Shown here in pieces: positions 1 through 64,000 of a DNA stretch of 64,000 nucleotides (positions are counted from its first letter, which is position 1; each line of letters begins with the position of its first letter). The notes beneath the pieces are model-generated. The model ran no database searches, was not told the origin of the DNA, and saw only the letters and a list, made by a program, of their open reading frames with translations. This DNA comes from Patescibacteria group bacterium. Lineage in GTDB: Bacteria > Patescibacteriota > UBA1384 > XYA2-FULL-43-10 > 1-14-0-10-43-13. The translations under genes were made by a program, and so were the position numbers. The DNA is taken from the NCBI GenBank assembly GCA_041674765.1, contig JBAYVE010000003.1, positions 2,040-66,039 of the forward strand, in the 5' to 3' direction.

Positions 1-213
1 ATCCATGTATTTGAGCAAAGACTGAATCGCTGGACGATCAAATAATCCACCGGAGATGCCTTCGTCGCGAAAAACGCTTTCAACCTGCAAGCCCAGAGAT
101 GCGGCATACTTTCTGCATCTATGTTCTTGGCTATCAAGGCCATTGCCTTCTTTAACTTGTTTCTCTGAAGATACTCGGCAATATATGAGTGCTTTTTTGT
201 ACTCTCCCTCCAT
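1..213 (-). CDS. serine recombinase (resolvase/invertase family), N-terminal portion; gene runs off the window start
   Basis: Reverse-complement of 1-213 translates MEGEYKKALIYCRVSSEKQVKEGNGLDSQEHRCRKYAASLGLQVESVFRDEGISGG... The YxRVSSxxQ and GLDSQ motifs are typical of serine recombinase catalytic domains. The ATG overlaps the stop of the upstream ORF (TAATG coupling). Confidence 0.7.
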   Translation of the reverse strand, partial: MEGEYKKALIYCRVSSEKQVKEGNGLDSQEHRCRKYAASLGLQVESVFRDEGISGGLFDRPAIQSLLKYMD

Positions 214-407
214 TAGTCAAACCTTTCTAGGTACCCGGTTATAATTGTATTAACAATACCAATCACACTATTTTTTATATCAGCGATCTGTTCTTTTGGT
301 AAATTATATTTTGCAAGATACTGCTGGCACTCTTCTTCGGTTATTAACCCATCAAGTTCCTGATTGATCTTTGATTTCTTTTTATGTGAGCTCATTTTTC
401 CCCTCAA
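213..407 (-). CDS. hypothetical 64-aa protein, last gene of the T4SS-like operon before the recombinase
   Basis: ORF in the track. Translationally coupled to the recombinase start. No recognisable motif. Confidence 0.35.
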   Translation of the reverse strand: MRGKMSSHKKKSKINQELDGLITEEECQQYLAKYNLPKEQIADIKNSVIGIVNTIITGYLERFD

Positions 408-516
408 TTTACTATCCTGATAGTGTTAGTATATATCCGTATAGTGTTGTTTGTCAAGAAAAAGCTCGATATATTTATCGAGAGATATGTAGTCCTATAA
501 ATGATAAATTGACAAG

Positions 517-1137
517 CTAGTTCTCAAGATTTCCACTCAAGAATACTCTCTGATTTACAGGTATTCCAAACACATTAATCTGCAAATGCAGATGAGGACC
601 AGTTGACCAGCCCGTATCGCCTCGAGTGCCGATAATAGTTCCTAATTCAACTTCTTGACCTTCTTCAACGGCTATCGAATCAAGATGAGCATAGATTGAG
701 GTAATATGATGACCGTTATCAATTTTTACATGCTTCCCGAAGCCGGTTGCTGTTTCGCCTGCATAGATGACTTTTCCTTTCATGAAAGCACCGACCGGAT
801 CGCCGGTATTGCCTGCGATATCGATTCCAGTATGAAATAATTGATAAGGCGAGAGTTGTCCGAATTCGAGTGAAATATTGCCAGTTGTCGGCCAGATTCT
901 TGGCTCCTCAATAACATCAATAACTGATCCGTCAGATGGGTCATAGATTTCAACTAATGAAGTTATTGGATTAATGTTTGCCAGAACATCGGAAACAAAA
1001 TTAAAGCCTGCCTGAGTTAGGATTATGACGGTAAAAACAGGCAGCAAACAGATAATAGCAATGGTCCAAAAGAAAAGTTTGATCTCCTTTTTCATTGAAA
1101 AAGCAGCAATGATCAGTTTTAATGTTTGCGGATTCAT
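517..1137 (-). CDS. M23-family metallopeptidase (cell-wall hydrolase, likely the T4SS-associated lytic enzyme)
   Basis: Motifs HTGIDIAG (HxxxD) and GPHLHLQI (HxH). N-terminal TM helix. Start overlaps the VirB4 stop (1134-1137). Confidence 0.8.
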   Translation of the reverse strand: MNPQTLKLIIAAFSMKKEIKLFFWTIAIICLLPVFTVIILTQAGFNFVSDVLANINPITSLVEIYDPSDGSVIDVIEEPRIWPTTGNISLEFGQLSPYQLFHTGIDIAGNTGDPVGAFMKGKVIYAGETATGFGKHVKIDNGHHITSIYAHLDSIAVEEGQEVELGTIIGTRGDTGWSTGPHLHLQINVFGIPVNQRVFLSGNLEN

Positions 1138-2924
1138 TTTCTTTTAGAAATAATCTCTGTTGGATCAGTGGTAATTAAAGGATGTTCTTGCTCTGAAGCG
1201 GTCACTTTAACGGCGACATGGTGCTGATCTGCGATAATAAGGGCTTCACCTCGCTCACAAGTTAGTAAAAATCTTTGCTCAAATTCACTTAGATGGAACT
1301 CTGAAGCGACACCTTTAATAGTTGTGGTATCTTGGCGCATTAATATTCTTAGAGAACTTTGAGAAGCTATTGCTCGGCCGTAGACATTGCCCAGAAAATC
1401 ATTTGCCTGTTGAGAGATGATACTTACTCCTAAATAATATTTTCTTGCTCGTCTGACTAATCCGGCAATAAATCTGGCACTTTCCTCATGTTCAAGCAAA
1501 AGCCACGCTTCATCGATCACTAAGATTCTCTTGCAAGGGTCTGATTTAACTTGGTTTTGAACGAATTGAGCAATGACCAAGTGCATGATTTGCCGCAGGG
1601 ACTCTGGTAGATCTTTGGTATCAAAGACTACCAATCTATTATCTAGTTCAATGTTCGTTTGGGTATCGAAGACCTTAGATAATGAACCGGTCGTGTACTT
1701 TTCTAGTCTTTGGCAGAGTTTAACCTGCTTCATGCTGCGGAGAGTGACATATAGATCATAAAGCTTTGGATACGTTCGGGCATTTTTCTTTTTAATTGAG
1801 TTCTTCTGTGTCCAGCCGGCTTTTTGGTAAGTCTTGATGATTGCCTTGTCTACCACAGATTTCTCTTCGGCACTCAAGCCCTCGGCCATGAGCGAGATAA
1901 TTTCTGTTAAAGATTGGACATGATCGGCGAAGCCTTTTTCCTCTGAAAAAGCATTGACTTCAAGATCGAATGGATTGATCTTTTCTTTAGAATGAACGGA
2001 CAATTTAATATATGTGCCGCCAACAGATTCTGCGAGTCTTTTGTATTCTCTCTCGGGATCGATAACGATTACTTTGGTGCCCTGCATGAGGTGTCTTAAA
2101 ATTTCGACTTTGGCGGTGTAGCTTTTGCCTGAACCTGATTGAGCGAAGAGAATACTGTTGGCATTAGGTAAACTGAATCGATCGAGAATAACCAGTGAGC
2201 TATTTGATCGGTTGATGCCATAAAGTACGCCTGATTCATGAACAAGTTCAGAAGAGATAAAAGGAAAGGTTAAGGCGGCACTCGAACTATCAAGGTTTCG
2301 CTTTTGGCAAAGCTGGTTATCACAACGGGGTAAGACTGATTGCAATCCTTCAATTTGCTGAAAGATAGCAGGCTTAGTATAGAAAAGCCTGGTTGCAAGG
2401 ACGGTATCTAAGAGTTTGATCGTTTTGTTGAGTTCAGCTAAAGAATCGGCCGATAGTGTGATATATAGGGAAACTTGAAAAAGATTCTCCTGCCCTCGTT
2501 GGATTTTGTCCCGCAGATCCATGGCTGAGTCGAGTGGATCGGTTAGCTCCGAACCAATGATCTTTCCGGCTCTCTCCATCGCTCTCTTGGTTGAGATTAG
2601 CTCGGTGATTTTTCTATTAAGCTTAGGTAAAGCAAGAGTCGCATCCACAGGCTCGATGTGGTAAGCGATGTCCACGTTGTAATTAAAATTGATGAGATGA
2701 TTTAGCCATCCGCTTGATGCAGTGTAGGGATAGCCGGAGATGAAAAGAGTTTTCACAAATCTGCCGTCAATCTCAAGATGATTTTGAAATTCTTCAAGTC
2801 CTGAATAGGTTATAAAATCGAGTTGGTCTTGGTCGCCAAGGTGGAAAGATAGAGCCAAGTCCTTTTCTTTCTGCTGAGGAGCATGCTTCTTTTTAGCTTT
2901 CTTTTTTGTTTTAGAGAAAATCAT
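1134..2924 (-). CDS. virB4: VirB4/TrbE-like conjugation ATPase (ATPase domain)
   Basis: Walker A AQSGSGKSYT and Walker B VIDEAWLLL. Size and neighbourhood (VirB6-like, pilin-like, hydrolase) fit a T4SS. Confidence 0.8.
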   Translation of the reverse strand: MIFSKTKKKAKKKHAPQQKEKDLALSFHLGDQDQLDFITYSGLEEFQNHLEIDGRFVKTLFISGYPYTASSGWLNHLINFNYNVDIAYHIEPVDATLALPKLNRKITELISTKRAMERAGKIIGSELTDPLDSAMDLRDKIQRGQENLFQVSLYITLSADSLAELNKTIKLLDTVLATRLFYTKPAIFQQIEGLQSVLPRCDNQLCQKRNLDSSSAALTFPFISSELVHESGVLYGINRSNSSLVILDRFSLPNANSILFAQSGSGKSYTAKVEILRHLMQGTKVIVIDPEREYKRLAESVGGTYIKLSVHSKEKINPFDLEVNAFSEEKGFADHVQSLTEIISLMAEGLSAEEKSVVDKAIIKTYQKAGWTQKNSIKKKNARTYPKLYDLYVTLRSMKQVKLCQRLEKYTTGSLSKVFDTQTNIELDNRLVVFDTKDLPESLRQIMHLVIAQFVQNQVKSDPCKRILVIDEAWLLLEHEESARFIAGLVRRARKYYLGVSIISQQANDFLGNVYGRAIASQSSLRILMRQDTTTIKGVASEFHLSEFEQRFLLTCERGEALIIADQHHVAVKVTASEQEHPLITTDPTEIISKRK

Positions 2925-3528
2925 ATTCTCCTGTTCTTTTTATAATTGCCTGAGCCAATGGTTGAATTTTCGCCTGTTCTGGTCGGTAGAAACTGTAAAA
3001 TAAATCAAGTATTTCGAGACTTGAGAGTTGTCTTGCAGTCATGCCAATTTTTTCTAAACCTTTAATGATGATTTCCTGTTCGAGCATAAGCTGTTCTTTC
3101 ACTGTAGGAAAATCAACCTTTCCCTTATTGTCATGAGGAATTACAAGGTAAAATTTTCGAGAGAGAATTTTATTGCCAGAAACGAGCTTTTTAATGAACT
3201 CTGAATAATTTTTAAGTTGATCCTTGTAGATTGTTTCGGTTTCATTCTTAAGTTTCCCCTCGAAGTCCTCGAGATAACGGTCAATATCAAGTTCTCTGAC
3301 TCGGACCAAGATTTGAATCGGCATTGTCAGGCTGTTTAAGAAAGCTTGAAAAGCGTCAACGATCACATCCTGTTCTTCCTCGCTTTGGAGTTCAAAGTTT
3401 AAAGAAGAGGTCGATAGAATTGTACGATAGCGATCATCCGGCAAGATTAGAATTCCGTCTCTTACCTCCTTGATCCCGATTTGAGTTCGAGCTGAGCCGT
3501 TAGTTTTCGGCTTTTTTGAGTTCAACAT
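2911..3528 (-). CDS. VirB4 N-terminal-domain-like protein (VirB4 appears split into two ORFs)
   Basis: 205 aa with IKEVRDGILILPDDRYRTILSTSSLNFELQSEEEQ, resembling the N-terminal region of Gram-positive-type VirB4 (PrgJ/TcpF). Overlaps the ATPase ORF by 14 nt. The downstream ATG has its own AGGAGA RBS. Confidence 0.45.
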   Translation of the reverse strand: MLNSKKPKTNGSARTQIGIKEVRDGILILPDDRYRTILSTSSLNFELQSEEEQDVIVDAFQAFLNSLTMPIQILVRVRELDIDRYLEDFEGKLKNETETIYKDQLKNYSEFIKKLVSGNKILSRKFYLVIPHDNKGKVDFPTVKEQLMLEQEIIIKGLEKIGMTARQLSSLEILDLFYSFYRPEQAKIQPLAQAIIKRTGEYDFL

Positions 3529-4006
3529 TTAAACCTCCTTTCTTTGATGGTTTAAAAGAAAGCCTTACCAAATTTTCATTGAATAGCTGATCAATCTTTA
3601 TCTGGTCATGCAAGCTGATTGTTTTGGTGTTCTTGCTTTCCACTTTAATTTCTGTTTTCTTTGCTTCAGTAACTTTTGGTTCTTTGATAATAATTTCTCG
3701 ATGGATTGGGTCGTTTTTGGTAAAGATGTATCGCCTTGGACGGGAGTTGAAACGAAGTAAAATGACTAGCCATTCACCCAAGATCTTGCCGTTAAATCGC
3801 AAAGATAAACCGCCAAAGAAGATGAACTCGATCGCAATCAAGGTCATCTTAATAGTACCAAAGTGCATCTTGGGCATGACAACGGCATAGATCAGAGCGC
3901 CTATTACCATAGACATTACAAGGAGTACGATCTGGGGCAATGTTAAATTTCCGGCGATTCTATCTTCAACGGTGGTGATTTGGGCTGGCACTACTGTAGT
4001 TTTCAT
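3500..4006 (-). CDS. small 2-TM membrane protein at the VirB3/PrgI-like position
   Basis: 168 aa with two hydrophobic helices, then a Lys/Glu-rich tail. Sits between the VirB6-like and VirB4 genes, overlapping both. Confidence 0.35.
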   Translation of the reverse strand: MKTTVVPAQITTVEDRIAGNLTLPQIVLLVMSMVIGALIYAVVMPKMHFGTIKMTLIAIEFIFFGGLSLRFNGKILGEWLVILLRFNSRPRRYIFTKNDPIHREIIIKEPKVTEAKKTEIKVESKNTKTISLHDQIKIDQLFNENLVRLSFKPSKKGGLNVELKKAEN

Positions 4007-5286
4007 CTGGCGCTTGCTCCTCTCTTAACAGTTTCCTTAACAACGGTGGTATTCTTGGCATTGGATACTGAAATTACATTCATGATCTGGCCGCCAAGCT
4101 TTTTCATCATATTTGAAGATCCGCTCATTAAGGCTAGTTGGATTGCTGTTCCTGTGCTCTTCAGGAGAATCGAGAACAAGGCAATACCGATAAGGATTGA
4201 AATGACCGGATTTGCTCCGACCTGTCCGGGGACTGTAAGGAAAGCGGAAGCAAGCTGAATTATGACTACATGGATAAAAACGGTAAAAATGGTGATGAAA
4301 TATGCCTTTGTTAGATTTGCGGCAAAATCTGCCATACTTGGGATTAGCGCAATTGCGCAGACAAGCGGAGAGATTACAGCACCGAAGGCAAGAATCATAA
4401 GGCGCGAGATGTAGAAAAGAAGTAAGACTGCTGCAAGGATGATGAAGATAATAACGAAGATTAAGGTAATGAGCGCAGTTGTGCCACTCAGAAAACTTGC
4501 CGGATCAAAAGCATTTAATATCCAAGCTGTACCTAATCCTCCAGTGGCATTTAAAATGGAATTAACTAATGTCTGGCAAAGCTGAATAACCCAATCAATC
4601 AAAAAGATTGAGGTGTTAGCTCCGACAAAAGCTAGGGCAACTTTGGGCCAAAGATCTTTCAAACTCACTTCTTCAAGGCCAAAGGTGCTTCCGCTCATCA
4701 CTCTAAAGCCAAGCAATGCAATGATGATCGCAAAGAGTGAATCTGTGATTCCGACCATGACTAACCAAAAATTAAAAACAACAGAATTTGAAGCTAATGA
4801 TGGAGTAGAAGTCAGAAACCAAGTTATGCCGTCAAGGACCGGTTTAGTGGCCGACTGGATGATATTTTGCAAGAAGCCAAAGATAGCATCAATAATGACT
4901 TGGGCTAAAGAGTTATCAGATTCTACTGGCTCAATCGGACTCATATTTAGAGCAGTTCCAGTTGCGTTATTGGCAGGCTGTGTCATCGCGCTATTTAGCA
5001 TTGAGCTAAAAACAAAAGCCCCAATAACGATTATTAAACCAATTAAGGCGTTTCTAATCGTTCTCTTTGCTTCATCGAGAGCAGCAGGATTGCCGGTTGA
5101 AGTGATATACAAATACCCGCCACGAACAAGGAAGAAAACCACAGCAACAGAAGCAAGACCGATCAAAGCGGTCATGGCGTCATGAGTGAAATTCTCAACC
5201 TCTGGATTGGAAGCGGCAAAGGCGATGGCGGGAGAAAACAGAATAGCGCAAAAGAGAATAATTTTAGTGATTACTCTTTTCATCAA
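4003..5286 (-). CDS. polytopic membrane protein, VirB6/TrbL-like, with an N-terminal pilin-like domain
   Basis: 427 aa with a signal peptide (AFAASNPE) and many TM helices. N-terminal segment RGGYLYITSTGNPAALDEAKRTIRNALIGLIIVIGAFV is paralogous to the adjacent 116-aa pilin-like protein (GGIGYITSSGNPENLDRSKKTLVYSSFGLAISIAAFV). Confidence 0.55.
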   Translation of the reverse strand: MMKRVITKIILFCAILFSPAIAFAASNPEVENFTHDAMTALIGLASVAVVFFLVRGGYLYITSTGNPAALDEAKRTIRNALIGLIIVIGAFVFSSMLNSAMTQPANNATGTALNMSPIEPVESDNSLAQVIIDAIFGFLQNIIQSATKPVLDGITWFLTSTPSLASNSVVFNFWLVMVGITDSLFAIIIALLGFRVMSGSTFGLEEVSLKDLWPKVALAFVGANTSIFLIDWVIQLCQTLVNSILNATGGLGTAWILNAFDPASFLSGTTALITLIFVIIFIILAAVLLLFYISRLMILAFGAVISPLVCAIALIPSMADFAANLTKAYFITIFTVFIHVVIIQLASAFLTVPGQVGANPVISILIGIALFSILLKSTGTAIQLALMSGSSNMMKKLGGQIMNVISVSNAKNTTVVKETVKRGASAR

Positions 5287-5290
5287 GGAA

Positions 5291-5641
5291 TTAGTTGAAT
5301 GCGTTCTTTGCTAAATCAGTAACAATGTTAGAAATAACGAAAGCAGCAATTGATATTGCTAAACCAAAACTTGAATAAACAAGTGTTTTCTTTGAACGAT
5401 CTAAATTCTCTGGATTGCCTGACGAAGTGATATATCCAATACCGCCTACTACAAAAAAACCGGCTGCTAATAGACCGGCAATGGTGACGAGGACTTGGAT
5501 AACGTTTTGTGCAAAGTTTTGTACTTTTGCGATATCGCCAGAATCAGCAAATGCCGGTGTTGCTGAAATTAATAGTACGATAAAGGAGAGACCAAGAGGC
5601 CGGAGACGTTGTAACATGATAACCCAACTTTCTCCCCTCAC
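5291..5641 (-). CDS. pilin-like protein (VirB2/TrbC-like), first gene of the T4SS-like operon
   Basis: 116 aa with a signal peptide ending ...PAFADSG and two hydrophobic helices. Shares a motif with the N-terminus of the next gene. Confidence 0.5.
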   Translation of the reverse strand: MRGESWVIMLQRLRPLGLSFIVLLISATPAFADSGDIAKVQNFAQNVIQVLVTIAGLLAAGFFVVGGIGYITSSGNPENLDRSKKTLVYSSFGLAISIAAFVISNIVTDLAKNAFN

Positions 5642-5804
5642 ATTTTATATTTAATTTACTAAGCGCTTGCTAACTATTTATTATTACCAATAAAAGGTTA
5701 AATAATTATTAAATTAATCTAAAGAAAAACTTAAGGTTGTTATGAAATTGTCATACCTTACTTTGAATATATGTAGCAATTGCTTGCTTGTCAAGAGGAC
5801 TATA

Positions 5805-6191
5805 TTACTTTGCCTTTTTTTCAACTAGTTCATTTATCCTGTTTACCAATTGTTCTGGCAAGATATCTATCTTCATAATATAATCATCGGCATCACCACT
5901 GATCCTGTTTTGATCTATAGGATTCAGGTTTAGTGCCGTGAGAACAACCACTACTATATCTTTTATTCGAGGATCTTTTCTAATTATCTTTAAGAGTTCA
6001 TCACCTTGCATTTTAGGAAGCATTAAGTCCAGGAGAATAGCATCTGGAAGGTATTCTTTATCTTTAAACATCTCAATCGCATCTTCGGCAGAATAAGCGA
6101 TTTTTACTTCCCATTTGGCAAATTCAAACCTCATTCGATATAAATCGCTACATCCCCAGTTATCATCAACAATAAGTAATTTTTTAGACAT
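5805..6191 (-). CDS. stand-alone response-regulator receiver domain (CheY-like)
   Basis: LLIVDDN acid pocket, LLDLMLP phospho-acceptor Asp region and a conserved Lys region. No output domain. Confidence 0.8.
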   Translation of the reverse strand: MSKKLLIVDDNWGCSDLYRMRFEFAKWEVKIAYSAEDAIEMFKDKEYLPDAILLDLMLPKMQGDELLKIIRKDPRIKDIVVVVLTALNLNPIDQNRISGDADDYIMKIDILPEQLVNRINELVEKKAK

Positions 6192-6239
6192 AAGCCTCCT
6201 CGCGGAGCAGTTGTATATTAAATTTTAATTAAGTAAACG

Positions 6240-7880
6240 TTAAAGAACTCTTAAATTCGTACCATCGGAGTGAATTCTCGTTGCCTGTCTTATTTCTTTA
6301 TACTCCAGTGGCAAGGAAAAGTAAAAAGTTGAACCCTTATCTTTATCCGATTCAAGCCACATATCACCACCATGAAGATTTATTATATTTTTAGAGATAT
6401 ATAGCCCGAGTCCTGATCCTTGCTGTTCTTGGGGATTCCTAGGGTCGAATCTGCCAGCTTGATAGAATTTTTCAAAGAGGTGTTTTTGATCTTCCTTTTC
6501 AATGCCGATACCTGTATCAGCCACAGAGATAACAACTTTATCATCCTTAAGCTTCGAAGTGACTGCGATCTTGCCATTATTGGTAAATTTATTGGCATTG
6601 TTAATTAAATTAGTTACGACTTCCCCAATTTTGCTTTGGTCAATTGTTAGTTTAGGAAGTGACCTGCTCATTGGAATATATGCAATTGAGTTGCCTTTTT
6701 CTTTGGTCTTAATTTCCAGACTGGAAACAATCTGTGAGATTAATGGATCAATATCTGTCTCAATAGGATTAATTGTTAATCTATGTTGATCAATTCGAGC
6801 AACATTAAGAACATCTTTTGATAGATGAGCCAGCCTCATTACTTGATCAAGTATCGGCTGAAAGTAGGCTTTCTGTTCATCATCTAATTTGCACATGTTT
6901 TCTCTAATAGCCATATCCATTCTACCTTGAATAGCTGTAATCGGAGTATTTAATTCGTGAGTAGCCATCTGAAGAAATTCATCTTTCATTCGATCAAGCT
7001 CAACAAGTTCTTTTTTATCATGTTCTAATTGTCTAGCCAATTTCTCGTTTTTTTCAGCATAAAGTATCTGCTGTTTATTTTTTTGAACTAACATGTTGGC
7101 AGCTACAATAGTTAGAATCTCCAGAAAGACCTTTATTACAAAACCAATTTCTTGGGTTGAAAATAATGCTAGACCCATCGAAATGACTATAAAATAAGCA
7201 ATTATTTCAACAGTCGCAGTTTTTAAGTCCATTAAATGTTCTTTCATAATTGCATACGCAGTTAAAAGAACTAGTACAATAGAACTTGGACTATCCAGGA
7301 CATTATATTTTGATATGCCCATCGAGGGCAAAACAAAACCTACAATCGACGATACTATAACAACGAAAGCCAAACCGATACCAAAAAGTTTGATTTGTTC
7401 TTTGTATTTTTTATCGCCCTTGTGATATCGCCAAATAAGTAAACCTAACAATCCCACAAAAAGGATAATCACATATATAGTATATATGCCGAAAAGAGGT
7501 CCGGTCTCGTAATGAGAATAATCAGTTATTGATCTAATCATGTCATTTGAAGTAAAGAATAAGACCACAAAGACTGATGCAATAAGAAGTGCCAAATAAT
7601 TAGCCGCCCTTATAATCCATCCGGAGAGCTGGCCTCCCAAAAGGTTGATAAAGTAGAATGCTGACATTATCAAAAATGGTGCAAGCGCATATATAACGTT
7701 TAACACCATCAAAGAATTGGTTGTTTGAAGAAAATAATTTAAGATTACCCACGTTCCTGTTAGAAACGTAAAAAGAGAAAACGATCTGGTTAATGGCTTT
7801 TTGTAACCAGATTTTATAACGTAAAAGCTGAGTATGTAATTAAATAGTGCTACGATTAAAATAAATTGCGACATAATCAC
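6240..7880 (-). CDS. sensor histidine kinase with a multi-TM N-terminal sensor
   Basis: H-box HELNTPITAI. HATPase_c G-boxes DTGIGI and GSGLGLYISKNII. About 7-8 N-terminal TM helices. Confidence 0.85.
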   Translation of the reverse strand: MIMSQFILIVALFNYILSFYVIKSGYKKPLTRSFSLFTFLTGTWVILNYFLQTTNSLMVLNVIYALAPFLIMSAFYFINLLGGQLSGWIIRAANYLALLIASVFVVLFFTSNDMIRSITDYSHYETGPLFGIYTIYVIILFVGLLGLLIWRYHKGDKKYKEQIKLFGIGLAFVVIVSSIVGFVLPSMGISKYNVLDSPSSIVLVLLTAYAIMKEHLMDLKTATVEIIAYFIVISMGLALFSTQEIGFVIKVFLEILTIVAANMLVQKNKQQILYAEKNEKLARQLEHDKKELVELDRMKDEFLQMATHELNTPITAIQGRMDMAIRENMCKLDDEQKAYFQPILDQVMRLAHLSKDVLNVARIDQHRLTINPIETDIDPLISQIVSSLEIKTKEKGNSIAYIPMSRSLPKLTIDQSKIGEVVTNLINNANKFTNNGKIAVTSKLKDDKVVISVADTGIGIEKEDQKHLFEKFYQAGRFDPRNPQEQQGSGLGLYISKNIINLHGGDMWLESDKDKGSTFYFSLPLEYKEIRQATRIHSDGTNLRVL

Positions 7881-7958
7881 CCTTATTTATTGCTTGACTT
7901 TAGTATAACAGAAACGAGCCCCGGAACAAGATGTTCTAGGGCTCGCTGATACGTGCAC

Positions 7959-9227
7959 TCATATTACGCCGAGAGTTCTCCCTGCATAAGCAAGTGCATC
8001 GAGCAATTGCTCGATTTTTGATTCGTCCTTTGCGATGGCATAACAGATATTAATCCGTACCATCGCCTCGTCGATTCCGACGGCAGGTGCGAAATACGCT
8101 GGTGCGAAAAGTCCGCGCTCAAGCAGAATCTCCGCTGCAGCCTTCGCCTTCTGCTCTTCAAAGAAACGGACAGGAAGGATTTGGGTTTCGCAACCCAAGG
8201 TGTCAAAACCCAGTTCTTTGAGACTGCTATTGATATTATCAGCAGCCTCAAGAACTTTCGTTCGGCGCCAAGGTTCCCGTTCAAGAAGATCGAAGACCTC
8301 GAGCAGAGCCGCCGCATTGCCTGGCGACATCGATGTTTGGTATACGTGTGTTCGGCACTGGACTCTCATTTCCTCGCAAAAGGCATGAGTGCCGGTAATG
8401 TACCCACCTTCAACACCGAAAGCCTTGCTTAAGGTACCAATGTTGAAATCAACGCCGTCTTCGACGCCAAAATGTTCGGCCGTGCCTGTTCCAGTGTGCC
8501 CGTACAAGCCAGCGCCATGTGCGTCATCGACGTAAACGGCAGCACCATAGTTATTCGCAAGTGCAACAATTTTGTCGAGGGGAGCCAAACGACCATGCAG
8601 AGAGAAGACTCCATCCGTCAAGATGATCTTGATTGGTGCGGTCGAACTCTGAAGTCTCTTTTCAAGATGATCCATATTGCGATGCTTGAAGCGATTGGCT
8701 TCGACAGCACCGCCGGAAAGTCGAGAAGTTGCCTGACGGATCCCGTCAATGATACTAGCGTGAACCAGCTCATCGAATATAAGATCCACAGGCTGATTGA
8801 TCGACTCCATAACAGTCGGATCCAGAAGACGGATCGCACTTCGAAGTGGTGGTGATGCCAAAGCGACAATAATGCCGATATTGGCAAGATAACCACTGGA
8901 GAATAGCACTGCGTCTTCGGTGCCCTTGAAACGGGCGATCCGTTGCTCGAGCTGTTGATGAAGACTGGTTGTCCCAGACGTAATCCGGGAACCGCCACTG
9001 CCTACACCTAAGAGTGAACTTGCAGCATTAGCTGCCGCAATCACTTTGGGGTGTTGACTGACAGAGAGATAGCTGTTTGTCGAAACATCCAAGCATTCTC
9101 TGTCATCGATAATTGCTGTCCCATCATTATCACGACTTATGATCGAATGATAATGTGGGTAGAATTTGCCTGCCTCAAGTGTTTGCTGGCTGGCATTCAA
9201 ACGGTTTTTCAGCGCTTCGCTAATCAT
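7959..9227 (-). CDS. PLP-dependent class-II aminotransferase of the alpha-oxoamine synthase family (AONS/KBL/SPT-like)
   Basis: GTLSKAFGVEGGYITG PLP-lysine motif and the DDAHGAG motif. The track start (TTG, 9242) was replaced by the ATG at 9227, which is preceded by GAAGGAGGA. GC content is about 50% against about 35% in the flanks. Confidence 0.85.
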   Translation of the reverse strand: MISEALKNRLNASQQTLEAGKFYPHYHSIISRDNDGTAIIDDRECLDVSTNSYLSVSQHPKVIAAANAASSLLGVGSGGSRITSGTTSLHQQLEQRIARFKGTEDAVLFSSGYLANIGIIVALASPPLRSAIRLLDPTVMESINQPVDLIFDELVHASIIDGIRQATSRLSGGAVEANRFKHRNMDHLEKRLQSSTAPIKIILTDGVFSLHGRLAPLDKIVALANNYGAAVYVDDAHGAGLYGHTGTGTAEHFGVEDGVDFNIGTLSKAFGVEGGYITGTHAFCEEMRVQCRTHVYQTSMSPGNAAALLEVFDLLEREPWRRTKVLEAADNINSSLKELGFDTLGCETQILPVRFFEEQKAKAAAEILLERGLFAPAYFAPAVGIDEAMVRINICYAIAKDESKIEQLLDALAYAGRTLGVI

Positions 9228-9396
9228 CTTGTCCTCCTTCAATCATCGACAAGGCGATAATGGCAATTTGACAGCAAATGCTGCCGATTTGATTGCCAGC
9301 CTCTACACAGTCTGTTCTCAGTATCTCAAGTTGCCTTATTATAGCGGCAGCTTGATTCACCTGAGTTTCAGAACACTCAAGCTTGTCTGCTGCCAT
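9220..9396 (-). CDS. 58-aa Cys-containing small protein translationally coupled to the alpha-oxoamine synthase
   Basis: ATG at 9396 is preceded by AAAGGAG. Product MAADKLECSETQVNQAAAIIRQLEILRTDCVEAGNQIGSICCQIAIIALSMIEGGQDD. Stop overlaps the AOS start (ATGATTAG). No DSL phosphopantetheine motif, so not a canonical ACP. Confidence 0.4.
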   Translation of the reverse strand: MAADKLECSETQVNQAAAIIRQLEILRTDCVEAGNQIGSICCQIAIIALSMIEGGQDD

Positions 9397-9640
9397 AGGC
9401 AACTCCTTTCAGTTTTCAATGTACTCTACGCTCATTGTATCATAGCGAGAGATGTTATATCTTACCATAATAGCGTTAGTTTGTCAATCGGTTGGGGATT
9501 GATTTGATCTGTTTCATGGCCATTGATCCCTCGCCATTGGAAGTTCTTACAAAAAAAGCTTGCATAAAGGAAGAAAATCTGGTATGGATTACAATAGTAG
9601 CATTTGCTAAGTACACAGACATCACCAACCGGAGGGAAAC

Positions 9641-10735
9641 ATGATCACTTGGCTTCCGCATCTAGCGCACGAACCGTTCCCTTATGATCCGGAATGCCAT
9701 CTTATGTTTGATCGCCACCGAGCTGAAAGTAATATTTCATACTTGGTCTCAACATTTGGCATGAACGATGAAAGGGTTGCTTATCTCTTGGATATATTTG
9801 CTGACTACTCAGAATCCATGTCTTTTGTTAGAAAAGCTGGTTTAATTCAAGAACAAGCCGAATTGTTGAGCATAGTGGATATGAACTATGCCGGTACGGT
9901 TAGTAACGAAAATGAATTCAATACTCTTATTAAAAGGACTATTGATATTCAAAAACCGACTGTCTTTCTCTCAGACACTCATTCGAGTACTGGATTAGTG
10001 CTTAGTGTTTACGAGAAGAACGTGAGGGGTAATACAAAATTTCGGACAGGGGTTGTATGTGTCGATTCACATGCTGACCTGTACGACCACTCACAACCAC
10101 TTTGGAAGGGTAATGTATTTTCGTCACTGATCCATGCCGGCACCGTTCAAGCGATGGTTATTGTCGGAGTACCTCATTTTCGTCAAATTAGTATCCGAAG
10201 TGAATTGACCAATAGTATGAATCAACGAGTGGTTATGCTTGAGGACTTAAATGACCGAGATGAGGTTAATCAAGCTATTGCTTGGCTGGGTGATCAGAAT
10301 ATCAATCAGGTTTTCTATTCGATCGATCTTGATGGTTTGACCACAAGAAAATTGCAGTTGACTGCAATGGAATATTGTCCTTTTCATATCTTGCTCAATC
10401 TTGCAAAATATGAATTGACAGGGCTAAACAAAGATCAGATCGATGAACATCTTGATGATATCATTCGTCCCCCCAGCCATCAGCAACTTGGACGACGAAA
10501 TTTGTTTCACATTGGTGATAACGGATTAAACACTGGAGAACTAATCAAATTTCTTGAAATTTGTTTTGGTTTCTTCAGTCATAAAGGAATCAATAACGGT
10601 ATTAAGGTCGATCGACATTCGATCGTCGGCGATATCGTTGAGCTTTTTGGCCCGGATGTCGGGTCAAGGACAGCGGTCGAAGTCGCTAAAATTGCGCAAG
10701 CATTATTAGTGAACTCTGCCAAATACTCGAAGTGA
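9641..10735 (+). CDS. arginase/ureohydrolase-fold metallohydrolase-like protein
   Basis: Degenerate arginase-family motifs in the canonical order: LSDTHSS (cf. GGDHS), VCVDSHADLYD (cf. DAHxD), YSIDLDGL (cf. SxDxDxxDP), VGDIVELFGPD (cf. DxVExnP). GC-rich, same island as the radical-SAM genes. Confidence 0.5.
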   Translation: MITWLPHLAHEPFPYDPECHLMFDRHRAESNISYLVSTFGMNDERVAYLLDIFADYSESMSFVRKAGLIQEQAELLSIVDMNYAGTVSNENEFNTLIKRTIDIQKPTVFLSDTHSSTGLVLSVYEKNVRGNTKFRTGVVCVDSHADLYDHSQPLWKGNVFSSLIHAGTVQAMVIVGVPHFRQISIRSELTNSMNQRVVMLEDLNDRDEVNQAIAWLGDQNINQVFYSIDLDGLTTRKLQLTAMEYCPFHILLNLAKYELTGLNKDQIDEHLDDIIRPPSHQQLGRRNLFHIGDNGLNTGELIKFLEICFGFFSHKGINNGIKVDRHSIVGDIVELFGPDVGSRTAVEVAKIAQALLVNSAKYSK

Positions 10736-10750
10736 AGAAAGGAGCAGCCG

Positions 10751-10825
10751 ATGAAGTCCATCTTCAAAGCCAAAGTCAAATCTTTGGTCGAAAAACCGAT
10801 TGCCTATAACTGTCGCCGGGGCTGA
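10751..10825 (+). CDS. 24-aa candidate precursor peptide MKSIFKAKVKSLVEKPIAYNCRRG
   Basis: Not in the 60-aa ORF track. ATG is 7 nt after an AAAGGAG RBS. Lies between the arginase-fold gene stop and the first radical-SAM/SPASM gene, and is followed by a GNRA-tetraloop hairpin. Confidence 0.4.
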   Translation: MKSIFKAKVKSLVEKPIAYNCRRG

Positions 10826-10868
10826 ACCGCGGTGAACGACTCATGAGAGTCATGGACTAGGGGGTGGC

Positions 10869-10890
10869 GAAAGCCGCCCCCTTCTTGCTA
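10869..10890 (+). promoter_or_regulatory. stable stem-loop (9-bp stem, GAAA tetraloop) between the candidate precursor peptide and the rSAM gene; no U-tract
   Basis: GGGGGTGGC-GAAA-GCCGCCCCC: 8 Watson-Crick pairs plus one G-U. Followed by the RBS GAGAGGAG of the rSAM gene. Geometry typical of precursor/enzyme stoichiometry attenuators in RiPP operons. Confidence 0.45.
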
Positions 10891-10907
10891 CAAGAGAGGA
10901 GACTGCT

Positions 10908-11975
10908 ATGGGAGAACTGAGTGTGATCGCAATCACCTTCACTAATCGTTGTAATCTCAGCTGCGTACATTGTGGCCGAGAACAGGATTTGTCTCACTGC
11001 ACAGAAAAAGATGCGGCCTTCTTTATCAACATATTGAAAGAAGGACGTACGCTTGGAGCAAATCAGGTCAACATAACCGGTGGCGAAATTTTCTGCCGCC
11101 ATGATTGCTTTGACTTGATCCAAGGTGCAATTGACCTCGGGTACTTCGTAAGTATTGAGTCAAATGGTACATTGATTACACAACCATCAATTGACCGTTT
11201 ATCGTCTTATGGCGACGCCATAAGAGTCTCAATCAGCGTTGATGGTCTGACCGCCGAGACTCACGATGCCATTCGCGGTACCGGAACCTTTGATGTCACT
11301 ATGGCTACTATTCAAGAATTGAAGAAAGCTGATGTGCCTACAAGGATAATCACGGTATTACACCGCCAAAACATCGGACAAATCCCTCAGATGGCCAGAC
11401 ACTTTGTCGATGATATGGGTCTGGGCTTTCGCTTGTTGCCAAATATTATGGAATATGGCAAGGGCGTATATGCCTGCAACACCTACGGCATTGAATTCGA
11501 TGAAGCAATGGCACTATTAGAGGGATTCTACTTCGATTTCCTGCGGGAAAAAGCATCGGACAATGTCACGCTGGAGATAAACGTGGCTTTGGCGCCGATG
11601 GATATCAATCAATTTTGTCTCTGTCCTTGGGGAAAGGCAATGGTTGGTATTGGTCCAACGGGAATTGTAAGCCTTTGTCACGTTTCATATCATGATGAGC
11701 GATTTGTTTTCGGCAATTTGGAAAATACTTCGCTTACGAAGATATGGAATGAAAGTACCATGCTGGATGCGTTCAGAAATCTGGACACCAATACCCTGAA
11801 AGGTGTCTGCGGCAACTGTCTTGCGCGAGAAATTTGCCGTGGTGGCTGCCGACTGCATGCTATTACGAAGTACGGAGATTTTCTCGCTCCCGATCCTTAC
11901 TGCCAGACGGTCTATGATCTCGGGAAATTCCCAGATTATGCCCTGGATAATGATGATAAGGATTGCTCTTTCTGA
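10908..11975 (+). CDS. radical SAM enzyme with a C-terminal SPASM domain (peptide-modifying maturase family)
   Basis: CNLSCVHCG (Cx3Cx2C). GGEIF SAM-binding motif. C-terminal CGNCLAREICRGGCRLHA and CPWG, plus a GNLENTSLTKIWN SPASM-like segment. Confidence 0.85.
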   Translation: MGELSVIAITFTNRCNLSCVHCGREQDLSHCTEKDAAFFINILKEGRTLGANQVNITGGEIFCRHDCFDLIQGAIDLGYFVSIESNGTLITQPSIDRLSSYGDAIRVSISVDGLTAETHDAIRGTGTFDVTMATIQELKKADVPTRIITVLHRQNIGQIPQMARHFVDDMGLGFRLLPNIMEYGKGVYACNTYGIEFDEAMALLEGFYFDFLREKASDNVTLEINVALAPMDINQFCLCPWGKAMVGIGPTGIVSLCHVSYHDERFVFGNLENTSLTKIWNESTMLDAFRNLDTNTLKGVCGNCLAREICRGGCRLHAITKYGDFLAPDPYCQTVYDLGKFPDYALDNDDKDCSF

Positions 11976-11988
11976 TAGGAGTATCAAG

Positions 11989-13335
11989 ATGTTAAGAATC
12001 TCACGATTCGTGCACTTCCTCCACGGAGGTCAAATTCTGTGGAATGCGCTCACCTTCTCAATGATTAAGAATGCCAATGGTCTCGGGAAAATGATTGACA
12101 TAAACAATCATGACCCAAAGCCCGATTCTTTTTGGCAAGAGATGCTTGGGGGAAAATTACCCCAGATGCTCTCCGGTGGCTTTCTGGTAACAGACCAGCA
12201 GGAAGACAACTTGCTGCAAAAAGCTACTGAGGAAGCATCGTCAAGAAGCATTCAGAATCTCTACTTGATCATGACAAATCGGTGCAATTTGGCCTGTTCC
12301 TACTGCCTTTACGGAACAAAGAACAGCCAAACGTTGGATTTGGAAAATCAAGCGATGTACATGTCAGAGCAAGTGGCCGGAAATGCCATTGAGTGCTTTG
12401 CTGAGATCACCAAGTCGAATCCTCACACTGATGGATACTGGCAGCAAATCACCTTCTATGGCGGCGAACCCCTGTTAAACGTCGACGCTTTAGAAGCATC
12501 TGTTGACGCGGTTCTTCGACTAAAGCGCAATGGATTACTCTGGGATGACACCAATTTGGTTATCAATACCAATGGTGTATTGATTAACGATCAGTCAATT
12601 GACTTGATCAAAAGGGGCAATATCGAAGTACAGATATCAATCGATGGCTTTGCAGACGTCCATGACAAAAATCGTTACATGCTCACCAGAGATGGTTCCA
12701 CTGGCAGTTTCGATTATGTGGTCAATGCGCTGCAAAGGTTGACTTGTGCTGGAATTTCAGTGACCCCGATGATTACTGTAACCGAGGACAATCTCGGCAC
12801 TCTCGATCAATTCGTGGTATGGCTCTGCAAGGAGTTCAGTATCAAATCATATGGGATGAGTATCCTTATGAGTGGAACTGGCAAAACAGCAGAAGATTAC
12901 CCCGAAAGAGCGGCAGAGATGATGTATAAAACGTATCTGGCCGCCTCGGGCTATGGAGCCTACGACTATGCGCTTCAAGACCAACTAGAAGGATTGTTTG
13001 GTCCACGAATCGCCAAGCAGGAGTGCGGTGCCGGTCGGAAATTAACAGTATTTCCGGACGGAATGCTACATACCTGCCAGGCACTTGAAGCAACAGGTCT
13101 GACGTCTGTTGGAAAATTGCCCGTATTCGAACAAGCAGAATCAAACTGGCAGAACTGGAGCCAGCGCTCACGTTTCCAGAATCCAGCTTGTCTGGAATGT
13201 CCTGTCCTGGGTGCTTGCGGAGGTGGCTGTGCGGCAGGATCGTTTCACTCCTCGGGTGATATCAATCAGATTGATCCCAACAAGTGTAATTGGACTAAGT
13301 CTCTTTTTAATCTGCGACTTTCCACTTGCACGTGA
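11989..13335 (+). CDS. second radical SAM/SPASM enzyme
   Basis: Start moved to ATG 11989 (RBS GGAG; the track ORF began inside the upstream gene). CNLACSYCLYG Cx3Cx2C. GGEPLL motif. C-terminal CLECPVLGACGGGCAAGS. Confidence 0.85.
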   Translation: MLRISRFVHFLHGGQILWNALTFSMIKNANGLGKMIDINNHDPKPDSFWQEMLGGKLPQMLSGGFLVTDQQEDNLLQKATEEASSRSIQNLYLIMTNRCNLACSYCLYGTKNSQTLDLENQAMYMSEQVAGNAIECFAEITKSNPHTDGYWQQITFYGGEPLLNVDALEASVDAVLRLKRNGLLWDDTNLVINTNGVLINDQSIDLIKRGNIEVQISIDGFADVHDKNRYMLTRDGSTGSFDYVVNALQRLTCAGISVTPMITVTEDNLGTLDQFVVWLCKEFSIKSYGMSILMSGTGKTAEDYPERAAEMMYKTYLAASGYGAYDYALQDQLEGLFGPRIAKQECGAGRKLTVFPDGMLHTCQALEATGLTSVGKLPVFEQAESNWQNWSQRSRFQNPACLECPVLGACGGGCAAGSFHSSGDINQIDPNKCNWTKSLFNLRLSTCT

Positions 13336-13341
13336 CAAACC

Positions 13342-13377
13342 GGCGCCGAGCTTACCACTCGGCGCCTTTGCTTTATC
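13342..13377 (+). terminator. rho-independent terminator closing the GC-rich island
   Basis: GGCGCCGAG-cttacca-CTCGGCGCC perfect 9-bp stem followed by TTTGCTTTATC. Confidence 0.6.
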
Positions 13378-13402
13378 AACTGAAAAATAGTACTATTTTT
13401 AT

Positions 13403-14320
13403 ATGAACGATATTTTATTGCCAAAAAAAATTTGTAAGGGTGATACCATCGGAATTATTGCTCCGTCCCGACCTGTTTATAATATTGAAGAAAAAATCAA
13501 AAAAGGCGCTGAAGTCCTTGAGGATATGGGATATAAAGTCGTATTTGGCAGGAATATAAAAAAACAGTTGTATTACTCTGCAGGCACGCCACAAGAAAGA
13601 GCCGATGATCTGAACGAAATGTTCTCCAATCCCAAGATTAGTATGATTTTGTGTGCAACAGGCGGCATTACCTCTAACCAATTACTACCATATATTGATT
13701 TTGATATTATCAAAAATAATCCTAAGCCATTTATAGGGTACAGTGATATTACAACCCTTCTTTTGGCAATTTATAAAAAAACAGGATTAGTAACATTCCA
13801 TGGTCCTGATTTAAGTGATATTGCCGGATTAAATAAAGACGCTCTCCAGTTCCTTTTTAACTTATTGTCTGGAGAAATTAAAAACAAGACCTTATCTCAG
13901 GATATAGAAATAATACAAGAAGGTACGGCCATCGGAAAGTTAATCGGTGGAAATATATACCTAATAAATGGACTTTTAGGAACTCCGTTTTCTCCATCCT
14001 TAGATGGCTCAATATTCTTTTGGGAAGAGACAGGTGTGCCACCAGCAATGGTTCATCAGGAACTTATGCATCTGAAACTTGCCGGAGCATTAGATGATAT
14101 CCGCGGAATAGTGATTGGTCATTTATCTGATTGCATTGATAATAAATACGAGAACGAAAATCGATCAATTAACGAGATAATCATTGAGGTGATAAATAAT
14201 AAAAATATACCCATCATAAAAGTCGACTCTTTTGGTCATGATATAAATGATTTCTATACATTTCCGATAGGACTCAATGCTGAGATCGACACAGTAAAAA
14301 AATATTTTTCATTGAAATAG
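13403..14320 (+). CDS. LD-carboxypeptidase (peptidase S66, LdcA/MccF family)
   Basis: GDTIGIIAPS N-terminal motif. GYSDITTLL Ser nucleophile motif. Length 305 aa. Confidence 0.8.
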   Translation: MNDILLPKKICKGDTIGIIAPSRPVYNIEEKIKKGAEVLEDMGYKVVFGRNIKKQLYYSAGTPQERADDLNEMFSNPKISMILCATGGITSNQLLPYIDFDIIKNNPKPFIGYSDITTLLLAIYKKTGLVTFHGPDLSDIAGLNKDALQFLFNLLSGEIKNKTLSQDIEIIQEGTAIGKLIGGNIYLINGLLGTPFSPSLDGSIFFWEETGVPPAMVHQELMHLKLAGALDDIRGIVIGHLSDCIDNKYENENRSINEIIIEVINNKNIPIIKVDSFGHDINDFYTFPIGLNAEIDTVKKYFSLK

Positions 14321-14377
14321 ATGATCTAAAAGTTAAATGCCCACCAGTCAATTGATGACTGATGGGCAAGTGTAGCA

Positions 14378-15991
14378 CTATCCGCCACATAGGCACCCCC
14401 TGGTGATCGTTAAGACACGATCAATGTTTGTATTACCAGTGAAGTCCTTGTCATGGCTGACAATGATGAGCGCTCCTTGATAGTTAATCAGAGCGTTTTT
14501 TAGAATTTCTCTTGACCGTGGGTCAAGATGGTTGGTCGGTTCATCGAGGAGGAGGCAATTGGCTCCACTTAGCATTATCTTGCATAAAGCCAATCTCGCT
14601 CGCTCGCCTCGACTCAAAGTGCCAACTTTTTGGTTAATCTGATCCTGGAAGAAAAGAAAGTGGGCTAACGCTGAACGGAGATTCTTTTCTTGAACATCCG
14701 AGTTCGCTAATCTTGCTTCCTGCAGAACTGTATTTCCATCATCAAGACCCTCCTGTTCCTGCTGATAGAAACCGATCGTGAGGTTGTGATTCCGCTTCAC
14801 CGTTCCAGAATCGGGCGAAAGCATTCCGGATAATATCCGGAGGAAAGTGGTCTTGCCAGCACCATTATCACCGTGCAATAGCAGACTTTCAGTTGGAGCA
14901 AGCTCCAGAGAGATATCCCTTAGGACAACTCTTGATCCATACGACTTCTTCACATTGCGGGCTTGAAATGCGGCACCGTTCAAAGATCGGGCAATAGGAA
15001 AGCTTATATCAAGTTTTTTCTGCTTTTGTTTTGCAGGCAACTTGGTTTTAAGCTTGGCTACAACCTTCTCTCTGTCATGTTTCATTCCAACTTTGCTCTG
15101 AGGCGCATTACGTATGAAACGTTCTAGTCGTTCGATCTCAGCAGAAATCGAGCCTCTTTCCTTGCCCTGTCTCTCCATCTCAGCCGTCCGCAATGATACG
15201 AACTTTGAGTAGTTGCCAGGGTAAGATTTTAGAACTCGGTCTGCTCCATCGAGATACAGAATTCTGTCGACTACCTGATCCAGCATCGCTGGTAAATGAG
15301 AGACGACAAGAATTGACTGTTGTACACGAGATAGATATTGGCAAAGCCACGAATAAGCGGCTTCGTCAATATGATTCGTTGGTTCGTCCATGACTAGCAA
15401 GTCAGACTGCTCATAGAGCATCCTGGCCAATGCCACCCGTGATTTCTGTCCGCCACTTAATGTCTTGACTAGCTGAAAAGGATCGACATCAGCTAATCCC
15501 ACACCGGAGAGCAATTCAAGGATATCGTTTTCAGATCGATATCCTTCACGCTCTGTATATCTTTCCTGTAGCTTGAAGTAGTCGGTTAGTAAAGAATCGT
15601 CAGGAATGAAGCCAGGAGATTCCATTGCCTTCTCGATCTCTTCGATTCTGGCGACAATCTTACGTAAACCTCTACCATCAAGCATGTAGGACAAGATATC
15701 CAAATTGGCCGAATTGCCATCTACAGATAGAAACTGTGGAATATATGAGTATGGTTTTGGTGAACCATGATTGGTGAACCTTACGGAGCCCTGGTCAGGC
15801 AGCAGTTCCTTGACAATCACCTTTAGAAGCGTTGTCTTACCAGCACCGTTATCACCTACAAGTCCCACCTTTTCGCCATCTCGTATATTCACAGAAACAT
15901 TTTGCAGAATGACTCTTTCTCCGAAAGATACAGAGACCTCTTTGACAATTAGCACCTCATTTACCTCCTTTGATCTGTATGAGAAGCGCAA
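14378..15991 (-). CDS. ABC-F family ATPase (two tandem ABC domains, no TM domain; EttA/Uup-like)
   Basis: Two Walker A motifs GDNGAGKTT and two signature motifs LSGGQKSRVALAR and LSRGERARLALC. 537 aa. Confidence 0.85.
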   Translation of the reverse strand: MRFSYRSKEVNEVLIVKEVSVSFGERVILQNVSVNIRDGEKVGLVGDNGAGKTTLLKVIVKELLPDQGSVRFTNHGSPKPYSYIPQFLSVDGNSANLDILSYMLDGRGLRKIVARIEEIEKAMESPGFIPDDSLLTDYFKLQERYTEREGYRSENDILELLSGVGLADVDPFQLVKTLSGGQKSRVALARMLYEQSDLLVMDEPTNHIDEAAYSWLCQYLSRVQQSILVVSHLPAMLDQVVDRILYLDGADRVLKSYPGNYSKFVSLRTAEMERQGKERGSISAEIERLERFIRNAPQSKVGMKHDREKVVAKLKTKLPAKQKQKKLDISFPIARSLNGAAFQARNVKKSYGSRVVLRDISLELAPTESLLLHGDNGAGKTTFLRILSGMLSPDSGTVKRNHNLTIGFYQQEQEGLDDGNTVLQEARLANSDVQEKNLRSALAHFLFFQDQINQKVGTLSRGERARLALCKIMLSGANCLLLDEPTNHLDPRSREILKNALINYQGALIIVSHDKDFTGNTNIDRVLTITRGCLCGG

Positions 15992-16141
15992 TCAAATAAA
16001 AACAAAAAAATGCAAGTTTGTCAAGGTTTTTGAAGAGAGAAACCGTCTTGACTAGTCGATAAGGATAATTGTGATATACTTATATATGAAATGATCGTTA
16101 AAATAAGTCATAACCAGCAATAGGATTATCGAATTTAAAAA

Positions 16142-16642
16142 ATGGAAACGAATTTTCGTAAACTGACAATCGAGGATCTACCACATCGAATAAAATGGCT
16201 CAATGATCCGGAGATAAATAAGCACCTTGGTACTAGGGTTAGAACTGGCACTGATGAAGAATTTCACAAGAAATGGTTTGAGTGTTATTTTAGTGATGAT
16301 TTCAGAGAGATATTTACAATTGAAGTGGATGGCAAGCCAGTTGGTCAGGTGGGACTGCTTGATATCAACCCACTGGATAAGAATGGCTGTCTATATATTA
16401 TAATCGGTGAAAAAAATTATTGGGGTAAGGGTATCGGATCGCAAGCAATGGAATTCATCCTTAATTATGGATTCGATACGCTAGGGCTTCACAAAATATG
16501 GCTAGAAGTTTATGCCAGTAACTCAGCAGCAATAAAGCTGTATAAAAAGTTTGGTTTTAATAATGAAGGTATATACAAGGATCAAGTTCTCTATCCAGAT
16601 GGATTCGTCGATGAAATAAGAATGGCTAAATTTCAAAATTAA
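16142..16642 (+). CDS. GNAT N-acetyltransferase, RimJ/RimL/MccE-C-terminal-domain type
   Basis: Acetyltransf_3-like layout: IGEKNYWGKGIGSQAMEFILNYGF...LHKIWLEVYASNSAAIKLYKKFGFNNEG. Confidence 0.75.
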   Translation: METNFRKLTIEDLPHRIKWLNDPEINKHLGTRVRTGTDEEFHKKWFECYFSDDFREIFTIEVDGKPVGQVGLLDINPLDKNGCLYIIIGEKNYWGKGIGSQAMEFILNYGFDTLGLHKIWLEVYASNSAAIKLYKKFGFNNEGIYKDQVLYPDGFVDEIRMAKFQN

Positions 16643-16656
16643 CGTCCATGTAAAAA

Positions 16657-17631
16657 ATGAGTCAGGAAAAAATATTAAATAAATTGAAACCAGGAAAACT
16701 ACTCTTAAGTATTGACCTTGATAATACCTTAGTGAATCGGGACAAGGGAGCAAATTTTGTTAAAAAAGAATCGCTCGATTTGCTTAAAAAGATTAAGGAA
16801 CTTTCTGATGTTAAATTACTCATAAATACCGGAAGAGAAAATTATGGATATCGTTCCTTTGCTTCTAGCCTGATTGATCCTAAAAACGCAATCATAGGCT
16901 CAGGAAGCGTAATAATTCATAACGGTGAATATTTTCTAAACGATAAATCATTGATTGATAAAGAACTTGTCGAGAAAATAATCGGATTGGTTAATGAAGG
17001 CAATCTAGAATTTGTTGATATGGCACATTTCTCTGACCGGTCAATTATTTCTAATCCTAGCTTTCGAGATAATGCTTTATACTTAGCTCAAAATCCTGTT
17101 GAGTGGTTTACCCAAGAATCCAGGAATGAAATACTCTTAGGAGGCAGATCATCTACCGATAAAGTATATAGAATCGAATATCCTGTTTATAAAGATAATA
17201 ACAAAGAATTTTTTAATGCTCTGCGGGATAAGCATCAAAACTGCATAAGATTTTTATCAAAAATTATCGGCTTTCCCCTTGATGAAAACAGATACACTTT
17301 AAAACGAAAAGCTCACTTTTGTGATCAATATAAAGGCAAAGTACTATTTGCAAGATTAGAAGTGTCAGAACAGATTGTTAATAAAGGCACCGGATTGCAT
17401 AAATGGTTTGAGATTGAAGGCGATAATAAAATCAACGTTTTACATATCGGAGATAGTGATAAAGGAATAGTTAACGATACGATTATAAAAAAGGAAATAC
17501 CTGAATCACTAATCGTTATGGTTGGTGAAAAGTTCGATAAGAGTAATCCATTTGTTGATGTCTATTTTGAGGGAGATGTAGATGAGGATGTATATCAGAT
17601 TTTGAAATTAGTATATGAAAGATATGCGTAA
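16657..17631 (+). CDS. HAD-superfamily hydrolase (Cof/sucrose-phosphatase-like)
   Basis: Motif I LSIDLDNTL (DxDxT), motif II LINTG, late GDSDKG motif. Confidence 0.6.
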   Translation: MSQEKILNKLKPGKLLLSIDLDNTLVNRDKGANFVKKESLDLLKKIKELSDVKLLINTGRENYGYRSFASSLIDPKNAIIGSGSVIIHNGEYFLNDKSLIDKELVEKIIGLVNEGNLEFVDMAHFSDRSIISNPSFRDNALYLAQNPVEWFTQESRNEILLGGRSSTDKVYRIEYPVYKDNNKEFFNALRDKHQNCIRFLSKIIGFPLDENRYTLKRKAHFCDQYKGKVLFARLEVSEQIVNKGTGLHKWFEIEGDNKINVLHIGDSDKGIVNDTIIKKEIPESLIVMVGEKFDKSNPFVDVYFEGDVDEDVYQILKLVYERYA

Positions 17632-17655
17632 TTAATTTTCATATTACTGGAAATA

Positions 17656-17994
17656 TTATTTAACTTTTATCCTTATACCGAGTGCTCCATATTGTTTTTC
17701 CTGCTCGCTGGAATAATATTTTCTAATTGTATTCAATAGTTCCTCTTTGTTGTCTGAGCCAAAGCTGATTGTAGGATGATCGTTTATTAAATCCTCAAAA
17801 GTATTAAATCTTAATAAACCGATTACTGATGTTTCTAAAAGTTTGGTTTTTTCTGGCTCTCTTTGGAAAGTTATTGTATCTCCAAGATCAATTAATTTTC
17901 TTTTCTCATCGAACAATCTGACTTCAATAATCTTGGAGCCCTCTTTTATTTTGTCGAAGGAATCAGAATTAAGTTTCATTAAATGATTTTGCAT
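17656..17994 (-). CDS. ASCH/PUA-like domain protein
   Basis: N-terminal MKLNSDSFDKIKEGSKIIEVRLFDEKR resembles the ASCH signature (M-K-L-x-F-x-x-I-x-x-G-x-K-x-I-E-x-R-L). Confidence 0.5.
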   Translation of the reverse strand: MQNHLMKLNSDSFDKIKEGSKIIEVRLFDEKRKLIDLGDTITFQREPEKTKLLETSVIGLLRFNTFEDLINDHPTISFGSDNKEELLNTIRKYYSSEQEKQYGALGIRIKVK

Positions 17995-18013
17995 TTTGTT
18001 CCTATGATATATA

Positions 18014-18805
18014 TCAGCGTATGTTGAAGATCTTTTTTGCGTTTACATTAAAAATCATCGCCTTTAATTCATGAGAGATTTTTAAATTATTAATTAGATC
18101 AATATGTTTTTTTGTGTCACACATAGGGTAATCTGTGCCGAATAAAAGGTTATTTGGTTTATCGATGATTGTCTTCTCTAAAATATCTACGACCTTTTCA
18201 ATTCCACCACTTAGCTCAATAACCTCATCATCAGCCATGACTGAAGTATCGAAATAAATATTTTTATAAGGTTTTGTTATCCCATAGCAATACTGCATCT
18301 TTGGCCAGAAATAATGGGCAATAACTATTTTTAAATCAGGGTACTTATTTGCAATTTCTGCGATATATTTAGGATCGTTGTATTCGGCGCATTCAAAATC
18401 GCCAGAATTAATACCGGTATGAATAACTACCGGAACATCATATTTCAGGCAAAGACTATAAATTGCATCACATCTTGGATCGGTGGGATAAAATGGATCA
18501 TGACCGGGAAAAAGCTTAAGGCCAATTATAGTCTTATTTTTTAATAGGTCATCAAAATATTTAACCTCATTTTCTCTTGGATTTAAAACATTAGGTGATC
18601 CGATTATAAAGATATTTTGATCTTTTTCAAATATTTTAATTAAAGTTTCGGTATCAGCACAATTAGTGCAAATGAGATTGTCTGCAATAACAAAAGCCGA
18701 AGAAATTTTATTCTCTGCAAAATTTGCGAGTAATCGCTTCTTGGCATTGTCAAAATTTTCTTCCGACTCTTCTTTTGTTAGATGTAAATGCGAATCAATA
18801 ATCAT
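18014..18805 (-). CDS. metal-dependent amidohydrolase (TIM-barrel, amidohydrolase-2-like)
   Basis: N-terminal MIIDSHLHL His-pair motif, internal HTGIN and HYFWP motifs. Confidence 0.6.
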   Translation of the reverse strand: MIIDSHLHLTKEESEENFDNAKKRLLANFAENKISSAFVIADNLICTNCADTETLIKIFEKDQNIFIIGSPNVLNPRENEVKYFDDLLKNKTIIGLKLFPGHDPFYPTDPRCDAIYSLCLKYDVPVVIHTGINSGDFECAEYNDPKYIAEIANKYPDLKIVIAHYFWPKMQYCYGITKPYKNIYFDTSVMADDEVIELSGGIEKVVDILEKTIIDKPNNLLFGTDYPMCDTKKHIDLINNLKISHELKAMIFNVNAKKIFNIR

Positions 18806-19053
18806 TGCTGTTAGTTTAACATAGCTCTAATTCATAAAAAAGATTATTCACTAATATAGATACAAAAAGGAATTTATTTTTTCTTCCCCCTGTCTTCTAA
18901 TTTTATAAAAAAATAGGCTTGCTTGCCTCAAGGTCGTTCATCTCGTCGGGTGCTCCACCTTGACCCAATCAATCCTATTTTTTTGAGTTCTAAACTAGAC
19001 AGGCGGGAAGGTCGATTCGCCGCATTTTATTAATTAAGAGAAAGGAAGTTAGT

Positions 19054-19368
19054 ATGATACTAACTAAAATTATTATGATCTCAATGTTAAATGATAAATT
19101 TAGAAAGAGCGGGTTCGGAGTTACCTTAACTTGCGGAGTGCAATCAGTCACTGATTTGAATGGCTTAATGAGAGCGATTCGAGAGTATGACAACTTTACA
19201 GAGGATAACGATCCGTACGGCGAGCACGACTTCGGTAAGCTAGATTGGAACGGCGATAAAGTCTTTTGGAAGATTGATTACTACAATGAGACATTCGACG
19301 CTTGGGAGGATCCGCTCACTGCTAAGTGCAGACGCGTGATGACTGTGATGCTCGCTGATGAATATTAG
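19054..19368 (+). CDS. small protein, DUF3768-like (NDPYGEHDFG / WKIDYYD / MLA.EY motifs)
   Basis: Recalled DUF3768 signature (NDPYGEHDFG...WKIDYY...TIMLAxEY). This family is mostly seen on plasmids and ICEs. The true start may be an internal Met (MISML or MLNDKF). Confidence 0.5.
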   Translation: MILTKIIMISMLNDKFRKSGFGVTLTCGVQSVTDLNGLMRAIREYDNFTEDNDPYGEHDFGKLDWNGDKVFWKIDYYNETFDAWEDPLTAKCRRVMTVMLADEY

Positions 19369-19377
19369 GTTACTTGG

Positions 19378-19416
19378 GCCTGGGAGTTTATAAGATTCTC
19401 AGGCCTTTTATTTTTC
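19378..19416 (+). terminator. rho-independent terminator after the first DUF3768-like gene
   Basis: GCCTGGGAG-tttataagatt-CTCAGGC stem with G-U pairs, followed by CTTTTATTTTTC. Confidence 0.55.
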
Positions 19417-19443
19417 ACTATAAATTAATAATATAAGGAGATT

Positions 19444-19761
19444 ATGAATCAAGAAGATAAATTTCAAGAAATGGCTAGAAGGAACGATGTCGCAAGGAAG
19501 TTGGGACTTGGACTTACGGTTACCAAGAAAGCAGCTGAACTTCCGGATTTAGAAGAGTTACTTTACGCAGTCCGATCATTTAACAAATTTAGTACGAAGG
19601 ATGACCCCTACGGTTGGCATGATCTGGGTAGGCTTGAATGGAGAGATCAAAGCGTTCTTTGGAAGATTGATTATTATGATCCGACACTTCACTATTTTGC
19701 AGATCCACTATCTGATGATTGCAAGAGAGTTATTACGGTGATGTTAGCTAGCGAGTACTAA
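19444..19761 (+). CDS. tandem paralog of the DUF3768-like protein (about 50% identity over the C-terminal 85 aa)
   Basis: DDPYGWHDLGRLEWRDQSVLWKIDYYDPTLHYFADPLSDDCKRVITVMLASEY aligns with the upstream paralog. RBS AAGGAG. Confidence 0.5.
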   Translation: MNQEDKFQEMARRNDVARKLGLGLTVTKKAAELPDLEELLYAVRSFNKFSTKDDPYGWHDLGRLEWRDQSVLWKIDYYDPTLHYFADPLSDDCKRVITVMLASEY

Positions 19762-19773
19762 GAATATTTTTAG

Positions 19774-19807
19774 CCCGGGAGTCATATCGATTCTCGGGCT
19801 TTTTTGT
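19774..19807. terminator. bidirectional rho-independent terminator (second copy of the same hairpin type)
   Basis: GCCCGGGAG-tcatatcgatt-CTCGGGC followed by TTTTTTG. Lies between convergent genes. Confidence 0.55.
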
Positions 19808-19809
19808 GT

Positions 19810-20451
19810 CTAGTTTGTGATTGACCATTTAGAATTAGGCTCGGTCGGCGGGTACAGATATACTGGTTTTGTTAATGCGGTATCCACCTCTAAAACAATC
19901 CATGTTTCTTTTGTCTCATTTGGTTGAATTAAGAGATCTCTATTATCAAAAGTATAACTTTCGCCGAGTTGTTTTACGTATTCATCGCCAGCAAACGGAT
20001 ATACATCGATTGCCTGTGCAGGGTTATCATTTGTAGCTAGCCAGCCCATTTTTCTACCGAAGTACTTATTGTCACCAGTATTGTTTGTTACTGAGAATTT
20101 CAGTCCAACAATATTTCTTTCATTTTCTTTCAGCAATCCGTTTTTATTATTTGATGGTAGCGTAGCAATGTTTTTCTCCTCGAGCAGTTTAAGCTTTAGG
20201 TCACCAAGATTCGCTTCATTGCCAACACCCTTTATATGTGACAAGTCAATTTTCAATGCATTTTGCTGAGCGGCAACTTCTTCGGTATGCTTTTTTGCAT
20301 CAATTTTTTGTCTTGTATCCTTAATTTTTGAATAACCCCAATATCCAGCTGCAACTAAAATTATTAAAAGGATGATTGTTAAGAAGATTAATAAAATACT
20401 TTTTATTAAAATGGTTACTTTTTTATCAACTGCGTCTAAGTCTTTTTTCAT
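19810..20451 (-). CDS. membrane-anchored secreted protein, DUF4352-like
   Basis: N-terminal TM (ILLIFLTIILLIILVAAGYWGY), then a likely beta-rich extracellular domain (tentative). 213 aa. Confidence 0.4.
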   Translation of the reverse strand: MKKDLDAVDKKVTILIKSILLIFLTIILLIILVAAGYWGYSKIKDTRQKIDAKKHTEEVAAQQNALKIDLSHIKGVGNEANLGDLKLKLLEEKNIATLPSNNKNGLLKENERNIVGLKFSVTNNTGDNKYFGRKMGWLATNDNPAQAIDVYPFAGDEYVKQLGESYTFDNRDLLIQPNETKETWIVLEVDTALTKPVYLYPPTEPNSKWSITN

Positions 20452-20481
20452 GCTTTCCTATCCTTTGTTGTTATTGCTTAA

Positions 20482-21246
20482 TTATAGAATAGTTGAAACA
20501 GAATTGCTAACAATATCATCCTTGGCAACAATAATTATTTTAATATTTTCCATTTCCTCATTTTCAGTAAGCATTCTTTTCGTGAACTTCCTGATTTGGG
20601 TTATTAATTCAATTTCACAGATTAAAATAACTATCGGGAAATCTTCGCCAGTATTATCTTCCCAGCTGTTTGAAAAGTAAAAATCAAAGTAATTTTTAAT
20701 TCTTTTTCTAATTGAGTATGTTGGCAAGTTAGATTCGAATAACTCAACGAGGTAATGTTTTCTTTTGCAACCTTCCGCTTTTTCAATCACTAGATCAAAA
20801 GTGGTTTCGGTTAAAAAATAGTAATCCGAGCTGAGACTAGAAAAGCCGGAACTCGTTGTTACTTTATATGATACATTCTCATCACTCTTATTCCTAAAAT
20901 TAATAAAAATATCGCCGATCAATTGGCATTTGGTGATACAAGAGTCTTTGCGATCTTTTTCCCGATGCAGTTTCTTGAGCTGCTCTTTAGAACAATCAAT
21001 TAATGTCTTAATGAGTTTTATTCCGTTTGGTCCCATGTAGTAAACAGCCGGTTTAGTTCTCTCTATATATTTTTCGCAATAGTTTCTGTTTAGGTATTCT
21101 TTTTCTGTTAGGTCTTTAAGCCATTCGTTTATTAGTCTGTAATCTTTGTGTTTTAGGAGAGCTTGAATTTGGATCCGGTTTAGGAATCTGAAGTGATAGA
21201 TATATTTAAGTATTTCTTGTTGTTTGTTTGTTATTTTAGGTATCAT
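20482..21246 (-). CDS. replication-relaxation family protein (conjugative/mobilisable-element associated wHTH protein)
   Basis: N-terminus ITNKQQEILKYIYHFRFLNRIQIQALL matches the recalled replication-relaxation family pattern (LTxRQxEILxxLxRFRFLTxxQIxxL). Confidence 0.5.
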   Translation of the reverse strand: MIPKITNKQQEILKYIYHFRFLNRIQIQALLKHKDYRLINEWLKDLTEKEYLNRNYCEKYIERTKPAVYYMGPNGIKLIKTLIDCSKEQLKKLHREKDRKDSCITKCQLIGDIFINFRNKSDENVSYKVTTSSGFSSLSSDYYFLTETTFDLVIEKAEGCKRKHYLVELFESNLPTYSIRKRIKNYFDFYFSNSWEDNTGEDFPIVILICEIELITQIRKFTKRMLTENEEMENIKIIIVAKDDIVSNSVSTIL

Positions 21247-21285
21247 ATTTTTTTTGAGGGAGCATTACTTTTTTATTTTCCCTTA

Positions 21286-21321
21286 CACCTACCATACCAT
21301 ATGTATATGTAATGGTAAGTG
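21286..21321. promoter_or_regulatory. imperfect inverted repeat around a CATATGTATATG core, upstream of the replication-relaxation gene
   Basis: CACCTACCATAC-CATATGTATATG-TAATGGTAAGTG; the arms are near-complementary (about 10 of 12). Confidence 0.35.
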
Positions 21322-21361
21322 GACAATATTTTGTAATTTTGATCTTAAAATAGGTCTCTTT

Positions 21362-21383
21362 TTATCCTAGCCTGCTAGGATAA
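21362..21383. repeat. perfect 10-bp inverted repeat TTATCCTAGC-CT-GCTAGGATAA overlapping the stop of the T4CP-like gene
   Basis: Read directly from the sequence. No U-tract on either strand, so unlikely to be a plain intrinsic terminator. Candidate protein-binding or oriT-like palindrome. Confidence 0.5.
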
Positions 21384-24044
21384 TTCTGCAAACTGATTAG
21401 TCTCTTTTGAGGAGACTTTCTGCGCCTTCTTTACAGCCTTTTTCTTTGTAGTTTTTACCTTAACCTCTGGCTTAGGTTTACTGGATTCATCCAGCCGACC
21501 AGTAAAGAGTTTGTCCAAATACTCTTCGACTTCTTGTCGAGGAGTAGCATTGTGTTTTCTGGAATGTTTCAGGACTTCTTCTTTTATGATTCTACTTGGT
21601 TCATTATCCAGTGGTACAGTCACGCCAGAAAAGGCATTCTCACTTTTCTCGTTCGTGAGCTTCATAAAGAAGCGGTATGGAGGGAGATTTACGATATCTC
21701 CCTTTTCAACTTCCGGCTCCATGAAGGGCAGGATAAACTTCTCGTCATCAGGACTGGCCTTGAGACAAATAATTGTATTTGCATTGCCGGCGACAACTTT
21801 TAGAATATGCTGGTCTTCGACTTGAGCAATGTTTTGGTGAGAAGCAATCAAAGAAACATGGTATTTTCTGCCTTCTGAGGTAATCTCCGAAAACCGAGGG
21901 GTAGCAAAGTTTTGAAACTCATCAACATAAAGAAAGAAATCTCTGCGTTCTTTCTCCGGTATCTTTGTTCTCTGATAAGCGGCCATCCAGATGAGGGAAG
22001 TCAAAACAGTACCAAAGAAGAAGCTCATATCCTCGCCCAGATCGCCCTTGGATAGGTTTACAAGCAATATCTTGCCTTCATCCATAATTTGGCTAACGCT
22101 GACCGTACTCTTCTCCTGCAAAAGAATGTGGCGAGACATTTTGGTAGTAATGAAATTGCCTAGTCTCTGGGTTAGTGGAGCAGTCACGCTTGATAACTGC
22201 ATCGTGCCCAAAAGGGCGAATTCCTTATTCCAAAACTGTTTTAATACTGGATCCTTTAGATTAGCGGCAACTTTCTTTTGATAGCCTTTATCAGTCAACA
22301 ATCTTTGCAATGTAAAAAGGCTTGGATTTTCGGTATGTAATGCCGTAAGAGTTGTATTCCTTAAGATATGCTCCATTCTCGGACCCCAATATTCTTTGGC
22401 AGTAATTTTGGCAAACACACCCAAGACCGAGCTTGTGATCCATTCCTGCTCATCCTCTTTATCGGTAAATTTGATGCCAGGGGCAAGAATATTCAAACCA
22501 ATCGGCCATTGTCGATCAGAGGGGTCGAAAACTATTACATCTTCCTTTCTGTTTTCTGGAATGATTTCTAGGAGTTCCTGCAAGAGATCGCCATGCGGAT
22601 CGAAAACGGCCAAGCCTTTGCCGTTTAGCATGTCCTGATAGATGGCGTTTTTAAGCAAGGTAGTTTTGCCCATGCCAGTTTTACCGATGATATACATGTG
22701 CTTTTGGCGCTGTTCTAGTGTTAAACCAATTGGGACATTACCGTTATCGTATTTGTTCACACCAAAGATTACATCGTAATTATTATCGGTTTGGCGAAGT
22801 GATAAAGGTGCTGGCAGTTCTCTGCTTTTCACTCTCATTAGGTCAGGTGTATCGGAATCAGCCCGAAATGGGAAATGATAGAGGGCCGATATCTCCGAAG
22901 TCGAAAGAATCATCGATGATGAAACAAGATGATATTTAAACTGCCATAGTCTAATCCTCTGGCTAATGTTGCCGAGCAAATTTATTTTAGTAGTTATACT
23001 TTGTCCAGTTGAGTGCCTGTAACAAGCAAACGAAGAGATTAGTCCTTTCTGTCTTTCTTTTAATTGATGCTTATTTGTCACAATCAACGCCCTGATTGAG
23101 GTCTCAAAGAGCGGTTGTGAAAGCTTGGTCTTCACAAAGCCTTCAATTTCTTTTGATTCTGGAGTGGATGCAATCTTTGTCTTTGATCTTTCCGGCAATT
23201 TGCCTTCATTCCCTGTCACAAATTCAGCAGCAACAAGCAAAGGCATTACAGCGATTTTGGCAACGCTATCTAAAATATTTGCCAACACTGAAAAGAGATC
23301 GATCTTACCCTTACCACTTAGCCATTCGACAAACCGATCGCGTTTGATCGAAAGTTTTATTTCTTGGATTTTATCCCTAGTTAATCGTTGTTCTATTCGA
23401 TTTAACGGTTTTAAGACTATTTGGATGACGGCGAGTTCATCCTCTTCAAGTTTGCCCATATTATTTACCATATATGCCAACGGGTCATGCTTTTTTAGAT
23501 CTTTGTGTTCGCCGATTGGAAAGGCAAAATGTTTAGAGAGCTTAAAATCTAAAACTTTCACCTCTTTTTTCTCGATATCGGTTTCGACTAGATAATCGGA
23601 TGTTTTCTTAATCTGGATGCCTGGTATATAAGTGCGTAAATTAGTTTCGAAAGAGTTAACTAAATCATCAGGCATTCGAATTAAAAACCGGATGCCTTTT
23701 TCTTTGGTAGAAACAATCTCAAATGATGCTATTATTTGCCTAAGCAAAATTTTATCAATCCATGAGTTATTGTCCAAAAGATCGTTGATGAGATTAAAGA
23801 GCTGAGTAGTCGAGATCGCTGTAATTTCAGTTTCTTTAGGAGGAGTAATCTCCAAGAAAACAGATGATTCTTTGAGCTGGCGAATCAGAATTATTAATTT
23901 AAAAATGACCGCAAGGACAATCCAGGCGGACACAATATATGCAAGATAAACTAGTACTTGAATTGCAATTTGATCGAAATGGTATCGATTAAAAAGTTGA
24001 GTGATCTGATCTAAAGTTGGTGTTTCTGTTGGCGCTAAATGCAC
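21375..24044 (-). CDS. type IV coupling protein-like ATPase (VirD4/TraD/TraG-like; AAA_10-type)
   Basis: N-terminal TM helix. Walker A IIGKTGMGKTTL followed by AVFDPHGDL (cf. T4CP DPKGD), Walker B FFLYVDEFQNF, and SLIASHQN. 889 aa. Confidence 0.55.
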   Translation of the reverse strand: MHLAPTETPTLDQITQLFNRYHFDQIAIQVLVYLAYIVSAWIVLAVIFKLIILIRQLKESSVFLEITPPKETEITAISTTQLFNLINDLLDNNSWIDKILLRQIIASFEIVSTKEKGIRFLIRMPDDLVNSFETNLRTYIPGIQIKKTSDYLVETDIEKKEVKVLDFKLSKHFAFPIGEHKDLKKHDPLAYMVNNMGKLEEDELAVIQIVLKPLNRIEQRLTRDKIQEIKLSIKRDRFVEWLSGKGKIDLFSVLANILDSVAKIAVMPLLVAAEFVTGNEGKLPERSKTKIASTPESKEIEGFVKTKLSQPLFETSIRALIVTNKHQLKERQKGLISSFACYRHSTGQSITTKINLLGNISQRIRLWQFKYHLVSSSMILSTSEISALYHFPFRADSDTPDLMRVKSRELPAPLSLRQTDNNYDVIFGVNKYDNGNVPIGLTLEQRQKHMYIIGKTGMGKTTLLKNAIYQDMLNGKGLAVFDPHGDLLQELLEIIPENRKEDVIVFDPSDRQWPIGLNILAPGIKFTDKEDEQEWITSSVLGVFAKITAKEYWGPRMEHILRNTTLTALHTENPSLFTLQRLLTDKGYQKKVAANLKDPVLKQFWNKEFALLGTMQLSSVTAPLTQRLGNFITTKMSRHILLQEKSTVSVSQIMDEGKILLVNLSKGDLGEDMSFFFGTVLTSLIWMAAYQRTKIPEKERRDFFLYVDEFQNFATPRFSEITSEGRKYHVSLIASHQNIAQVEDQHILKVVAGNANTIICLKASPDDEKFILPFMEPEVEKGDIVNLPPYRFFMKLTNEKSENAFSGVTVPLDNEPSRIIKEEVLKHSRKHNATPRQEVEEYLDKLFTGRLDESSKPKPEVKVKTTKKKAVKKAQKVSSKETNQFAELS

Positions 24045-24318
24045 AATATATCACTTTCTCCCCATCCAATTTAGCAATTCCTTCTTATATTAGGACTATC
24101 ATAATTTTTCATACATTGCAAAGATACTCAAAAAAGAGCTTGCAATACCTATTTATCACAAAAGATATTAAATATTACTTAAGTAAAAATTAATAAGTTT
24201 TTAACCTTTTTTTAATATACTATGACAAACGCTTATTTCTTTAAGAAAGTGTTTATTAACCAACCGCAAAGTGATATGCTAAAGTTAGAAAATTATAAAA
24301 ATATTTGAGGTAACAATC

Positions 24319-26103
24319 ATGCAAAAATATGCCGTCAATCAATACCTGATCGGGAATATCCTAAGCGATGTGCAAATGGGACAGATCGCTATTCCTGAAA
24401 TTCAGCGTCCTTTTGTCTGGGATTCTGTAAAAGTCCGCGATCTGATGGACTCACTATACAAAGGTTTTCCTGTTGGCTATATCATTGCTTGGAAGAACCC
24501 TGATGTTCGTCTTAAAGATGGAACAATCTCATCCGGTAAAAAAGTGTTGATTGATGGACAGCAGCGTGTCACGGCTCTCAGGGCTGCTATTCTTGGCGAA
24601 AAAGTAGTTGATAAGGATTACAAAGAAGTCCGAATCCAGATTGCCTTCAATCCTTTAACCGAAGAGTTTGCTACCGTTACTCCCGCTATCAAGAAAGATA
24701 TTCAGTGGATCCCTGATATCTCTAGCTTTTTAAAGTATGAAGATATCTTCACCGTTGTAGAAGACTATTGTGATAAAAATACCGAGGCAAATCGCAAGCA
24801 AATTGGCGAGCGATTTCAAAAATTGCTTTCTATAAAAAATAAACAGATTGGTTTTATCGAGCTTATGGAAAGCCTCGATATCGAAACAGTAACTGAGATT
24901 TTTATCAGAATTAACTCTAAAGGCGTTGTTCTATCTCAGGCAGATTTCGCTATGAGCAAGATTGCTTCATCTGGCGACTTTGGTGTTAATCTTCGAAAGT
25001 TAATTGATTACTTCTGCCACTTAGCTAGAGAACCAAAGTTTTTCAAACAGATCAGTGAAAATGACTCAGAATTCATCAATACCGGATACCTTGAAAAGAT
25101 TTCATGGCTGAAAGATGCAAACGATGATTTATACGATCCTGATTACTCCGATGTTATCCGCGTTGCTTTCACCAAGAACTTCGAACGTGGGAAACTATCG
25201 GATTTGGTCAGTCTTCTTTCTGGTAGGAACTTTGAGACAAGAGAGTATGAGGAAGCAATTATTAAATCCACTTTCCAAAAACTTGAGAAAGGGCTTCTTG
25301 ATTTTACCAATCAGGCCAACTTCGAAAAATTTGTGATGATCATTAAGTCAACTGGATTCTGTTCCTCAAGCTTGATTAATTCTCAGAATGCACTCAACTT
25401 TGCTTACGCACTATATCTAAAGATGAGAGATCAGAATATTCATCAGGGCATTATAGAAAAAGTTGTTAAGCGATGGTTTGTGATGTCTGTGTTAACAGGG
25501 CGCTATTCCGGCTCTGCAGAATCAACATTTGATTTTGATATCAAGAATATTGTTAAACATGGGGCCGAAGCCTATTTGAAGGAAATCGAAGATTCAACTC
25601 TTTCTGACGGTTTTTGGAATGTTGGCTTAGTCCAAGAATTAGATAAATCGAGTAACTCGAATCCATTCTTAAACGCTTTCTGGGCGGCTCAAATTTACTT
25701 TAACGACGAAGGCTTTCTCTCTAGTGATATTAAAGTCAAGGACATGATTGAATATCGAGGTGATATTCATCATCTTTTCCCGAGGGATTATATCCGCAGA
25801 ACATATTCCTCCAAGAGCGATTACAATCAAATCGCAAATTTTGTCTATCTTCAGCAAGAAATCAACATTGCTATTGGCAACAAATCGCCGAAGGAATACT
25901 TTGGCGAGATTCTAAATCAGATAGAAACCGGCAAACACAAATACGGCAATATTATGGATAGAGACCATCTCAAAGAAAATTTAGCAAAACATTGTATTCC
26001 CGAATTAATTTTTGATGCTACTTCTGATAATTACATGGATTTTCTTGTTGCTCGTCGTAAATTGATGGCTAAGAAAATTGAGAAATATTATAAGAGTCTA
26101 TAA
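24319..26103 (+). CDS. DUF262 (ParB-like DGQQR) plus DUF1524 (HNH/His-Me finger) protein, GmrSD/type-IV-restriction-like
   Basis: N-terminal IPEIQRPFVW...LIDGQQRVTAL. C-terminal DIHHLFPRDY...N..K motifs. Confidence 0.8.
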   Translation: MQKYAVNQYLIGNILSDVQMGQIAIPEIQRPFVWDSVKVRDLMDSLYKGFPVGYIIAWKNPDVRLKDGTISSGKKVLIDGQQRVTALRAAILGEKVVDKDYKEVRIQIAFNPLTEEFATVTPAIKKDIQWIPDISSFLKYEDIFTVVEDYCDKNTEANRKQIGERFQKLLSIKNKQIGFIELMESLDIETVTEIFIRINSKGVVLSQADFAMSKIASSGDFGVNLRKLIDYFCHLAREPKFFKQISENDSEFINTGYLEKISWLKDANDDLYDPDYSDVIRVAFTKNFERGKLSDLVSLLSGRNFETREYEEAIIKSTFQKLEKGLLDFTNQANFEKFVMIIKSTGFCSSSLINSQNALNFAYALYLKMRDQNIHQGIIEKVVKRWFVMSVLTGRYSGSAESTFDFDIKNIVKHGAEAYLKEIEDSTLSDGFWNVGLVQELDKSSNSNPFLNAFWAAQIYFNDEGFLSSDIKVKDMIEYRGDIHHLFPRDYIRRTYSSKSDYNQIANFVYLQQEINIAIGNKSPKEYFGEILNQIETGKHKYGNIMDRDHLKENLAKHCIPELIFDATSDNYMDFLVARRKLMAKKIEKYYKSL

Positions 26104-29043
26104 ATGAAGATAACCGATTATCACGCTAAATATTTTGCTTATGAGCTCACCAAACGGTGTGCTTCTGATAGTTTGGAAAAGCTATCATCAACGCTCTCAA
26201 ACGCTCAAGTCGATTTAAACCCACATCAAATAGAGGCAGCTCTTTTTGCCTTCAAATCACCTTTATCAAAAGGCGCGATTCTGGCCGATGAAGTTGGTCT
26301 CGGGAAAACAATTGAAGCTGGACTAGTTCTTTCGCAAAAATGGGCCGAGAGAAAAAGAAAGATACTTCTAATTGTGCCATCCAGTCTTAGAAAGCAGTGG
26401 AATTCAGAGCTCCAAGAAAAGTTTTTCCTTCCTTCAATCATTCTTGAGGCAAAATCATTTAATCAATATATCAAGGACGGTAATCTCAATCCTTTTGATC
26501 AAGATAGCGCCATTATAATTTGTTCCTATCATTTTGCTAAAGCGAAATCACCTTACATCAAGCAAACATCCTTTGATCTGGTTGTTATTGATGAGGCTCA
26601 TAGATTGCGCAATGTATATAAAACAAGCAATAAAATTGCCCGTGAAATAAAAGCGGCCGTTCAAGATTATCCAAAACTGTTACTGACGGCAACTCCGCTT
26701 CAAAACTCGTTACTTGAATTGTATGGATTAACTAGCATCATTGATGATCATATCTTCGGTGATATCAATAGTTTCAAGGCTAACTACGCCAAGGTCTCCA
26801 GAGAACAAGAGACTTACGAAAGCGAACTTGGCTTAGTTACACCTCGGCAAGAAATGTTTGAAGATTTACGAAATCGTCTTAAGCCGATTTGTATTCGCAC
26901 ACTTCGCAGACAGGTATTAGAATATATCAATTACCGTGATCGTAAACCAATTACACAAGACTACATTCCGACCGATCAAGAGATTAAATTGTATGACGGT
27001 ATGTCAGATTATTTGCAACGAGAAAAACTCTACGCTTTGCCATTCAGTCAGCGCCAACTCATGACTCTTATTTTGCGCAAACTTCTTGCATCGTCATCCT
27101 TCGCAATTGCCAGCACCTTGAATGGACTTGTTCATAAACTTGAGAGATTAGAGGATGAAATAAGAGCAGAGGCAGTTTCTCAAGATAGCGATATGACTTT
27201 AGGTCTTGAGGATAACTATGAAGCATATTCCGATACAGCTGATGAATGGATCGATGACGAAGAGGATGATGGTGATAGCGACGAAAAAGAAAAGACAAAA
27301 TTCACTACCAAAGATATTCCTGCCATTCGCGAAGAGAAAAAAGACTTGGAAAAATTCAGGGATCTAGCGAAAGCCATATTCAAGAACTCAAAGGGAGAAT
27401 CTTTGCTAATTGCCTTGGAAAAAGGCTTTGAGATGACCGAAACGCTCGGTGCACAGAAGAAAGCAGTAATTTTTACAGAATCTAAAATCACCCAAGACTA
27501 CCTTTGGAAACTATTATCGGATAGTGGCTACAAAGATAAAATTCTTCTGTTTAATGGCTCGAACAATGATCAGAAATCAAAAGATATTTACGCCGAATGG
27601 CTCAAGGCCAATCAAGTTAGTGATAAAATAACCGGCTCAAAAACAGCCGATCTTCGGGCGGCTCTCGTTGATTATTTCAAAACAGACGCAGAGATTATGA
27701 TTGCTACTGAGGCAGCAGCCGAAGGCATTAATTTACAATTCTGTTCACTCGTTATTAACTATGATCTTCCATGGAACCCGCAAAGAATCGAACAGAGAAT
27801 AGGCCGCTGTCATCGCTACGGCCAGAAACATGATGTTGTAGTTGTAAACTTCGTCAATCGTAAGAATGCCGCCGATCAAAGGGTTTACGAGCTTCTCGAT
27901 CAGAAATTCCAGCTTTTCAAAGGCGTGTTCGGAGCAAGCGATGAAGTACTTGGTTGCATTGAGTCAGGCGTAGACTTTGAAAAAAGAATTGCCGCAATTT
28001 ATCAATCTTGCCGCACCGAAGAAGAGATCAACTCGGCATTTGACGCGTTGCAATCTGAAATGGATGAATCAATTCAAGAAGGTATTCGTGGCGCAAAAGA
28101 AAAACTATTGGAAAACTTTGATGCCGATGTACATGAAAAACTAAAAATAAATTTGCGTGAAAGCAAGGCATTTCTGGAAACTTATGAAAAATGGCTTTGG
28201 GACATTTCTCAATATTATCTTGGCGATAAAGCAAATTATGCTGAGAACGAATACTCTTTCACACTTAAACAGAATCCTTTTCCAAGAGAAGAGATTGAGG
28301 AAGGTCCTTATAAAATTGGTAAAAATATAGATGATGCTCATATTTACCGCCCAGGTCATCCCCTCGCCGAAAGAATACTACGAGAAGTAAAATCGCGAGA
28401 GCTTTCTGATGCTGAGGTAACTTTTGATTATTCTAATCATGGTCAGATCATTTCCCCAATAAAAGAACTGGTCGGTACTAGTGGCATTATACAGGTGTCT
28501 GAATTATCAATTGATTCTTTTGAAACAGAAGACAATATTTTAGTTACTGCCGTGAAAGATAATGGTGATCTAATTGAAGAAGATATCGCTAAAAAATTAT
28601 TCCTTCTTGACGCTGAGATAAATAACAGCAATATAGATTTAGTAAACGATGGAATCGGTGATAAGGAACAAGAAAAGGCGAATACTCTCACGGCGAGTAT
28701 TGCAGAACGCAACAGCGAGTTCTTTGACGACGAGGTGGACAAGCTCGACAAATGGGCGGAAGATATAAAAAAGAGTCTTGAGATAGAACTTAAGCGTATG
28801 GATATCGATATTAAAGCAGCTAAAACGAATGCTAAAAAGGTTCTAAATCTTCAGGAAAAAATCAAAATCCAGCGTGAAATAAAGGATTCGGAAAAGAAAA
28901 GAAACGACTTACGGCAGAAGCTTTATCAGGCCCAAGATCAAGTGGACACCAAAAAAGAAGAACTACTTGAGAAAGTTGAGGCTCAACTGAAACAGAAAAC
29001 CACACTTACAAAATTATTCACTCTAAAATATAAGGTAATTTAA
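26104..29043 (+). CDS. SNF2-family helicase/ATPase with a C-terminal coiled-coil
   Basis: Motifs I LADEVGLGKTIEAG, II VVIDEAHRLRN, III LLTATPLQNSLLEL, V-VI ...NYDLPWNPQRIEQRIGRCHRYGQ. Start abuts the stop of the upstream gene. Confidence 0.85.
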   Translation: MKITDYHAKYFAYELTKRCASDSLEKLSSTLSNAQVDLNPHQIEAALFAFKSPLSKGAILADEVGLGKTIEAGLVLSQKWAERKRKILLIVPSSLRKQWNSELQEKFFLPSIILEAKSFNQYIKDGNLNPFDQDSAIIICSYHFAKAKSPYIKQTSFDLVVIDEAHRLRNVYKTSNKIAREIKAAVQDYPKLLLTATPLQNSLLELYGLTSIIDDHIFGDINSFKANYAKVSREQETYESELGLVTPRQEMFEDLRNRLKPICIRTLRRQVLEYINYRDRKPITQDYIPTDQEIKLYDGMSDYLQREKLYALPFSQRQLMTLILRKLLASSSFAIASTLNGLVHKLERLEDEIRAEAVSQDSDMTLGLEDNYEAYSDTADEWIDDEEDDGDSDEKEKTKFTTKDIPAIREEKKDLEKFRDLAKAIFKNSKGESLLIALEKGFEMTETLGAQKKAVIFTESKITQDYLWKLLSDSGYKDKILLFNGSNNDQKSKDIYAEWLKANQVSDKITGSKTADLRAALVDYFKTDAEIMIATEAAAEGINLQFCSLVINYDLPWNPQRIEQRIGRCHRYGQKHDVVVVNFVNRKNAADQRVYELLDQKFQLFKGVFGASDEVLGCIESGVDFEKRIAAIYQSCRTEEEINSAFDALQSEMDESIQEGIRGAKEKLLENFDADVHEKLKINLRESKAFLETYEKWLWDISQYYLGDKANYAENEYSFTLKQNPFPREEIEEGPYKIGKNIDDAHIYRPGHPLAERILREVKSRELSDAEVTFDYSNHGQIISPIKELVGTSGIIQVSELSIDSFETEDNILVTAVKDNGDLIEEDIAKKLFLLDAEINNSNIDLVNDGIGDKEQEKANTLTASIAERNSEFFDDEVDKLDKWAEDIKKSLEIELKRMDIDIKAAKTNAKKVLNLQEKIKIQREIKDSEKKRNDLRQKLYQAQDQVDTKKEELLEKVEAQLKQKTTLTKLFTLKYKVI

Positions 29044-29046
29044 GCC

Positions 29047-30822
29047 ATGACTAACAACAAACAAAAACTTGAACTAACATGGATCGGTAAAAATAATCCT
29101 GAGTATGATATCTCCAATATTGAGCCAAGAATATTGGAAGAAAATTCTGAACTTTCCAATTGCACGAATGATCCAAATACCGAAAACATGCTTATCCATG
29201 GCGATAACCTTTTGGCTCTCAAGGCGCTTCTCCCTGAATACGAAGGCAAGGTGAAGTGTATATACATTGATCCACCATACAACACTGGCAATGCTTTTGA
29301 ACATTATGACGATAGTGTTGAGCATAGCACATGGCTGTCGCTAATGAAGCCAAGATTGGAGTTACTAAAAATGCTTTTAAGGGAAGATGGTATTTTGTGT
29401 GTTCAGATAAATGATGAAGAACAAGCGTATTTAAAAGTTTTGCTTGATGAGATTTTTGGACGATCAAATTTAATTAATCAAGTAAGTGTAAAAATGAAAC
29501 AAACCTCCGGGGCAAGCGGAGGAGGTGAAGATAAACGCCTCAAGAAAAATATTGAGTTCATTTTAAATTACGCCAAGAATTACCAGGTATTCCCTAAGTT
29601 TAATGAGGTACTTGAAGAGGAAAATCTTTTTGAATTGATAAATGAAATGAGAGAAGAAGGTAAGAGCTGGAAATATACCAGAGTTATTATGTCTAGGGGG
29701 GATCGTTCATTTTTCTGTGAAGTCAAAGATGGTTCAGGGATGCCCATTAAGATTTATAAACATACTGATGTAAAGATAAATACCATTCCTGAATTAATGA
29801 AAAATGATGGACTAACCGAAGAGGAAACATATTTTAAATACTTCGACAACATATTCAGGGATACCAATGCTCAAAGCTCAATTAGAGCAAGAGTGATGGA
29901 AGCTACAAAAGGTGAAGGAGATTTCTTTAGTATTGAATATGTTCCTCGTTCTGGTAAGTCAAAAGGTCAGATTACTACATCGTTCTACAAAGGTAATAAC
30001 AGGGATTTGATTGCTTGGTTAAAAGATGTAGCAGTAAAGAAAAAAAATTCAATTGTAAAACTGGAAAAACTTGGAACATATTGGGATGGATTTCCATTAA
30101 ACAATTTAACCAAGGAGGGAGGGGTGCTATTCCCTAACGGCAAAAAACCAGAAGCACTAATTCAAAGAATATTAGAATTAACAACTCAAAAGGACGACTT
30201 GGTTATAGACTCCTTTCTCGGTTCTGGTACGACTGTTGCAGTAGCGCATAAGATGGGGCGAAAATATATAGGAATTGAAATGGGCAATCATGCTTATACC
30301 CACTGCAAAGTTCGACTTGATAAAGTAGTTGACGGTTCAGATCAAGGTGGTGTAAGCAAGGTGGTAGATTGGCGTGGCGGCGGAGCTTACAAATTTTATG
30401 AATTAGCGCCAAGTTTTATTATGAAAGATGAATTCGGTAATCCAGTAATTGATATTTTTTATAATGATGCAAAACTTGTTAAGGCTATGTGCAAGCTTAT
30501 GAATTTTACATATCAACCAAGCTCAACTGAATATTGGAAACACGGAATAGGCCAAGGCAAAAATTACTTATATGTTACAACTCAGCTTTTAACTAGCGGA
30601 ATGATTCAACAAATTGCTGCCCACCTTGCTGAAGGAGAGTCACTTATTGTCTGTCCTAAAAAGTTTGAGCCGGGTGCAGATAAAATTGATGACCGAATCA
30701 CGATCAAGAAGATACCACAGTCTATACTGAAAGCTTGCCATTTTGGAAAAAAGGAATATCTATTACCTATTAAAGAATCTGCTATAGAAGAAAATGAGTC
30801 AGAAGAAGAGGAGGTTGAATAA
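29047..30822 (+). CDS. mod: Type III restriction-modification methyltransferase (Mod), N6-adenine/N4-cytosine beta-class
   Basis: Motif IV IYIDPPYNTGN precedes motif I DSFLGSGTT. Overlaps or abuts the Res gene. Confidence 0.85.
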   Translation: MTNNKQKLELTWIGKNNPEYDISNIEPRILEENSELSNCTNDPNTENMLIHGDNLLALKALLPEYEGKVKCIYIDPPYNTGNAFEHYDDSVEHSTWLSLMKPRLELLKMLLREDGILCVQINDEEQAYLKVLLDEIFGRSNLINQVSVKMKQTSGASGGGEDKRLKKNIEFILNYAKNYQVFPKFNEVLEEENLFELINEMREEGKSWKYTRVIMSRGDRSFFCEVKDGSGMPIKIYKHTDVKINTIPELMKNDGLTEEETYFKYFDNIFRDTNAQSSIRARVMEATKGEGDFFSIEYVPRSGKSKGQITTSFYKGNNRDLIAWLKDVAVKKKNSIVKLEKLGTYWDGFPLNNLTKEGGVLFPNGKKPEALIQRILELTTQKDDLVIDSFLGSGTTVAVAHKMGRKYIGIEMGNHAYTHCKVRLDKVVDGSDQGGVSKVVDWRGGGAYKFYELAPSFIMKDEFGNPVIDIFYNDAKLVKAMCKLMNFTYQPSSTEYWKHGIGQGKNYLYVTTQLLTSGMIQQIAAHLAEGESLIVCPKKFEPGADKIDDRITIKKIPQSILKACHFGKKEYLLPIKESAIEENESEEEEVE

Positions 30823-30823
30823 T

Positions 30824-33673
30824 ATGAAACCAGATCAAGCATTGAAATATCTGAATGGTGCAATGAGTCTGAGAGAGCCACAGACAAAAAGCCTAGAACT
30901 TTTCGCCCGTTACCTAGAGTCATCTGCCGGCCAGAAGCTACTCGCACGGATGAAGTATAAAAATAAGGATGATATTACTAACCTATTGTCCGAAAGCAAA
31001 GACTACTTCAGCGCTATTCCTGAAGCACGAGAATTTGATGAATTTGAACGTGCCTTTCCGGCATATACTTTTGCACTCGCAACAGGCGTAGGAAAGACGA
31101 GACTTATGGGAGCTTTCGTCGCTTATCTGTATCTGGTTTATAATATTCAGCATTTTCTTATTGTTGCTCCCAACCTCACAATTTACCGGAAGCTCTTTGA
31201 TGATTTTAGTAAATCTAATAATCCGAAATATGTCTTCAAGGGTATTCAAGAGATAAATACAAACACGGCTAAAGTCATCACTACAGATAACTATACTCAG
31301 CAACGAAACGCTTCACTTTTCGGCAATCAAATTGAAATCAATATTTTTAATGTCCAACAATTTGCTCAAAAAGATATGACAAATGAGCGCGGAATTACTA
31401 AAGCATGGGAGACTGCAGGAGAGTCATACTTTGACTATCTAAAAGAACACGATGATTTGGTAGTAATGCTCGATGAAGCTCATCACTATCATGCAGACGC
31501 AGCTTTGGGCGCATTAGATATACTCAATCCTCTTTTTGGGTTAGAGATGACCGCAACTCCATACTTGGGCACCCAAGGAAATGGCGGCGGAAATGCACGC
31601 CAAATTAGAATGAAAAATGTTTTGTATTCCTATAATCTTGGTGATGCTATTCGTGGCAAACTAGTAAAAGACCCATGGGTCGGCACCGAGGCCGATGTCG
31701 ATTTTAGTCAGTTTGCGGCCGATTCCATAGAGACAGATGCACGGAAACTTCAACTTGCTGCCTTTTTTCATGAACGAGCTAAAGTTGCCTTAAAAGAATA
31801 TGCACTGGAAAATAACATGCCAGTCGTGAAGCCAGTTATGCTCGTAGTAGCAAAAGATACAACTCATGCCGGTGAATTACGAGCCTTGATAGATAGCGAT
31901 GATTTTCGCAGAGGAGAATTCAAAGGTAAAGTAATTGAGATACACACAAAACTCCGAGGAGACGAGGCTGATGATAATATTGAAAAGTTAATCTCTCTAG
32001 AACATCCCGATAATCTAGTCGAGATCGTTATCCATGTAAACATGCTTAAAGAGGGCTGGGATGTGACAAATGTTTACACTATTGTGCCTTTGCGCGAAGC
32101 TGCTGCCATGATTCTTACGGAACAAACGATCGGCCGTGGTTTGCGATTACCATACGGGGAGCGCACAGGTGTTCCGTTAGTGGACAGATTAGTGCTTGTC
32201 GCTCACGAACAATTTTCAAAGGTTGTTGCACTTGCGAAGGATTCACCGCTTATTCAAGGACAAGTAGAGCAGATTACCGGACAAGAGGTTAAAGAGATAA
32301 AAATACTCACAGAGATTCAACCAGTTGTTCTCGACACTGTCAGGGGTGAAATAGAGCACAACGAGATAGTGATGCAAGCTGTCTCAGAAAAAGTAGATGA
32401 AATTGTTTCTAAGCTTCCACAGATTGAAAGTATGGATGAATCTGTGAAGTCTAAGTTTATCGAAAATAAAAAAGAAGAAATCATCAACGACCTAGCTAAG
32501 GAAACAATTAAGAGTAATACCTTCTCTAATTTCCATGGACAAGAATCAAAAGCGCCAACAGAGCTATCGTTTGGTCCCGATACACTTTTTGGCTCGTTTA
32601 GCGCTGAGGCAAAAGACGAACTTTCTAAAATTGCCCAAGAATCCGCTAAAGTAATAGAAAAAAGAAACATCCCTATTCCCCGATTAATGCTCACCCCGCA
32701 TTTTGGCGAGCTCTTTATCGCAGACTTTGATCTTGACACTAGTATAGGAATATTGCGTACATACACAAATGAGCGTGCGATCCTCGAGGAACAGCTGCAA
32801 AACAACCCAGATCAGAATCTTTTTGGCGAAGAAGTTCCTGGCCGCAGGGTCACTGAAGTGACTAGAGTGAGTAGTTTTGGTTCTCAAAGTCGGCAGACTC
32901 CTCAGAGTACTCTTATAGCTGCTCTACTTGATTTTCCATTAGTAGATTATGACGATGTAGATCAAAAGCCTCTACTCTTGAAATTAGCGGATCAGGCAGT
33001 TGCATATTATCGCAAAAAAGCGATTGATGATGATAATTTAGCCCTGATAGTTGAAAGTAACGCGCACTCAATTGCCGGTGATATCTATAAGCAGATTTTG
33101 GCACATAAAGAGTTGCGATCAGAAAGCTATATTGAATCAGAAGTACGAGAACCCAAACCATACTTGGAGCAATACAATATCTCATTATCTTTTGGAGAAA
33201 AATCAGTTTCCCTTGATTCTCAACTGAACACTTTTAGCGCAAAGTTAGCATATGGCAACTTCCAAAAGGCATGTCATGCGATGTACCGCTTTGATTCTTC
33301 TGATGAAGTTCGTTTAGCCTATCTTCTCGATAATGATCAATCCATAGAAGATTGGCTTCGTCCGGCTCCAAATCAGTTTGAGGGTCTGTATTGGCGTGAT
33401 TCAGAAGGTAGATCCGATCACCGCTATGAACCAGATTTTGTCGTTGAACTCGAGAAAGAAATAGTGATGATTGAGGTAAAGCCTGACGCTGAAATCAGCA
33501 CGCCCGATGTACAAGCAAAGAAACAGACTGCTGAAAAATACTGTGATGTAGTGAATAGAAATATTGGCAAGTTTGGAATCGTAAAATCATGGCGTTATAT
33601 AATTGCTCCGACCAGTAGAATAACAATCCACTCAACAATCGATGGACTACTAAAAGACCAAAGTTCAATTTAG
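30824..33673 (+). CDS. res: Type III restriction endonuclease Res subunit (SF2 helicase plus C-terminal PD-(D/E)xK nuclease)
   Basis: Walker A ATGVGKTRLM, DEAH VVMLDEAHHY, C-terminal EPDFVVELEKEIVMIEVKP. Start set at ATG 30824 (RBS GAGGAGG) rather than the track's 30794. Confidence 0.8.
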   Translation: MKPDQALKYLNGAMSLREPQTKSLELFARYLESSAGQKLLARMKYKNKDDITNLLSESKDYFSAIPEAREFDEFERAFPAYTFALATGVGKTRLMGAFVAYLYLVYNIQHFLIVAPNLTIYRKLFDDFSKSNNPKYVFKGIQEINTNTAKVITTDNYTQQRNASLFGNQIEINIFNVQQFAQKDMTNERGITKAWETAGESYFDYLKEHDDLVVMLDEAHHYHADAALGALDILNPLFGLEMTATPYLGTQGNGGGNARQIRMKNVLYSYNLGDAIRGKLVKDPWVGTEADVDFSQFAADSIETDARKLQLAAFFHERAKVALKEYALENNMPVVKPVMLVVAKDTTHAGELRALIDSDDFRRGEFKGKVIEIHTKLRGDEADDNIEKLISLEHPDNLVEIVIHVNMLKEGWDVTNVYTIVPLREAAAMILTEQTIGRGLRLPYGERTGVPLVDRLVLVAHEQFSKVVALAKDSPLIQGQVEQITGQEVKEIKILTEIQPVVLDTVRGEIEHNEIVMQAVSEKVDEIVSKLPQIESMDESVKSKFIENKKEEIINDLAKETIKSNTFSNFHGQESKAPTELSFGPDTLFGSFSAEAKDELSKIAQESAKVIEKRNIPIPRLMLTPHFGELFIADFDLDTSIGILRTYTNERAILEEQLQNNPDQNLFGEEVPGRRVTEVTRVSSFGSQSRQTPQSTLIAALLDFPLVDYDDVDQKPLLLKLADQAVAYYRKKAIDDDNLALIVESNAHSIAGDIYKQILAHKELRSESYIESEVREPKPYLEQYNISLSFGEKSVSLDSQLNTFSAKLAYGNFQKACHAMYRFDSSDEVRLAYLLDNDQSIEDWLRPAPNQFEGLYWRDSEGRSDHRYEPDFVVELEKEIVMIEVKPDAEISTPDVQAKKQTAEKYCDVVNRNIGKFGIVKSWRYIIAPTSRITIHSTIDGLLKDQSSI

Positions 33674-33683
33674 GAGTTTTTAT

Positions 33684-34001
33684 ATGAGTGAAACAGTAGT
33701 AGAAGGTGAATCCGATGATGAAGAGGAAGACGACTATTGGCCAAAAACTAAAGATGAGGCTATAGAATCATTCATGTGTTTAGATTTTACCGATAGAGAT
33801 TTTGAGATTATTGAGGAATGTGCCAAGAAAAATATTGATAAGATTCTGCCTGATTTTGAGGAATCAATAAGATTGGCCTGTGGGTTTGATTCTGGAAATA
33901 AAAAATTATTAGAAGTATGCGGTGATGCAAACATGGACCCACATGATGCTTCACGAGTTATAATGCTCGCAATTTGGGATTACTTTCATTTCACGCAATA
34001 A
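33684..34001 (+). CDS. small highly acidic protein (N-terminus ESDDEEEDDYW), unknown function
   Basis: 105 aa starting 11 nt after the res stop. Very Asp/Glu-rich. Confidence 0.4.
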   Translation: MSETVVEGESDDEEEDDYWPKTKDEAIESFMCLDFTDRDFEIIEECAKKNIDKILPDFEESIRLACGFDSGNKKLLEVCGDANMDPHDASRVIMLAIWDYFHFTQ

Positions 34002-34009
34002 GGATCAAA

Positions 34010-34249
34010 ATGACAGAAAATATGATGGAAAAGATCAATAAATCAAGGAATAAGAATTATAAATACAGAGTAGAAGAATGTGACTGCTATTCTTCTCATA
34101 TTGATCATGACGATATGGCACTTATCAATGATTTGGATATAGCAAAATTAATCGCCGACAAACTGCAACAGAGTGCAAAATCATATCAGGACTATACTGT
34201 TTTTGATGATGAAGGAAAAATGATTTACTCGGCAAAATATAAGAAATAG
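34010..34249 (+). CDS. hypothetical 79-aa protein
   Basis: ATG 34010 with an AAGGA RBS, straight after the previous stop. No recognisable motif. Confidence 0.35.
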   Translation: MTENMMEKINKSRNKNYKYRVEECDCYSSHIDHDDMALINDLDIAKLIADKLQQSAKSYQDYTVFDDEGKMIYSAKYKK

Positions 34250-34258
34250 AGAGGTTGA

Positions 34259-34579
34259 ATGGATAAAGAATTAGAGAAAAAACTTGATTCTATAACTGCT
34301 GAGTTATCTAGAGTTAACGGCGTTTTAGAAAGAATAAATGAGCAAGTATATGGAAAGTATTATTCTGAGACACCAGAAGGAAGCTTTGATGTGCTTTTGG
34401 ATGATGCCAAAAAGCTAGCAGAAGAGGCCGGTTATGTCTCTCCTGGACTATTCCAACGCAAATTTAGGATTGGGTATGCTCGTTCTGCTTCATTACTTGA
34501 TTTATTAATTGAGAAAAAAATTGTTGAGCCACGGGACGGCGCAAAACCATGTAAATATATTATGGGCCAGGAAGAATAA
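34259..34579 (+). CDS. coiled-coil plus FtsK-gamma-like winged-helix DNA-binding protein
   Basis: C-terminal SPGLFQRKFRIGYARSASLLDLLIEKKIVEPRDGAKPCKYI, compared with the FtsK gamma consensus LLQRRLRIGYNRAARLIEQME..GIVS...GSKPREVL. Confidence 0.5.
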   Translation: MDKELEKKLDSITAELSRVNGVLERINEQVYGKYYSETPEGSFDVLLDDAKKLAEEAGYVSPGLFQRKFRIGYARSASLLDLLIEKKIVEPRDGAKPCKYIMGQEE

Positions 34580-34581
34580 AT

Positions 34582-37500
34582 ATGGAAATGATACTTTCTA
34601 CAAAAATTAAACTTCCTGAAAACAATGTTGAAATTAAGAAGATTGGGAAGAATAAGATCTTTCAGATTGCTCAAAGGGAAGAAATTATTGATGTGAAAGT
34701 CTATCAGTTCAGGCAAAATGTTTACCTTCTTAGAGACAAGGTCGGAAGAGAATATTATCTCAGAAAATTTAATTCACGAGAATCTCTAGTTGGTAATAAC
34801 ATCCTAAGGCTAAAGGAATCTATAGATATTTTAAATTTAGATGTAGACAGCAAGCTTTTATGGCAAAAGCATTCACTGTTTACCGATATTAGAATACCTG
34901 AGGACATAATTAGTACTTGGAAAAATTCATTTTCATTTAGACTTGGTGATGATTTAAATCCTGGCTTACGCAAGCCTCAACTGGGGGCAATACATTCCAT
35001 AGCTTCACATTGGTCTGTTAATAAAGACTGTGGAACCATTGTTATGCCAACTGGCACAGGAAAAACGGAAACAATGCTTTCCAGTTTGGTTTATCAGCAA
35101 TGTCAGAAGATTTTAGTTTTGGTTCCAAGCAAAGCGCTAAGATCGCAAGTTTCTAAAAAGTTTCTTTCATTAGGCTGTTTACGTGAAATTGGAGTTCTAA
35201 ACTATCAGGCATTAAATCCAAGAGTCGCGGTGATTGAACATGGGGTAAAAGATATATTAGAAGCAATTGATCTGCTTAATAATGCAAACGTTATTGTCAC
35301 AACCACTGCAGCTCTGAATAAGTTTCCGGACGACATAAAACAAGAAATTGCAAAAGGATGCACTCATCTTTTTATTGATGAAGCCCACCATGTACCGGCA
35401 CAAACTTGGAGTGACATTAAAGGACTTTTTTCTGATAAAAAAATACTGCAATTTACTGCCACTCCGTTCCGAAGGGACGGAAAAGAAATTGACGGGAAAA
35501 TTATCTTTAATTATCCATTGGGAATGGCTCAGAAGGATGAATATTTTAAAAGTATCAACTTAATCGAAATTCAAGAATTTGATGATACAAAAGCAGACGA
35601 AAGGATAGCTGAATCGGCGATTGCTGTCTTGAAAAAAGACTTATCAAGGAGCAGAAAAAAAGATCATATATTAATGGCTCGGTGCAAGGATAAAACGAGA
35701 GCAAAAGAGATTGTTAAGATATATGAAAGATTAGCTACTGAATACAATCCAATTATTATAGATTCAAGCTTATCGGATAGACAATATAAGGATTCAATTG
35801 AAAAAATTGAACAAAGAAAATCTAGGATTATTGTTTGCGTAAACATGCTTGGGGAGGGGTATGATTTGCCAAATTTGAAAATTGCCGCAATCCATGACAC
35901 ACATAAAAGCTTGGCTATTACACTCCAGTTCATCGGACGTTTTACGCGTATATCTGGCAATAAAGTTGGCGATGCTACTGCAATAATCAATATTAGTGAT
36001 CCTCAAGTAAACAAAGAACTGGAAGAACTTTATGCTCAAGGTGCCGATTGGAACAGTCTACTGAGGCAAAAAAGTGAATCTGTAATACAAAAAGAAATAG
36101 ATTTTCAGGACTTTATTAATGGTTTCTCTGGAGAGCTTTCAAAACATCTCTCTCTTTGGAACCTAAGGCCTGCTTTCTCAACCCTTGTTTACGAGACAAA
36201 GTGTAAAAATTGGCATCCTAAAAAATTTATTGAGGCTATCCCCAAAAATTATCAGTACCTCCACGCGATTAATGAACGTGAAAAAATATTGGTCATATTG
36301 ATCAGCAAAGATGATGAAGTGACTTGGGGTAAGTACAAGAATATCAGAAACCACAATTTTGAGCTTTGTGTAGCTCATTGGGATGAAAAGCATAATGCAC
36401 TATTTCTTCAGTGCAGTGATTATGATGCACTCAATTGTACAAAGTTGTCAAAATTAATTTGTGGCGATCAAGCAAAATTAAAAAACGGCCAAAAAGTGTT
36501 TAATATATTTTCTGGAGTCGAGCGAGTTCTGGCTAGAAATCTAGGCGTTTCTACGATAGGAACGATCTCGTATACTATGCATTTCGGAAGTGATATAACA
36601 ACCGGACTTTCTAAGCTTGACAAGTCAGTTGGTGTCTTGAATAACATTTTTGGCTGGGGTTACGAGGAAGGCGTTAGAGTAGCTGAAGGATGCTCGGCAA
36701 AGCGTGGCAAAATATGGGCCATAGGTGGCGGCCCTATAACATCATGGAAAAAATGGTGCCTTAAAATCGCGGATAAAATATTCGATAATAAGATTAAAGA
36801 AAATAAAATAATTCAGGATTTTCTGAGACCGCAGGAATTGACAACAAGATATCGGTCAATCCCATTGTTGGCACAATGGAGTGAAAATATTTTAGTGACA
36901 CCAGAAGAAAATGTTTTTGTTTATTTTGGCAATAAGGAATACAAACTACATGATATTGACCTAGAGATTACCGATCATAGCCAGTCAGGCCCTATATTTT
37001 TTAAGATTATCTCTGAAACAGAGTCGTCGACTTATAAAATCTCTTTTTTCAGGACTAGGTGTAAATATTCACTTGTTGATGGTCAGGAGATCAGGTTAAG
37101 GAGAAATAATGGGGAGCCCATCTCTCTCGTCGATTATATGGAGCAAGATCCAATAACTGTAATTTATTCTGACGGCTCGTTCTCATATAATAATTTTCAT
37201 GTTCCCACACCTAAACTTAATACCTTTTTTAGTAAGGAAAAAATAATTTCTTTTGACTGGACTGGAACAAATATTAAAGCAGAGTCGATGGGTAAAGAGA
37301 ATAAAACTGAAAGTATACAGTACAAGATGTCCGAATATTTAAAGGACGATTATGAAATTATATTCAATGATGACTCTTCTGGCGAGGCAGGAGATTTAAT
37401 AGCAATAAGGCAGGAATCAGTAGATAGTTTTAAATTGCATCTTATCCATTGCAAATATTCATCTAACAAAAACCCAGGGGCACGAATTGATGATTTTTAT

Positions 37501-37815
37501 GCTCTCTGCGGGCAAGCACAAAAATGTATAAGATGGAAACATAATGGAATGGATTATCTTTCAAACCACATGAAAAAGAGAGATGAGACATGGCTCAATG
37601 AAGGAAAAACGAGATTCATCAAGGGAAATATAGCTGATTTAAATAAGCTAAAAAAGTTTTCCAGATTTGCAACAAATTTTATTTTTGAGGTATCTATTGT
37701 CCAGCCAGGGTTGTCGAAGGATAAGATAACTGACGATATTATGCAGCTTTTAGGTAGTACTGAAGACTATCTACTTAAAACTTCTGGGGCAAAATTTAAT
37801 GTTATCTGTTCATAA
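34582..37815 (+). CDS. 1077-aa SF2 (ResIII/DEAH-type) helicase with a roughly 550-aa C-terminal extension carrying a PD-(D/E)xK-like segment
   Basis: LRKPQLGAIHS (Q-motif-like), Walker A VMPTGTGKTETM, DEAH LFIDEAHHV, motif VI QFIGRFTRI. C-terminal GEAGDLIAIRQ...KLHLIHCKYS. Confidence 0.75.
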   Translation: MEMILSTKIKLPENNVEIKKIGKNKIFQIAQREEIIDVKVYQFRQNVYLLRDKVGREYYLRKFNSRESLVGNNILRLKESIDILNLDVDSKLLWQKHSLFTDIRIPEDIISTWKNSFSFRLGDDLNPGLRKPQLGAIHSIASHWSVNKDCGTIVMPTGTGKTETMLSSLVYQQCQKILVLVPSKALRSQVSKKFLSLGCLREIGVLNYQALNPRVAVIEHGVKDILEAIDLLNNANVIVTTTAALNKFPDDIKQEIAKGCTHLFIDEAHHVPAQTWSDIKGLFSDKKILQFTATPFRRDGKEIDGKIIFNYPLGMAQKDEYFKSINLIEIQEFDDTKADERIAESAIAVLKKDLSRSRKKDHILMARCKDKTRAKEIVKIYERLATEYNPIIIDSSLSDRQYKDSIEKIEQRKSRIIVCVNMLGEGYDLPNLKIAAIHDTHKSLAITLQFIGRFTRISGNKVGDATAIINISDPQVNKELEELYAQGADWNSLLRQKSESVIQKEIDFQDFINGFSGELSKHLSLWNLRPAFSTLVYETKCKNWHPKKFIEAIPKNYQYLHAINEREKILVILISKDDEVTWGKYKNIRNHNFELCVAHWDEKHNALFLQCSDYDALNCTKLSKLICGDQAKLKNGQKVFNIFSGVERVLARNLGVSTIGTISYTMHFGSDITTGLSKLDKSVGVLNNIFGWGYEEGVRVAEGCSAKRGKIWAIGGGPITSWKKWCLKIADKIFDNKIKENKIIQDFLRPQELTTRYRSIPLLAQWSENILVTPEENVFVYFGNKEYKLHDIDLEITDHSQSGPIFFKIISETESSTYKISFFRTRCKYSLVDGQEIRLRRNNGEPISLVDYMEQDPITVIYSDGSFSYNNFHVPTPKLNTFFSKEKIISFDWTGTNIKAESMGKENKTESIQYKMSEYLKDDYEIIFNDDSSGEAGDLIAIRQESVDSFKLHLIHCKYSSNKNPGARIDDFYALCGQAQKCIRWKHNGMDYLSNHMKKRDETWLNEGKTRFIKGNIADLNKLKKFSRFATNFIFEVSIVQPGLSKDKITDDIMQLLGSTEDYLLKTSGAKFNVICS

Positions 37816-37837
37816 TAATAATAAAACTACAATAACC

Positions 37838-38386
37838 ATGATTGATTTAAATAATACAAATTGGAAAAACATTGAAAGTGGATTGTCAAAGTATCTGCAT
37901 ATTATGCATTTGTTCATGGATACAAACGTTCAAACGAATAGCGAATTTCAGCGACTCTTTAATGGATTTTACAAAATCAGACAGCGACCAAAAGAATTTT
38001 ATCAAGCATTATATGACTATCTCGAGCAGAATAAAAACAAAAAAGCATCTTTCGCTCAGACATTATCGTTTTTTTACGAAAAATTAAACCGCTTTGAACC
38101 ATCTTTTTCAAGCAAAATTGTGGCAACAATAAATCCGGGATATCCTGTGTGGGATTCCGTGGTTCTTAAACGATTGAACTTGAAATCACCAGTATATAGC
38201 TCAAACAGGGATATCAGACTTAATAAAATGAATCAGATTTATGAGGATATTATTAATTGGTACTCTATTTTCTTAACAACAGAGGAGGCGGAAAAAATGC
38301 TAATAACTTTTGATGCGAAGATGGGGTCGGTAAATATCTCCGATATTAAGAAAATCGATCTGATACTTTGGCAGACTAGGAGTTAA
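37838..38386 (+). CDS. hypothetical 182-aa protein
   Basis: ATG 37838 lies 23 nt after the helicase stop. No motif recognised. Confidence 0.4.
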   Translation: MIDLNNTNWKNIESGLSKYLHIMHLFMDTNVQTNSEFQRLFNGFYKIRQRPKEFYQALYDYLEQNKNKKASFAQTLSFFYEKLNRFEPSFSSKIVATINPGYPVWDSVVLKRLNLKSPVYSSNRDIRLNKMNQIYEDIINWYSIFLTTEEAEKMLITFDAKMGSVNISDIKKIDLILWQTRS

Positions 38387-38391
38387 CAAAT

Positions 38392-39867
38392 ATGCAAATA
38401 TCAAAATCAGACTACATGCTTTTTCTTCGCCATCCGGCTTGGCTGTGGCTCAAGAAACATGACAAAGACAAATTACCGCCGGTTGATGATGATACTCAAG
38501 CGATTTTTGACGCTGGTTTTCTGTTTGAATCATATGCCGAGCAGTTATTTTCTGACACAATCAAACTGGGATTTGATGGTTATGGAGAATATTTATCCCT
38601 TACCCGAAGAACCAAAGAAGCGATTGATAGTGGGGCTAAAACAATTATACAGGCCAGATTCGAAGCTGGAGAGATTACCTGTATTTGTGATGTGCTAGTT
38701 AAAGTTGATTATAATACTTTCGATCTATATGAAATTAAATCAAGTACCAGTGCGAAACCTGAGCATCTTCCTGATTTAGCCTTTCAAAAAGAAGTCATCA
38801 CTCGAAGTGGTTACAAAGTGAATAGGATATTTGTTGTTCATGTTAATTATGAGTATGTGAAAGACGGAGAGATCAAAGCTTGTGATCTTTGCAAGAGCTG
38901 TGATGTTACAGATCAAGTGAACGAGCTTGAGGAGGCAACTCGTGAGAATATCAAAAAAGCGCTTGAGATTGTTAATCAACGAAAATGTCCCGATCTGTCA
39001 CCTAGTCACTGTAAACTTGGTGCTTTTGGCGATTGGCTTTCGATATACAAAACTCTGTCAGATATCGATGAGTATAGTATTTATCATCTGTGTTCGCCTG
39101 GAGCCCAACGAATAGGTGGTCTTGAAGAGTTAGGTATAAGACGTCTTCATGAGATCCCGGATGATTTTGCTTTAACCGAAAAACAACAGCGGCAAGTGCT
39201 GGCAACGAAGACCGACTGTGTGATTGCAGATAAAGCCAAAATCAAAGAATTCCTTACCGAACTACAGTTCCCTTTATATTTTCTCGATTATGAAACTCTT
39301 TCAAGTGTTGTGCCGTATTTTGATGGCTTGGGACCTTATAAGCAACTGCCCTTCCAATATTCTTTGCATGTTTTAGATTCCCCCGATGCCAAGATAAAAC
39401 ATTTCGAATATTTACATAGCGATAATTCGAATCCAGTCAAACCACTGACCGAAGCATTGAAATCACAAATCGGAACCGAAGGTACTGTGCTCGTCTGGTT
39501 TGAAGGCTTTGAAAAGACTTGCAACGAATTGATGGGCAAAATCATTCCGAAATACGCTGACTTTTATCAATCTATAAACGAACGAGTCGTTGATTTGATG
39601 AAACCATTCGCAGATGGCCATTATGTCCATAAAGACTTCTTTGGTAGCGCTTCAATCAAAAAAGTTTTGCCAGTGCTAATCCCTGAGTTATCATACAAAG
39701 AACTAGATATTCACGCTGGTGGTGCAGCTCAAAGACTCTGGACGGAAGCTGTCCTTGACGGAAAAAGAGCTGACGAAAAAGACAAAATTTTGAGTGACTT
39801 ACTTAAGTATTGCGAGCTTGATACTCTGGCCATGGTTAGGATTTATCAATTTCTAGCCGATTTATAA
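38392..39867 (+). CDS. DUF2779-like protein: Cas4/RecB-like PD-(D/E)xK nuclease N-domain plus DEDD-like exonuclease C-domain
   Basis: N-terminus ISKSDYMLFLRHPAWLWLKKH matches the recalled DUF2779 start (LSKS.F..G.QC.K.LWL). Cys clusters CDLCKSC and CPDLSPSHC. Mid-protein YFLDYETLS resembles an Exo-I DxE motif. Confidence 0.55.
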   Translation: MQISKSDYMLFLRHPAWLWLKKHDKDKLPPVDDDTQAIFDAGFLFESYAEQLFSDTIKLGFDGYGEYLSLTRRTKEAIDSGAKTIIQARFEAGEITCICDVLVKVDYNTFDLYEIKSSTSAKPEHLPDLAFQKEVITRSGYKVNRIFVVHVNYEYVKDGEIKACDLCKSCDVTDQVNELEEATRENIKKALEIVNQRKCPDLSPSHCKLGAFGDWLSIYKTLSDIDEYSIYHLCSPGAQRIGGLEELGIRRLHEIPDDFALTEKQQRQVLATKTDCVIADKAKIKEFLTELQFPLYFLDYETLSSVVPYFDGLGPYKQLPFQYSLHVLDSPDAKIKHFEYLHSDNSNPVKPLTEALKSQIGTEGTVLVWFEGFEKTCNELMGKIIPKYADFYQSINERVVDLMKPFADGHYVHKDFFGSASIKKVLPVLIPELSYKELDIHAGGAAQRLWTEAVLDGKRADEKDKILSDLLKYCELDTLAMVRIYQFLADL

Positions 39868-39891
39868 ATTGAAGAAAAGGGAGAAATATAA

Positions 39892-40440
39892 TTGAACAAA
39901 AAACATCACAATGAGAACACAAACTATTTCCTTCGTACTCTGGGTTGTATTGGTAATAGTAATATATTAAGTAATCATATTAAAATAATATATGACCGGC
40001 TATCGCATAAAGGCAGTAATTTTACTGCTGAAAATGATACTGATTATTATAGCTGGTTGACTTTAAACGTTATTTCCATTTCACAGGAACTTGAACACAA
40101 ATATTATAGACACAACCCTAATCATTCGCCAGAAAACAACCAGCTACTGTATAAAAATATTATTGATTATTTTAAGATTCACCTTGATTTAGAAAACAAG
40201 AACAAATTGCATTACGTTTATAGCACTATGGAATTAAGACATCGGATAATACATCTTGGTGTCCCAAATTTGATAATAAATGTTAAGAATAAAAAGTTTA
40301 TTCAAAATGTGCTTGATGGTGATTATAAGCTTGCCGAAAAGTACTTTCAGAAAGCCATGACATTGTTATGGATAATTCCCGATCCAATTGCCGAACTCCC
40401 TGGAATATGCCAGATTGGTACTTACTTAGAAAATAACTGA
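39892..40440 (+). CDS. hypothetical 182-aa protein
   Basis: ORF in an operon-like array. No motif recognised. Confidence 0.4.
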   Translation: MNKKHHNENTNYFLRTLGCIGNSNILSNHIKIIYDRLSHKGSNFTAENDTDYYSWLTLNVISISQELEHKYYRHNPNHSPENNQLLYKNIIDYFKIHLDLENKNKLHYVYSTMELRHRIIHLGVPNLIINVKNKKFIQNVLDGDYKLAEKYFQKAMTLLWIIPDPIAELPGICQIGTYLENN

Positions 40441-40447
40441 TAACTGT

Positions 40448-41752
40448 ATGCAACTTAATTCTGATCAAAAAGGTAAAATTGGAGAGAAATTTATACATGA
40501 TATGGCATATCAGTCATTTTTAAAGTACTGGTGTTATCCCAATCCAAAAGACGAGAAAGGTGATAAAAAAGAAATTTGTGATCTACTAATACTCTTTAAA
40601 GATACTCTGATTATCATTTGTGTTAAAAATCTAGAATTTAAAGGGAATTACGATAGATATTTTCGAAAATCAATTGAGAAGGATATTAAGCAGGTTTATG
40701 GCGCAGAGCGCAAGCTAACAAACAAAGAAATCGAGACGTTTATTAAACACCCTGATCGAGAGATCGAAAAAATTAACAAAAAAAGCATAAACAAAATAAT
40801 ACGCTTAGTTGTTCATCTTGGAGATGACATTCAGTTTTACCCAATATTTGATTTATCAAAAAATCAAGAATTCGTTAACATTTTTGATAAAGATACTTTT
40901 TTCACACTTGTCTCAGAGCTTGATACAATACCAGACTTTATTGACTATCTTGAAAAGAGAGAACAAATATTTCAAAAAACTGACGCAATAATTTTACCGA
41001 AAGAAGAGTATGACTTCGACGAAGAAACAGCATTGCAATTTTTTGATTATGACTCACAAAAACCATCCCCTGCCGATAAGAAACACATTTTGATTTCTGG
41101 TTCTGAATGTGATTTATTGGCATATTATTTAATGAATAATCGTCAATTTATTGAGCATTTGTCATCAAAAGAACTTAATAGTCTCTCTTTGCAAATTGAT
41201 GGCAAATGGAAAGAGTTTATTAAAAATAAGCAACTTCTTGCCAAGAAAAATTTAGACAAGGTTAGTTATTTTATAGATGAATTTGTTAGAAAAGAGATAC
41301 TTGCTTGCCAAAATCCTAAATCAGTCAGAATGGCCCAGGAATTACTGTCTTTTAATAGGTTTGAGCGCCGAATTATTTCCAAATCGTTTTTTGAGTTTTA
41401 TGATCGATATAAAGATAGTCATGGATATAAAATTGGCAGAAGATTCGGTGAAGTTAATGGAGTTGGAATTGTTTTTATATTCTATTCTTCGGACATGAAA
41501 GAAGAGCATGTTAATCAATCATTATCTTTAGCAATGGATAGTTTTTGCATATATAATGGATATAAAAATAATAAAATGATCCTGATAGCAACAACTAATA
41601 ATCTTAGCCAATTTAAATATGGTTTAGTCGAGAATATAGTTCCATTTGATAGAGTTACGGAAAAAGCGATAATGGAAGATGCGAAACAACTTGGCTGGTT
41701 TACACAATTACAATATATTAATTGGCATGAAAAGGAATATCCGGATTGTTAG
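40448..41752 (+). CDS. NERD-like (nuclease-related domain) protein, 434 aa
   Basis: N-terminus GKIGEKFIHD...EICDLLILFKDTLIIICVKN fits the NERD pattern (GxxGE ... EIDxLlI...gIfVIEVKN). Confidence 0.45.
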   Translation: MQLNSDQKGKIGEKFIHDMAYQSFLKYWCYPNPKDEKGDKKEICDLLILFKDTLIIICVKNLEFKGNYDRYFRKSIEKDIKQVYGAERKLTNKEIETFIKHPDREIEKINKKSINKIIRLVVHLGDDIQFYPIFDLSKNQEFVNIFDKDTFFTLVSELDTIPDFIDYLEKREQIFQKTDAIILPKEEYDFDEETALQFFDYDSQKPSPADKKHILISGSECDLLAYYLMNNRQFIEHLSSKELNSLSLQIDGKWKEFIKNKQLLAKKNLDKVSYFIDEFVRKEILACQNPKSVRMAQELLSFNRFERRIISKSFFEFYDRYKDSHGYKIGRRFGEVNGVGIVFIFYSSDMKEEHVNQSLSLAMDSFCIYNGYKNNKMILIATTNNLSQFKYGLVENIVPFDRVTEKAIMEDAKQLGWFTQLQYINWHEKEYPDC

Positions 41753-41783
41753 GTAATTAGTAATAAATGAGATTATCAAGAAA

Positions 41784-42251
41784 ATGAAAGTTCAAGAATT
41801 TGATAAAAATGACAAAGTATCAACTTTCTTCATCGATCGCTGGGGATGCGATTTTATAGTTTCAGGTGAAGAGAAATTATATGGCAAAGATTTGCCTGGT
41901 TTTGCAGTGTACGGAGACAATAAAATTATTGGCTTGTTGACCTATCATCTTAAAAACAATGAGTGCGAGATTGTAACGCTTGATTCGATTGAACTAAATA
42001 GTGGAATCGGATCTGCTCTGCTCAATGCTATGGTTAAAAAAGCAATTGATAATAAATACTCAAGACTCTGGTTAATGACTACTAATGATAATATTGATGC
42101 AATGCGTTTTTATCAGAAACGAGGTTTTGTTTTTAGTGGGATTAACATAGATGCAATTCAAAAAAGCCGTGACCTGGGGCAAGAAATACCAGAGACGGGT
42201 CATTATAATATACCTATTAGAGACGAGATTGAGCTTGAATATCAATTATAG
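41784..42251 (+). CDS. GNAT acetyltransferase
   Basis: LDSIELNSGIGSALLNAMVK and RFYQKRGF motifs. Confidence 0.65.
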   Translation: MKVQEFDKNDKVSTFFIDRWGCDFIVSGEEKLYGKDLPGFAVYGDNKIIGLLTYHLKNNECEIVTLDSIELNSGIGSALLNAMVKKAIDNKYSRLWLMTTNDNIDAMRFYQKRGFVFSGINIDAIQKSRDLGQEIPETGHYNIPIRDEIELEYQL

Positions 42252-42259
42252 TAAAAAAT

Positions 42260-42748
42260 ATGATTTACCATCCAGAATTATTTTATCTTCAAGACACAAA
42301 AAACTTTCCGCTTAAGAAAGCACTTTTAGCGACTGCGAAAGCAGTTTCGACCTTTTCTTATGATTATTATTCTGAGCTCATTACTCCTAAAAAAGGAATC
42401 AAGGATAAAATTCGGCAAGGCACATTACCTCAAGATAAAGCAGCAAGAGAAAAATTGATTGAAGAAATATTTGATTGGATCACGGACAATTCGGAATGCT
42501 GGGATTTATTTGCTTTATTTTTATATGGAAACCCTCGGAATACTAAGCGGGATGAGTGCGATAAATTTGACCATCATGATGATACTTGTTGCTGGGTATT
42601 AAACCTATCAGAAGAAGAGTTTTTAAAAGTTCAAAAAGTCTGGCAAGGAAATGGTCTGCCATCTGATTTATTTTATAATCGAGATCTAGGTGTTCAAAAG
42701 GGTTGGCGATATTATTCGCCGAAACGATGGGAAGCTCGTAATAAATAA
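42260..42748 (+). CDS. hypothetical 162-aa protein
   Basis: ORF between two GNAT genes. No motif recognised. Confidence 0.4.
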   Translation: MIYHPELFYLQDTKNFPLKKALLATAKAVSTFSYDYYSELITPKKGIKDKIRQGTLPQDKAAREKLIEEIFDWITDNSECWDLFALFLYGNPRNTKRDECDKFDHHDDTCCWVLNLSEEEFLKVQKVWQGNGLPSDLFYNRDLGVQKGWRYYSPKRWEARNK

Positions 42749-42780
42749 ACGCTTATTAACTTATTACAAAAGAGATACGT

Positions 42781-43317
42781 ATGAAAGAATTAAACCTAAG
42801 GGCTCTTAATAAAAACGATGAGGTTGCTCACACATTATTCATTAGTGAAATGATGGAAGCCGACGGTAGAATTGTGCCAACAGCTATGGAAATTATGGAG
42901 AGTGATCAATTATTTGAAAATTGGTTAGAACGTAAGAGCAACGAATCAAAAGGTATCGGTCTACCAGAAGGAAAAGTGCCTGCAACGCTATTGTGCTTGT
43001 TTGGAGAAGGTGAAAGTAAAATACTTGGTGCGGTACATATTAGACATGAATTAAATGAGCATTTATTGCTTCATGGTGGAAATATTGGTTATGGAGTCAC
43101 ACCATCTGAACGCAAAAAGGGTTATGCAAATGCAATGCTTTCAATGGCTTTAGATTTTTGTAAGAATTTAGGACTGGATAAAACTTTAGTTACTTGTGAT
43201 AAGGACAACATTGGCTCTGCTAAAACTATTCAGAAAAATGGTGGCGTGCTATGGGATGAATTTGTCAGCGAGCGAGATGGAAAATTAACTCAAAGATATT
43301 GGATTAGCCTTAAGTAA
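42781..43317 (+). CDS. GNAT acetyltransferase
   Basis: HGGNIGYGVTPSERKKGYANAML and QKNGGV motifs. Confidence 0.65.
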   Translation: MKELNLRALNKNDEVAHTLFISEMMEADGRIVPTAMEIMESDQLFENWLERKSNESKGIGLPEGKVPATLLCLFGEGESKILGAVHIRHELNEHLLLHGGNIGYGVTPSERKKGYANAMLSMALDFCKNLGLDKTLVTCDKDNIGSAKTIQKNGGVLWDEFVSERDGKLTQRYWISLK

Positions 43318-43569
43318 TTCTTTCTGGGCTTTTTTAATTGCTGCTTTGATTTTCTCTTTATCGTTTGGCTTTACGGTAATCATAGTTTTGACACCGGTAT
43401 TTGTATCAATAATTATATGCGGGTCATCGCTCCACGGTAGATAATTTATTTCTGTAATCTGCTTAACCGGAATCACCGTTTTGTCCATTCCTCGGAAAAT
43501 TGAGAATTTCTCCTCGGTAATTCGAATCTCGCCACCTTTTGGGATCTTTGTTTGAAATAATGTTTCCAT
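43285..43569 (-). CDS. hypothetical 94-aa protein
   Basis: ORF only. Overlaps the GNAT 3' end on the opposite strand, so the call is weak. Confidence 0.3.
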   Translation of the reverse strand: METLFQTKIPKGGEIRITEEKFSIFRGMDKTVIPVKQITEINYLPWSDDPHIIIDTNTGVKTMITVKPNDKEKIKAAIKKAQKELLKANPISLS

Positions 43570-43616
43570 TTTTTCCCCTTGTTAATTAATATTTAACTTC
43601 CTTGATAATAAAAAAG

Positions 43617-43696
43617 GACAACCACTAGGTTGTCGAGACCAACAACAGGTTGTGCCTATTGCTTATTGTGGTTGCCCTTATTTCAAGCACAACCAC
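43617..43696. other. cluster of hairpins built on a repeated ACAACCAC/GGTTGT core (possible small structured RNA or protein-binding site)
   Basis: GACAACC-acta-GGTTGTC, ACAAC-ag-GTTGT, GTGGTTG-15nt-CAACCAC. The 9-mer ACAACCACT occurs twice. Confidence 0.3.
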
Positions 43697-43829
43697 TCTG
43701 GCCAAAAAAATGACTTGAGTAAAAATACCTTTTTGTTGATCTCGACGTGATTATCTTATCAGTTGGAGTAAAAAGATTCAATGTCTAGTACGTGTCTAAT
43801 ACGTGTTCAAAAAAAGCGAATTGAAGGAG

Positions 43830-44237
43830 TTACTTTAAGTATTTTTGAATAATACTGTTTGTTTGGTTTGCGATTCTTTTCTTGGCAACTGGGATGAGTT
43901 CTGAAACAGAAGATCTAGTCTTTTCGAAGGCCTCTTCTAAAGTAATTCCGTTATTATAATGCTCTTTTTCATATACTTGCACCTCCTTTGCCATTTCTTC
44001 GGTAACCGATTCTGGGTTCTTTAATCCTCTTTCAACTTTGATCCACCAGGCCAATTCGTTTCTTAGTTTGGTAAATTCGATCGCATCTTCTCTCTCCATC
44101 AAAAAACCAAACCGGTTCTTTACTTTTTGAATCGATTTCCCAATCTCTTTGTCGTTTGGCTCTTGGACTTCTGGTCCCAATTTAGCATTATCTTTATTCA
44201 TAGCATTTCCTTCTTTTTTAATTGAATAACAAACCAA
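43830..44237 (-). CDS. hypothetical protein co-operonic with the PLD-like gene
   Basis: Overlaps the PLD-like gene by 20 nt on the same strand. The true start may be MNKDNAK at 44201. Confidence 0.4.
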   Translation of the reverse strand: MVCYSIKKEGNAMNKDNAKLGPEVQEPNDKEIGKSIQKVKNRFGFLMEREDAIEFTKLRNELAWWIKVERGLKNPESVTEEMAKEVQVYEKEHYNNGITLEEAFEKTRSSVSELIPVAKKRIANQTNSIIQKYLK

Positions 44238-44943
44238 TCAGTGACGCAATCGTCACAGTACTTTTCAATAATAGCACTAAAAAATGAATTGCAAAAATTA
44301 TCACAATTACAACAGCTGGGGAAGCAGCGCAAATAATTATAAGCAATGCCTTTTTTCTGTTTTTCTCTCGTATGCTTATGACGAGTCCTTGGTACATTTT
44401 TTCATACAATTTCTTGTACTCGGCAACCAACATCTTGTTGAGGCCTAAAAACTCAAGCATTTTTAAGCTCGTTGTTTCATCATCTATTCTTCTCATTATC
44501 TCTCTACTTTGTCTTTGTGAAAGGATGTTTAGACTGCCTTCCCACAATATTTTACGATCAATCACAGCCATTTTTTGATGGATAAAGCCTGGCAGATAAA
44601 TAATCGTTGCTCCGTATTCCTCGTACTCTCTCAAGGCGCAGGATATTTCACTTTTTGCAAAGTATTCGTGCTCTTCTAGTGGTCTCGTAAAGATGAATAT
44701 TGGTATATTTCTTTGCCGAAGCTTGATAAATGTATCTTTGAAGAAACTGGATCGAAATTTGGATATAAATGGGCAATGAATAACAACTTCCTTTTGCGCT
44801 GATAATAAATCTTTGACAAACGCTTTGTAAAAAGTCTTTTCGTTAAACAGCTCAAGCTTGCTGATCCTTTCATAGGTCTCAAGATCGACTTCCTGCTGTT
44901 TTTTTGCTAGATACCTTTGATAAGATGGCGTTAAAACTGGCAT
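44218..44943 (-). CDS. PLD-family (HKD-motif) nuclease/phosphodiesterase-like protein with a C-terminal TM anchor
   Basis: HQKMAVID...EGSLNILSQ single HxKxxxxD...GSxN motif. C-terminal ALLIIICAASPAVVIVIIFAIHFLVLLL. Confidence 0.6.
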   Translation of the reverse strand: MPVLTPSYQRYLAKKQQEVDLETYERISKLELFNEKTFYKAFVKDLLSAQKEVVIHCPFISKFRSSFFKDTFIKLRQRNIPIFIFTRPLEEHEYFAKSEISCALREYEEYGATIIYLPGFIHQKMAVIDRKILWEGSLNILSQRQSREIMRRIDDETTSLKMLEFLGLNKMLVAEYKKLYEKMYQGLVISIREKNRKKALLIIICAASPAVVIVIIFAIHFLVLLLKSTVTIASLIGLLFN

Positions 44944-44987
44944 TTCTTCCTCCTTTATTATTTTATTAAGCTGGAAATTTTCGTTAA

Positions 44988-45007
44988 TTGTGATATATTT
45001 GTGATAT
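44988..45007. promoter_or_regulatory. direct repeat TTGTGATAT x2 at 11-bp spacing overlapping the XRE start codon (candidate operator or -10 elements)
   Basis: TTGTGATATATTTGTGATATG read directly. Lies in the divergent intergenic region between the PLD-like and XRE genes. Confidence 0.3.
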
Positions 45008-45221
45008 GAACAAGAAACAAAGCGAAGATATATTCAAAGATTTGGGTGTGAAGCTCAGGGGTTTTCGCGAGAAAACTGGAATGACCCAAGCGGAAGTGGC
45101 TGAACAGGCCGGAATTCATGTAAATTATTATGCTCGGATTGAGAGAGGCGAAGAGAATCCTACATATGAAGTGCTTCTCAAAATCAAGAGCGCACTAAAA
45201 ATAAAGTCAGATCTCGTCTAA
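45006..45221 (+). CDS. XRE-family HTH transcriptional regulator
   Basis: MTQAEVAEQAGIHVNYYARIERGEENPTYEVLLKI. Confidence 0.8.
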   Translation: MNKKQSEDIFKDLGVKLRGFREKTGMTQAEVAEQAGIHVNYYARIERGEENPTYEVLLKIKSALKIKSDLV

Positions 45222-45406
45222 CTCCTTTTGTTCTTTGTAAATTTCCCTTAATTTAGGCTCCCAATCCAGAACTATATCGAAAAAGGTGTTCCATGTTTCA
45301 AGATTAAGGTCCACCAATAAAAAGATTAGTCCTAGACTAGTCTTTTTATTATACCTGTAGCGAATAATAGAACCCTGCCTTAAAAAGAAGGAGGGCCAGC
45401 GTGCAG

Positions 45407-46411
45407 CTAGCCCTTGGGGTTGAACGAGGGGTAGGGAAATTTGGAGTTCAATTTCCCACAGAATCTGAGGATGGCATCTCGAGGAGTTTGTAGCAACGAC
45501 AGTGCTTGCAGCAAGGCAACGACTCGCTGTGGTGCTAAGGTGATCCAACTTGGAATGATATAGCACCAGATCGAGCATCCTTGGCAGAATGCATGCTTGC
45601 CCTGCATTTTCATCGCCTTTAAACGATGAGATGAGTTTACCGCTTCGCGAAGATTCAAGTCGTCGAGCGATATACTGCCCACTTCCCGATGGAAACAAGG
45701 CAGAACCAGGCGGTTGTCAGACGAGATTGTAAGAACCGAACTAACAGCCTTGCAGGTGGGGTTTTGAATATTATTTCCACCTCGTGCAATAAATCTCAAC
45801 TTACCGCGACTTGTTTGAACATCGGCCTGTTTCGCAAACCAGAGCAACAACTCCATCTCATCTGAACTGAACTCTGAATCAAACAGTGGATTTACATTGA
45901 TCATTACGCCAAATTCTCTCGCTAAACGCAGAACATCACAGAATATTTCAGATCTTATATTACCTTTTTCTCCAGGCATTACAGTAAAAAGCAATTGAGT
46001 TGGTCTATTCTGTCTCACTGAACGAGCCAGTTCCAATCCATGGAGAATACTGGGGTAAAAACCATGTCCATGGTGATTGTGATAAGACTCATCACCATCA
46101 ATCGAAAAGCGAAGAATTGTTGGTAAGCCGATTAATTCTTCGCCTCGTCTGGCAATCATCGGTCCACTGACGGTAAGTGAACTGACTTGATCCAGACGGT
46201 TTGATAACTTCAATGCTTCTCCTAGCCAATCGCAGAGCAATGGATTGCCACCTGTGAAATCGACATAAGGAATTCGAAGTTCTTTGATCTGGAGCAAAAG
46301 GCCTGCAATCTTGTCGAAATCAGCATCTCCAGGATAGGAGGAGCGAACTCGGCAGAAACTGCAGACATGATCACACCTTGTAGTGCAATACAGTTGAACT
46401 GCCGAGAGCAT
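45407..46411 (-). CDS. radical SAM enzyme with a C-terminal Cys-rich auxiliary-cluster region, in a second small GC-rich island
   Basis: Start set at ATG 46411 (RBS AAAGGAG). CDHVCSFC Cx3Cx2C, FTGGNPLL motif, C-terminal C..C...C (HAFCQGCSIWC). About 50% GC against about 35% in the flanks. Confidence 0.75.
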   Translation of the reverse strand: MLSAVQLYCTTRCDHVCSFCRVRSSYPGDADFDKIAGLLLQIKELRIPYVDFTGGNPLLCDWLGEALKLSNRLDQVSSLTVSGPMIARRGEELIGLPTILRFSIDGDESYHNHHGHGFYPSILHGLELARSVRQNRPTQLLFTVMPGEKGNIRSEIFCDVLRLAREFGVMINVNPLFDSEFSSDEMELLLWFAKQADVQTSRGKLRFIARGGNNIQNPTCKAVSSVLTISSDNRLVLPCFHREVGSISLDDLNLREAVNSSHRLKAMKMQGKHAFCQGCSIWCYIIPSWITLAPQRVVALLQALSLLQTPRDAILRFCGKLNSKFPYPSFNPKG

Positions 46412-46579
46412 CTCGATCTCCTTTCTGGAAGATAAGACGACAATAACAAAAATGTAGTAATATGACAATTTAATGAGCTTAAGTTTCATTTCGAACCGTT
46501 ACACTTTAAAAAAAGACATCCCAACCTGTTTCCTTGTAATATGGTAGTACCAGCTAACATATACTAGGAGGGAATTAGA

Positions 46580-46717
46580 ATGTCTTACACTTATCTTACC
46601 AGAGATGATCGAATTAGTTTAAGTGCACTTTTGAAGGAGGGCTTGAATCTTTTTTTAAGCATTTTTTATTGTAGAAAAACCTCGAAAATGATATTGTTAC
46701 TCATGAAGAAGCAATAA
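46580..46717 (+). mobile_element. 45-aa ORF whose first ~23 aa resemble the N-terminal HTH of IS30-family transposases; likely a remnant
   Basis: AGGAGG RBS, then MSYTYLTRDDRISLSALLKEGLN (cf. IS30-family M-S-Y-T-H-L-T-x-E-E-R-x-x-I-E-x-L-L-K-x-G). The ORF then diverges and stops. No downstream transposase body in any frame. Confidence 0.3.
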
Positions 46718-46809
46718 GGTGTTGGATCCCCGGGTCATGGTGTTGCCCGTTCGACTTTCACTCAGGGCAAGCTCTATCCGAGGATGACACTATTTATTAG
46801 AGGATCCAG

Positions 46810-49800
46810 ATGGCAAAAGAATATGATTTTAAGACAATCGAAAGAAAGTGGCAAGATTATTGGGATAAAATTAGTTACGGCAAGTCCGAGGATTTTTCTG
46901 ATAAGCCCAAGAGCTATCAGCTAGTTGAATTCCCCTACCCTTCAGGCTATGGTCTCCATGTCGGTCATTGCATGGGTTATGGCGCTTCGGATATATATTC
47001 CAGAATGCTTCGGATGCAGGGATTCAACGTGATGTATCCGATGGGTTGGGACGCTTTTGGCTTGCCTACGGAGAATTTTGCAATCAAAACCAAGCAGAAA
47101 CCTCAGATAATTACCGAGCAGGCCGTTAAGACTTTTAAAACGCAGATGAAATCTCTTGGTTATTCATTTGATTGGGACAGAGAAATCAATACGACTGATC
47201 CTGACTATTATAAATGGACTCAATGGGTATTTTTGCAATTTTATAAACACTCATACCAAAATGGTAGATTAGTACCCGTCGCTGACGATGACAGGACAAC
47301 ACCCAGACTTGCTTTCCAGGCAGAAATGCCGGTCAATTGGTGTCCTTCTTGTAAAATTGTTTTAGCAAACGAGGAAGTCGTTGCCGGCGCTTGTGAGAGA
47401 TGCAAAACCGAGGTGTCTAAGAAATCTCAGAAGCAGTGGATGCTTCGAATTACCGCCTATGCCGATAGATTGATCAAGGATTTGGATACTGTTGATTATT
47501 TGGACAAAATTAAGACTCAGCAGATCAATTGGATTGGTAGAAGTGAAGGCACGGAAATAGAATTCAAGATTCAAAAAAATAAGGAATTCAATTCCGAAAT
47601 TACATACACCCCACCTAGCCTCCCCTCTAAAAGGGGAGGAAATGAGTTCGAGGATGACACTATTTTATTCAATGGCAAGAAGAAGGTTATCAAGGTTTTT
47701 ACGACTCGAGCAGATACACTTTTTGGTTGTACTTATGTTGTTTTATCGCCAGAATGCACTTTGTTGCAGGAACTGAAACCTCAAATAACAAATTGGGATG
47801 AGATCGTCGCCTATGTTGAAAATGCTGCAAAGAAATCTGACTTAGAACGGATGGAATTGGAAAAAGATAAAACCGGTGTAGAATTGGCTGGAATTAAGGC
47901 AGTAAATCCAATTAATGGCGAAGAAGTACCTGTTTTTGTGGCGGATTATGTCTTAGCGAGCTATGGAACGGGTGCTGTGATGGCTGTGCCGGCTCATGAT
48001 GACCGGGATTTTGAATTTGCTAAGAAGTATCATTTACCAATAAAGCAAGTCGTAATTCCGGTTTTTGGTGAAAAACATGAAAATGAAGAAACAAGAAATA
48101 CAATTACTGCTGTTGTTAAGAGGAAAAGTGATGGTAAATTTTTGTTAATATCTTGGAAAGGTTTCGGTTGGTATTCAACTGTGGTTGGTGGTATCGAGCT
48201 GGACGAAACACCAGAAGAAGCCGCTGAGCGGGAGGTTTTAGAGGAAACTGGTTACAAAGTCAATGCGATCGAAAAGATTGGTGGAATTACTGAAGCTCAT
48301 TTCTATCATGATGGCAAAAAAATCTGGCGAAAGCGTTTTGACCAACCAGTCTTTTGCGAACTGATTGATGAGAAACTTATTCAGAAGGCAGAAATTGATA
48401 AGCATGCCCCTCTTTGGCTTGACGGGAAAGAGGCATTAGAGAAAATAACTCATTATGATAATAAGATTGGACTGGCCAGATACTTGAACGGTAATTATTC
48501 AAACACAGACTATGGTATTCTAATAAATTCCGATGGTTACGATGGTTTAAGCTCAGCAGATGCCAAGAGAAAAATCACCGAAAAGCTGAAAGAAATTGGC
48601 GCTGGCGATTTTACTATCAATTTCAAGTTGCGTGACTGGATTTTCTCCCGCCAGCATTATTGGGGTGAACCGATTCCGATCGTTCACTGTGATCCGCAAG
48701 CTGGCGGATGCGGAGTTGTGCCTTTGGGTGAGAAGGATTTACCGTTGACCCTACCGGATGTTGAAAACTATGAGCCGACAGAAACCGGCGAATCCCCTCT
48801 TGCAAAGATTACTGATTGGGTCGAAACAACCTGTCCGAAATGTGGCGGGAAAGCTATGCGCGAGACAGATACAATGCCAAACTGGGCTGGCTCATCTTGG
48901 TACTTCATCGCTTATGCTCTAAATCAAAACTTAAAACTCAAAAGTCAAAAAGAAGGAAATCTATTTGATGATAATAGCAAAGAAGTCGATTATTGGATGC
49001 CGGTAGACTTATATAATGGCGGAATGGAACATACAACCCTTCATCTGCTATATTCCCGTTTCTGGCATAAATTTCTGTACGATTTGGGGAAAGTGCCCGG
49101 AGCAGAGCCTTATTCTAAGCGTATTGCTCACGGCATAATTTTGGGACCCGATGGCAGGAAGATGAGCAAATCTTTTGGCAATGTGATCAATCCAGATGAT
49201 ATCGTTAAACAATTTGGTGCGGATACTTTGAGAGCTTATATTGCTTTTATTGGTCCGTACGATCAGGAATCGGCCTGGAGTACCGCTGGTGTTCAGGGAG
49301 TATTTCGCTGGCTGAAACGGCTTTGGAATAATATTGATAAAGTTGACGACTTCAAAGATGAAGATCAGCTGCTAGTTAAGCTAAATCAAACTATCGTCGG
49401 CGTGACCGATGATATCAGAGAGTTTCGTCTAAATACAGTAATTTCCAAGCTGATGGAGATGAATAATATGATCGAAAAAACAGGTAAAATTTCTCGTGAT
49501 TTATACAATAAATATTTGAGGTTGCTTTACCCGGCCGTGCCTCACATCGCCTCAGAATTGTGGGAGATAGCTCAATTTGAGGGAAAAATTGAAGAACAAG
49601 AATGGCCAGAGGCAGATACTAAATATTTGATCTCGGAAACTATTGAAATCGTTGTTCAAATCAATGGTAAGGTGCGGGATAAATTAACCGTTTCTTCAGA
49701 AATTACCGAAGAGGAAATGAAAAAAGAAGCATTGAATTTGGAAAAAGTTCAACAGTTTGTGCAAGGCAAAGAGATTGTAAAAACAATAGTAGTGCCAAAG

Positions 49801-49827
49801 AAGCTTGTTAGTATCGTAATCAAATAG
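46810..49827 (+). CDS. leuS: leucyl-tRNA synthetase with two insertions (about 30 aa near residue 265; about 150-aa Nudix-box domain after the editing domain)
   Basis: HIGH as HVGHCMGY, KMSKS present, TTRADTLFG editing domain, AVPAHDDRDFEFAKKY, FKLRDWIFSRQHYWGEPIP. 1005 aa against roughly 860 aa typical. Confidence 0.95.
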   Translation: MAKEYDFKTIERKWQDYWDKISYGKSEDFSDKPKSYQLVEFPYPSGYGLHVGHCMGYGASDIYSRMLRMQGFNVMYPMGWDAFGLPTENFAIKTKQKPQIITEQAVKTFKTQMKSLGYSFDWDREINTTDPDYYKWTQWVFLQFYKHSYQNGRLVPVADDDRTTPRLAFQAEMPVNWCPSCKIVLANEEVVAGACERCKTEVSKKSQKQWMLRITAYADRLIKDLDTVDYLDKIKTQQINWIGRSEGTEIEFKIQKNKEFNSEITYTPPSLPSKRGGNEFEDDTILFNGKKKVIKVFTTRADTLFGCTYVVLSPECTLLQELKPQITNWDEIVAYVENAAKKSDLERMELEKDKTGVELAGIKAVNPINGEEVPVFVADYVLASYGTGAVMAVPAHDDRDFEFAKKYHLPIKQVVIPVFGEKHENEETRNTITAVVKRKSDGKFLLISWKGFGWYSTVVGGIELDETPEEAAEREVLEETGYKVNAIEKIGGITEAHFYHDGKKIWRKRFDQPVFCELIDEKLIQKAEIDKHAPLWLDGKEALEKITHYDNKIGLARYLNGNYSNTDYGILINSDGYDGLSSADAKRKITEKLKEIGAGDFTINFKLRDWIFSRQHYWGEPIPIVHCDPQAGGCGVVPLGEKDLPLTLPDVENYEPTETGESPLAKITDWVETTCPKCGGKAMRETDTMPNWAGSSWYFIAYALNQNLKLKSQKEGNLFDDNSKEVDYWMPVDLYNGGMEHTTLHLLYSRFWHKFLYDLGKVPGAEPYSKRIAHGIILGPDGRKMSKSFGNVINPDDIVKQFGADTLRAYIAFIGPYDQESAWSTAGVQGVFRWLKRLWNNIDKVDDFKDEDQLLVKLNQTIVGVTDDIREFRLNTVISKLMEMNNMIEKTGKISRDLYNKYLRLLYPAVPHIASELWEIAQFEGKIEEQEWPEADTKYLISETIEIVVQINGKVRDKLTVSSEITEEEMKKEALNLEKVQQFVQGKEIVKTIVVPKKLVSIVIK
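47619..47639 (+). repeat. perfect GC-rich hairpin CCTCCCCT-ctaaa-AGGGGAGG inside leuS coding sequence (encodes PPSLPSKRGGNE within an insertion)
   Basis: Read directly. Sits in an approximately 30-codon stretch with no counterpart in the E. coli LeuRS alignment as recalled. Confidence 0.5.
48060..48460 (+). other. Nudix-hydrolase-like domain inserted in LeuRS between the CP1/editing domain and the catalytic core
   Basis: Perfect Nudix box GGIELDETPEEAAEREVLEETGY (Gx5Ex7REUxEExGU). Flanked by KYHLPIKQVV (end of editing domain) and GILINSDGYDGL (resumption of canonical LeuRS). Confidence 0.7.
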
Positions 49828-50089
49828 TCGGATAGCCTTGCCGTGATTCGGACACCCTTTAATTATCTTGTCTTATTGTTCGAACCTGTCGAGAACTCTG
49901 TCATAAGTAGTACTACAACAAACTTCTCGACTCCAAGAACATCGCTCGAAGAATAACGGTACTGTCTAGGTTTTCGAAAAGCACGGATAAACTTGGAGTT
50001 GATATTTTGTGCTAAATGTGCAATAATAAGCCTACCGAAAAATTTTTGATTAATTTGTCAAAATAACTAATAACCAATCTAGGAATACA

Positions 50090-50275
50090 ATGGCCGAACC
50101 AAAGAAACGAACGAATAACTCAAAGCAGGGTATGCGGAGAATGCACGACAAAATCGCTAAACCAAGCCTCACTTTTTGCGAGAAATGTCATGAACCGAAG
50201 TTACCTCATGTGGTCTGTTATAACTGCGGAACTTACGCAAAAAAACAGGTCTTGAGTGTCGACTCCAGCAAATAG
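50090..50275 (+). CDS. rpmF: 50S ribosomal protein L32
   Basis: MAEPKKRTNNSKQGMRRMHDKIAKPSLTFCEKCHEPKLPHVVCYNCGTY, a typical bL32 with a Cys4 knuckle. Confidence 0.85.
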   Translation: MAEPKKRTNNSKQGMRRMHDKIAKPSLTFCEKCHEPKLPHVVCYNCGTYAKKQVLSVDSSK

Positions 50276-50303
50276 TATATAACTTTATCACAAAGCGAGG
50301 AAT

Positions 50304-50723
50304 ATGAACCGGCATCTTTCAAGAATGATTGCAATGCAAACTCTCTATGAATGGCAATTTCGTGATGGCTCTGATCTGTCGGAGATTGAAGAGAGAAATT
50401 CGGGCGAGTATGAGGAGAAATGTGAGCGTGAGTTTATTCACGAGGTTGTCAGTGGTGTGTCGAAGGATCTACCCGAGCTTATAAAGATTCTTGATGAATC
50501 AGCGCCCGAGTGGCCAGTCGATCAAATTTCCCTTATCGACAAAACGATCCTGTATATTTCTATCTACGAGCTTTTAAAATTGAAGGATGTGCCGCCAAAG
50601 GTCTCAATCAACGAAGCGGTTGAACTATCAAAGCAATTTGGAGGCGAGAATTCGTCCAAGTTTGTAAACGGAGTCCTTGGGACTGTCTTTAAAAAGTATG
50701 AGAAGGAGATTGAAAATAAATGA
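50304..50723 (+). CDS. nusB: transcription antitermination factor NusB
   Basis: [14 protein letters not shown]-terminal signature. About 139 aa. Confidence 0.8.
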
Positions 50724-51442
50724 ATAATGAATGGAAAACTCAGGATCTATCTGAGTTTGAAAAAATAATTGGGGTACAATTTAAGGATAAATCACTTCTA
50801 GAGACAGTATTTATTCACAGATCGTATCTCAACGAACACAAGTCCTTGGGACTTGAGCAGAATGAAAGACTCGAATTTTTGGGCGATGCAGTTTTAGAGC
50901 TTGCAGCGACTAGATTTCTGTATGAAAATTATGACCGTCCGGAAGGTGAATTGACGAACTGGAGAAGCGCACTTGTCAAAGGCGAATCTCTCTCCGAAGA
51001 AGCTAAGAGGATCGGAATGGATCCCTATATTAAAACTTCTCGTGGTGAGTCGAAAAATATCGGTAAAGCCAGAGATATTATACTCGCGAATGCTTTCGAA
51101 GCTCTGATCGGAGCTATCTATCTTGACCGAGGAATGGATATCGCGTCAGAATTTGTCCTTAAGAATATATGTTATAAGCTGGAAGATATTTTAGAAGCTG
51201 GCGCTTATCAAGATGCTAAAAGCAAATTCCAGGAGAATTCTCAGGAACAATTCGGTATTACACCGACATATCAGGTTCTAAAAGAAGAAGGTCCTGATCA
51301 CTCAAAAATATTTACTGTTGGCGCATATCTAAATCAAAAAAAGGTTAGTGAAGGCTCAGGTCCTTCAAAACAAAGAGCTCAGATTGATGCCGCAGCGAAT
51401 GCAATTGATCATTGGGGCGAGATCGAAGACCAGATAAGATAG
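50720..51442 (+). CDS. rnc: ribonuclease III
   Basis: [20 protein letters not shown] RNase III signature. C-terminal dsRBD. Confidence 0.9.
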
Positions 51443-51555
51443 TCTGATGGTCTGATGGTCTATTGGTCCAAGAGTCAGACGGTCATATAGTGGGAAAGTC
51501 TAATAGTCTTGATGAGAAAAATAGTTTTGACATCAATATAGATTGAGGTGATAAA
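51443..51555. repeat. low-complexity degenerate repeat block (GTCTGATGGTC-type units) upstream of the four-helix-bundle gene
   Basis: AGTCTGATGGTCTGATGGTCTATTGGTCC...GTCAGACGGTCATATAGTG...AGTCTAATAGTCT. Shares the 12-mer GTCTAATAGTCT (51498-51509) with the downstream flank (51970-51981). Confidence 0.5.
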
Positions 51556-51912
51556 TTGACCATAAGTAATTTCGAAGAACTTAAGGTTTGGCAAGAATCT
51601 ATTGATTTAGCATCATTTTGTTATAGAACGCTTAAAGATTGCAGAGATTATAGTTTCAAGGATCAGCTTTGTCGTGCAGTTGTGTCTATCTCGAATAACA
51701 TAGCTGAAGGTTTTGCAAGACAAGGAGATAAAGAATTTAAGCAATTCCTTTATATTGCAAAAGGATCATGCGCCGAAGTGAGGTCTATGTCTTTCCTGGC
51801 AAAAGACTTAGGGTATATATCAGTAGAGCAATATGACATTATCCAAGAGAAAACTTTATTAATAACTAAAATGCTCTCAAAGCTGATTACTTACCTAAGA
51901 AATTCCAAATAA
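51556..51912 (+). CDS. four-helix-bundle protein of the 23S rRNA intervening-sequence protein family (PF05635-like)
   Basis: TTG start with GAGGTGA RBS. FEELKVWQESIDLASFCYRTLKDCRDYSFKDQLCRAVVSISNNIAEGFARQGDKEFKQFLYIAKGSCAEVRS matches the family pattern (VWQ...QL.RA..SI..NIAEG..R....E..RF...A.GS..E). Confidence 0.75.
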   Translation: MTISNFEELKVWQESIDLASFCYRTLKDCRDYSFKDQLCRAVVSISNNIAEGFARQGDKEFKQFLYIAKGSCAEVRSMSFLAKDLGYISVEQYDIIQEKTLLITKMLSKLITYLRNSK

Positions 51913-52033
51913 CTCAACTCGCAATAACCTGTCCAACAGTCCAGTGGTCAATTTGTCTACAGTCCATTGGTCTAATAGTCTAACTGACTAACAGACCATG
52001 CGACTGTCCTGACTATCAGACTATCCGACTATT
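51913..52033. repeat. second degenerate repeat block of GTC/ATGGTC-type units downstream of the four-helix-bundle gene, with imperfect palindromes
   Basis: CAGTCCAGTGGTCAATTTGTCTACAGTCCATTGGTCTAATAGTCTAACTGACTAACAGACCATGCGACTGTCCTGACTATCAGACTATCCGACTAT. Confidence 0.5.
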
Positions 52034-52993
52034 TTATCTTGGCCAAATTATATTCTGCCAACCCCAATCAAGCAGCTTTCTGGACTCCTCGGCAGAGGCC
52101 GAAGGAGTGTCGGCATTTGTCTTTAATACTATCGAAATAAGAGTATGGCCATTTCTGGTGGCCGCACCGACTAGACAGTGACCGGCCTCGGGCATATAGC
52201 CAGTTTTGACGCCAATTGCGCCAGAATAATCCCACTCATTTACCAACCGATTTGAATTGTTGAGTTCATGCCAGATTTTGCCCGTAATATCCCTAACTGA
52301 GGTTTGCTTTATTTGAACTATTTCAGCGAAAATGGGCTTTTTTAGCGCATATTTTGTAATCAGATAAAGGTCGAAGGCCGATGAGTATCCGGTTACATCT
52401 AGTCCTGCCGGATCATGATATTCCGTGTCATTCATCCCAAGCTCTTTGGCCTTGGCGTTCATTTTTGAATTAAACTTTGCGATACCGGTTTCGCCAGGCT
52501 TATTCATATATTCAGCCAAAGCAATAGCCGCCCCGTTTGCAGATTTTATCAGCAGACATTTGAGTAAATCTCCTACAGTCATCTGTTCGCCTATAACAAG
52601 ATTTGCGCTAGCACCGATAGTGCTGGCTGCTTCTTTTGAAATAGTAACAACTTCATCTAAGTCGTAATTTTCTAGTACCACAACAGCCGTCATAATCTTG
52701 GTTGTAGAAGCGATTGGCACTCTCTGTTTTGCGGCTTTATTGGCAATAATCGTGCCTGATTCAGAATCTACCAGGATATAATTCTGTGCATAAATCAGAG
52801 GCTTCGCTGCAAATTCCTTGGTTTTCGGCGGTTCTTTGATCTCTGGCAGAGGTAAATTGATTGCTTCCGCCAATGCACTCTCTTGAGAACTGGCTGACTT
52901 TTGAATAATATCCCGGTCTATATTCAAAGAAGCCCCCGAAAATCCGAAGGTATTAAATATAATTGAAAAAATGATTAGTAACTTTTCGGTCAT
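52034..52993 (-). CDS. D-alanyl-D-alanine carboxypeptidase (serine-type, PBP5/6-like, S11)
   Basis: SxxK motif ASTTKIMT. Signal peptide. 319 aa. Confidence 0.8.
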   Translation of the reverse strand: MTEKLLIIFSIIFNTFGFSGASLNIDRDIIQKSASSQESALAEAINLPLPEIKEPPKTKEFAAKPLIYAQNYILVDSESGTIIANKAAKQRVPIASTTKIMTAVVVLENYDLDEVVTISKEAASTIGASANLVIGEQMTVGDLLKCLLIKSANGAAIALAEYMNKPGETGIAKFNSKMNAKAKELGMNDTEYHDPAGLDVTGYSSAFDLYLITKYALKKPIFAEIVQIKQTSVRDITGKIWHELNNSNRLVNEWDYSGAIGVKTGYMPEAGHCLVGAATRNGHTLISIVLKTNADTPSASAEESRKLLDWGWQNIIWPR

Positions 52994-53715
52994 ACTATCC
53001 GTGATTTGGTAATTTCCATATATCCGCCATGCTTTAAATTCAAGTCGGCCAATTTCAGTTTACCAATCCTCGTACGTGTTAACTTAATTACGTTTAAACC
53101 AATTTTATCACACATCCGTCTGATCTGTCGATTATAGCCAGTGTGGAGAACCAAGCTGAAAGCAGAAAGCGGAAAGCTTAAGGCAGGGCTTTTGATTGAT
53201 CTAGCGACGTCGGCAATCATCAAATGACCATCAATCATAAAGCCGTTCTCGAACATCTTTGTAATTTCTTCGGGGCTTTTAGCTTTTTGCTTTGTGCTTT
53301 TAACTATAATTTCATACTCCTTTTCGTGCTCGAAGCTAGGATGAGTCAGATGGTTTGTTAGATCTCCGTCATTTGTCAAAATTATCAAACCTTCTGAGTC
53401 CGCATCGAGCCGGCCGACGGGATAAACTCTTGGTTCTTTCGGCACAAAGTCAAGCACCGTTTGCCTGCCGAGCTCGTCCTTGGCAGTAGAAACAACGCCT
53501 TTTGGCTTGTATAGAGCATAATACGTATATGCTGTCTGCAATTTGATAATCTTGCCTTTATATTCGACAATATCATGGTCTGGCTCTATTTTAGTCCCCA
53601 TCTCTGTTACCGGATTGCCATTGACTGTAATTTCGCCAGCCAAAATATGCTCGTCGGCTTCTCGACGAGAGAACAAACCTGCATCCGCTAAAAATTTATT
53701 CAAACGAATTAGCAT
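52990..53715 (-). CDS. pseudouridine synthase, RsuA/RluB family (S4 domain plus catalytic domain)
   Basis: N-terminal S4 RLNKFLADAGLFSRREADEHI. Catalytic GRLDADSEGLIILTNDG. Confidence 0.85.
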   Translation of the reverse strand: MLIRLNKFLADAGLFSRREADEHILAGEITVNGNPVTEMGTKIEPDHDIVEYKGKIIKLQTAYTYYALYKPKGVVSTAKDELGRQTVLDFVPKEPRVYPVGRLDADSEGLIILTNDGDLTNHLTHPSFEHEKEYEIIVKSTKQKAKSPEEITKMFENGFMIDGHLMIADVARSIKSPALSFPLSAFSLVLHTGYNRQIRRMCDKIGLNVIKLTRTRIGKLKLADLNLKHGGYMEITKSRIV

Positions 53716-53719
53716 AGAA

Positions 53720-54046
53720 TCAACCTATGTATTCAAATTTTATGCCTGAGCTAAGGACATTGGCACCATTTGGTAATTCAATCAGATTATCGTGATCTTC
53801 ACGCGTTCCTTGGATTTTTATCTCGAAGTTGCTTCCTGATTCGCCAAATGCTTTCAGTCCAATCATGGCCGCGTCTGGATTGCTTGAGGTTAGAATATCG
53901 GTCGCATTCAAATTAACAAGAACAGAAGCTTCTTTCTTGAGTTGGCGCTTGAATTCCATCCATTCGATTCCATTCAATTCACCCTTTATATGACGAAGAT
54001 ATTCATCACTAATATCTTTTGGCGATATTGGTACAAATTCCGACAT
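53720..54046 (-). CDS. hypothetical 108-aa protein
   Basis: ORF in a compact same-strand array. No motif recognised. Confidence 0.4.
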   Translation of the reverse strand: MSEFVPISPKDISDEYLRHIKGELNGIEWMEFKRQLKKEASVLVNLNATDILTSSNPDAAMIGLKAFGESGSNFEIKIQGTREDHDNLIELPNGANVLSSGIKFEYIG

Positions 54047-54073
54047 AATTCTCCTTATATTTTCTACAAAATG

Positions 54074-55507
54074 TTAATCTCCGATAACTGTATCGGCACC
54101 TTTGATCTCTTTACCCTCGGCTTCTTTGCGGAGAGAGATATGAACGTCCTTCAGCTGCTGTTCTGAGACTCTGGAAGGGGCACCCATCATCAAGTCTTTG
54201 GCGTCTCCTGTCTTTGGGAACGGGATTACTTCGCGGATTGCATCTTCCTGAGCCAAAATAGCGCATATCCGGTCGACGCCGCCGGCAATACCGCCATGAG
54301 GAGGTGCACCATATTCAAAAGCTTCAAGCATATGGCCGAAGCGGCGCTTCTTTTCTTCTTCTGAAACGCCAAGTAGGTCGAATATTTTGTTCTGAATTTC
54401 CCTCTTATGAATTCGGATAGAACCGCCAAAGATCTCACTGCCGTTTAGTGCTAGGTCGTAAGCATAAGCTCGAACTTTTTCAGGGGCAGTATCTAGCAGA
54501 TGCAAGTCCTCTTTTCGAGGCATTGTAAACGGATGATGGCTTGAAACCAGCTTTTTATCAGTTTTTGAATACTTGAATAGCGGCGCGTCGATAATCCAGC
54601 AGAAAGCGAATTCCTTTTTGTCATTCTTATCCTCGCGAAGATCCGGTTTGTCTGTACCATATTTTTCCATTGCTTCAGCGTAAGTCATTCTGGGAAATGG
54701 CTTCTTGGTGATTTTGCCATCTGGAACCAGCATCTCTGTCATCTCGATCATCATCGGCTCGATCAGCTCCCAAATATCTTCTTGCGACACAAAGCTCATC
54801 TCAATATCAAGTTGGGTGAACTCGGGCTGACGATCCCCTCTTTGATCCTCGTCGCGGAAGCATTTGGGCAACTGAAAATATTTCTCCATTCCGGCGACCA
54901 TATAGAGCTGCTTGAATTGCTGTGGGCTTTGTGGCAACACATAAAATTCACCAGGATAGAGTCTGGAAGGCACTACAAACTCTCTGGCGCCTTCGGGTGT
55001 CGATTTGGTTAGAAACGGCGTCTCAAGCTCCTTGAAGTCTTTCTCCCAGAGATACTTCCTCATAAATTTCATCGCATTATCTCTGAGTTTGATATTTTTC
55101 TGCATTCGCTCGCTTCGAAGATCCAGATAGCGGTATTTCAGTCTTAATTCTTCGTCGATACCGGCAGTGTTTTTGTCTACCTCAAAAGGAGCGGTTTTGG
55201 CTTCGTTTAGGACTTCCATATCGACAGCTTCCATTTCGACGGTGCCGGAAACCATATTCGGGTTAACCATCTTCTCGGGGCGAGCCTTGATGAGGCCGGT
55301 AATCGAGACTACCCATTCAGGACGGACGGCCGCGATCTTCTCGTAAGCTTTAGATCCGGGCACGAACACTATTTGAAGAAGTCCTGTCCGGTCTCTAAGA
55401 TCAATAAAAATAATTTTGCCATGATCTCTTCGTGTATGAACCCAGCCCATGACAGTTATCTCGGTGCCTACTTTTCTGACTGTATCCTCAATAGTTGTAC
55501 GTTTCAT
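54074..55507 (-). CDS. aspS: aspartyl-tRNA synthetase, short archaeal/non-discriminating type (no GAD insertion)
   Basis: OB-fold N-terminus. FRDEDQRGDRQPEFTQLDIEMSF motif 2. GGSIRIH and GAPPHGGIAGGVDR motif 3. 477 aa. Confidence 0.9.
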   Translation of the reverse strand: MKRTTIEDTVRKVGTEITVMGWVHTRRDHGKIIFIDLRDRTGLLQIVFVPGSKAYEKIAAVRPEWVVSITGLIKARPEKMVNPNMVSGTVEMEAVDMEVLNEAKTAPFEVDKNTAGIDEELRLKYRYLDLRSERMQKNIKLRDNAMKFMRKYLWEKDFKELETPFLTKSTPEGAREFVVPSRLYPGEFYVLPQSPQQFKQLYMVAGMEKYFQLPKCFRDEDQRGDRQPEFTQLDIEMSFVSQEDIWELIEPMMIEMTEMLVPDGKITKKPFPRMTYAEAMEKYGTDKPDLREDKNDKKEFAFCWIIDAPLFKYSKTDKKLVSSHHPFTMPRKEDLHLLDTAPEKVRAYAYDLALNGSEIFGGSIRIHKREIQNKIFDLLGVSEEEKKRRFGHMLEAFEYGAPPHGGIAGGVDRICAILAQEDAIREVIPFPKTGDAKDLMMGAPSRVSEQQLKDVHISLRKEAEGKEIKGADTVIGD

Positions 55508-55523
55508 TGTTACCTTTACCTAT

Positions 55524-55556
55524 TAATTTCTAATTTCAAATTTCTAATTTCTAATC
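55524..55556. repeat. tandem 7-mer repeat (TAATTTC x about 4.5) in the pheT-aspS intergenic region, with an inverted copy (GAAATTAG) about 45 nt downstream
   Basis: TAATTTCTAATTTCAAATTTCTAATTTCTAATC. Inverted partner TTAGAAATTAGG at about 55596-55608. Confidence 0.5.
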
Positions 55557-55617
55557 AAATTCTCAAATTTCCATTTTTTAGGTTAATTAGGTCAATTAGA
55601 AATTAGGTTAGTTTTAT

Positions 55618-57870
55618 CTAGCTTCTTAATTTTGCTTTGAATTTATCTTCTATCTCTTTGACTATTTTATCAATTATGCTATCTGCCTCAGTATCTGTCA
55701 TCGTTCGATCAAGTGATTGAAGGTAGATATGAAAGGCTACATTTTTCTTGCCTTTACCGAATTTGTCAGAAGCAAATTCGTCAAATAATTCAACCCTGTT
55801 AACCAGCTCCGAGACTTCATAGAGCTTATCGGCAATAATATTGGCATCCTTTTCCTTATCGACTATAAATGCCAAGTCTCTGGTAATTGATGGATATTTG
55901 GATATCGGCCTGTAGCAGCTTTTTTTAGCAGTCTTGATCAATTCCAGGTCAGAGTTTTCGAAGGAAGCTAGCGAGAGAAGGTCATTAATGGCCAGTTCGA
56001 TAACGAAACATTCGGATTTGCGGATTTTATAGATATCTAGCACTTCACGATCTATCTTATCAATATTTTGATTAAAATCTACGCCCAATACTGTTTTTAG
56101 GCTTGATACAGCTTCCTCCATCGACTTCTGACTACTCTTTCCGGCAGTAATAATGGATAGCGTCGTCTTTTCTTCAATGCCAGAAAAGACGTGTCCGATT
56201 TCAAATAAACTAATCGGATCAAAGGTCGGGTTCTTCGCGATGTCCTTCAAAAGTCCAGGGACAAGCGAATTTCTTAAATATTTATTTTCAGGTTGGAGAG
56301 GATTTGCAACTTCCAAAAGTATTTCTTTGTTGATTTTTGCGAGATTGGTTTCCTTCTCTGAAAGAAAAATGTAGTTGATAACCTCAGAAAAACCAAGATT
56401 TACAAGAAGGTCCTTGATATATTCTTTTTTGTAATAGATTGTTTTTTTGGGGACGCGACTTTCAGGTAATTTACGATCGTTGAGCTTGCTGTAACCATAA
56501 ATTCGGCCGATCTCTTCAGCTAAATCTTCAGTGATTTCGATGTCATGCCGCCATAAAGGCGCTACAACGCTTTTATTCTTACTCTCAAAGCCCAACTGGG
56601 AAAGGATTCCAACCATTTCCGCTTCTGAAATTTCGGCTCCAAGAATACCATTTATCTTACTGCACTCGAGAGGAATCAGTTTCGGCTCGAACTTTCTGCT
56701 TTGTCCGGTAATCTTGGCTACTATTTCGCCGCCGGCAGCTTCTACGATGAGGTTTGCAGCCTTCTTGAGTGCATTGGCTACGTTGCCCGAGTCGATACCA
56801 CGTTCGAAACGATAGCTGGCATCACTATTTAAATTTAAGAGTTTTGTCGATCTTTTGATCGATTTGGCATCAAATTCAGCAGCTTCTAATATGATATCGA
56901 CGGTATCAATATCAATTTCTGAATTGGCTCCGCCCATTATGCCGGCAATGGCGATCGGTCCTGCAGTGTCGGCGATCACGAGATTGGCGGGGGATATTTT
57001 CCGCACTGCGCCATCCAATGTTTTGATTTCTTCGTTTTCTCTGCCGTTGCGGATTATGATTTTTCCGTCAGTTACCTTTTTTGCATCAAACGCGTGGAGA
57101 GGTTGACCCAAATCAAGCATAATATAATTTGTAACGTCGACAATATTGTTGATCGATTTTTGCCCAAGCCGTTCCAGTCTATCTCTGAGCCACTTCGGTG
57201 AATCACCGGTCTTTATGCCCTCGATCTTCAAAACATAGTATTGAGGGCAAAGTTCTTGATTCTCTACTTCGATTTCGACACCTTTTCCACTTTTTTCTTT
57301 GATTGAATATCGAACAGATTCCAGTCCCCTGTCGACGATGGCTGCAAGATCACGGGCAAAGCCAAGATGAGAAAGAATATCTCCTCTATTCGGTGTTACA
57401 TCTATATCGAATATGGTGTCTGACTCCAGGATTTCGTTTACCTTGCGGCCTACGGCTTCATTTTCGGAAAGAATAATGATGCCAGAATGGTCATCGCCTA
57501 TCCCCAATTCATCAAAAGCGCAGAGCATACCCTCTGACATCTCGCCCCTGATCTCACTTTCCTTAATAAGAAGACCACTTGAAAGGAGTGTGCCAGTCTT
57601 TGCAAGGGGAACTTTTTGACCAACTGCGATATTTGGGGCACCGCATACTATCTTCAATTTGTTTCTTCCATCGTTAATCTCTGCAATTTGCAGCCTATCA
57701 GCATTTGGGTGCTTTCTGATAGACAAAATCTCCGCTACTACAACGGTATCGGGAATTGTTTTTGTAAACTCATCGACGGGACAAGAAGAAGCAGTGAACT
57801 TTTCTGCTAGTTCCTCGTCGCTGATTTTTGTATCAATGTAATCTTTTAGCCAACTTTTTAATATTTTCAT
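55618..57870 (-). CDS. pheT: phenylalanyl-tRNA synthetase beta subunit
   Basis: N-terminal MKILKSWLKDYID, tRNA-binding, B3/4, GIMGG and C-terminal FDX-ACB-like regions. 750 aa. Confidence 0.9.
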   Translation of the reverse strand: MKILKSWLKDYIDTKISDEELAEKFTASSCPVDEFTKTIPDTVVVAEILSIRKHPNADRLQIAEINDGRNKLKIVCGAPNIAVGQKVPLAKTGTLLSSGLLIKESEIRGEMSEGMLCAFDELGIGDDHSGIIILSENEAVGRKVNEILESDTIFDIDVTPNRGDILSHLGFARDLAAIVDRGLESVRYSIKEKSGKGVEIEVENQELCPQYYVLKIEGIKTGDSPKWLRDRLERLGQKSINNIVDVTNYIMLDLGQPLHAFDAKKVTDGKIIIRNGRENEEIKTLDGAVRKISPANLVIADTAGPIAIAGIMGGANSEIDIDTVDIILEAAEFDAKSIKRSTKLLNLNSDASYRFERGIDSGNVANALKKAANLIVEAAGGEIVAKITGQSRKFEPKLIPLECSKINGILGAEISEAEMVGILSQLGFESKNKSVVAPLWRHDIEITEDLAEEIGRIYGYSKLNDRKLPESRVPKKTIYYKKEYIKDLLVNLGFSEVINYIFLSEKETNLAKINKEILLEVANPLQPENKYLRNSLVPGLLKDIAKNPTFDPISLFEIGHVFSGIEEKTTLSIITAGKSSQKSMEEAVSSLKTVLGVDFNQNIDKIDREVLDIYKIRKSECFVIELAINDLLSLASFENSDLELIKTAKKSCYRPISKYPSITRDLAFIVDKEKDANIIADKLYEVSELVNRVELFDEFASDKFGKGKKNVAFHIYLQSLDRTMTDTEADSIIDKIVKEIEDKFKAKLRS

Positions 57871-57944
57871 AATCTTTCAATACTAATTGTGGATAGAGCA
57901 AATGCTGCATTAGCTTAATTAGCCTTTTTTGCCATTGGCATTAG

Positions 57945-58628
57945 TCAAAATTGTTTCAAAAATCGTAAGTCACCGGAACGGTAATGTCTTATGTCATCAA
58001 TAGAATATTTTAGTGCCACCATCCGGTCAATTCCAAGGCCAAATGCAAAACCTCTATAAAATTCCGGGTCTAAATTCATATTTCTAATAACATTTGGATG
58101 GACCATGCCGGCACCCAAAAGCTCCAACCACTTACCATTATATAGTACATCGACTTCAAAACTCGGCTCAGTGAAGGGAAAATAGCTTGGACGAAACCGG
58201 AGTTTCGTTTCCTCGCCATACAATTCTTTGAAAAAGATATTGAGCGTCCAGAACAAATGACCGACAGTTACATCTTTATCAATATATAAACCTTCCATTT
58301 GATAAATATTTGTTTCATGTTTGAAATCAGTCGCCTCGTTTCTATAAACTTGTCCCGGGAAGACGGCACGGATAGGCGGTTTTTTATTCTCAGCATACCG
58401 AACTTGGCCGTTTGAGGTATGGGTACGAAGCAATCTTTTATCCGTTAACCAGAAAGTATCTTGCATCTCTCGCGCAGGGTGATCAGATGGAAAATTCAAA
58501 GCATCAAAGTTGTACCAGACATTATCTACTTCCGGACCTTCATACACGTCGAAACCAAGCGCCTCAAAAATAGAGATAGCTTGCCTTAAAAATTGAGAAA
58601 TCGGATGCAAAGTGCCACTTTTAATCAT
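57945..58628 (-). CDS. pheS: phenylalanyl-tRNA synthetase alpha subunit (short form lacking the N-terminal coiled-coil)
   Basis: HPISQFLRQAISIFEALGF...HPAREMQDTF...class II motifs. GLGIDRMVAL motif 3. 227 aa. Confidence 0.9.
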   Translation of the reverse strand: MIKSGTLHPISQFLRQAISIFEALGFDVYEGPEVDNVWYNFDALNFPSDHPAREMQDTFWLTDKRLLRTHTSNGQVRYAENKKPPIRAVFPGQVYRNEATDFKHETNIYQMEGLYIDKDVTVGHLFWTLNIFFKELYGEETKLRFRPSYFPFTEPSFEVDVLYNGKWLELLGAGMVHPNVIRNMNLDPEFYRGFAFGLGIDRMVALKYSIDDIRHYRSGDLRFLKQF

Positions 58629-59008
58629 ATTTTCACCTGTTTCTTAGTTTGAAAAAATAATTCAAGCAAAACAACTACGATGATGACCGATGCGCCGATC
58701 ATCCAATCAAGAATTCTAAAACCCCGCAGCATCAGAATGGTGGTAAGGCCGGCGGAGAGAAGGAATGCTTGCCTTACAGATGGCCAAAAGTGATGAGTGT
58801 AGGTTTCAATTTTATTCGACTTTACTTTGAGTACAAAGATTATTAGAGCCAGAGTTCCTAATATCCCGGCAAAAAAAGAGGTATAGAAGTTTGCAAATTC
58901 AGAAAGGCCGGCTTTTTCAGGATTATAGTTGAAAATGTCTAGGATAACCGATGTTATACCAAAAACAGTAAAAGCAAAAAGGAAAAATAAATTTCGGGTC
59001 AGTTTCAT
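58625..59008 (-). CDS. small 4-TM membrane protein, unknown function
   Basis: 127 aa, hydrophobic throughout. Overlaps the pheS start and the rbfA stop by 4 nt each. Confidence 0.45.
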   Translation of the reverse strand: MKLTRNLFFLFAFTVFGITSVILDIFNYNPEKAGLSEFANFYTSFFAGILGTLALIIFVLKVKSNKIETYTHHFWPSVRQAFLLSAGLTTILMLRGFRILDWMIGASVIIVVVLLELFFQTKKQVKI

Positions 59009-59328
59009 TTCTTGATTTCCTCTAGGAGCTTATCAATTCGTTCCGCTTTTTCTTCGGTTTTATCGGCTACAAAGTAAAGACTTGGCACTCTGCGAGCCAC
59101 AATTCTCTTTGAAAGTACCATGCGGATATCCTTTGCTTGCAATTGGAACTCTTTGACTAGTCCGTCGATATCATTTACGGCGCTGACCCAAATTTTCGCG
59201 AATGACAGATCTTTTGAAACATGAACCTGTGTTAACGAAAAAAATCTGTCCGGAAATCTTTCCCGCAATTCGTTGGCCAATTCACGCGTGACTAACTCAT
59301 CAAATTTTTGCATTCGGTTGGTTACCAT
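59005..59328 (-). CDS. rbfA: ribosome-binding factor A
   Basis: Start chosen at internal Met (MVTNRMQKFDELVTRELANEL...). C-terminal KRIVARRVPSLYFVADKTEEKAERIDKLL matches RbfA (LRxxPxLxFxxDxSxExgxrIxxLL). Confidence 0.7.
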   Translation of the reverse strand: MVTNRMQKFDELVTRELANELRERFPDRFFSLTQVHVSKDLSFAKIWVSAVNDIDGLVKEFQLQAKDIRMVLSKRIVARRVPSLYFVADKTEEKAERIDKLLEEIKK

Positions 59329-59569
59329 AGACAGACTATAACACAAACTGCTTAATAATTCTATTCCATTTTTTGTATCTTTGTAGACTGACATGCAAAC
59401 TATCTATCAATTTGACGATGTTGACTAAGCTTTAAGTAATACCCGTGATGGTGCGACTGTGTTTGCCGGCTAAAGAACTCTATTACTATAACAATATTGA
59501 GACTACTCTTCCGGCAAAAATTAGTGTATAGATAACGCTTTTATCAAAAAAATAGCAATAGTTGTAACA

Positions 59570-59599
59570 CAAAAAACCTGCCGATGAGGCAGGTTTTTC
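59570..59599 (-). terminator. bidirectional intrinsic terminator downstream of rpsI
   Basis: AAAAAA-CCTGCC-gatga-GGCAGG-TTTTT: an A-tract and a T-tract flank a 6-bp GC stem. Confidence 0.55.
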
Positions 59600-59671
59600 T
59601 ATGAGTTTTAAATATACTGATAACTTTATATTTCGGGATAGATTCGAGCGCTCAGGATGACAGGGCAAGTG

Positions 59672-60058
59672 TTAGCGTTTTGCCCATTGAGGAGCTCTGC
59701 GTGCGCCACGAAGACCCGGCTTCTTTCTTTCTTTTTCACGAGGATCACGGGTCAAAAAGCCAGCTTTTTTCAAAGATGTGCGGAATTCAGGATCAAACTT
59801 CTCCAAGGCTCTGGAAATTCCAAGTCGAATTGCATCTGATTGACTCTCCTTACCACCGCCAAGCACTTTGGCAATAACACCAAAACTACCTTTTTTACCG
59901 ACGAGCTCAAATGGTGTAACTGTTGCGTCATCTAACTCAACTTTTGAGCCGTTTATTTCAGAGGTTTTTAGGCCTAAGAAAATCTTAACAACAGCAACAG
60001 CAGTCTTTCTTCTGCCTACGCCCAACCAATATTCTTTTTTGGAGTCTTTTTCAGTCAT
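59672..60058 (-). CDS. rpsI: 30S ribosomal protein S9
   Basis: GRRKTAVAVV near the N-terminus. C-terminal ...GLRGARRAPQWAKR. Confidence 0.9.
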   Translation of the reverse strand: MTEKDSKKEYWLGVGRRKTAVAVVKIFLGLKTSEINGSKVELDDATVTPFELVGKKGSFGVIAKVLGGGKESQSDAIRLGISRALEKFDPEFRTSLKKAGFLTRDPREKERKKPGLRGARRAPQWAKR

Positions 60059-60063
60059 ATGGA

Positions 60064-60474
60064 TTAGCCTTGATTTTTAAATTTAATGTTTTGGTGAGGA
60101 TGCTCGGAACCAGAATAAACCTTTAGCCTGGATAAAAATTGGTCTCTTAGCTTATTGGAAGGAAGCATCCCTGTTACTGCATGCTTTAAAATTTCGCCTG
60201 GTTTGCTCTTTTTTAGCTCAGGAACAGTAAATGTTTTGAGATTGCCAAGATAGCCGGTGTGTTTATAATAGCGCTTCTGGTCTTCTTTACGGCCCGTCAA
60301 AATGAATTTATCGGCGTTTAGCACAACAACATAATCACCGTTATCAGCATTGTTGCTGAAATTTGGTTTGTTTTTACCTCGAAGAATATCTGCAATTTCA
60401 GTGCAGGCACGCCCGAGGACTCTGTCCTTCAGGTCTATTATATACCAATCTTTATTTTCACTCGATGTTTGCAT
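60064..60474 (-). CDS. rplM: 50S ribosomal protein L13
   Basis: WYIIDLKDRVLGRACTEIADILRGKNKP typical of L13. Immediately upstream of rpsI. Confidence 0.9.
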   Translation of the reverse strand: MQTSSENKDWYIIDLKDRVLGRACTEIADILRGKNKPNFSNNADNGDYVVVLNADKFILTGRKEDQKRYYKHTGYLGNLKTFTVPELKKSKPGEILKHAVTGMLPSNKLRDQFLSRLKVYSGSEHPHQNIKFKNQG

Positions 60475-60482
60475 TCTGTACC

Positions 60483-60920
60483 TTATTTAGTATTTTCTTC
60501 CTTGTTTTTTTGAGGCTTTGTTGTTTCTTCTGCTTTAACATTTTTGCTTTTGTCTTCCTTGGACTCATCGACGAATACTTTCTTGTCGATTAGTTCTAGG
60601 CGCATCATTTCTGAATTGTCGCCCAGTCTGTTCTTTAGATGGTAGCTTTTGATAAAGCCGCTATTTCTCGTTGTATATCGGGGAACTAGCTCTTTGATAA
60701 TTTTATCTACTGCATTTTTATCGAAGAATATCTTGTGAAGCTTCCGAATAGCATTTAAGTCGCCTTTTTTGGATCTTGCTATGACACGTTCAACATAACT
60801 CTTGATTTCTTTTGCTTTTGGCATTGTTGTATCAATAGTTTCATATAACACCAATGAAGTAGCCAAGTTTCTTAGCATATGTTCACGATGAGCTTTTTTT
60901 CTGCCGAATTTACGATTCAT
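60483..60920 (-). CDS. rplQ: 50S ribosomal protein L17 (with Lys/Glu-rich C-terminal extension)
   Basis: MNRKFGRKKAHREHMLRNLATSLVLYETIDTTMPKAKE. Follows rpoA. Confidence 0.9.
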   Translation of the reverse strand: MNRKFGRKKAHREHMLRNLATSLVLYETIDTTMPKAKEIKSYVERVIARSKKGDLNAIRKLHKIFFDKNAVDKIIKELVPRYTTRNSGFIKSYHLKNRLGDNSEMMRLELIDKKVFVDESKEDKSKNVKAEETTKPQKNKEENTK

Positions 60921-60922
60921 TA

Positions 60923-61864
60923 CTAACCTATAATTGCTTTAATTTCATCAATTCCCTTTTTTCCCAAACCTTTGATCTCTTCAATCTTCAAAGGGGTCAG
61001 TCTCTTTAATCCCCCTATTGTCTTTATGCCTGAATTTAAAAGGGCGTTCATTGTCCTGGAAGAAAGGTTTAAATCTTCAACCTTTGTTTTGTTGCCCAAG
61101 TCTTCTTCGACAGCTGCTTCTGAAGTATCACCTTCATCATCGGACTGACTATCACTAACTTCGACTTCTGAGGTATCGCCCTCGATATCTTGACCAATAA
61201 ATGACTGAAAATGTTCAACCAAGACTGCTGAGGCCTCGTCCAAAGCTTCTTTTGGAGTAATGGTGCCGTTTGTATAAACATCAAGGGTCAATTTATCATA
61301 GTTGGTCATCTGTCCGACTCGAGTGTCCTCGATAGCGATTGAAACTCTCTCAACAGGAGAAAACATTGTATCGACTGCAATGCGGCCGATCTCGTTTTTA
61401 TCGCCGGTAGCTACGCTGACTGATTTAAAACCACGTCCTTTTTCGACGGTAACTTCCATATAGAAATCAGCACCTTTGTCCAAAGTGATGATATGAACTT
61501 CGGGATTAGTAATCTCAACGTTACTGTTAGCCTTGAAATCCTTGGCGGTAACTTCGGAAGGGCCTTTCTTCGAAAGCTCAAGAACAACAGGCTCGTCAGA
61601 GAATGATTTGAATGAAATTCCCTTAAGATTCATCATTAATTCGACGACATCTTCTTTGGCATGAGGAATAGCTGTAAATTCATGACTGACACCCTCAATT
61701 TTGAATGAAGTAGCAGATGTACCAGTGATTGATGACAATAAAACTCTTCTCAAAGAGTTGCCTATTGTTGCGCCATATCCTGGATAAAGCGGCTCGATGA
61801 CAAATTTGGAGTGCTTGCTATCGATCTTCTCTTCTATAGTTTTGGGAAGCCCAATTTTTTCCAT
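60923..61864 (-). CDS. rpoA: DNA-directed RNA polymerase alpha subunit
   Basis: GNSLRRVLLSSITG N-terminal motif. C-terminal alpha-CTD (NALLNSGIKTIGGL). Confidence 0.9.
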   Translation of the reverse strand: MEKIGLPKTIEEKIDSKHSKFVIEPLYPGYGATIGNSLRRVLLSSITGTSATSFKIEGVSHEFTAIPHAKEDVVELMMNLKGISFKSFSDEPVVLELSKKGPSEVTAKDFKANSNVEITNPEVHIITLDKGADFYMEVTVEKGRGFKSVSVATGDKNEIGRIAVDTMFSPVERVSIAIEDTRVGQMTNYDKLTLDVYTNGTITPKEALDEASAVLVEHFQSFIGQDIEGDTSEVEVSDSQSDDEGDTSEAAVEEDLGNKTKVEDLNLSSRTMNALLNSGIKTIGGLKRLTPLKIEEIKGLGKKGIDEIKAIIG

Positions 61865-61878
61865 ATAACTCCTTAAAA

Positions 61879-62472
61879 TTATCGAGAATAGAACTCAATT
61901 ATTAAACTTGCATTAACTTGTGTGTCAATTTCATCTTTCGTTGGAAGATGAAGAACCTCGCCAGATACTTTCTTTTGATCCATTTCAACCCATGAAAGTG
62001 ATTTATTAAGGTCAACTTCTTGGAACTTCTCAGGTTTCTTTGGAGAAATGATGGATCCTGGTTTGACCTGGTATGAAGCAATAGTAACTTTGTGACCGTT
62101 TACAGTAAATAAACCATGTGAGACATATTGTCTTGATTCTGATCTGGAAGAAGCATATCCCATTCGAAAAACAACATTATCGAGTCTTGATTCAAGCAAG
62201 ATAAGCAAGTTCTCGATACTATCGCCGGCCATTTCGGATGATTTCTTGGCATAGTTGCGAAATTGAGATTCGCTAATTCCATACATTCTTCTTGCTTTTT
62301 GCTTTTCACGAAGCTGCCGTCCGTATTCACTCATCTTACTTCTAAAACCCTGACCATGTTCCCCAGGGGCATATGATCGTCTGACTACGGAACATTTTGC
62401 AGACAAACAACGCTCACCTTTCAAGAGGAGCTTTTCACCTTCGCGTCTGCATTTTTTACAAGCTTTTAACAT
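61879..62472 (-). CDS. rpsD: 30S ribosomal protein S4 (Zn-ribbon type)
   Basis: CKKCRREGEKLLLKGERCLSAKC, then an S4 domain. Confidence 0.9.
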   Translation of the reverse strand: MLKACKKCRREGEKLLLKGERCLSAKCSVVRRSYAPGEHGQGFRSKMSEYGRQLREKQKARRMYGISESQFRNYAKKSSEMAGDSIENLLILLESRLDNVVFRMGYASSRSESRQYVSHGLFTVNGHKVTIASYQVKPGSIISPKKPEKFQEVDLNKSLSWVEMDQKKVSGEVLHLPTKDEIDTQVNASLIIEFYSR

Positions 62473-62515
62473 GATATGTTGTCCTAATTCCTAATGTTCT
62501 TATATTTAAACTGTT

Positions 62516-62923
62516 TTAGACTCTACGAGCTTTTTTCGGCCGACATCCATTGTGAGCAAGAGGGGTAACATCTTTGATAATTCCTGCTTCTATGCTGGTA
62601 TTGCCGAGTGCTCTGACAGCAGCATCTCTGCCTGGACCGACACCTGACACATAAATATTCGCCTTGTTAAAACCACGCATTTTTGCTTTCTCAACAACGG
62701 CAGCAACAGCAAGCTGAGCAGCATAAGGCGTTGACTTCTTGGCCCCCTTGAAGCCCAGAGCGCCAGCCGAAGATTGGGCTATTGATCCGCCTTTGTCATC
62801 GGTGATGGTAATAATCGTGTTGTTGAAAGTTGATTGAATATAAATGCTGCCTGAATGAACAGGGGTTTTCGCGCGTTTTTTAACAATCTTTTTCTTGTCA
62901 GTTTTTGCTGCTTGTTTGGCCAT
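62516..62923 (-). CDS. rpsK: 30S ribosomal protein S11
   Basis: ...GSIYIQSTFNNTIITITDDKGGSIAQSSAG...HNGCRPKKARRV. Confidence 0.9.
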   Translation of the reverse strand: MAKQAAKTDKKKIVKKRAKTPVHSGSIYIQSTFNNTIITITDDKGGSIAQSSAGALGFKGAKKSTPYAAQLAVAAVVEKAKMRGFNKANIYVSGVGPGRDAAVRALGNTSIEAGIIKDVTPLAHNGCRPKKARRV

Positions 62924-62957
62924 AATTTCGTATTGAAGTATTTAAATATTATGCGAT

Positions 62958-63341
62958 TTATTTTTTATCAAGACTTCTGCGTCCGGAGCCGACAGTTACC
63001 TTCTTGCCTCTTTTTGTGCGGGCGTTTGTTTTTGTGCGTTGACCATGCACAGGCAATCCTTTGGTATGACGGACTCCTCTGTATGTATTGATGTCCTTCA
63101 GTCTTTTGATATTTTGAGAAACTTCCGAACGAAGATCACCTTCGACCTTGAAGGTCTTTCCAATGAATTGTCTAATCTTCTCGGCGTCACTTTCGTCTAA
63201 GTCTTTGGCTCTAGTGTTTGGATCAATCTTCAACTCGGCCAAAATTTTCTGGCTTCGTGAAAGGCCTACGCCAAAAAGGTAGGTTAACGCGATTTCTATT
63301 CTTTTTTCATTCGGTAGATTGATACCTGCGATACGAGCCAT
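62958..63341 (-). CDS. rpsM: 30S ribosomal protein S13
   Basis: [26 protein letters not shown]. Confidence 0.9.
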
Positions 63342-63396
63342 TATCTTCTCCGGTTTGTATATTTATGCTAATAACTAATGAAATAGGCTGACTTGA

Positions 63397-63543
63397 TTAG
63401 CCCTGTCTCTGTTTGTGCTTTGGATTCTCGCATAGAACAAAAAGTCGGCGCTTAGTACCGGTTCGAGAGGATTTACCTTTCTTACTTCGGATAACCACCT
63501 TGCATTTATCACATATTTTCTTGACTGAAGCCTGAACTTTCAT
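63397..63543 (-). CDS. rpmJ: 50S ribosomal protein L36 (48 aa, about 10-aa internal extension)
   Basis: Below the track length cutoff. RC translates [48 protein letters not shown], with the bL36 hallmarks MKV.ASVKK.C..CK and [11 protein letters not shown]. Confidence 0.8.
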
Positions 63544-63594
63544 TGAATAACAACCTCTAATAGTTAACAAATAAAAACGCCCCTTATTTCGATC

Positions 63595-63837
63595 TTACGC
63601 GGCTTTCGGATTTTGGGGCTGATTGAATCTTCGTATGACTCTCCCCTTGGCCAGATCGTAAGGTGTCAGCTCTACAAGGACGCTATCACCCTGTGTTACT
63701 GAGATCCGGTGTTGTTTCATTTTACCGGAAAGATAACCAAGGACGATATGACCATTTTCAAGCTGGACACGATATTTGGAGTCAGGCAAAACTTCAATTA
63801 CTTTGCCGGTAATTTCGATAACGTCGTTTTTTGTCAT
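63595..63837 (-). CDS. infA: translation initiation factor IF-1
   Basis: Start at Met MTKNDVIEITGKVIEVLPDSKYRVQLENGHIVLGYLSGKMKQHRISVTQGDSVLVELTPYDLAKGRVIRRF. The track ORF begins earlier at a non-ATG codon. Confidence 0.9.
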   Translation of the reverse strand: MTKNDVIEITGKVIEVLPDSKYRVQLENGHIVLGYLSGKMKQHRISVTQGDSVLVELTPYDLAKGRVIRRFNQPQNPKAA

Positions 63838-64000
63838 ATTTACATTATTAAATTTAACATAATTCACTGTCCAAGTCAACACTTTCAGCTAAAGACATAA
63901 TGGCAGGACGAGAAGCATAGATGATAGAAGGTGACGGAGGTTTTTGACAATGTCATATCCACTCTAATGATACTCAACTATTTGTTACAACTAGCGGTTT

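Follow-up and report, generated by a model that had tools for sequence, protein, structure and literature searches.

The window, a 64,000-nt stretch of DNA from a Patescibacteria group bacterium, carries between about 9.4 and 16 kb genes for an arginase-fold hydrolase, a 24-residue peptide, two radical SAM/SPASM enzymes (rSAM1 and rSAM2), an S66 peptidase and an ABC-F ATPase. To the left lie an alpha-oxoamine synthase (AONS) gene and a 58-aa ORF. A first-pass annotation, made from the sequence alone, had listed the AONS, the 58-aa ORF, the arginase-fold gene, the 24-aa ORF with its ribosome-binding site, a GAAA hairpin, two Cx3Cx2C radical SAM genes and a terminator-like hairpin, and profile matches, gene calls and the sequence itself bear out all of these. 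The ABC-F gene, the most informative of the accessory genes, was absent from that list.

Genes and RNA features of the cassette

The arginase-fold ureohydrolase (9641-10735, plus strand; 364 aa) has a PF00491 match (6.6e-8) that exceeds the gathering score, and is a candidate peptide arginase converting arginine to ornithine. Its AF2 model (pLDDT 90.2) has agmatinases and arginases as top PDB matches. Seven residues (H114, D142, H144, D146, D229, D231 and E334) are invariant in alignments of 16 and of 21 sequences, and we take them to be the binuclear Mn ligands and the guanidinium-binding Glu of arginases. The family is rare: a set of 5.8 billion proteins contains 45 clusters of it at 90% identity.

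The precursor peptide gene, MKSIFKAKVKSLVEKPIAYNCRRG (10751-10825, plus strand; 24 aa), has an AAGGAG ribosome-binding site 6 nt upstream. Every locus having both an arginase and an rSAM1 gene has a homologous small ORF between them, and the encoded peptides are 24-32 aa long and end in [Y/F]-N-C-x-R-G-stop. The 18 distinct sequences align without gaps from F5 to G24; F5, N20, C21, R23 and G24 are invariant, and an N-terminal motif, F-x2-K-[VILM]-x2-[LMIV], stands at a fixed distance from the C-terminal [Y/F]-N-C-x-R-G. NC.RG-stop is found at the precursor position only in all loci scanned, and the codons of the motif differ synonymously between lineages. Two loci (L009 and L012) possess two tandem copies each, every copy with its own ribosome-binding site. 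In L006, a relative with 85.8% DNA identity over the cassette block, the precursor gene is 100% identical to that of the window and lies inside a 112-nt identical run, the longest and most conserved of the block; the gene and the 35 nt downstream are identical even at synonymous sites.

A hairpin with a GAAA loop (10859-10882, plus strand) follows 33 nt downstream of the peptide ORF, and the precursor-rSAM1 spacer that contains it is much more stable than its shuffles (-37.2 kcal/mol, z -4.1). Of 17 loci folded, 16 have a hairpin of different sequence at the same place, 14 of these with z between -2.9 and -5.7; in several loci it starts 3-9 nt after the stop codon. The L006 stem has compensatory changes relative to the window. 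The element is probably a leaky terminator or an mRNA stabiliser setting the precursor:enzyme ratio, and would keep precursor mRNA more abundant than enzyme mRNA.

Both radical SAM enzymes have a Cx3Cx2C motif and C-terminal Cys clusters, and neither reaches the cutoff of any curated model. rSAM1 (10908-11975, plus strand; 355 aa; PF04055 and PF13186) has no N-terminal extension. AhbD, MftC and PqqE are its top models, each scoring far under its cutoff (136 against 265 for MftC, 134 against 381 for PqqE), and PqqE (6c8v) is the nearest solved structure. Orthologues across phyla share 47-95% identity and form an isolated clade, which has one full-length 50%-identity representative, beyond which identity falls to 39% or less. 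rSAM2 (11989-13335, plus strand; 448 aa; PF04055) has an N-terminal extension of ~87 aa, in which Pfam detects no RiPP recognition element; the gene call and alignments of orthologues both back its start at 11989. The FibroRumin, PapB and SCIFF thioether maturases are its top models, all under cutoffs, and the nearest solved structure is 5wgg (CteB), at 8e-20. From these similarities rSAM2 is a candidate thioether-forming maturase acting on Cys21.

The spacer after rSAM2 contains an intrinsic-terminator-like hairpin (13342-13376, plus strand), in which the hairpin proper (13342-13366; 9-bp stem with 8 GC pairs) is followed by a T-rich tail, TTTGCTTTAT; this spacer is 98.5% identical to that of L006. 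Next comes an MccF-like S66 serine peptidase (13403-14320, plus strand; 305 aa; PF02016 and PF17676), which in PDB comparisons scores 182 bits with MccF immunity proteins, against 81-97 bits with true LD-carboxypeptidases. The convergent ABC-F ATPase (14378-15955, minus strand; 525 aa) is of the ribosomal-protection type: it scores 405.7 on NF000355 (cutoff 380) and falls under the EttA and Uup cutoffs. L019 and L028 have ABC-F genes that pass a ribosomal-protection-like model too, making three lineages with the window. A GNAT acetyltransferase (16142-16642, plus strand; Acetyltransf_3 by Pfam) occurs both in the window and in L006, has a weak homologue right after rSAM2 in L017 and L018, and is absent elsewhere; it is a possible lineage-specific accessory or immunity gene.

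Conservation, extent and genomic setting

At least 20 independent loci share an arginase-fold hydrolase, a peptide gene, a hairpin, two radical SAM/SPASM enzymes and an ABC-F protein, their hosts being Patescibacteria, Clostridiales, Bacilli and Muribaculaceae. The five protein-coding genes of this set form a core found in three phyla, and the cassette has not previously been described, in Patescibacteria, gut Firmicutes or Bacteroidota. In the window the order is arginase, small ORF, hairpin, rSAM1, rSAM2. Two arginase-family relatives (L011 and L013), in archaeal or archaeal-looking contexts, are without radical SAM genes. Across the homologous loci compared, the cassette has neither a conserved dedicated leader protease nor a conserved exporter, and no cofactor-dependent dehydrogenase is conserved adjoining it.

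Every complete Patescibacteria copy has the S66 gene in addition, and wherever a Patescibacteria locus extends that far this gene immediately follows rSAM2. Firmicutes and Bacteroidota copies do not have it. In pairwise comparisons the S66 identities run parallel to those of the other four cassette genes. The ABC-F gene lies downstream and convergent in Patescibacteria, and upstream of the arginase gene, abutting or overlapping it, in Firmicutes and Bacteroidota. Its GC content tracks the cassette and not the flanks, and one Patescibacteria lineage (L007/L008) is without an adjacent copy. Because the S66 and ABC-F genes are part of the conserved unit, the cassette reaches ~15955, beyond the terminator (13342-13377) that had been taken as its right border.

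The region 7959-13385 had been described as an island of ~50% GC in DNA of ~35%. A shift is real, since its GC of 0.459 is the highest of any 5.4-kb stretch in the 64 kb (mean 0.388, sd 0.026), but the contrast is smaller than claimed and uneven by gene: 0.498 for AONS, 0.407 for the arginase, 0.457 for rSAM1 and 0.468 for rSAM2. The return to AT-rich DNA right of the terminator holds for the S66 gene (0.347), which lies between GC-rich genes on either side, but not for the ABC-F gene, where GC is again 0.455.

The cassette region is cargo inside a conjugative element with a type IV secretion system. The left arm (517-5641, minus strand) encodes an M23 peptidase, a VirB4/TraG-type ATPase, TraC-like and PrgI proteins, a T4SS pilin and TrbC; the right arm (20482-24044, minus strand) encodes a Replic_Relax protein and a TrwB/TraD-like type IV coupling protein, and a large serine recombinase (L001 1-573) is located just left of the window. 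With this setting, flanks that differ in every cassette locus and a cassette GC above that of the flanks in several lineages, the suggestion of horizontal acquisition is supported.

Predicted product and alternative readings

We consider it likely that the window at ~9.4-16 kb holds the biosynthetic cassette of an undescribed RiPP family, carried on an integrative/conjugative-type element of a Patescibacteria genome. The cassette probably makes a small cross-linked, ornithine-containing product from the 24-residue peptide, a chemistry that we infer from homology and gene context. The first-pass annotation had likewise proposed a peptide matured by radical SAM/SPASM enzymes. This proposal stands, because neither enzyme reaches the cutoff of a characterised non-peptide family (83 bits against 349 for anaerobic sulfatase maturase) and the 24-aa ORF, with its five invariant residues, is kept in every homologous cluster.

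In the proposed pathway, about residues 1-18 would form the leader and YNCxRG (YNCRRG in the window) the core. rSAM2 would form a bond from the invariant Cys sulfur to a residue nearby. Attachment to the Asn20 alpha-carbon, one candidate acceptor, would create a six-membered thiomorpholine like that of enteropeptin; attachment to the Arg23 alpha-carbon, another candidate, would close a nine-membered C-x-R ring. rSAM1 would add a second radical modification, possibly at the conserved Tyr or the C-terminal Gly, and the arginase-fold enzyme, like KgrD of the enteropeptin pathway, would hydrolyse the invariant Arg to give ornithine. The S66 peptidase would give added immunity or C-terminal trimming, to either of which GNAT, where present, would contribute. 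The ABC-F protein would protect the producer's own ribosome, and the product would therefore target translation; it is possibly a ribosome-targeting, peptide-antibiotic-like compound.

ABC-F proteins serve in housekeeping and regulation as well. Their presence in clusters for self-resistance or signalling has precedent (PMC8546547), and as a class they act as translation factors and cluster signal transducers (PMC8546547, PMC12421871). The ABC-F protein of the same RiPP cassette might thus be a translation or regulatory factor, through LmrC-like signalling or by helping precursor translation or termination, with a product of other target or role, such as a signal or self-inhibitory peptide. 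The lack of an exporter would suit this, as would the enteropeptins and related RaS-RiPPs, which are narrow-spectrum, self-inhibitory metabolites of unknown target. However, the ABC-F score lies over the ribosomal-protection-like cutoff and under those of the housekeeping models, and strict co-transfer with the cassette across phyla, with matching GC, is expected of a resistance gene; we regard the regulatory role as rather unlikely.

It is improbable that the product is a redox cofactor of the PQQ/mycofactocin type, made by cross-linking C-terminal residues and excising them with the S66 peptidase. The appearance of MftC and PqqE among the rSAM1 models, PqqE as closest structure, the short precursor with an invariant C-terminus including Tyr and Gly, and the lack of an exporter or leader protease all point that way. 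Yet the MftC and PqqE scores are far under their cutoffs, no cofactor-dependent dehydrogenase accompanies the cassette, the tightly linked ABC-F gene has no role in a cofactor pathway, S66 is missing outside Patescibacteria, and the distribution is rare, patchy and on mobile DNA.

ABC-F genes are often regulated by ribosome-dependent attenuation. The small ORF might similarly encode an arrest peptide, ribosome pausing at RG-stop melting the terminator hairpin and thereby controlling the radical SAM genes, which would act on a non-peptide metabolite while the arginase acted on a free guanidino compound. The ORF-hairpin-genes layout, the short stop-to-hairpin distance in several loci, the invariant residues right before the stop codon and the synonymous-site identity with L006 fit such control. 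We find it very improbable, given that tandem peptide genes have their own ribosome-binding sites, that the hairpin does not overlap the ORF, that the nearest relatives of rSAM2 are all peptide maturases, that the invariant Cys and Arg are just what these two types of enzyme would be expected to act on, and that enteropeptin offers a precedent.

The first-pass annotation had also drawn the AONS and the 58-aa ORF into the pathway. The AONS, a BioF/KBL-like PLP enzyme (7959-9227, minus strand; 422 aa; PF00155 at 1e-43), scores 329 bits on bioF, under the cutoff. It is accompanied by a HisKA_7TM sensor histidine kinase (6240-7880, minus strand) and a stand-alone receiver-domain response regulator (5805-6191, minus strand), both identified by Pfam. 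AONS homologues of 45-54% identity are followed by a sensor histidine kinase and a response regulator in three other loci, four with the window (the HisKA_7TM domain being flagged in two of the three), and the kinase and regulator orthologues adjacent to AONS homologues have matching divergence (57%/55%/53% identity in L039, 34%/29%/49% in L041). CqsA-CqsS-like synteny has already been reported in CPR (PMC7567580). The three genes are a candidate CqsA/LqsA-like signalling module, separate from the peptide cassette, which it may or may not regulate. The 58-aa ORF (9220-9396, minus strand) overlaps the AONS start, and the gene calls of the source contig include it; it has no family match, and tblastn found no homologue beside the three related AONS genes (within L038-L041). 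In the P0019 locus, too, the start of the AONS gene is overlapped by an ORF, of 55 aa.

A single pathway spanning 7959-13385, in which the AONS and the 58-aa Cys-containing ORF work with the arginase and radical SAM enzymes, would account for the adjacency of the genes across a common divergent intergenic region (9397-9640), the AONS as the most GC-rich gene of the region and AONS homologues near other radical SAM genes in three loci (P0019, L038 and L041), but is highly unlikely: neither gene occurs in any other cassette locus of the three phyla, L006 included, whose homology begins only at ~9425, the AONS keeps its kinase and regulator beside it in four loci, no homologue of the 58-aa ORF is detectable beside related AONS genes, and the S66 and ABC-F genes fall outside the island.

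Comparison with known systems

The accessory enzymes had been said to match no known pathway. The pairing of arginase and radical SAM enzymes does have precedent, since a PF00491 arginase acts on a radical-SAM-cross-linked Cys/Arg peptide (PMC12703449, PMC12395415, PMC12445099). By the types of enzyme involved, the closest known system to the RiPP cassette is enteropeptin, in which a radical SAM thioether step is combined with a PF00491 arginase making ornithine. The second Fe-S enzyme belongs to a different family in the two systems. In enteropeptin the Cys and Arg occur in the order R-C, whereas the cassette described here has C-x-R, with both the order and the spacing changed.

Limits and distribution of the cassette

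All the genes listed in the first-pass annotation are present in the window: an alpha-oxoamine synthase (AONS), a 58-aa ORF, an arginase-fold protein, a 24-aa ORF, a hairpin, two radical SAM enzymes (rSAM1 and rSAM2), and a terminator. The unit itself is redrawn to 9.4-16 kb, without AONS and the 58-aa ORF and with the genes of an S66 peptidase and an ABC-F protein. AONS, a BioF/KBL/SPT-like PLP enzyme (7959-9227, minus strand), had been regarded as a pathway enzyme and the 58-aa ORF, which overlaps the AONS start, as a partner peptide; AONS is absent from all other cassette loci collected, and the ORF is absent from other cassette loci as well. Homology to a close Patescibacteria relative of the cassette, locus L006 (85.8% identity over 7.3 kb), opens at ~9425, just outside the 58-aa ORF. 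A role of this putative gene as a second precursor was also considered and rejected, because it is not conserved and no counterpart was found in the loci of AONS relatives (L038-L041). The terminator-like hairpin at 13342-13366 had been taken as the right border, which does not hold, since the S66 and ABC-F genes beyond it are members of the cassette. The proposed GC-rich island survives in part: the stretch 7959-13385 (GC 0.459; window mean 0.389) is the highest among all 5.4-kb windows (mean 0.388, sd 0.026), but the rise is uneven from gene to gene and does not form a single uniform island. GC is 0.498 in AONS, 0.446 in the 58-aa ORF, 0.407 in the arginase-fold gene, 0.457 in rSAM1, and 0.468 in rSAM2; to the right of the proposed boundary it is 0.347 in S66 and, further right, 0.455 in ABC-F.

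Loci for comparison were collected from assemblies, representative genomes, and metagenomes with the arginase-fold protein as the marker. This protein is rare, with 17 and later 45 clusters at 90% identity among 5.8 billion proteins. The Patescibacteria hosts are Paceibacterota, Berkelbacteria, Kerfeldbacteria, and further unnamed lineages. In these, the arginase-fold gene, a gap of 170-360 nt, rSAM1, rSAM2, and S66 follow each other on one strand, and a convergent ABC-F gene comes next; ABC-F is missing from this arrangement only in L007 and L008, two loci of one Patescibacteria lineage. The other hosts are a Clostridiales MAG, several uncultured rabbit-gut Bacilli, human-gut contigs, and a Muribaculaceae MAG. 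Here the order on one strand is ABC-F, arginase-fold gene, gap, rSAM1, and rSAM2, with S66 absent, and the ABC-F stop codon abuts or overlaps the arginase start. The flanks are unlike in every lineage, and when the neighbors in the Firmicutes-type loci were compared all-against-all, ABC-F, the arginase-fold gene, rSAM1, and rSAM2 were the only conserved genes.

In two loci (L021 6240-8336 and L036 107-1952), the cassette looks decayed: an ABC-F gene is followed by an arginase-like fragment, and the peptide and rSAM genes are absent. A single-module NRPS (C-A-T-TE; L014 11998-15966) and an AMP-binding enzyme (L028 10428-12284) are each situated directly 3' of rSAM2. They were rejected as cassette members, being 23% identical, with only the adenylation fold in common, and absent elsewhere.

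Precursor peptide and encoded proteins

The precursor gene of the window (10751-10825, plus strand), with an AAGGAG ribosome-binding site, encodes a peptide of 24 aa, MKSIFKAKVKSLVEKPIAYNCRRG. A small ORF with a strong Shine-Dalgarno sequence is found in the gap between the arginase-fold and rSAM1 genes of every locus that has both. The 24-aa ORF thus proves to be conserved across homologous clusters, and the original idea of a peptide matured by radical SAM enzymes, as in RiPP pathways, emerges strengthened. Across at least 20 loci, the precursors fall into 18 different sequences, each 24-32 residues long. Their alignment is free of gaps from F5 to the C-terminus, with F5, N20, C21, R23, and G24 invariant and Y19 at least 90% conserved (F once); K8 is common, positions 9 and 12 are hydrophobic, and the residue between Cys and Arg is variable (R, K, G, C, or Q). 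The core is [Y/F]-N-C-x-R-G at the extreme C-terminus, and the sole Cys lies within these six residues. The codons of the motif vary synonymously among lineages, and six-frame translation of L022-L037, the loci derived from metagenomes, shows NC.RG followed by a stop at no other position. In two lineages the precursor gene is present in two tandem copies. No NCBIfam or Pfam model matched the precursor, and a literature search for a YNCxRG-type motif found none in bacteria, only plant RALF peptides.

At L007 ~8112, L008 ~9175, and L022 ~2586 (Paceibacterota-type), the conserved part of the precursor begins 5' of any ATG, GTG, or TTG. An ATA codon is situated 5 nt past GGAGGTG in all three, suggesting a non-canonical ATA start.

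A hairpin with a GAAA loop (10859-10882) separates the precursor gene from rSAM1. Such a hairpin was found in 16 of the 17 loci folded, with a stability beyond that of shuffled sequences (z of -2.3 to -5.7 in 15 loci and -1.2 in L016); it is absent in L022, a short contig without rSAM1. The hairpins are unlike in sequence, and a T-run often lies 3' of them. A precursor gene, a hairpin, and maturase genes are the usual arrangement of RiPP operons. In the comparison with L006, the longest identical run of the block is 112 nt (10749-10860), where ~16 differences would be expected, and covers the peptide gene and 35 nt 3' of it. A second stretch (13224-13423), from the 3' end of rSAM2 through the terminator, is likewise near-invariant even at synonymous sites (98-99%, against 85.8% for the block). 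Both stretches hint at constraint at the RNA level or at recent gene conversion.

The arginase-fold protein (9641-10735, plus strand; PF00491) has seven residues that are invariant in 21 sequences from three phyla (H114, D142, H144, D146, D229, D231, and E334), which we take for the ligands of two manganese ions and the glutamate that binds the guanidinium group. The family motifs are SDTHS, DxHxD, and SIDxDG. An AF2 model (pLDDT 90) has agmatinases and arginases as its best matches, with modest TM-scores (0.45-0.59); the protein is a divergent ureohydrolase and probably active. Relatives of ~31% identity, without rSAM genes or a YNCxRG peptide, are encoded at 8001-9104 in both L011, an archaeal-looking contig with a ribosomal protein S26e gene, and L013, a Bathyarchaeota genome, so that the family extends beyond the cassette. 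In a 545-aa radical SAM protein from the profile search (P0164), one segment shares 35% identity with a portion of the arginase-like protein; either a fusion or a gene-call artefact may account for it.

Both radical SAM enzymes possess a Cx3Cx2C motif, a C-terminal Cys cluster, and a PF04055 domain. rSAM2 (11989-13335) has an N-terminal extension of ~87 residues; rSAM1 (10908-11975) lacks one and also matches PF13186. Neither enzyme reaches the cutoff of any curated NCBIfam rSAM family. For rSAM2, full-length matches to SPASM maturase models were obtained, the Cys motifs being visible in the sequence, and the best HMMs are those of FibroRumin, PapB, SCIFF, and QhpD, all thioether-forming peptide maturases, with scores far under the cutoffs. 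Assignment to a non-peptide family is not borne out: rSAM2 scores 83 bits against the anaerobic sulfatase maturase model TIGR03942 (cutoff 349). Its best PDB match is 5wgg, and at the 87-aa extension the alignment opens at residue 96 of that chain. When the first 100 residues of eight rSAM2 orthologues were scanned with Pfam, no match to PqqD or an RRE appeared at E-values up to 10, and the single-sequence AF2 model of rSAM2, with a pLDDT of 37.6, is too poor for use. The models nearest to rSAM1 are AhbD, MftC, and PqqE, all again under the cutoffs. The rSAM1 clade is isolated, with one full-length representative at 50% identity among 1.84 billion proteins and the next at 39% or less. PADLOC returned only generic similarity to a radical SAM protein (pVip) and an ABC ATPase, and a role in a defence system is unsupported.

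ABC-F scores above the cutoff (380) of NF000355, the model of ribosomal protection-like ABC-F proteins, in the window (405.7), L019 (425.2), and L028 (415.5), and in none of these three loci does it reach the cutoff of a housekeeping model (EttA, Uup, or YbiT-type). It is also under the cutoffs of the named ARE subfamilies (Vga, Msr, Lsa, Sal, OptrA, and the producer type). The S66 protein scores 182 bits with MccF microcin-immunity proteins, against 81-97 bits with true LD-carboxypeptidases. Its pairwise identities parallel those of the other four genes, indicating that it is a long-standing member of the Patescibacteria version.

The S66 gene (13403-14320; L009 11836-12753; L025 4053-4940) is AT-rich, with a GC of 0.33-0.38 in six of the seven Patescibacteria copies and 0.417 in L008; its GC3 is ~0.3 even where that of the flanking rSAM2 and ABC-F genes is 0.6-0.7. 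Replacement by a host paralogue was ruled out as the origin of this low GC, because the S66 identities track the cassette. A RimL/MccE-like GNAT gene (16142-16642) adjoins ABC-F in the lineage of the window, and a weakly related GNAT gene is situated directly 3' of rSAM2 in rabbit-gut Bacilli (L017 5853-6290 and L018 7880-8317). The GNAT may be an additional immunity or tailoring enzyme.

Genomic setting and the neighboring putative signalling module

The window is part of a 135-kb contig of a Patescibacteria MAG. In it, the cassette and a putative signalling module are situated between two arms of a conjugation gene set. The left arm (517-5641) encodes an M23 peptidase, a VirB4/TraG-type ATPase, a TraC-like protein, PrgI, T4SS pilins, and TrbC, and a large serine recombinase gene (L001 1-573) lies just left of the window. 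The right arm (20482-24044) encodes a Replic_Relax protein and a TrwB/TraD-like type IV coupling protein. The gene content suggests that the Patescibacteria genome carries an ICE-like element here. Genes of the defence type, for a GmrSD-like endonuclease, a SNF2-family helicase, and an N6/N4 DNA methylase (24319-30822), are found beside the conjugation genes. Rfam and tRNA scans of the window and L006 gave zero matches, and hence no known riboswitch and no tRNA integration site. In the plasmid database, no arginase-like orthologue was found, and the relatives of rSAM1 reached at most 32% identity.

The GC of the cassette exceeds that of its flanks in several Patescibacteria lineages (0.532 against 0.383 in L009 and 0.508 against 0.360 in L025), and equals that of the host in Firmicutes and Bacteroidota. 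Horizontal acquisition, which the first-pass annotation had proposed from composition, is well supported by this excess in the Patescibacteria and by the position between the conjugation arms.

The homologues of AONS, at 45-54% identity, form a subfamily apart from canonical BioF. A sensor histidine kinase and a small receiver-domain protein are encoded directly after AONS in the window, in the neighborhood of the AONS relative P0019, in L039/L040, and in L041. Pfam flags HisKA_7TM in the kinases of the window, P0019, and L039/L040, and the kinase of L041 is 34% identical to that of the window over nearly the full length. AONS, kinase, and regulator show matching divergence across the loci. 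A survey of CPR (Patescibacteria) genomes found 51 CqsA homologues beside CqsS-like kinases (PMC7567580). In view of this survey and the synteny, the most likely role of AONS is that of synthase in a CqsA/CqsS-like module. On the CqsA-type model NF005526 it obtains 178.7 bits (cutoff 428), too few for a CqsA equivalog; its scores with the BioF and KBL models are higher, also under the cutoffs of those models.

The module (5805-9227 in the window) is situated beside a 49-aa ORF and an rSAM gene in the P0019 locus and beside B12-rSAM and rSAM/SPASM genes in L041 (9788-13230). In L038 (9326-10930), a related AONS without kinase and regulator is found near an 80-aa ORF and an rSAM gene. The module adjoins rSAM genes in three of the four loci; it may therefore be linked to them in regulation, and the association of this putative signalling module with CPR radical SAM clusters may be a recurrent one. 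In L004 (4020-6857), from a lineage without AONS, a 945-aa hybrid HisKA_7TM-GAF histidine kinase/receiver is encoded immediately 5' of the cassette, so that a 7TM kinase beside the cassette recurs.

Candidate product and comparison with known systems

It is established which genes make up the set, how the precursor is built, that the metal site is intact, and that a hairpin and a linked ABC-F gene accompany the set, and a genuine, conserved peptide-maturation cassette is very probable. In the proposed mechanism, rSAM2 would form a thioether from Cys21 with Asn20 or Arg23 as the candidate acceptor. Asn20 would yield a thiomorpholine, and Arg23 a nine-membered C-x-R ring, which would account for the free variation of x. 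From sequence similarity, the balance tips slightly towards such a putative thioether. The arginase-fold enzyme would convert Arg23 to ornithine, a candidate step that, by analogy, we consider reasonably probable and slightly more so than the thioether. rSAM1 may introduce a second cross-link or catalyze an oxidative step, possibly on Tyr19 or Gly24. ABC-F would shield the ribosome of the producer, which would mean that the product inhibits translation; for this putative ribosomal target, we lean marginally to the doubtful side. The cassette lacks a conserved protease or exporter, which weakens the antibiotic reading and leaves room for other roles.

A wider proposal, which is speculative and on the whole rather unlikely, is that of a new class of very small ribosomal peptides with a thioether and an ornithine that bind the bacterial ribosome. 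The co-transferred ABC-F would be the dedicated immunity factor, and the Patescibacteria copy, mobile on a conjugative element beside a CqsA/CqsS-like module, would perhaps serve these episymbionts as a weapon against their host bacteria or as a means of manipulating them. If this were true, the same chemistry would also exist in uncultured Firmicutes of the human and rabbit gut, and the first RiPP family defined by ABC-F self-protection would have been found. In kind, the candidate system is a radical SAM RiPP in which an arginase would act on the peptide, and its oddest features are the ABC-F linkage and a spread across phyla that includes CPR; no paper combining radical SAM, arginase, ABC-F, and RiPP was found in the literature. 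Should the inference hold, the cassette would represent an unrecognized RiPP family with an unusually small, rigidly conserved six-residue core, a second PF00491 arginase acting on a peptide, and two uncharacterized radical SAM/SPASM enzymes, and its ABC-F would be a built-in pointer to the target, the ribosome. Where a cluster encodes its own resistance to do with the target, it is a prime candidate in the search for new translation inhibitors. The genomes of CPR bacteria are minimal, few secondary metabolites are known from them, and a mobile antibiotic-like cassette beside a putative quorum-sensing module would bear on their interactions with hosts. With five genes in ~5 kb and no special protease needed, the cassette is a good fit for heterologous expression.

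Among known systems, the nearest is enteropeptin, whose biosynthesis was reportedly described by Clark, Covington, and Seyedsayamdost (Nat Chem, 2022). As summarised in later papers on this KGR subfamily, the kgr cluster is found in Enterococcus cecorum and Streptococcus thermophilus (PMC12703449, PMC12395415, PMC12445099). In this pathway, a radical SAM enzyme forms a thioether from the core Cys, the Mn-dependent PF00491 arginase KgrD converts Arg to ornithine (PMC12703449), and a further Fe-S enzyme, a KgrB-type methyltransferase, tailors the product (PMC12703449, PMC12395415, PMC12445099), which derives from the sequence ..KGRCPPS.. (PMC12395415, PMC12445099). The cassette shares the short precursor with neighboring Cys and Arg in the core, a predicted thioether-forming radical SAM enzyme, the PF00491 arginase, and an extra Fe-S enzyme, and a small final product is expected in both. 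However, KGRC is internal in enteropeptin, whereas [Y/F]NCxRG is C-terminal in the cassette, where a single variable residue separates Cys from the Arg that follows. As second Fe-S enzyme, a radical SAM/SPASM protein stands in place of the KgrB-type methyltransferase, and no methyltransferase is conserved. ABC-F is an addition, as is the MccF-like peptidase of the Patescibacteria copies, and an Rgg/SHP regulator was not seen with the cassette. Its hosts (Patescibacteria, Clostridiales, Bacilli, and Muribaculaceae MAGs) are unlike those of enteropeptin, and no match named from Enterococcus or Streptococcus appeared in the arginase-family profile searches. The cassette would work like the enteropeptin pathway, but by its core motif, Cys/Arg order, and gene content it falls outside the KGR subfamily as published.

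OspR-type peptide arginases (PF12640; landornamide, FlmR/OhkR) perform the same Arg-to-ornithine conversion in RiPP precursors, and some of their clusters contain radical SAM/SPASM maturases. Their motifs and a PDB entry (8BRP) have been described (PMC12703449). The arginase-fold protein of the cassette matches PF00491 only, PF12640 being absent, and its motifs are different, so that an OspR-type assignment is rejected. No chain named OspR or peptide arginase was among the 36 matches of a PDB profile search with this protein, and rSAM2 scores 76 bits on the NCBIfam FlmE/OhkG model (cutoff 500). The precursor also differs in type from those of OspR systems (DD(I/V)LF, NHLP, Nif11, and SCIFF). 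A mycofactocin or PQQ pathway is dismissed, since rSAM1 is far under the cutoffs of MftC (135.8 against 265) and PqqE (134.4 against 381).

Other systems resemble single parts of the cassette or its surroundings. CteB/SCIFF, PapB/ranthipeptides, and sactisynthases have the same architecture as rSAM2 (N-terminal extension, Cx3Cx2C, and C-terminal Cys-rich SPASM), but SPASM thioether maturases act on precursors with several Cys residues, whereas the precursor here has a single Cys and rSAM2 is well under the family cutoffs. As in CqsA/CqsS and LqsA/LqsS/LqsR, an AONS-type enzyme in the window is adjacent to a multi-pass membrane kinase and a receiver protein; unlike CqsA/CqsS, this AONS scores higher with BioF/KBL models than with the CqsA type, and the N-terminus of the kinase is HisKA_7TM. 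In microcin C systems, MccF (S66) and the C-terminal GNAT of MccE have counterparts in the S66 protein, which is closest to MccF structures, and in the RimL/MccE-like GNAT beside the cassette, but both the MccB-type adenylating enzyme and the C-terminal Asn of the precursor are absent here and S66 is confined to Patescibacteria. No report tying an ABC-F protein to a RiPP cluster was found in the literature. As with the antibiotic-producer ABC-F proteins LmrC, OleB, CarA, and VarM, and with ARE ABC-F resistance proteins as a further point of comparison, the ABC-F gene here is embedded in a biosynthetic cluster, in this case probably that of a RiPP.

Follow-up and report, generated by a model that had tools for sequence, protein, structure and literature searches.

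A 24-codon open reading frame as the probable precursor gene of a radical SAM peptide cassette in Patescibacteria

Precursor genes of RiPPs are routinely missed by gene callers, and without its precursor a cluster of this kind reads as a group of orphan radical SAM enzymes. The window analyzed here, a stretch of 64,000 nucleotides from a Patescibacteria genome, contains two adjacent radical SAM/SPASM genes (rSAM-1 and rSAM-2), and the question it raises is whether the short gap upstream of them encodes the substrate of these enzymes and, if so, what is made of it. We consider, with a probability of roughly 0.85, that a 24-codon open reading frame in this gap is the precursor gene of a conserved RiPP-type cassette that matures by the scheme proposed below. 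The peptide is almost certainly modified by the two radical SAM enzymes and, in the window's genome, by an arginase-like enzyme as well; the modification chemistry and the biological target of the peptide we infer from homology and context. The features concerned are as follows.

9641..10735, + strand: arginase-fold (ureohydrolase) enzyme, 364 aa (PF00491, 32.8 bits against a cutoff of 22)
10738..10744, + strand: Shine-Dalgarno sequence AAAGGAG of the precursor gene, with a 6-nt spacer to the ATG
10751..10825, + strand: probable precursor peptide gene, an ATG open reading frame of 24 codons plus TGA; product MKSIFKAKVKSLVEKPIAYNCRRG
10860..10881, + strand: GC-rich hairpin with a 9-bp stem and a GAAA loop, separating the precursor gene from the enzyme genes
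10908..11975, + strand: rSAM-1, a radical SAM/SPASM protein of 355 aa with CxxxCxxC from residue 15 (Pfam Radical_SAM and SPASM)
11989..13335, + strand: rSAM-2, 448 aa: N-terminal domain (putatively RRE-like), radical SAM core and seven-Cys SPASM domain
13342..13366, + strand: hairpin resembling a terminator, T-rich in its tail, in the interval from rSAM-2 to the S66 gene
13403..14320, + strand: MccF-type serine peptidase of family S66, 305 aa (Peptidase_S66 and S66C matches)
14378..15991, - strand: ABC-F ATPase, ribosomal-protection-like (NF000355, 405.7 bits against a cutoff of 380)

The open reading frame and its homologues

The first-pass annotation of this DNA had drawn attention to an unannotated 24-residue open reading frame with a strong ribosome-binding site, filling the gap between a hydrolase-like gene and rSAM-1, as a candidate precursor for the radical SAM/SPASM pair. 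All of these elements are present: the frame lies inside a 172-nt gap between the arginase-family gene and rSAM-1, and AAAGGAG ends 6 nt before its ATG. The leader motif of the window's peptide is F5-x-x-K8-V9, and its core is Y19-N20-C21-R22-R23-G24.

Open reading frames with 20-30 codons abound (12 kb contain 183 with a length of at least 20 aa), and when six of the peptides considered here were looked up among 15 billion proteins, none (0/6) had been called as a gene. Both facts would suit a chance frame in an intergenic spacer, with the hairpin that follows serving as the terminator of the upstream arginase-family gene. The comparative data, however, already refute this reading, the probability of which is negligible on the sequences compared. 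The same peptide recurs in about 20 divergent clusters with substitutions that are predominantly synonymous, and clusters that have no arginase gene upstream keep the peptide between the radical SAM genes, with a hairpin after it.

In total, 20 further distinct homologous peptides were recovered (21 counting the window's own), from clusters whose enzymes share 34-74% identity with those of the window's cluster, the range for rSAM-2 being 34-71%. The 21 peptides are all 23-32 aa long and have in common F-x-x-K-[VIL] near the N-terminus and [YF]-N-C-x-x-G-stop at the C-terminal end. The peptide alignment took in 19 of them, and the invariant positions are F5, N20, C21 and G24-stop in the window's numbering; C21, invariant in the 19 aligned peptides, is also found in both peptides fetched later. 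Each precursor has one Cys, except for three variants with two (L001, L108 and L117). The Tyr/Asn pair and single Cys of the window's peptide, singled out as notable from this one sequence, prove to be the invariant core [YF]-N-C-x-x-G of its relatives.

Codons for the F, Y/F, N, C and G positions, compared pairwise, were identical in 264 cases, synonymously different in 247 and non-synonymously different in only 14. The stop codons TGA, TAA and TAG are all used among the homologous peptide genes, and GGAGG or AAGGAG stands upstream of the start in 13 other loci inspected; in L097, a reading of the DNA puts the Shine-Dalgarno sequence ahead of a TTG that lies upstream. Judged from such comparisons, the small frame is coding, is under selection and has a strong ribosome-binding site. 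The frame and the hairpin are beyond chance: each is found again in all homologous clusters for which the contig covers the region concerned. The peptide gene is next to rSAM-1 and rSAM-2 wherever that region is on the contig, the sole exception being the degraded locus L094. It has changed place between lineages, preceding rSAM-1 in some clusters and separating the two radical SAM genes in others, yet it always stays with the pair. Conservation of the small frame beside homologous radical SAM pairs, which the first-pass annotation had named as a check, was accordingly found at about 20 independent loci. Its candidacy as the precursor of the adjoining pair is supported by this conservation, by the coding-type substitutions and by the kept translation signals.

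The peptide family is found mainly in ultra-small Patescibacteria; its other sources include one alphaproteobacterial MAG and one MAG labelled Clostridiales. The cassette is found on mobile elements, either conjugative or integrative. A degenerate DNA pattern for the family-specific motif FPxGxx[HY]xCQA[LM]E proved to be specific and matched 26 metagenome loci, and a contig scan with the full rSAM-2 alignment, which contains generic radical SAM motifs, gave 3 true relatives among the 80 matches listed. Homologues of rSAM-2 number 383 at E <= 1e-10, and their clusters, grouped at 90% identity, at least 120; recognition of the precursor makes them a defined, testable family. No earlier description of this modified-peptide family was found: the searched libraries gave neither a curated protein-family model nor a paper describing it, and a literature search on this combination of genes gave nothing.

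The radical SAM enzymes and the arginase-like protein

rSAM-1 is without an N-terminal recognition domain. Its best NCBIfam matches (AhbD, MftC, PqqE and ScmF) all lie far under their cutoffs, with 134 bits against 381 for the PqqE model and 136 bits against 265 for MftC, and its closest solved relative is PqqE (6C8V, 1.7e-24). The two radical SAM genes are found together at all loci long enough for both to be visible. rSAM-2 truly starts at the ATG at 11989, which has AGGAG ahead of it, and not at the GTG at 11803, and its invariant cysteines are C99/C103/C106 together with C346, C363, C401, C404, C410, C414 and C433. The rSAM-2 profile matched CteB best among solved structures (5WGG, 5.6e-45), and homology to CteB is clear, at the superfamily level. 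The top NCBIfam matches are FibroRumin and PapB, the best reaching 137-142 bits against cutoffs of 340-400; for PapB the score is 137 bits against 340, for SCIFF 105 bits against 425, and the equivalog cutoffs of known maturases in NCBIfam were all missed by a wide margin.

In the AF2 model of rSAM-2 (pLDDT 92), residues 2-83 fold as beta-beta-beta(-beta)-alpha-alpha-alpha with pLDDT >90, and the best full-length folds are TigE (8VPO), CteB and ChlB, all of which are RRE-bearing RiPP maturases. On this predicted model, the N-terminal domain is an RRE-like peptide-recognition domain, an assignment that is structural only because rSAM-2 has no Pfam PqqD match.

These relationships suggest a scheme in which the N-terminal half of the peptide would serve as a leader, bound by the winged-helix RRE-like domain of rSAM-2, while rSAM-2, as a CteB/PapB/TigE-like enzyme, would cross-link the core via a 5'-deoxyadenosyl radical. 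The most likely, although hypothetical, product would be a thioether from the invariant Cys, and its preferred acceptor would be the invariant Gly at the C-terminus, which lies three residues on, beside the free carboxylate, and would be linked through its alpha-carbon. Cross-linking of Cys by rSAM-2 is not guaranteed, since TigE, its nearest structural relative, is not known to be a thioether synthase. An acceptor at the Gly alpha-carbon would parallel the C-terminal cross-links that are within the ability of PapB, which links Cys to the C-terminal residue beside the free carboxylate (PMC12373016). A further radical modification would fall to rSAM-1, as a PqqE/MftC-like enzyme, and might be placed on Asn or on the invariant aromatic residue.

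The gene upstream of the peptide had been noted simply as hydrolase-like; its arginase fold and its tie to the penultimate residue of the peptide had been overlooked. All six Mn ligands are intact: H114, D142-x-H144-x-D146, S227-x-D229-x-D231 and E334, the canonical ligand positions for binuclear Mn, are invariant among the 16 homologues aligned. Compared with the PDB as a profile, the protein matches formimidoylglutamase, arginase and guanidinobutyrase; a single-sequence PDB search gave nothing meaningful. The best folds for its AF2 model (pLDDT 90) are all ureohydrolases, and approximately 100 extra residues at its N-terminus make up a helical region.

The arginase-like gene is found in some clusters only, and its presence tracks the penultimate residue of the peptide. 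This residue is Arg in 9/9 peptides with an arginase-like gene and in 0/12 where none is on the fetched DNA, these being raw counts that are not formally corrected for phylogeny. In the clusters without the gene, the residue is Met, Lys, Gln, Ala or Gly. L116 and L117, which were fetched after the prediction had been stated, count among the 0/12. The upstream DNA firmly excludes the gene in 7 of 11 lacking clusters; for four lacking loci, its absence is assumed from gene order because the contig breaks off inside the cluster or a short way upstream. In a neighbor-joining tree of rSAM-2, the clusters that lack the gene fall at two or three separate positions.

This pattern points to conversion of Arg to ornithine, and we propose that the product of 9641..10735 is a peptide arginase acting on the penultimate Arg: in the clusters that carry it, Arg23 (window numbering) would be hydrolyzed to ornithine. 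A precedent is KgrD, a PF00491 arginase that acts on a radical SAM-cross-linked peptide in enteropeptin biosynthesis (PMC12703449). The alternation of Arg plus arginase with Met, Lys or Gln constitutes a natural experiment, and it predicts an ornithine-containing product.

The hairpin downstream of the precursor gene

A 9-bp GC stem closed by a GNRA loop had been described after the open reading frame, and it is there: the two arms, GGGGGUGGC (10860-10868) and GCCGCCCCC (10873-10881), flank the GAAA loop (10869-10872) and form nine pairs, one of which is G-U, and an A-U pair could close a tenth. The description of this hairpin as having no U-tract needs amendment, since UUCUUGCU directly after the stem is a weak U-rich tail, just under the threshold of the terminator scan. 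The fold of the 185-nt region has z = -3.84, with 0/200 shuffles as stable, and an Rfam scan of 9000-12000 gave sub-threshold noise only. An equivalent hairpin follows the peptide gene in 18/18 loci tested (dG -12 to -30 kcal/mol; mean z = -3.4). The hairpins of the relatives are unrelated in sequence, their loops differ in both length and sequence, so that the GNRA loop is not conserved, and a clear U-tract follows in about half of the loci. The distance from stop codon to hairpin ranges over 3-50 nt, being 3-6 nt in four loci and 11-50 nt in most.

The hairpin had been taken as a partial attenuator or a processing site that allows the precursor to be made in excess of the enzymes. Precursor excess of this kind remains plausible; the element, present at 18/18 loci, looks more like a leaky intrinsic terminator or 3'-end stabilizer than like a processing site specific for the GNRA loop. 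Past the stop codon of the precursor gene, it would partly terminate transcription or stabilize a short transcript, and in this way may raise the amount of precursor above that of the enzymes. In bacteriocin operons such as sboA-albA (subtilosin) and nisA-nisB, a stable stem-loop likewise separates a precursor gene, short and highly expressed, from the genes for the maturases; the U-tract in the window is weak, and partial termination here is putative.

A strong ribosome-binding site on a short frame, followed by a terminator-like hairpin and kept in all loci, might also suggest a regulatory leader peptide, the translation or arrest of which at the C-terminal motif would modulate the hairpin and thereby control radical SAM expression. 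The hairpins lying 3-6 nt past the stop in four loci are within the ribosome footprint, and the cluster includes an ABC-F gene, ribosome-dependent attenuation being found upstream of many ABC-F resistance genes. In most loci, however, the hairpin is 11-50 nt past the stop and thus outside the footprint of a terminating ribosome, and the genes that follow the frame are the radical SAM genes, not the ABC-F gene, whose strand is often the opposite one. On informal inspection, no conserved anti-terminator pairing was seen. Furthermore, a regulatory peptide does not explain why the penultimate Arg tracks the arginase-fold gene, and rSAM-2 has a predicted peptide-recognition domain with no other candidate substrate encoded nearby. 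Finally, L111 has two tandem copies of the small gene with a hairpin after the second only, which is typical of precursor gene duplication. We therefore regard a regulatory role as very improbable and retain the reading of the frame as a precursor gene.

Neighboring genes, possible product and comparison with known systems

The earlier reading of the cluster had recognized the radical SAM pair but had overlooked two other conserved members, the ABC-F protein and the MccF-like peptidase. The S66 protein is closest among solved structures to MccF (1.5e-52), with LD-carboxypeptidases following at 1e-19 to 1e-27, and its gene is directly downstream of rSAM-2 in most Patescibacteria-type clusters. 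Where the flanks of a cluster are visible, an ABC-F gene nearly always adjoins the radical SAM pair, although its side and strand vary; L110 and L117 are the exceptions. On the basis of this neighborhood, we propose that the ABC-F protein is a self-resistance factor and that the S66 peptidase serves in self-immunity or in trimming: both may protect the producer or, alternatively, the S66 enzyme may trim the peptide. Protection by both would suggest that the product acts on translation. An exporter, a dedicated leader protease of any familiar kind and a separate PqqD-like protein to partner rSAM-1 are all absent from the cluster. A BioF/Kbl-like PLP gene (7959..9242) was rejected as a cluster member, being absent from all other clusters. 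A reading as a defense system was also rejected, because PADLOC gave generic viperin and ATPase similarities only.

A different fate for the peptide would be that of a sacrificial scaffold, as in PQQ and mycofactocin biosynthesis, in which the radical SAM enzymes cross-link the C-terminal residues and the S66 enzyme, with the arginase where present, frees a small intracellular unit. PqqA and MftA are similar in size to the window's peptide, PqqE, MftC and AhbD are the closest relatives of rSAM-1, the invariant [YF]-N-C-x-x-G core occupies the last six positions, and the operon has a peptidase and no exporter. All of this is in favor of such a scaffold; however, rSAM-1 falls under the PqqE and MftC cutoffs as given above, and no conserved redox partner enzymes lie nearby, unlike the case for PQQ or mycofactocin genes. 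In addition, the distribution is patchy and on mobile elements, and the near-universal ribosome-protection-type ABC-F gene and the MccF-like enzyme resemble immunity genes. We consider such a scaffold unlikely. Radical adenosylation leading to a microcin C-like peptide-nucleoside is a remote prospect, as there is no MccB and nothing else in its support.

As to the function of a modified peptide, we suggest, tentatively and as a conjecture that may well prove wrong, that the cassette makes a tiny doubly cross-linked [YF]-N-C-x-(Orn/Met/Lys)-G peptide that inhibits the ribosome, with ABC-F providing dedicated self-resistance through ribosome protection and the MccF-like hydrolase a second immunity. 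If true, the peptide would represent a new class of RiPP antibiotic that targets translation. Conjugative elements would have spread the cassette through the ultra-small Patescibacteria (CPR) and into a few other lineages, and episymbionts would use it against competitors or hosts. The family would also give Patescibacteria, usually thought to be biosynthetically poor, a mobile natural-product cassette. The adjoining ABC-F gene, in suggesting a ribosomal target, offers a lead for a new antibiotic scaffold, and the C-terminal motif a lead for new radical SAM chemistry.

Several known systems share parts of this arrangement. The closest solved relative of the window's S66 protein, MccF of microcin C, likewise belongs to a cluster for a peptide product, but the window has no MccB-type adenylyltransferase, and the peptides of its family end in Gly rather than Asn. 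PQQ and mycofactocin also start from a peptide of approximately 24-30 aa with C-terminal functional residues and a SPASM radical SAM enzyme, to which rSAM-1 is nearest (PqqE/MftC); unlike them, the window system has no separate PqqD/MftB chaperone, no Glu...Tyr pair and no C-terminal Val-Tyr, its cluster context is of the immunity type and not the redox type, and the PqqE/MftC cutoffs are missed. CteB and PapB (SCIFF/ranthipeptide, sactipeptide) have the same combination of RRE, radical SAM core and seven-Cys SPASM domain as that proposed for rSAM-2, and Cys in the core. However, the precursors of the window's family have one Cys (two in the three variants named above) instead of six and are without the C-x3-D/E repeats that PapB acts on; furthermore, a second radical SAM enzyme is obligatory, the thioether is hypothetical and the equivalog cutoffs are missed.

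With regard to the arginase, OspR, FlmR, OhkR and PbsE (PF12640) are binuclear-Mn peptide arginases that convert Arg to Orn in RiPP cores (PMC12703449). The reaction proposed for the window's enzyme is the same, but the protein family is different: there is no PF12640 match and no EEH(N/H)EAF motif, whereas DxHxD and DxD are present.

A parallel in this respect is enteropeptin, in which a radical SAM enzyme modifies a short precursor at a single Cys and an arginase of the PF00491 type, not the OspR type, turns a nearby Arg to ornithine (PMC12703449; PMC12395415). The kgr pathway of Enterococcus cecorum comprises the precursor KgrA, a radical SAM sactionine (thiomorpholine) synthase, the Mn-arginase KgrD and an Fe-S methyltransferase (PMC12703449; PMC12395415). 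The window's cluster likewise encodes a PF00491 arginase together with a radical SAM maturase and a short precursor; its arginase-like protein is highly divergent, with no PDB match by single-sequence search, and no Fe-S methyltransferase was found among the cluster genes scanned. In enteropeptin, the Arg, which immediately precedes the Cys (K-G-R-C), accepts the cross-link itself and forms the thiomorpholine, whereas the window's family has an invariant Asn before the Cys and a co-varying Arg at Cys+2, beside the C-terminal Gly. In addition, the window's cluster has two radical SAM/SPASM enzymes and is accompanied by ABC-F and MccF-like genes, and its hosts are Patescibacteria rather than Firmicutes.

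A conserved small gene beside a radical SAM pair

The short ORF that the first-pass annotation had put forward as a RiPP precursor gene is present as it was described, with an ATG start, an AAAGGAG site and a position filling the gap between the gene for the 364-aa arginase-like protein (9641..10735) and the first of two radical SAM/SPASM genes (10908..11975), which encode rSAM-1 and rSAM-2. The features of the cassette are as follows.

9641..10735, + strand: divergent arginase-family protein, 364 aa (PF00491, 32.8 bits)
10738-10744, + strand: Shine-Dalgarno sequence AAAGGAG of the small ORF, with a 6-nt spacer to the ATG
10751..10825, + strand: precursor ORF with ATG start, encoding MKSIFKAKVKSLVEKPIAYNCRRG (ORF listing)
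10908..11975, + strand: rSAM-1, 355 aa, radical SAM/SPASM protein without N-terminal extension; nearest AhbD, MftC and PqqE
11989 (start), + strand: rSAM-2, 448 aa, ATG start, preceded by an AGGAG site
13403..14320, + strand: S66 peptidase; closest solved relatives are MccF (microcin-C immunity), not LD-carboxypeptidases
14378..15991, - strand: ABC-F ATPase, convergent with the S66 gene; passes the NCBIfam cutoff for ribosomal-protection-like ABC-F

Full-length homologues of rSAM-2 number 383 at E <= 1e-10 (with at least 263 bits for each of the best 120), and one recorded protein of a Patescibacteria MAG is identical to it. Homologue DNA was obtained by exact protein look-up, by genome scan, by searching metagenomes with a degenerate pattern that is specific to the family and was validated beforehand, and through homologues of the arginase-like protein. 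In the tblastn gene maps of these loci, rSAM-1 and rSAM-2 are adjacent and co-directional without exception, almost all clusters whose flanks are visible have an ABC-F gene adjoining the pair, an S66 gene lies downstream of rSAM-2 in most Patescibacteria-type clusters, and the arginase-like gene occurs only in a subset. The cluster of locus L115 (7602..11561), from a MAG labelled Clostridiales by its source, lacks the S66 gene and is directly followed by an NRPS gene (1319 aa; condensation, adenylation and thioesterase domains).

Conservation beside homologous rSAM pairs, the check named by the first-pass annotation, bears out the precursor reading. A homologous small ORF is found beside the pair at every locus whose relevant DNA is on the contig, the sole exception being L094, a degraded cluster (about 9084..9850) without a peptide gene, where the arginase-like gene is reduced to its N-terminal part and runs straight into the C-terminal third of rSAM-1; either a deletion or a misassembly accounts for this. 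There are 21 distinct related peptides of 23-32 aa, including that of the window; the first 19 collected align almost without gaps, and two fetched later match the same pattern, M-K-x-x-F-x-x-K-[VIL]-(9-10 residues)-[YF]-N-C-x-x-G-stop, with F5, N20, C21 and G24 (window numbering) invariant. Pairwise comparison of five conserved codons gave 264 identical, 247 synonymous and 14 non-synonymous cases, the last all Tyr/Phe, and TGA, TAA and TAG are all in use as stop codons. In 14/14 loci displayed, the start has a GGAGG or AAGGAG site ahead of it; for L097 we assigned the site to the position before an upstream TTG. The gene itself has shifted position: L003, L108, L117 and the clusters that contain the arginase-like gene have it upstream of rSAM-1, and the remaining clusters have it between rSAM-1 and rSAM-2. 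Conservation across loci, ribosome-binding sites, synonymous-dominated codon changes and changed gene position together exclude a chance ORF. At L111 (6067..6282) two precursor genes stand in tandem, ending AYNCRRG and SYNCGRG, with a hairpin after the second only. Overall, we put the probability that the small ORF is a precursor gene at about 85%.

Proposed maturases and the arginase-like partner

Neither radical SAM protein reaches an NCBIfam equivalog cutoff for known maturases. The scores of rSAM-1 for AhbD, MftC and PqqE are all far under the cutoffs; its nearest relative is PqqE (1.7e-24), and it is devoid of a strand-helix N-terminal domain. rSAM-2 has the CxxxCxxC motif, and its C-terminal part holds seven invariant cysteines that make up a full SPASM domain. 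Its top NCBIfam matches, all below cutoff, are the peptide maturases FibroRumin, PapB and SCIFF; a profile search pairs it with the SCIFF thioether synthase CteB (5WGG) at 5.6e-45. In its AF2 model (pLDDT 92), residues 2-83 form an N-terminal domain of three or four strands and then three helices. Among full-length fold matches the RRE-bearing RiPP maturases TigE, CteB and ChlB rank first, and anSME and SuiB come next. Because the product of TigE is cyclopropyl groups, the fold of rSAM-2 by itself leaves the chemistry unfixed.

We propose that the F-x-x-K-[VIL] segment would act as a leader bound by rSAM-2, which would cross-link the core, most likely via the invariant Cys, and that rSAM-1 would supply a second radical modification. 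A thioether at Cys21 has about an even chance of being the product. Since the C-x-x-G spacing is constant, Gly is the final residue of every peptide, and PapB is able to link Cys to a residue carrying a free C-terminal carboxylate (PMC12373016), our preferred link, which is only a guess by analogy, would join Cys21-S to Gly24-C-alpha.

Only 17 homologues of the arginase-like protein were found, and their alignment holds H114, D142-x-H144-x-D146, S227-x-D229-x-D231 and E334 invariant, the complete ligand set of binuclear-Mn ureohydrolases. The profile matches formimidoylglutamase, arginase and guanidinobutyrase, ureohydrolases are the sole fold matches of the AF2 model (pLDDT 90), and at the N-terminus about 100 additional residues make up a helical region. 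The better known OspR-type peptide arginases belong to PF12640 (PMC12703449), for which the protein gave no match, and KgrD is a PF00491 arginase working on the rSAM-cross-linked enteropeptin precursor (PMC12703449). One homologue, at L112 (5001..6104, 31% identity), lies outside any rSAM cluster, on a contig that also carries phage-like genes and a gene for ribosomal protein S26e; the family is therefore not strictly tied to the cassette.

Presence of the arginase-like gene goes together with the penultimate residue of the peptide. Where the gene is present, in eight clusters (window, L001, L086/88/106, L097/113, L110, L111, L114, L115), all nine distinct peptides have a penultimate Arg and end C-[RCGK]-R-G. 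Where the fetched DNA shows no such gene, in eleven clusters (L003, L004, L006, L090, L091, L096/99, L102, L104, L108, L109, L116) and in L117, Arg is penultimate in 0/12 distinct peptides; Met takes that place in 8 of them, and Gly, Lys, Gln or Ala in the others. Upstream DNA firmly excludes the gene in seven of the latter clusters (L006, L090, L091, L096/99, L108, L116, L117); its absence is assumed from gene order for L004, L102 and L104, whose contigs begin inside rSAM-1, and for L109, with only ~400 nt upstream. L116 and L117, obtained after the rule was set, both conform. An exact test calculated by hand, ignoring kinship, gives p ~3e-6. The arginase-lacking clusters occupy two or three distinct positions when rSAM-2 is arranged in a neighbour-joining tree, which means that one inherited event does not account for the pattern. 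The enzyme probably turns Arg23 of the peptide into ornithine, for which KgrD offers a direct precedent; in the simplest reading, lineages without the enzyme encode another long unbranched side chain at that position.

Hairpin, possible self-protection and probable mobile context

Three hairpins lie within the cassette.

10860-10881, + strand: hairpin GGGGGUGGC-GAAA-GCCGCCCCC, then UUCUUGCU, 34 nt past the stop codon of the peptide gene
13342..13366, + strand: terminator-like hairpin with T-rich tail between rSAM-2 and the S66 gene (terminator scan)
14338..14368, - strand: terminator-like hairpin with T-rich tail between the convergent S66 and ABC-F genes (terminator scan)

The first had been described as a GAAA-loop stem without a U-tract; stem and loop are there, but the tail is weakly U-rich and narrowly fails the terminator-scan rule. 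The surrounding 185 nt fold with z = -3.84 (0/200 shuffles equally stable). A single stable hairpin (dG -12 to -30 kcal/mol) occurs 3-50 nt past the stop codon in 18/18 loci examined, with at least 5 T within the next 8 nt in about half of them, and the 75 nt past the stop are more stable than shuffles in all 18 (mean z = -3.4; in 15/18, at most 7/300 shuffles are as stable). As neither sequence nor loop is conserved among them, the conserved feature is a strong stem behind the precursor gene and not the GAAA loop. A role as leaky intrinsic terminator or as stabiliser of the 3' end, by which precursor transcript would exceed enzyme transcript, would fit this stem; stem-loops are arranged in this way after the precursor gene in other bacteriocin operons.

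An ORF followed by a hairpin also looks like the leader peptide of a ribosome-dependent attenuator, a role compatible with that of precursor, but the differing hairpin spacing between loci, the Arg/arginase co-variation and the L111 tandem duplication would then be left unexplained, and an RRE-bearing enzyme needs a peptide substrate; we consider this role very improbable.

The cassette probably travels on a conjugative or integrative element. Between about 7.5 and 16 kb the GC content is 44-51%, versus 32-36% in the flanks, which carry type IV secretion genes on one side and DUF3768, relaxase-like and coupling-protein genes (19-24 kb) on the other; other copies adjoin integrase, resolvase or T4SS genes.

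517..5641, - strand: M23 peptidase, VirB4/TraG-type ATPase, TrbL/VirB6-like protein, VirB2 pilin
19054..19761, + strand, and 20482..24044, - strand: two DUF3768 genes, Replic_Relax protein, TrwB/VirD4 coupling protein

GNAT acetyltransferase and HAD hydrolase genes (16142..17631, +) lie just past the ABC-F gene, and GNAT genes are also near the cluster in L114 and L116. A BioF/Kbl-type PLP acyltransferase of the alpha-oxoamine synthase family (7959..9242, -), under all equivalog cutoffs, is divergent from the arginase-like gene, has the highest GC of the region (51%) and adjoins no other copy of the cluster.

Because the ABC-F protein is of the ribosome-protection type, the S66 enzyme is MccF-like and both are steadily present, they suggest a product toxic to translation, with both genes serving self-protection; translation as the actual target is a tentative and rather doubtful assignment, and the S66 enzyme could instead be a peptide trimmer. 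Neither an exporter nor a classical leader protease is encoded among the cluster genes scanned, as would suit a peptide serving as scaffold for a small intracellular molecule of the PQQ or mycofactocin kind, but the lack of conserved redox partners and the mobility of the cassette make such a scaffold improbable.

Comparison with known systems

Since the peptide has no match among NCBIfam models, 0/6 peptides tested are present in the protein collection, and full-text literature searches on this gene combination yielded nothing, we regard the cassette as an undescribed family of a known kind of pathway. It operates like a radical-SAM RiPP pathway and has the full defining features of none of the systems compared. 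Microcin C shares the MccF-like S66 enzyme, but MccB is lacking here. PQQ and mycofactocin are closest in peptide size and C-terminal focus, whereas this cassette has no PqqD. The SCIFF/ranthipeptide maturases are closest in enzyme ancestry, but this peptide lacks their six cysteines. Closest in logic is enteropeptin, which has in common a radical SAM enzyme acting at one Cys and a PF00491 arginase, and which differs in that here Arg does not stand ahead of the Cys and the cassette carries no methyltransferase.

What the first reader, a model, noticed from the sequence alone, without database searches (positions are those of the whole stretch)
24319..33673. Four-gene fused defense operon: DUF262/DUF1524 (GmrSD-like), SNF2 helicase, Type III Mod, Type III Res
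All four genes abut or overlap (26103/26104, 29043/29047, 30822/30824), so they are almost certainly one transcript. Type III mod-res pairs are common. An SNF2 helicase and a GmrSD-like type IV enzyme placed directly upstream in the same operon is not standard. It partly recalls DISARM class 1 (SNF2 DrmD plus adenine MTase), but without an evident DUF1998 or PLD partner. This may be a hybrid in which the Type III enzyme is assisted by an SNF2 translocase and backed up by a modification-dependent nuclease.
Basis: partly seen in the sequence, partly recalled or inferred. Interest (0 to 1): 0.7.

Follow-up and report, generated by a model that had tools for sequence, protein, structure and literature searches.

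The report
SNF2-partnered Type III restriction system plus add-on
Three of the four genes (an SNF2 motor protein, a Type III methylase and its nuclease) form a widespread, apparently unnamed three-gene restriction module found from candidate-phyla bacteria to E. coli, while the fourth (a BrxU-like enzyme predicted to cut modified DNA) is an independent add-on that happens to sit next to it here.

Summary
The four ORFs and their abutting junctions are real, and the domain calls hold. The "four-gene fused operon" splits into two units.

**Core trio: SNF2–Mod–Res**
- All 37 SNF2-anchored genome loci with at least 8 kb downstream carry Mod and Res on the same strand.
- 39 of 43 Res-anchored metagenome loci carry the SNF2 gene upstream.
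- All 72 full trios keep the order SNF2, Mod, Res.
- The loci span more than 15 phyla, including Salmonella IncFIB plasmids and 30 of 5,426 complete E. coli genomes.
- The SNF2 protein is DrmD/RapA-like but scores below NCBIfam's DrmD cutoff.
- The locus has no DrmA, DrmB or DrmC, no YprA helicase, no DUF499 ATPase and no PglZ. It is therefore not DISARM, ARMADA, Hma/MANTIS or BREX.

**Add-on: the DUF262 gene**
- It is a BrxU-like GmrSD-family gene.
- It lies on a discrete ~2 kb segment that is missing from a syntenic relative.
- Its closest homologues have unrelated neighbours.
- The SNF2–Mod junction is a hotspot for embedded defence genes (36 of 72 loci).

**Operon argument**
- Tight gene spacing continues for about 15 genes, to 43317. 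Adjacency alone does not define a four-gene unit.

**Verdict**
- This is a new variant of a known kind. I found no name for the trio in the literature searched. Interest is moderate.

The parts
24319..26103 (+). A GmrSD/BrxU-family gene for a predicted Type IV, modification-dependent nuclease. It has an N-terminal DUF262 domain (DGQQR at residues 79-83), a helical middle region and a C-terminal His-Me finger (DIHH at 482-485, N503, N507, N516). It is an accessory gene, not part of the conserved trio.
   Evidence: - Pfam GmrSD_N, E 1.2e-30.
- PADLOC HEC-05, E 3.4e-29.
- AF2 model with pLDDT 84. Foldseek's best match is BrxU 7p9k at E 8e-11, followed by DndI 9jfl.
- The motif residues are invariant in alignment A1.
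- Its homologues have different neighbours.
24105..26101 (.). A ~2 kb segment carrying the intergenic region and the DUF262 gene. It is present in the window, L077 and L078 and absent from the syntenic relative L079.
   Evidence: By blastn, window 20657-24104 matches L079 6-3450 and window 26102-29021 matches L079 3563-6482.
26104..29043 (+). A DrmD/RapA-clade SWI2/SNF2 ATPase and the first gene of the conserved trio. Walker A (GLGKT, 65-69), DEAH (163-166) and motif VI (QRIGRCHRYGQ) are intact. It has no counterpart of RapA's N-terminal ~130 residues. Its C-terminal domain is a beta-sheet with a long coiled-coil hairpin (~710-979).
   Evidence: - Family hits.
- Motifs.
- Query residues 18-225 align to RapA residues 134-343.
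- The AF2 C-terminal region has pLDDT 70-90. Foldseek's best match is RapA 6bog, but the model is poor overall (pLDDT 60).
- Linkage to Mod and Res.
29047..30822 (+). A Type III Mod methyltransferase of the beta class, with DPPY at residues 75-78 ahead of FLGSG at 390-394.
   Evidence: - Pfam N6_N4_Mtase, E 2.5e-43.
- PADLOC MTase_III, E 9.7e-136.
- Its PDB relatives are the Type III Mods 6k0w and EcoP15I 4zcf_A.
- Motifs.
29381..30201 (+). The variable central region of Mod, which I take to be the target-recognition domain. It cannot be aligned at the DNA level even with relatives whose flanks are 77-90% identical.
   Evidence: - The blastn alignments break at window 29380/30145 (L077), 29477/30202 (L078) and 29458/30194 (L079).
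- Many tblastn matches to Mod cover only residues ~351-576.
30824..33673 (+). A Type III Res subunit. It has an SF2 ATPase (GVGKT, DEAH) and a C-terminal PD-(D/E)XK nuclease (P-D ... E-V-K near the C-terminus).
   Evidence: - Pfam ResIII, plus a weak TnsA-like nuclease hit.
- PADLOC REase_III covers both halves.
- Its only PDB relative by sequence is EcoP15I Res, E 1.5e-4.
- Motifs.
- The family has 450 representatives at 50% clustering with E <= 1e-30.

Best explanation
Window 26104-33673 encodes a three-gene, Type III-like restriction-modification system. Its Mod and Res subunits have a near-obligate third partner, a DrmD/RapA-clade SNF2 ATPase.

**Proposed working (inferred unless marked otherwise)**
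1. Mod is a beta-class DPPY methyltransferase with a swappable recognition domain. It recognises a short site, probably asymmetric, and methylates host DNA.
2. On unmodified foreign DNA, Mod loads Res (SF2 ATPase plus PD-(D/E)XK nuclease), which cuts. This is the classical Type III scheme.
3. The SNF2 protein is a dsDNA translocase that is probably required for methylation, for restriction or for both. It might deliver or activate the Mod/Res complex on DNA, or clear bound proteins. Other methylase-based defences depend on an ATPase in this way: ArmA in ARMADA and MtsA in MANTIS.

**What is shown here**
- The gene linkage, the fixed gene order and the intact catalytic motifs.
- The biochemical role of the SNF2 protein is not shown.

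**The upstream gene (24319-26103)**
- It is a separate, self-contained BrxU-like Type IV enzyme, predicted to cut modified phage DNA.
- It was inserted between the element's coupling-protein gene and the trio. This fits the known habit of defence genes nesting in or beside methylase-based systems.

**Setting**
- The whole array is cargo of a conjugative or mobilisable element in a Patescibacteria genome.
For: **Linkage**
- All 37 SNF2-anchored genome loci with at least 8 kb downstream have Mod and Res on the same strand.
- 39 of 43 Res-anchored metagenome loci have the SNF2 gene upstream.
- All 72 full trios are in the order SNF2, Mod, Res.

**Breadth**
- The loci come from more than 15 phyla.
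- The trio is on Salmonella, Klebsiella and Cupriavidus plasmids and in 30 of 5,426 complete E. coli chromosomes.

**Type III identity**
- The family and PDB matches for Mod and Res are to Type III enzymes.
- All ATPase, methyltransferase and nuclease motifs are intact.
- The Mod recognition region is swapped between close relatives.

**Precedents for the SNF2 role**
- ArmA Walker A and B mutants abolish ARMADA defence.
- MANTIS methylation needs its ATPase.
- SWI2/SNF2 ATPases are widely coupled to adenine methylases on mobile elements (PMC5512222).

**Independence of the DUF262 gene**
- Searches show this.
- GmrSD-like genes embedded in Hma, BREX and Type I RM systems are described in bioRxiv 10.1101/2024.01.29.577857.

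**Mobile setting**
- A T4CP-like gene and a relaxase-like gene lie next to the array.
Against: - No experiment exists for any member that I could find.
- 4 of 43 Res-anchored loci have this Mod-Res clade with no SNF2 gene anywhere in the fetched locus, which includes 5-10 kb upstream. Mod-Res may therefore work without it.
- SNF2 divergence tracks Mod and Res only weakly (Spearman 0.34 and 0.35), whereas Mod and Res track each other at 0.72. This argues against a tight, co-evolving protein interface. It would also fit a looser role exerted through the DNA.
- The SNF2 AF2 model is poor overall (pLDDT 60).
- Transcription was not measured, and the promoter scan found fewer sites than in shuffled sequence.
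- My literature search covers open-access papers and bioRxiv only. REBASE or subscription journals may already describe the trio.
Confidence: 0.68

Rival explanations
1. One reading: an integrated four-gene hybrid in which the GmrSD-like nuclease, SNF2, Mod and Res act as one machine.
For: - The four genes abut, and the first two are contiguous stop-to-start.
- The closest relatives, L077 and L078 (SNF2 protein 98% and 93% identical), keep the same four-gene arrangement.
- GmrSD-like genes turn up near trios in a handful of other loci: L035, L063, L085, L088, L107 and L148.
Against: - A DUF262 homologue is present in only 1 of 41 SNF2 loci with upstream room, and in that locus it lies downstream.
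- L079 lacks the gene, with a clean breakpoint.
- Homologues of the gene at 66-88% identity lie in unrelated neighbourhoods: beside an EcoRI-type methylase plus a DUF262-HNH gene, beside a Qat system, or beside unknown genes.
- BrxU-type enzymes work as single proteins.
- Equally tight spacing continues for about 11 more genes.
Confidence: 0.07
2. A reduced or divergent DISARM class 1 or ARMADA system. SNF2 would be DrmD/ArmA, Mod would be the DrmMI/ArmB analogue, and Res would replace the DrmAB/YprA helicase as effector. The system would work by a DISARM-like rather than a Type III-like mechanism.
For: - The best family match for the SNF2 protein is DISARM_DrmD_b. It scores 688 bits and aligns over nearly the whole model, positions 21-867 of 868 (PADLOC result).
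- The order SNF2, methylase, helicase-nuclease is shared with DISARM class 1 and ARMADA II.
Against: - The score is below NCBIfam's curated cutoff (688 against 950).
- No DUF1998 or YprA helicase is found in the genes scanned between about 11.8 and 49.8 kb of the window.
- The only PLD-like gene (44218-44943, minus strand) lies 10 kb away, with a DrmC E-value of only 3.5e-4.
- The methylase is PF01555 with DPPY, not PF13659 with NPPW.
- Mod and Res match Type III models and the EcoP15I subunits.
Confidence: 0.12
3. The module chiefly serves the mobile element. The SNF2-Mod pair would methylate the element's own DNA on entry, as the anti-restriction protein DarB does for phage P1, and Res would act mainly as an addiction or exclusion function. 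Host anti-phage immunity would be secondary.
For: - The trio sits beside T4CP and relaxase genes here and in L002, L003, L023, L048 and L079.
- 32 of 50 plasmid hits are on plasmids typed as conjugative.
- SWI2/SNF2-adenine methylase pairs are typical of conjugative elements and phages, with DarB as the archetype (PMC5512222).
Against: - A complete Res with intact ATPase and nuclease motifs is kept in nearly every locus.
- Mod and Res co-evolve, as in true R-M pairs.
- The trio also sits in chromosomal islands with integrases.
- Only 1 hit was found in viral contigs.
- This reading overlaps with the best explanation more than it excludes it.
Confidence: 0.1
4. The SNF2 gene is an independent single-gene defence or housekeeping gene (RapA-like RNA polymerase recycling) that merely lies next to an ordinary Type III system.
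For: - The SNF2 protein is closest to RapA among solved structures.
- SNF2 phylogeny is only weakly coupled to that of Mod and Res.
- 4 of 43 Mod-Res loci lack the SNF2 gene.
Against: - Linkage of 37 of 37 and 39 of 43 loci, in a fixed order across more than 15 phyla, is far beyond chance neighbourhood.
- The protein has no counterpart of RapA's N-terminal ~130 residues.
- It travels on plasmids and genomic islands.
Confidence: 0.03

Closest known systems
Classical Type III restriction-modification (EcoP15I/EcoP1I; Mod2Res1)
   Same: - Mod is a beta-class methyltransferase (DPPY, then the recognition domain, then FxGxG).
- Res combines an SF2 ATPase with a C-terminal PD-(D/E)XK nuclease.
- mod comes immediately before res.
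- The recognition domain is variable.
- The EcoP15I subunits are PDB relatives: the Mod subunit is the second-best match, and the Res subunit is the only match.
   Different: - A third gene, a DrmD-like SNF2 ATPase, is linked upstream in about 91-100% of loci.
- Res is only remotely similar to EcoP15I Res (E 1.5e-4).
- The SNF2-Mod junction is a hotspot for embedded genes.
DISARM class 1 (DrmD, DrmMI, DrmA, DrmB, DrmC)
   Same: - The SNF2 protein's best family match is DrmD_b.
- An SNF2 gene sits directly upstream of an adenine-type methylase and then a helicase-like effector.
   Different: - There is no DrmA, no DrmB (DUF1998) and no DrmC.
- The methylase belongs to a different Pfam family.
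- The DrmD_b score is below the curated cutoff.
ARMADA type II (ArmA SNF2, ArmB methylase, ArmC YprA helicase-nuclease, ArmD UvrD-like)
   Same: - It combines a DrmD-like SNF2 protein, an adenine methylase and a helicase-nuclease effector.
- Its SNF2 ATPase has been shown to be essential for defence.
   Different: - The effector here is a Type III Res, not a YprA/DUF1998 protein.
- There is no UvrD-like fourth gene.
- The methylase motif is DPPY rather than NPPW.
Hma / Gao_RL / MANTIS and BREX type 3 (methylase plus ATPase plus helicase-nuclease; BrxHII is a RapA-like SNF2)
   Same: - Each is a methylase-based system with an extra ATPase.
- RapA-like SNF2 architecture, including a C-terminal beta-domain with a coiled-coil insert, is described for BrxHII and seen in the confident part of the model.
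- Other defence genes often embed in these operons, including ABC ATPases and GmrSD-like genes.
   Different: The window has no DUF499/BrxC ATPase, no PglZ and no DUF1156-type methylase. PADLOC HmaA and BrxHII hits are much weaker than the DrmD hit.
BrxU / GmrSD / HEC-05 (for gene 1 only)
   Same: - It has a DUF262 N-terminal domain with DGQQR, a helical linker and a C-terminal His-Me nuclease.
- Its length is about 590 aa.
- Its best structural match is BrxU.
- It lies beside a methylase-based system, as BrxU does in BREX.
   Different: - Sequence identity to BrxU in the structural alignment is only 16-17%.
- Pfam DUF1524 is not detected.
- Substrate preference is unknown.

Membership tests
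Type III restriction-modification | The Mod subunit is a beta-class N6/N4 methyltransferase with motif IV (DPPY) ahead of the recognition domain and motif I (FxGxG). | tested here: met
   DPPY lies at residues 75-78 and FLGSG at 390-394. Pfam PF01555 and PADLOC MTase_III both match. PDB relatives are 6k0w and 4zcf_A.
Type III restriction-modification | The Res subunit has an SF2 helicase-like ATPase and a C-terminal PD-(D/E)XK nuclease. | tested here: met
   GVGKT, DEAH and PD...EVK are present. REase_III model PDLC03648 covers both halves. EcoP15I Res is the only PDB hit.
Type III restriction-modification | It is a two-gene system: mod immediately precedes res and no other subunit is needed. 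| tested here: inconclusive
   mod and res are 1 nt apart. A third gene (SNF2) is linked in 37 of 37 and 39 of 43 loci. Whether it is required cannot be tested here.
Type III restriction-modification | It hemimethylates an asymmetric site and cleaves only between inversely oriented unmethylated sites. | not testable with these tools
   This needs methylome sequencing and cleavage assays.
DISARM (class 1) | The core triplet is present: DrmA helicase, DrmB (DUF1998) and DrmC (PLD). | tested here: not met
   No DUF1998 or DrmA hit is found in the operon or its neighbours. The only PLD-like gene lies 10 kb away on the other strand, with DrmC E 3.5e-4.
DISARM (class 1) | DrmD SNF2 helicase, as an equivalog-level match. 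| tested here: not met
   NF038318 DISARM_DrmD_b scores 688 bits against a curated cutoff of 950, and NF038317 scores 254 against 610. The protein is related but not a member by NCBI's threshold.
DISARM (class 1) | DrmMI adenine methylase of Pfam family PF13659. | tested here: not met
   The methylase is PF01555.
ARMADA | A YprA-family helicase with DUF1998 (ArmC), and in type II a UvrD-like ArmD. | tested here: not met
   Res hits ResIII and a TnsA-like nuclease only. No UvrD-like gene is in the array.
Hma / MANTIS / BREX-related | A DUF499/BrxC-type AAA+ ATPase with a DUF1156-type methylase, and PglZ in BREX. | tested here: not met
   None of these appears in the Pfam scans of the array and its flanks.
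MADS | MAD6, MAD7 and MAD8 are mandatory, and the system has a Type I-like methylase (MAD2). | tested here: not met
   The only hit is a mad8 match (E 1.2e-18) to the T4CP-like ATPase on the opposite strand. The 'mads1' label in E. coli loci applies only to a small HTH gene upstream of the SNF2 gene, and the window has no such HTH gene.
GmrSD / BrxU Type IV enzymes (gene 1) | An N-terminal DUF262 (ParB-like NTPase) domain with the DGQQR motif. | tested here: met
   Pfam GmrSD_N, E 1.2e-30. DGQQR lies at residues 79-83.
GmrSD / BrxU Type IV enzymes (gene 1) | A C-terminal DUF1524 His-Me finger nuclease. | tested here: inconclusive
   Pfam gives no hit even at E 10. An invariant D482/H484/H485/N503/N507/N516 motif is present, and Foldseek matches BrxU over the full length at E 8e-11.
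GmrSD / BrxU Type IV enzymes (gene 1) | It cleaves modified DNA (for example hmC or glucosyl-hmC). | not testable with these tools
   This needs phage or biochemical assays.

The most novel reading that the evidence does not exclude
The SNF2-Mod-Res trio is a distinct, still unnamed class of ATP-dependent restriction system. In it the SNF2 translocase is a true third subunit that changes how a Type III enzyme works. For example, it could load or activate the methylase on DNA, as MtsA does in MANTIS. Or it could replace passive one-dimensional sliding with driven translocation. Either change would alter site-orientation rules and self-protection. The system's high conservation and wide horizontal spread, from Patescibacteria to enterobacterial plasmids, would make it a significant and overlooked barrier to gene flow.
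Probability: 0.35. Interest if true: 0.65.

Novelty: new variant of a known kind. Interest (0 to 1): 0.5.

Why it matters
- If the SNF2 protein is a required subunit, this is a third architecture for Type III-like restriction, beside the classical Mod2Res1 and the single-chain Type ISP enzymes.
- It would also be another case of a methylase that depends on a separate ATPase. That theme has just emerged for MANTIS, ARMADA, DISARM class 1 and BREX.
- The family is common:
  - 450 Res cluster representatives at 50% identity with E <= 1e-30.
  - More than 15 phyla.
  - Conjugative IncFIB plasmids of Salmonella.
  - 30 complete E. coli genomes.
- It can therefore be tested directly in E. coli.
- Current annotation misses the unit. 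PGAP calls its genes only "SNF2-related protein", "site-specific DNA-methyltransferase" and "DEAD/DEAH box helicase".
- The SNF2|Mod junction is a hotspot for embedded genes, so it is a ready source of candidate defence genes.
- For this window specifically, the result corrects a four-gene reading to a three-gene system plus one add-on.

Tried and rejected
1. **DISARM class 1.** Rejected. There is no DrmA, DrmB or DrmC, the methylase family is wrong, and DrmD_b scores below its cutoff.
2. **The PLD-like gene at 44218-44943 as a displaced DrmC.** Rejected. It lies 10 kb away on the opposite strand, GNAT genes lie between, and the DrmC E-value is only 3.5e-4.
3. **MADS.** E. coli annotation labels the small HTH gene upstream of the SNF2 gene 'mads1'. 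Rejected. MADS has no SNF2 component and is defined by MAD6-8. The HTH gene is found in a minority of loci and not in the window.
4. **Hma, MANTIS/Gao_RL and BREX type 3.** Rejected, because there is no DUF499/BrxC ATPase and no PglZ.
5. **ARMADA.** Rejected, because Res has no YprA or DUF1998 region.
6. **Promoter and terminator scan as an operon test.** Uninformative: 35 promoter-like sites against 53 expected, and no convincing + strand terminator inside the array.
7. **Element boundaries.** There is no tRNA gene in the window and there are no convincing direct repeats. The boundaries remain undefined.
8. **Full-length AF2 model of the SNF2 protein.** It is poor (pLDDT 60). Only the C-terminal ~290 residues are usable, so the Foldseek match to RapA is supportive only.
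9. **Viral contig scan.** It gave a single hit, so the trio is not notably phage-borne at this sensitivity.
10. **Literature.** Nine searches and 12 papers gave no description of an SNF2-Mod-Res trio. One search on 'DrmD' alone returned mostly unrelated acronyms.

Full report
**1. The observation**

The four + strand ORFs exist as described: 24319-26103 (594 aa), 26104-29043 (979 aa), 29047-30822 (591 aa) and 30794/30824-33673. The junctions are:
- TAA then ATG with no gap, at 26103/26104.
- A 3-nt gap at 29043/29047.
- A 1-nt gap at 30822/30824, with GGAGG 9 nt upstream of ATG 30824.

The family assignments hold:
- Gene 1 is GmrSD_N/DUF262 (E 1.2e-30).
- Gene 2 is SNF2-rel_dom plus Helicase_C.
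- Gene 3 is N6_N4_Mtase.
- Gene 4 is ResIII.
- PADLOC gives HEC-05 (gene 1), DrmD at 685 bits (gene 2), MTase_III at 452 bits (gene 3) and REase_III at 409 bits (gene 4).
- The Res C-terminus matches the nuclease end of the REase_III model.

All catalytic motifs are intact:
- SNF2: GLGKT and DEAH.
- Mod: DPPY at residue 75, before FLGSG at residue 390. This is the beta-class order.
- Res: GVGKT, DEAH and a C-terminal PD...EVK.
- DUF262 protein: DGQQR.

The organism is a Patescibacteria MAG. An identical SNF2 protein is on record under that name.

The tight packing is not specific to these four genes. The ORF after Res (33684) has its GGAG overlapping the Res stop codon. About 15 co-directional ORFs run to 43317 with gaps of 32 bp or less. 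Abutment alone therefore cannot define a four-gene functional unit.

**2. Gene 1**

Pfam detects only the N-terminal DUF262 domain. The C-terminal 374 residues give no hit even at E 10. The sequence does carry a His-Me-type motif, RGDIHHLFP...NQIANFVY...EINIAIGNK. Its D482, H484, H485, P488, N503, N507 and N516 are invariant in 23 homologues. An AF2 model (pLDDT 84) has BrxU, the GmrSD-family Type IV enzyme 7p9k, as its best PDB match over the full length (E 8e-11). The phosphorothioate-sensing DndI follows. BrxU is also the only meaningful sequence hit in the PDB. The gene is a BrxU-like GmrSD-family member.

**3. What is conserved elsewhere**

I anchored on the SNF2 protein and fetched 70 loci from one-genome-per-species contigs. 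Among loci with a strong SNF2 match and at least 8 kb downstream, 37 of 37 have Mod and Res homologues downstream on the same strand.

I then anchored on Res in metagenome contigs, where matches ranged from 34% to 84% identity. Of 43 loci with at least 4 kb upstream of Mod, 39 have the SNF2 gene upstream. The other four have Mod-Res with no SNF2 gene anywhere in the fetched locus.

Across all material, 72 loci have full-length copies of all three genes, always in the order SNF2, Mod, Res. Hosts span:
- many Patescibacteria lineages;
- Ignavibacteria, Bacteroidota, Desulfobacterota and Gammaproteobacteria;
- Bdellovibrionota, Nitrospirota, Omnitrophota and Elusimicrobiota;
- Synergistota, Bacillota and others.

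The Res clade has 450 representatives (50% clustering) with E <= 1e-30 among 1.84 billion proteins.

The trio also occurs in cultured bacteria:
- On conjugative plasmids of Salmonella, Klebsiella, Providencia, Cupriavidus and Rhizobium.
- In 30 of 5,426 complete E. coli chromosomes, in one case in an integrase-bearing island at tRNA-Sec.
- The Salmonella and E. coli proteins are 46% (SNF2), 39% (Mod) and 46% (Res N-terminal half) identical to the window's.
- PGAP names them only 'SNF2-related protein', 'site-specific DNA-methyltransferase' and 'DEAD/DEAH box helicase'.

**4. The DUF262 gene is not part of that unit**

- Homologues of window gene 1 are found in only 1 of 41 SNF2 loci with upstream room, and in that locus downstream.
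- The gene's own closest homologues (88%, 74% and 66% identity) sit beside an EcoRI-type methylase plus a DUF262-HNH gene and a Qat system, beside the same methylase cassette in a different chromosomal context, or beside an unknown gene.
- Within the same element family, L077 and L078 (SNF2 protein 98% and 93% identical) have the DUF262 gene. L079 (87%) has the T4CP gene directly next to the SNF2 gene, and a DUF3800 gene between SNF2 and Mod.
- DNA alignment places the difference precisely. Window 20657-24104 and 26102-29021 align with L079, and window 24105-26101 has no counterpart.

**5. Architecture of the trio**

- The SNF2-Mod junction is a hotspot. In 36 of 72 loci more than 500 bp lies between these genes, against 12 of 72 for Mod-Res.
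- Sampled inserts are typical defence-island genes:
  - ABC-type AAA_15/21/23 ATPases of about 750 aa, in four loci;
  - Schlafen/AlbA_2 plus HATPase_c_4 proteins;
  - RhuM, DUF3644 and HerA.
- A DUF3800 gene fills the same junction in L079.
[quoted passage not shown] There, ABC ATPases and GmrSD-like genes (HEC-05 = BrxU) are the commonest embedded genes (bioRxiv 10.1101/2024.01.29.577857; PMC11232893).
- The central part of Mod (about 29381-30201) cannot be aligned even between relatives whose flanks are 77-90% identical. This fits exchange of the recognition domain.
- Pairwise identities show that Mod and Res co-evolve (Spearman 0.72). The SNF2 protein is the most conserved (median 57%, against 47% and 42%) and tracks its partners only weakly (0.34 and 0.35). 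It is reshuffled against Mod-Res pairs.

**6. The SNF2 protein**

- Its best family match is NCBIfam DISARM_DrmD_b, aligned over nearly the whole model. The score is 688 bits against a curated cutoff of 950. Weaker matches are to DrmD, DpdE, RapA, BrxHII, HmaA and ZorD.
- RapA is the closest solved structure by sequence. The alignment starts at RapA residue ~134 and query residue 18. The N-terminal ~130 residues of RapA therefore have no counterpart, which makes a RapA-like role at RNA polymerase unlikely. That last step is my inference.
- The AF2 model is poor in the ATPase core (overall pLDDT 60) but confident at the C-terminus. That region is a beta-sheet domain with a ~110-residue coiled-coil hairpin inserted before the last strand. 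It fits the C-terminal domain described for RapA and BrxHII (PMC12839542). Foldseek ranks RapA first.

**7. Comparison with named systems**

- *DISARM class 1* requires DrmA, DrmB (DUF1998) and DrmC (PLD), plus DrmD and a PF13659 methylase. None of the core genes is present, and the methylase is PF01555. The lone PLD-like gene at 44218-44943 (minus strand) is distant and only weakly DrmC-like.
- *ARMADA II* has a DrmD-like SNF2 (ArmA), an NPPW methylase, a YprA/DUF1998 effector and a UvrD-like protein. The effector here is a Type III Res.
- *Hma, MANTIS and the BREX-related systems* need a DUF499/BrxC ATPase, which is absent.
- *MADS* is defined by MAD6-8 and has no SNF2 component. The 'mads1' label in E. 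coli refers to a small HTH gene upstream of the SNF2 gene. That gene is found in a minority of loci and not in the window.
- *Mod and Res* are Type III by motif order, family models and PDB relatives (6k0w, EcoP15I).
- A general pairing of SWI2/SNF2 ATPases with adenine methylases on phages, plasmids and conjugative transposons has long been noted (PMC5512222).
- I found no paper describing or naming this SNF2-Mod-Res trio. The search cannot see REBASE or most subscription journals.

**8. Most likely mechanism**

*Shown here:*
- a conserved, ordered three-gene unit with intact catalytic motifs;
- a swappable Mod recognition region;
- carriage on mobile elements.

*Inferred:*
- Mod marks self DNA at a short site.
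- Res, loaded by Mod, cuts unmodified DNA as in Type III systems.
- The SNF2 translocase is needed for methylation, for restriction or for both. This follows from ArmA, whose Walker mutants abolish ARMADA defence, and from MANTIS, where an ATPase must load the methylase.
- The weak SNF2 co-evolution with its partners and the ~9% of loci that lack it limit confidence in a strict subunit role.
- Gene 1 is an independent BrxU-like enzyme that would cover phages with modified DNA. That complementarity has been proposed for BrxU within BREX.

**9. Verdict**

The interesting object is a widespread, apparently unnamed Type III variant with an SNF2 partner. The window holds one ordinary member of it, with a GmrSD-family gene inserted alongside. 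I rate it a new variant of a known kind, with moderate interest of 0.5. It can be tested directly with the E. coli and Salmonella copies.

Noticed in passing
window 46810-49827 (+): The leucyl-tRNA synthetase (1005 aa) has a NUDIX domain (PF00293, residues 433-542, E 3.5e-12) next to its editing domain. The LeuRS on a related Patescibacteria contig (L071) is 857 aa, and no NUDIX domain is listed for it.
   Followed up: no
window 34259-39867 (+): A small FtsK_gamma-domain protein (34259-34579) and a DUF2779/RecB-like protein (38392-39867) flank a variable slot. The window has a 1077-aa SF2 helicase plus a 195-aa ORF there. L077 has a 1004-aa PHP plus SMC/AAA_21 protein, and L078 has a 926-aa protein with no Pfam hit. 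DUF2779 also follows Res in L032, L048 and L056. This may be a second cargo hotspot or a separate system.
   Followed up: partly
window 19054-43317: The defence genes appear to be cargo of a conjugative or mobilisable element. The evidence is DUF3768 (19054-19368), a Replic_Relax protein (20482-21246, minus strand) and an 889-aa T4CP/TraD-like ATPase (21375-24044, minus strand), followed by about 15 tightly packed + strand genes. I could not define the element's boundaries: there is no tRNA gene and no clear flanking repeats.
   Followed up: partly
L071 10001-14247; L073 10001-14858: Close homologues of window gene 1 (88% and 74% identity) head a recurring cassette made of a 594-aa DUF262 gene, an EcoRI_methylase-family gene, sometimes a small or DUF6602 gene, and a 365-aa DUF262-HNH gene. 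This may be a separate methylase-linked system built around two DUF262 proteins.
   Followed up: no
window 44218-44943 (-); L071 8805-9533: A 241-aa PLD-like protein gives weak MkoC and DrmC hits. A PLDc_2 protein of similar size (242 aa) lies just upstream of the DUF262 homologue in L071. I did not test whether the two are orthologous or linked to DUF262.
   Followed up: no
L160 6232-6432; L161 8792-8992; L162 13814-14014; also L041, L053, L082, L138: In proteobacterial and some other trios, a 66-aa HTH gene lies directly upstream of the SNF2 gene and overlaps its start in the Salmonella and E. coli copies. RefSeq labels it 'mads1'. It is a probable regulator of the trio. The window and its Patescibacteria relatives lack it.
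   Followed up: partly
window 33684-34001 (+): A 105-aa ORF with no family hit is translationally coupled to the Res stop codon. ORFs of similar size follow Res in L077 (102 aa) and L078 (103 aa), and the DNA there aligns with the window. It has only one weak match among the other trio loci.
   Followed up: no
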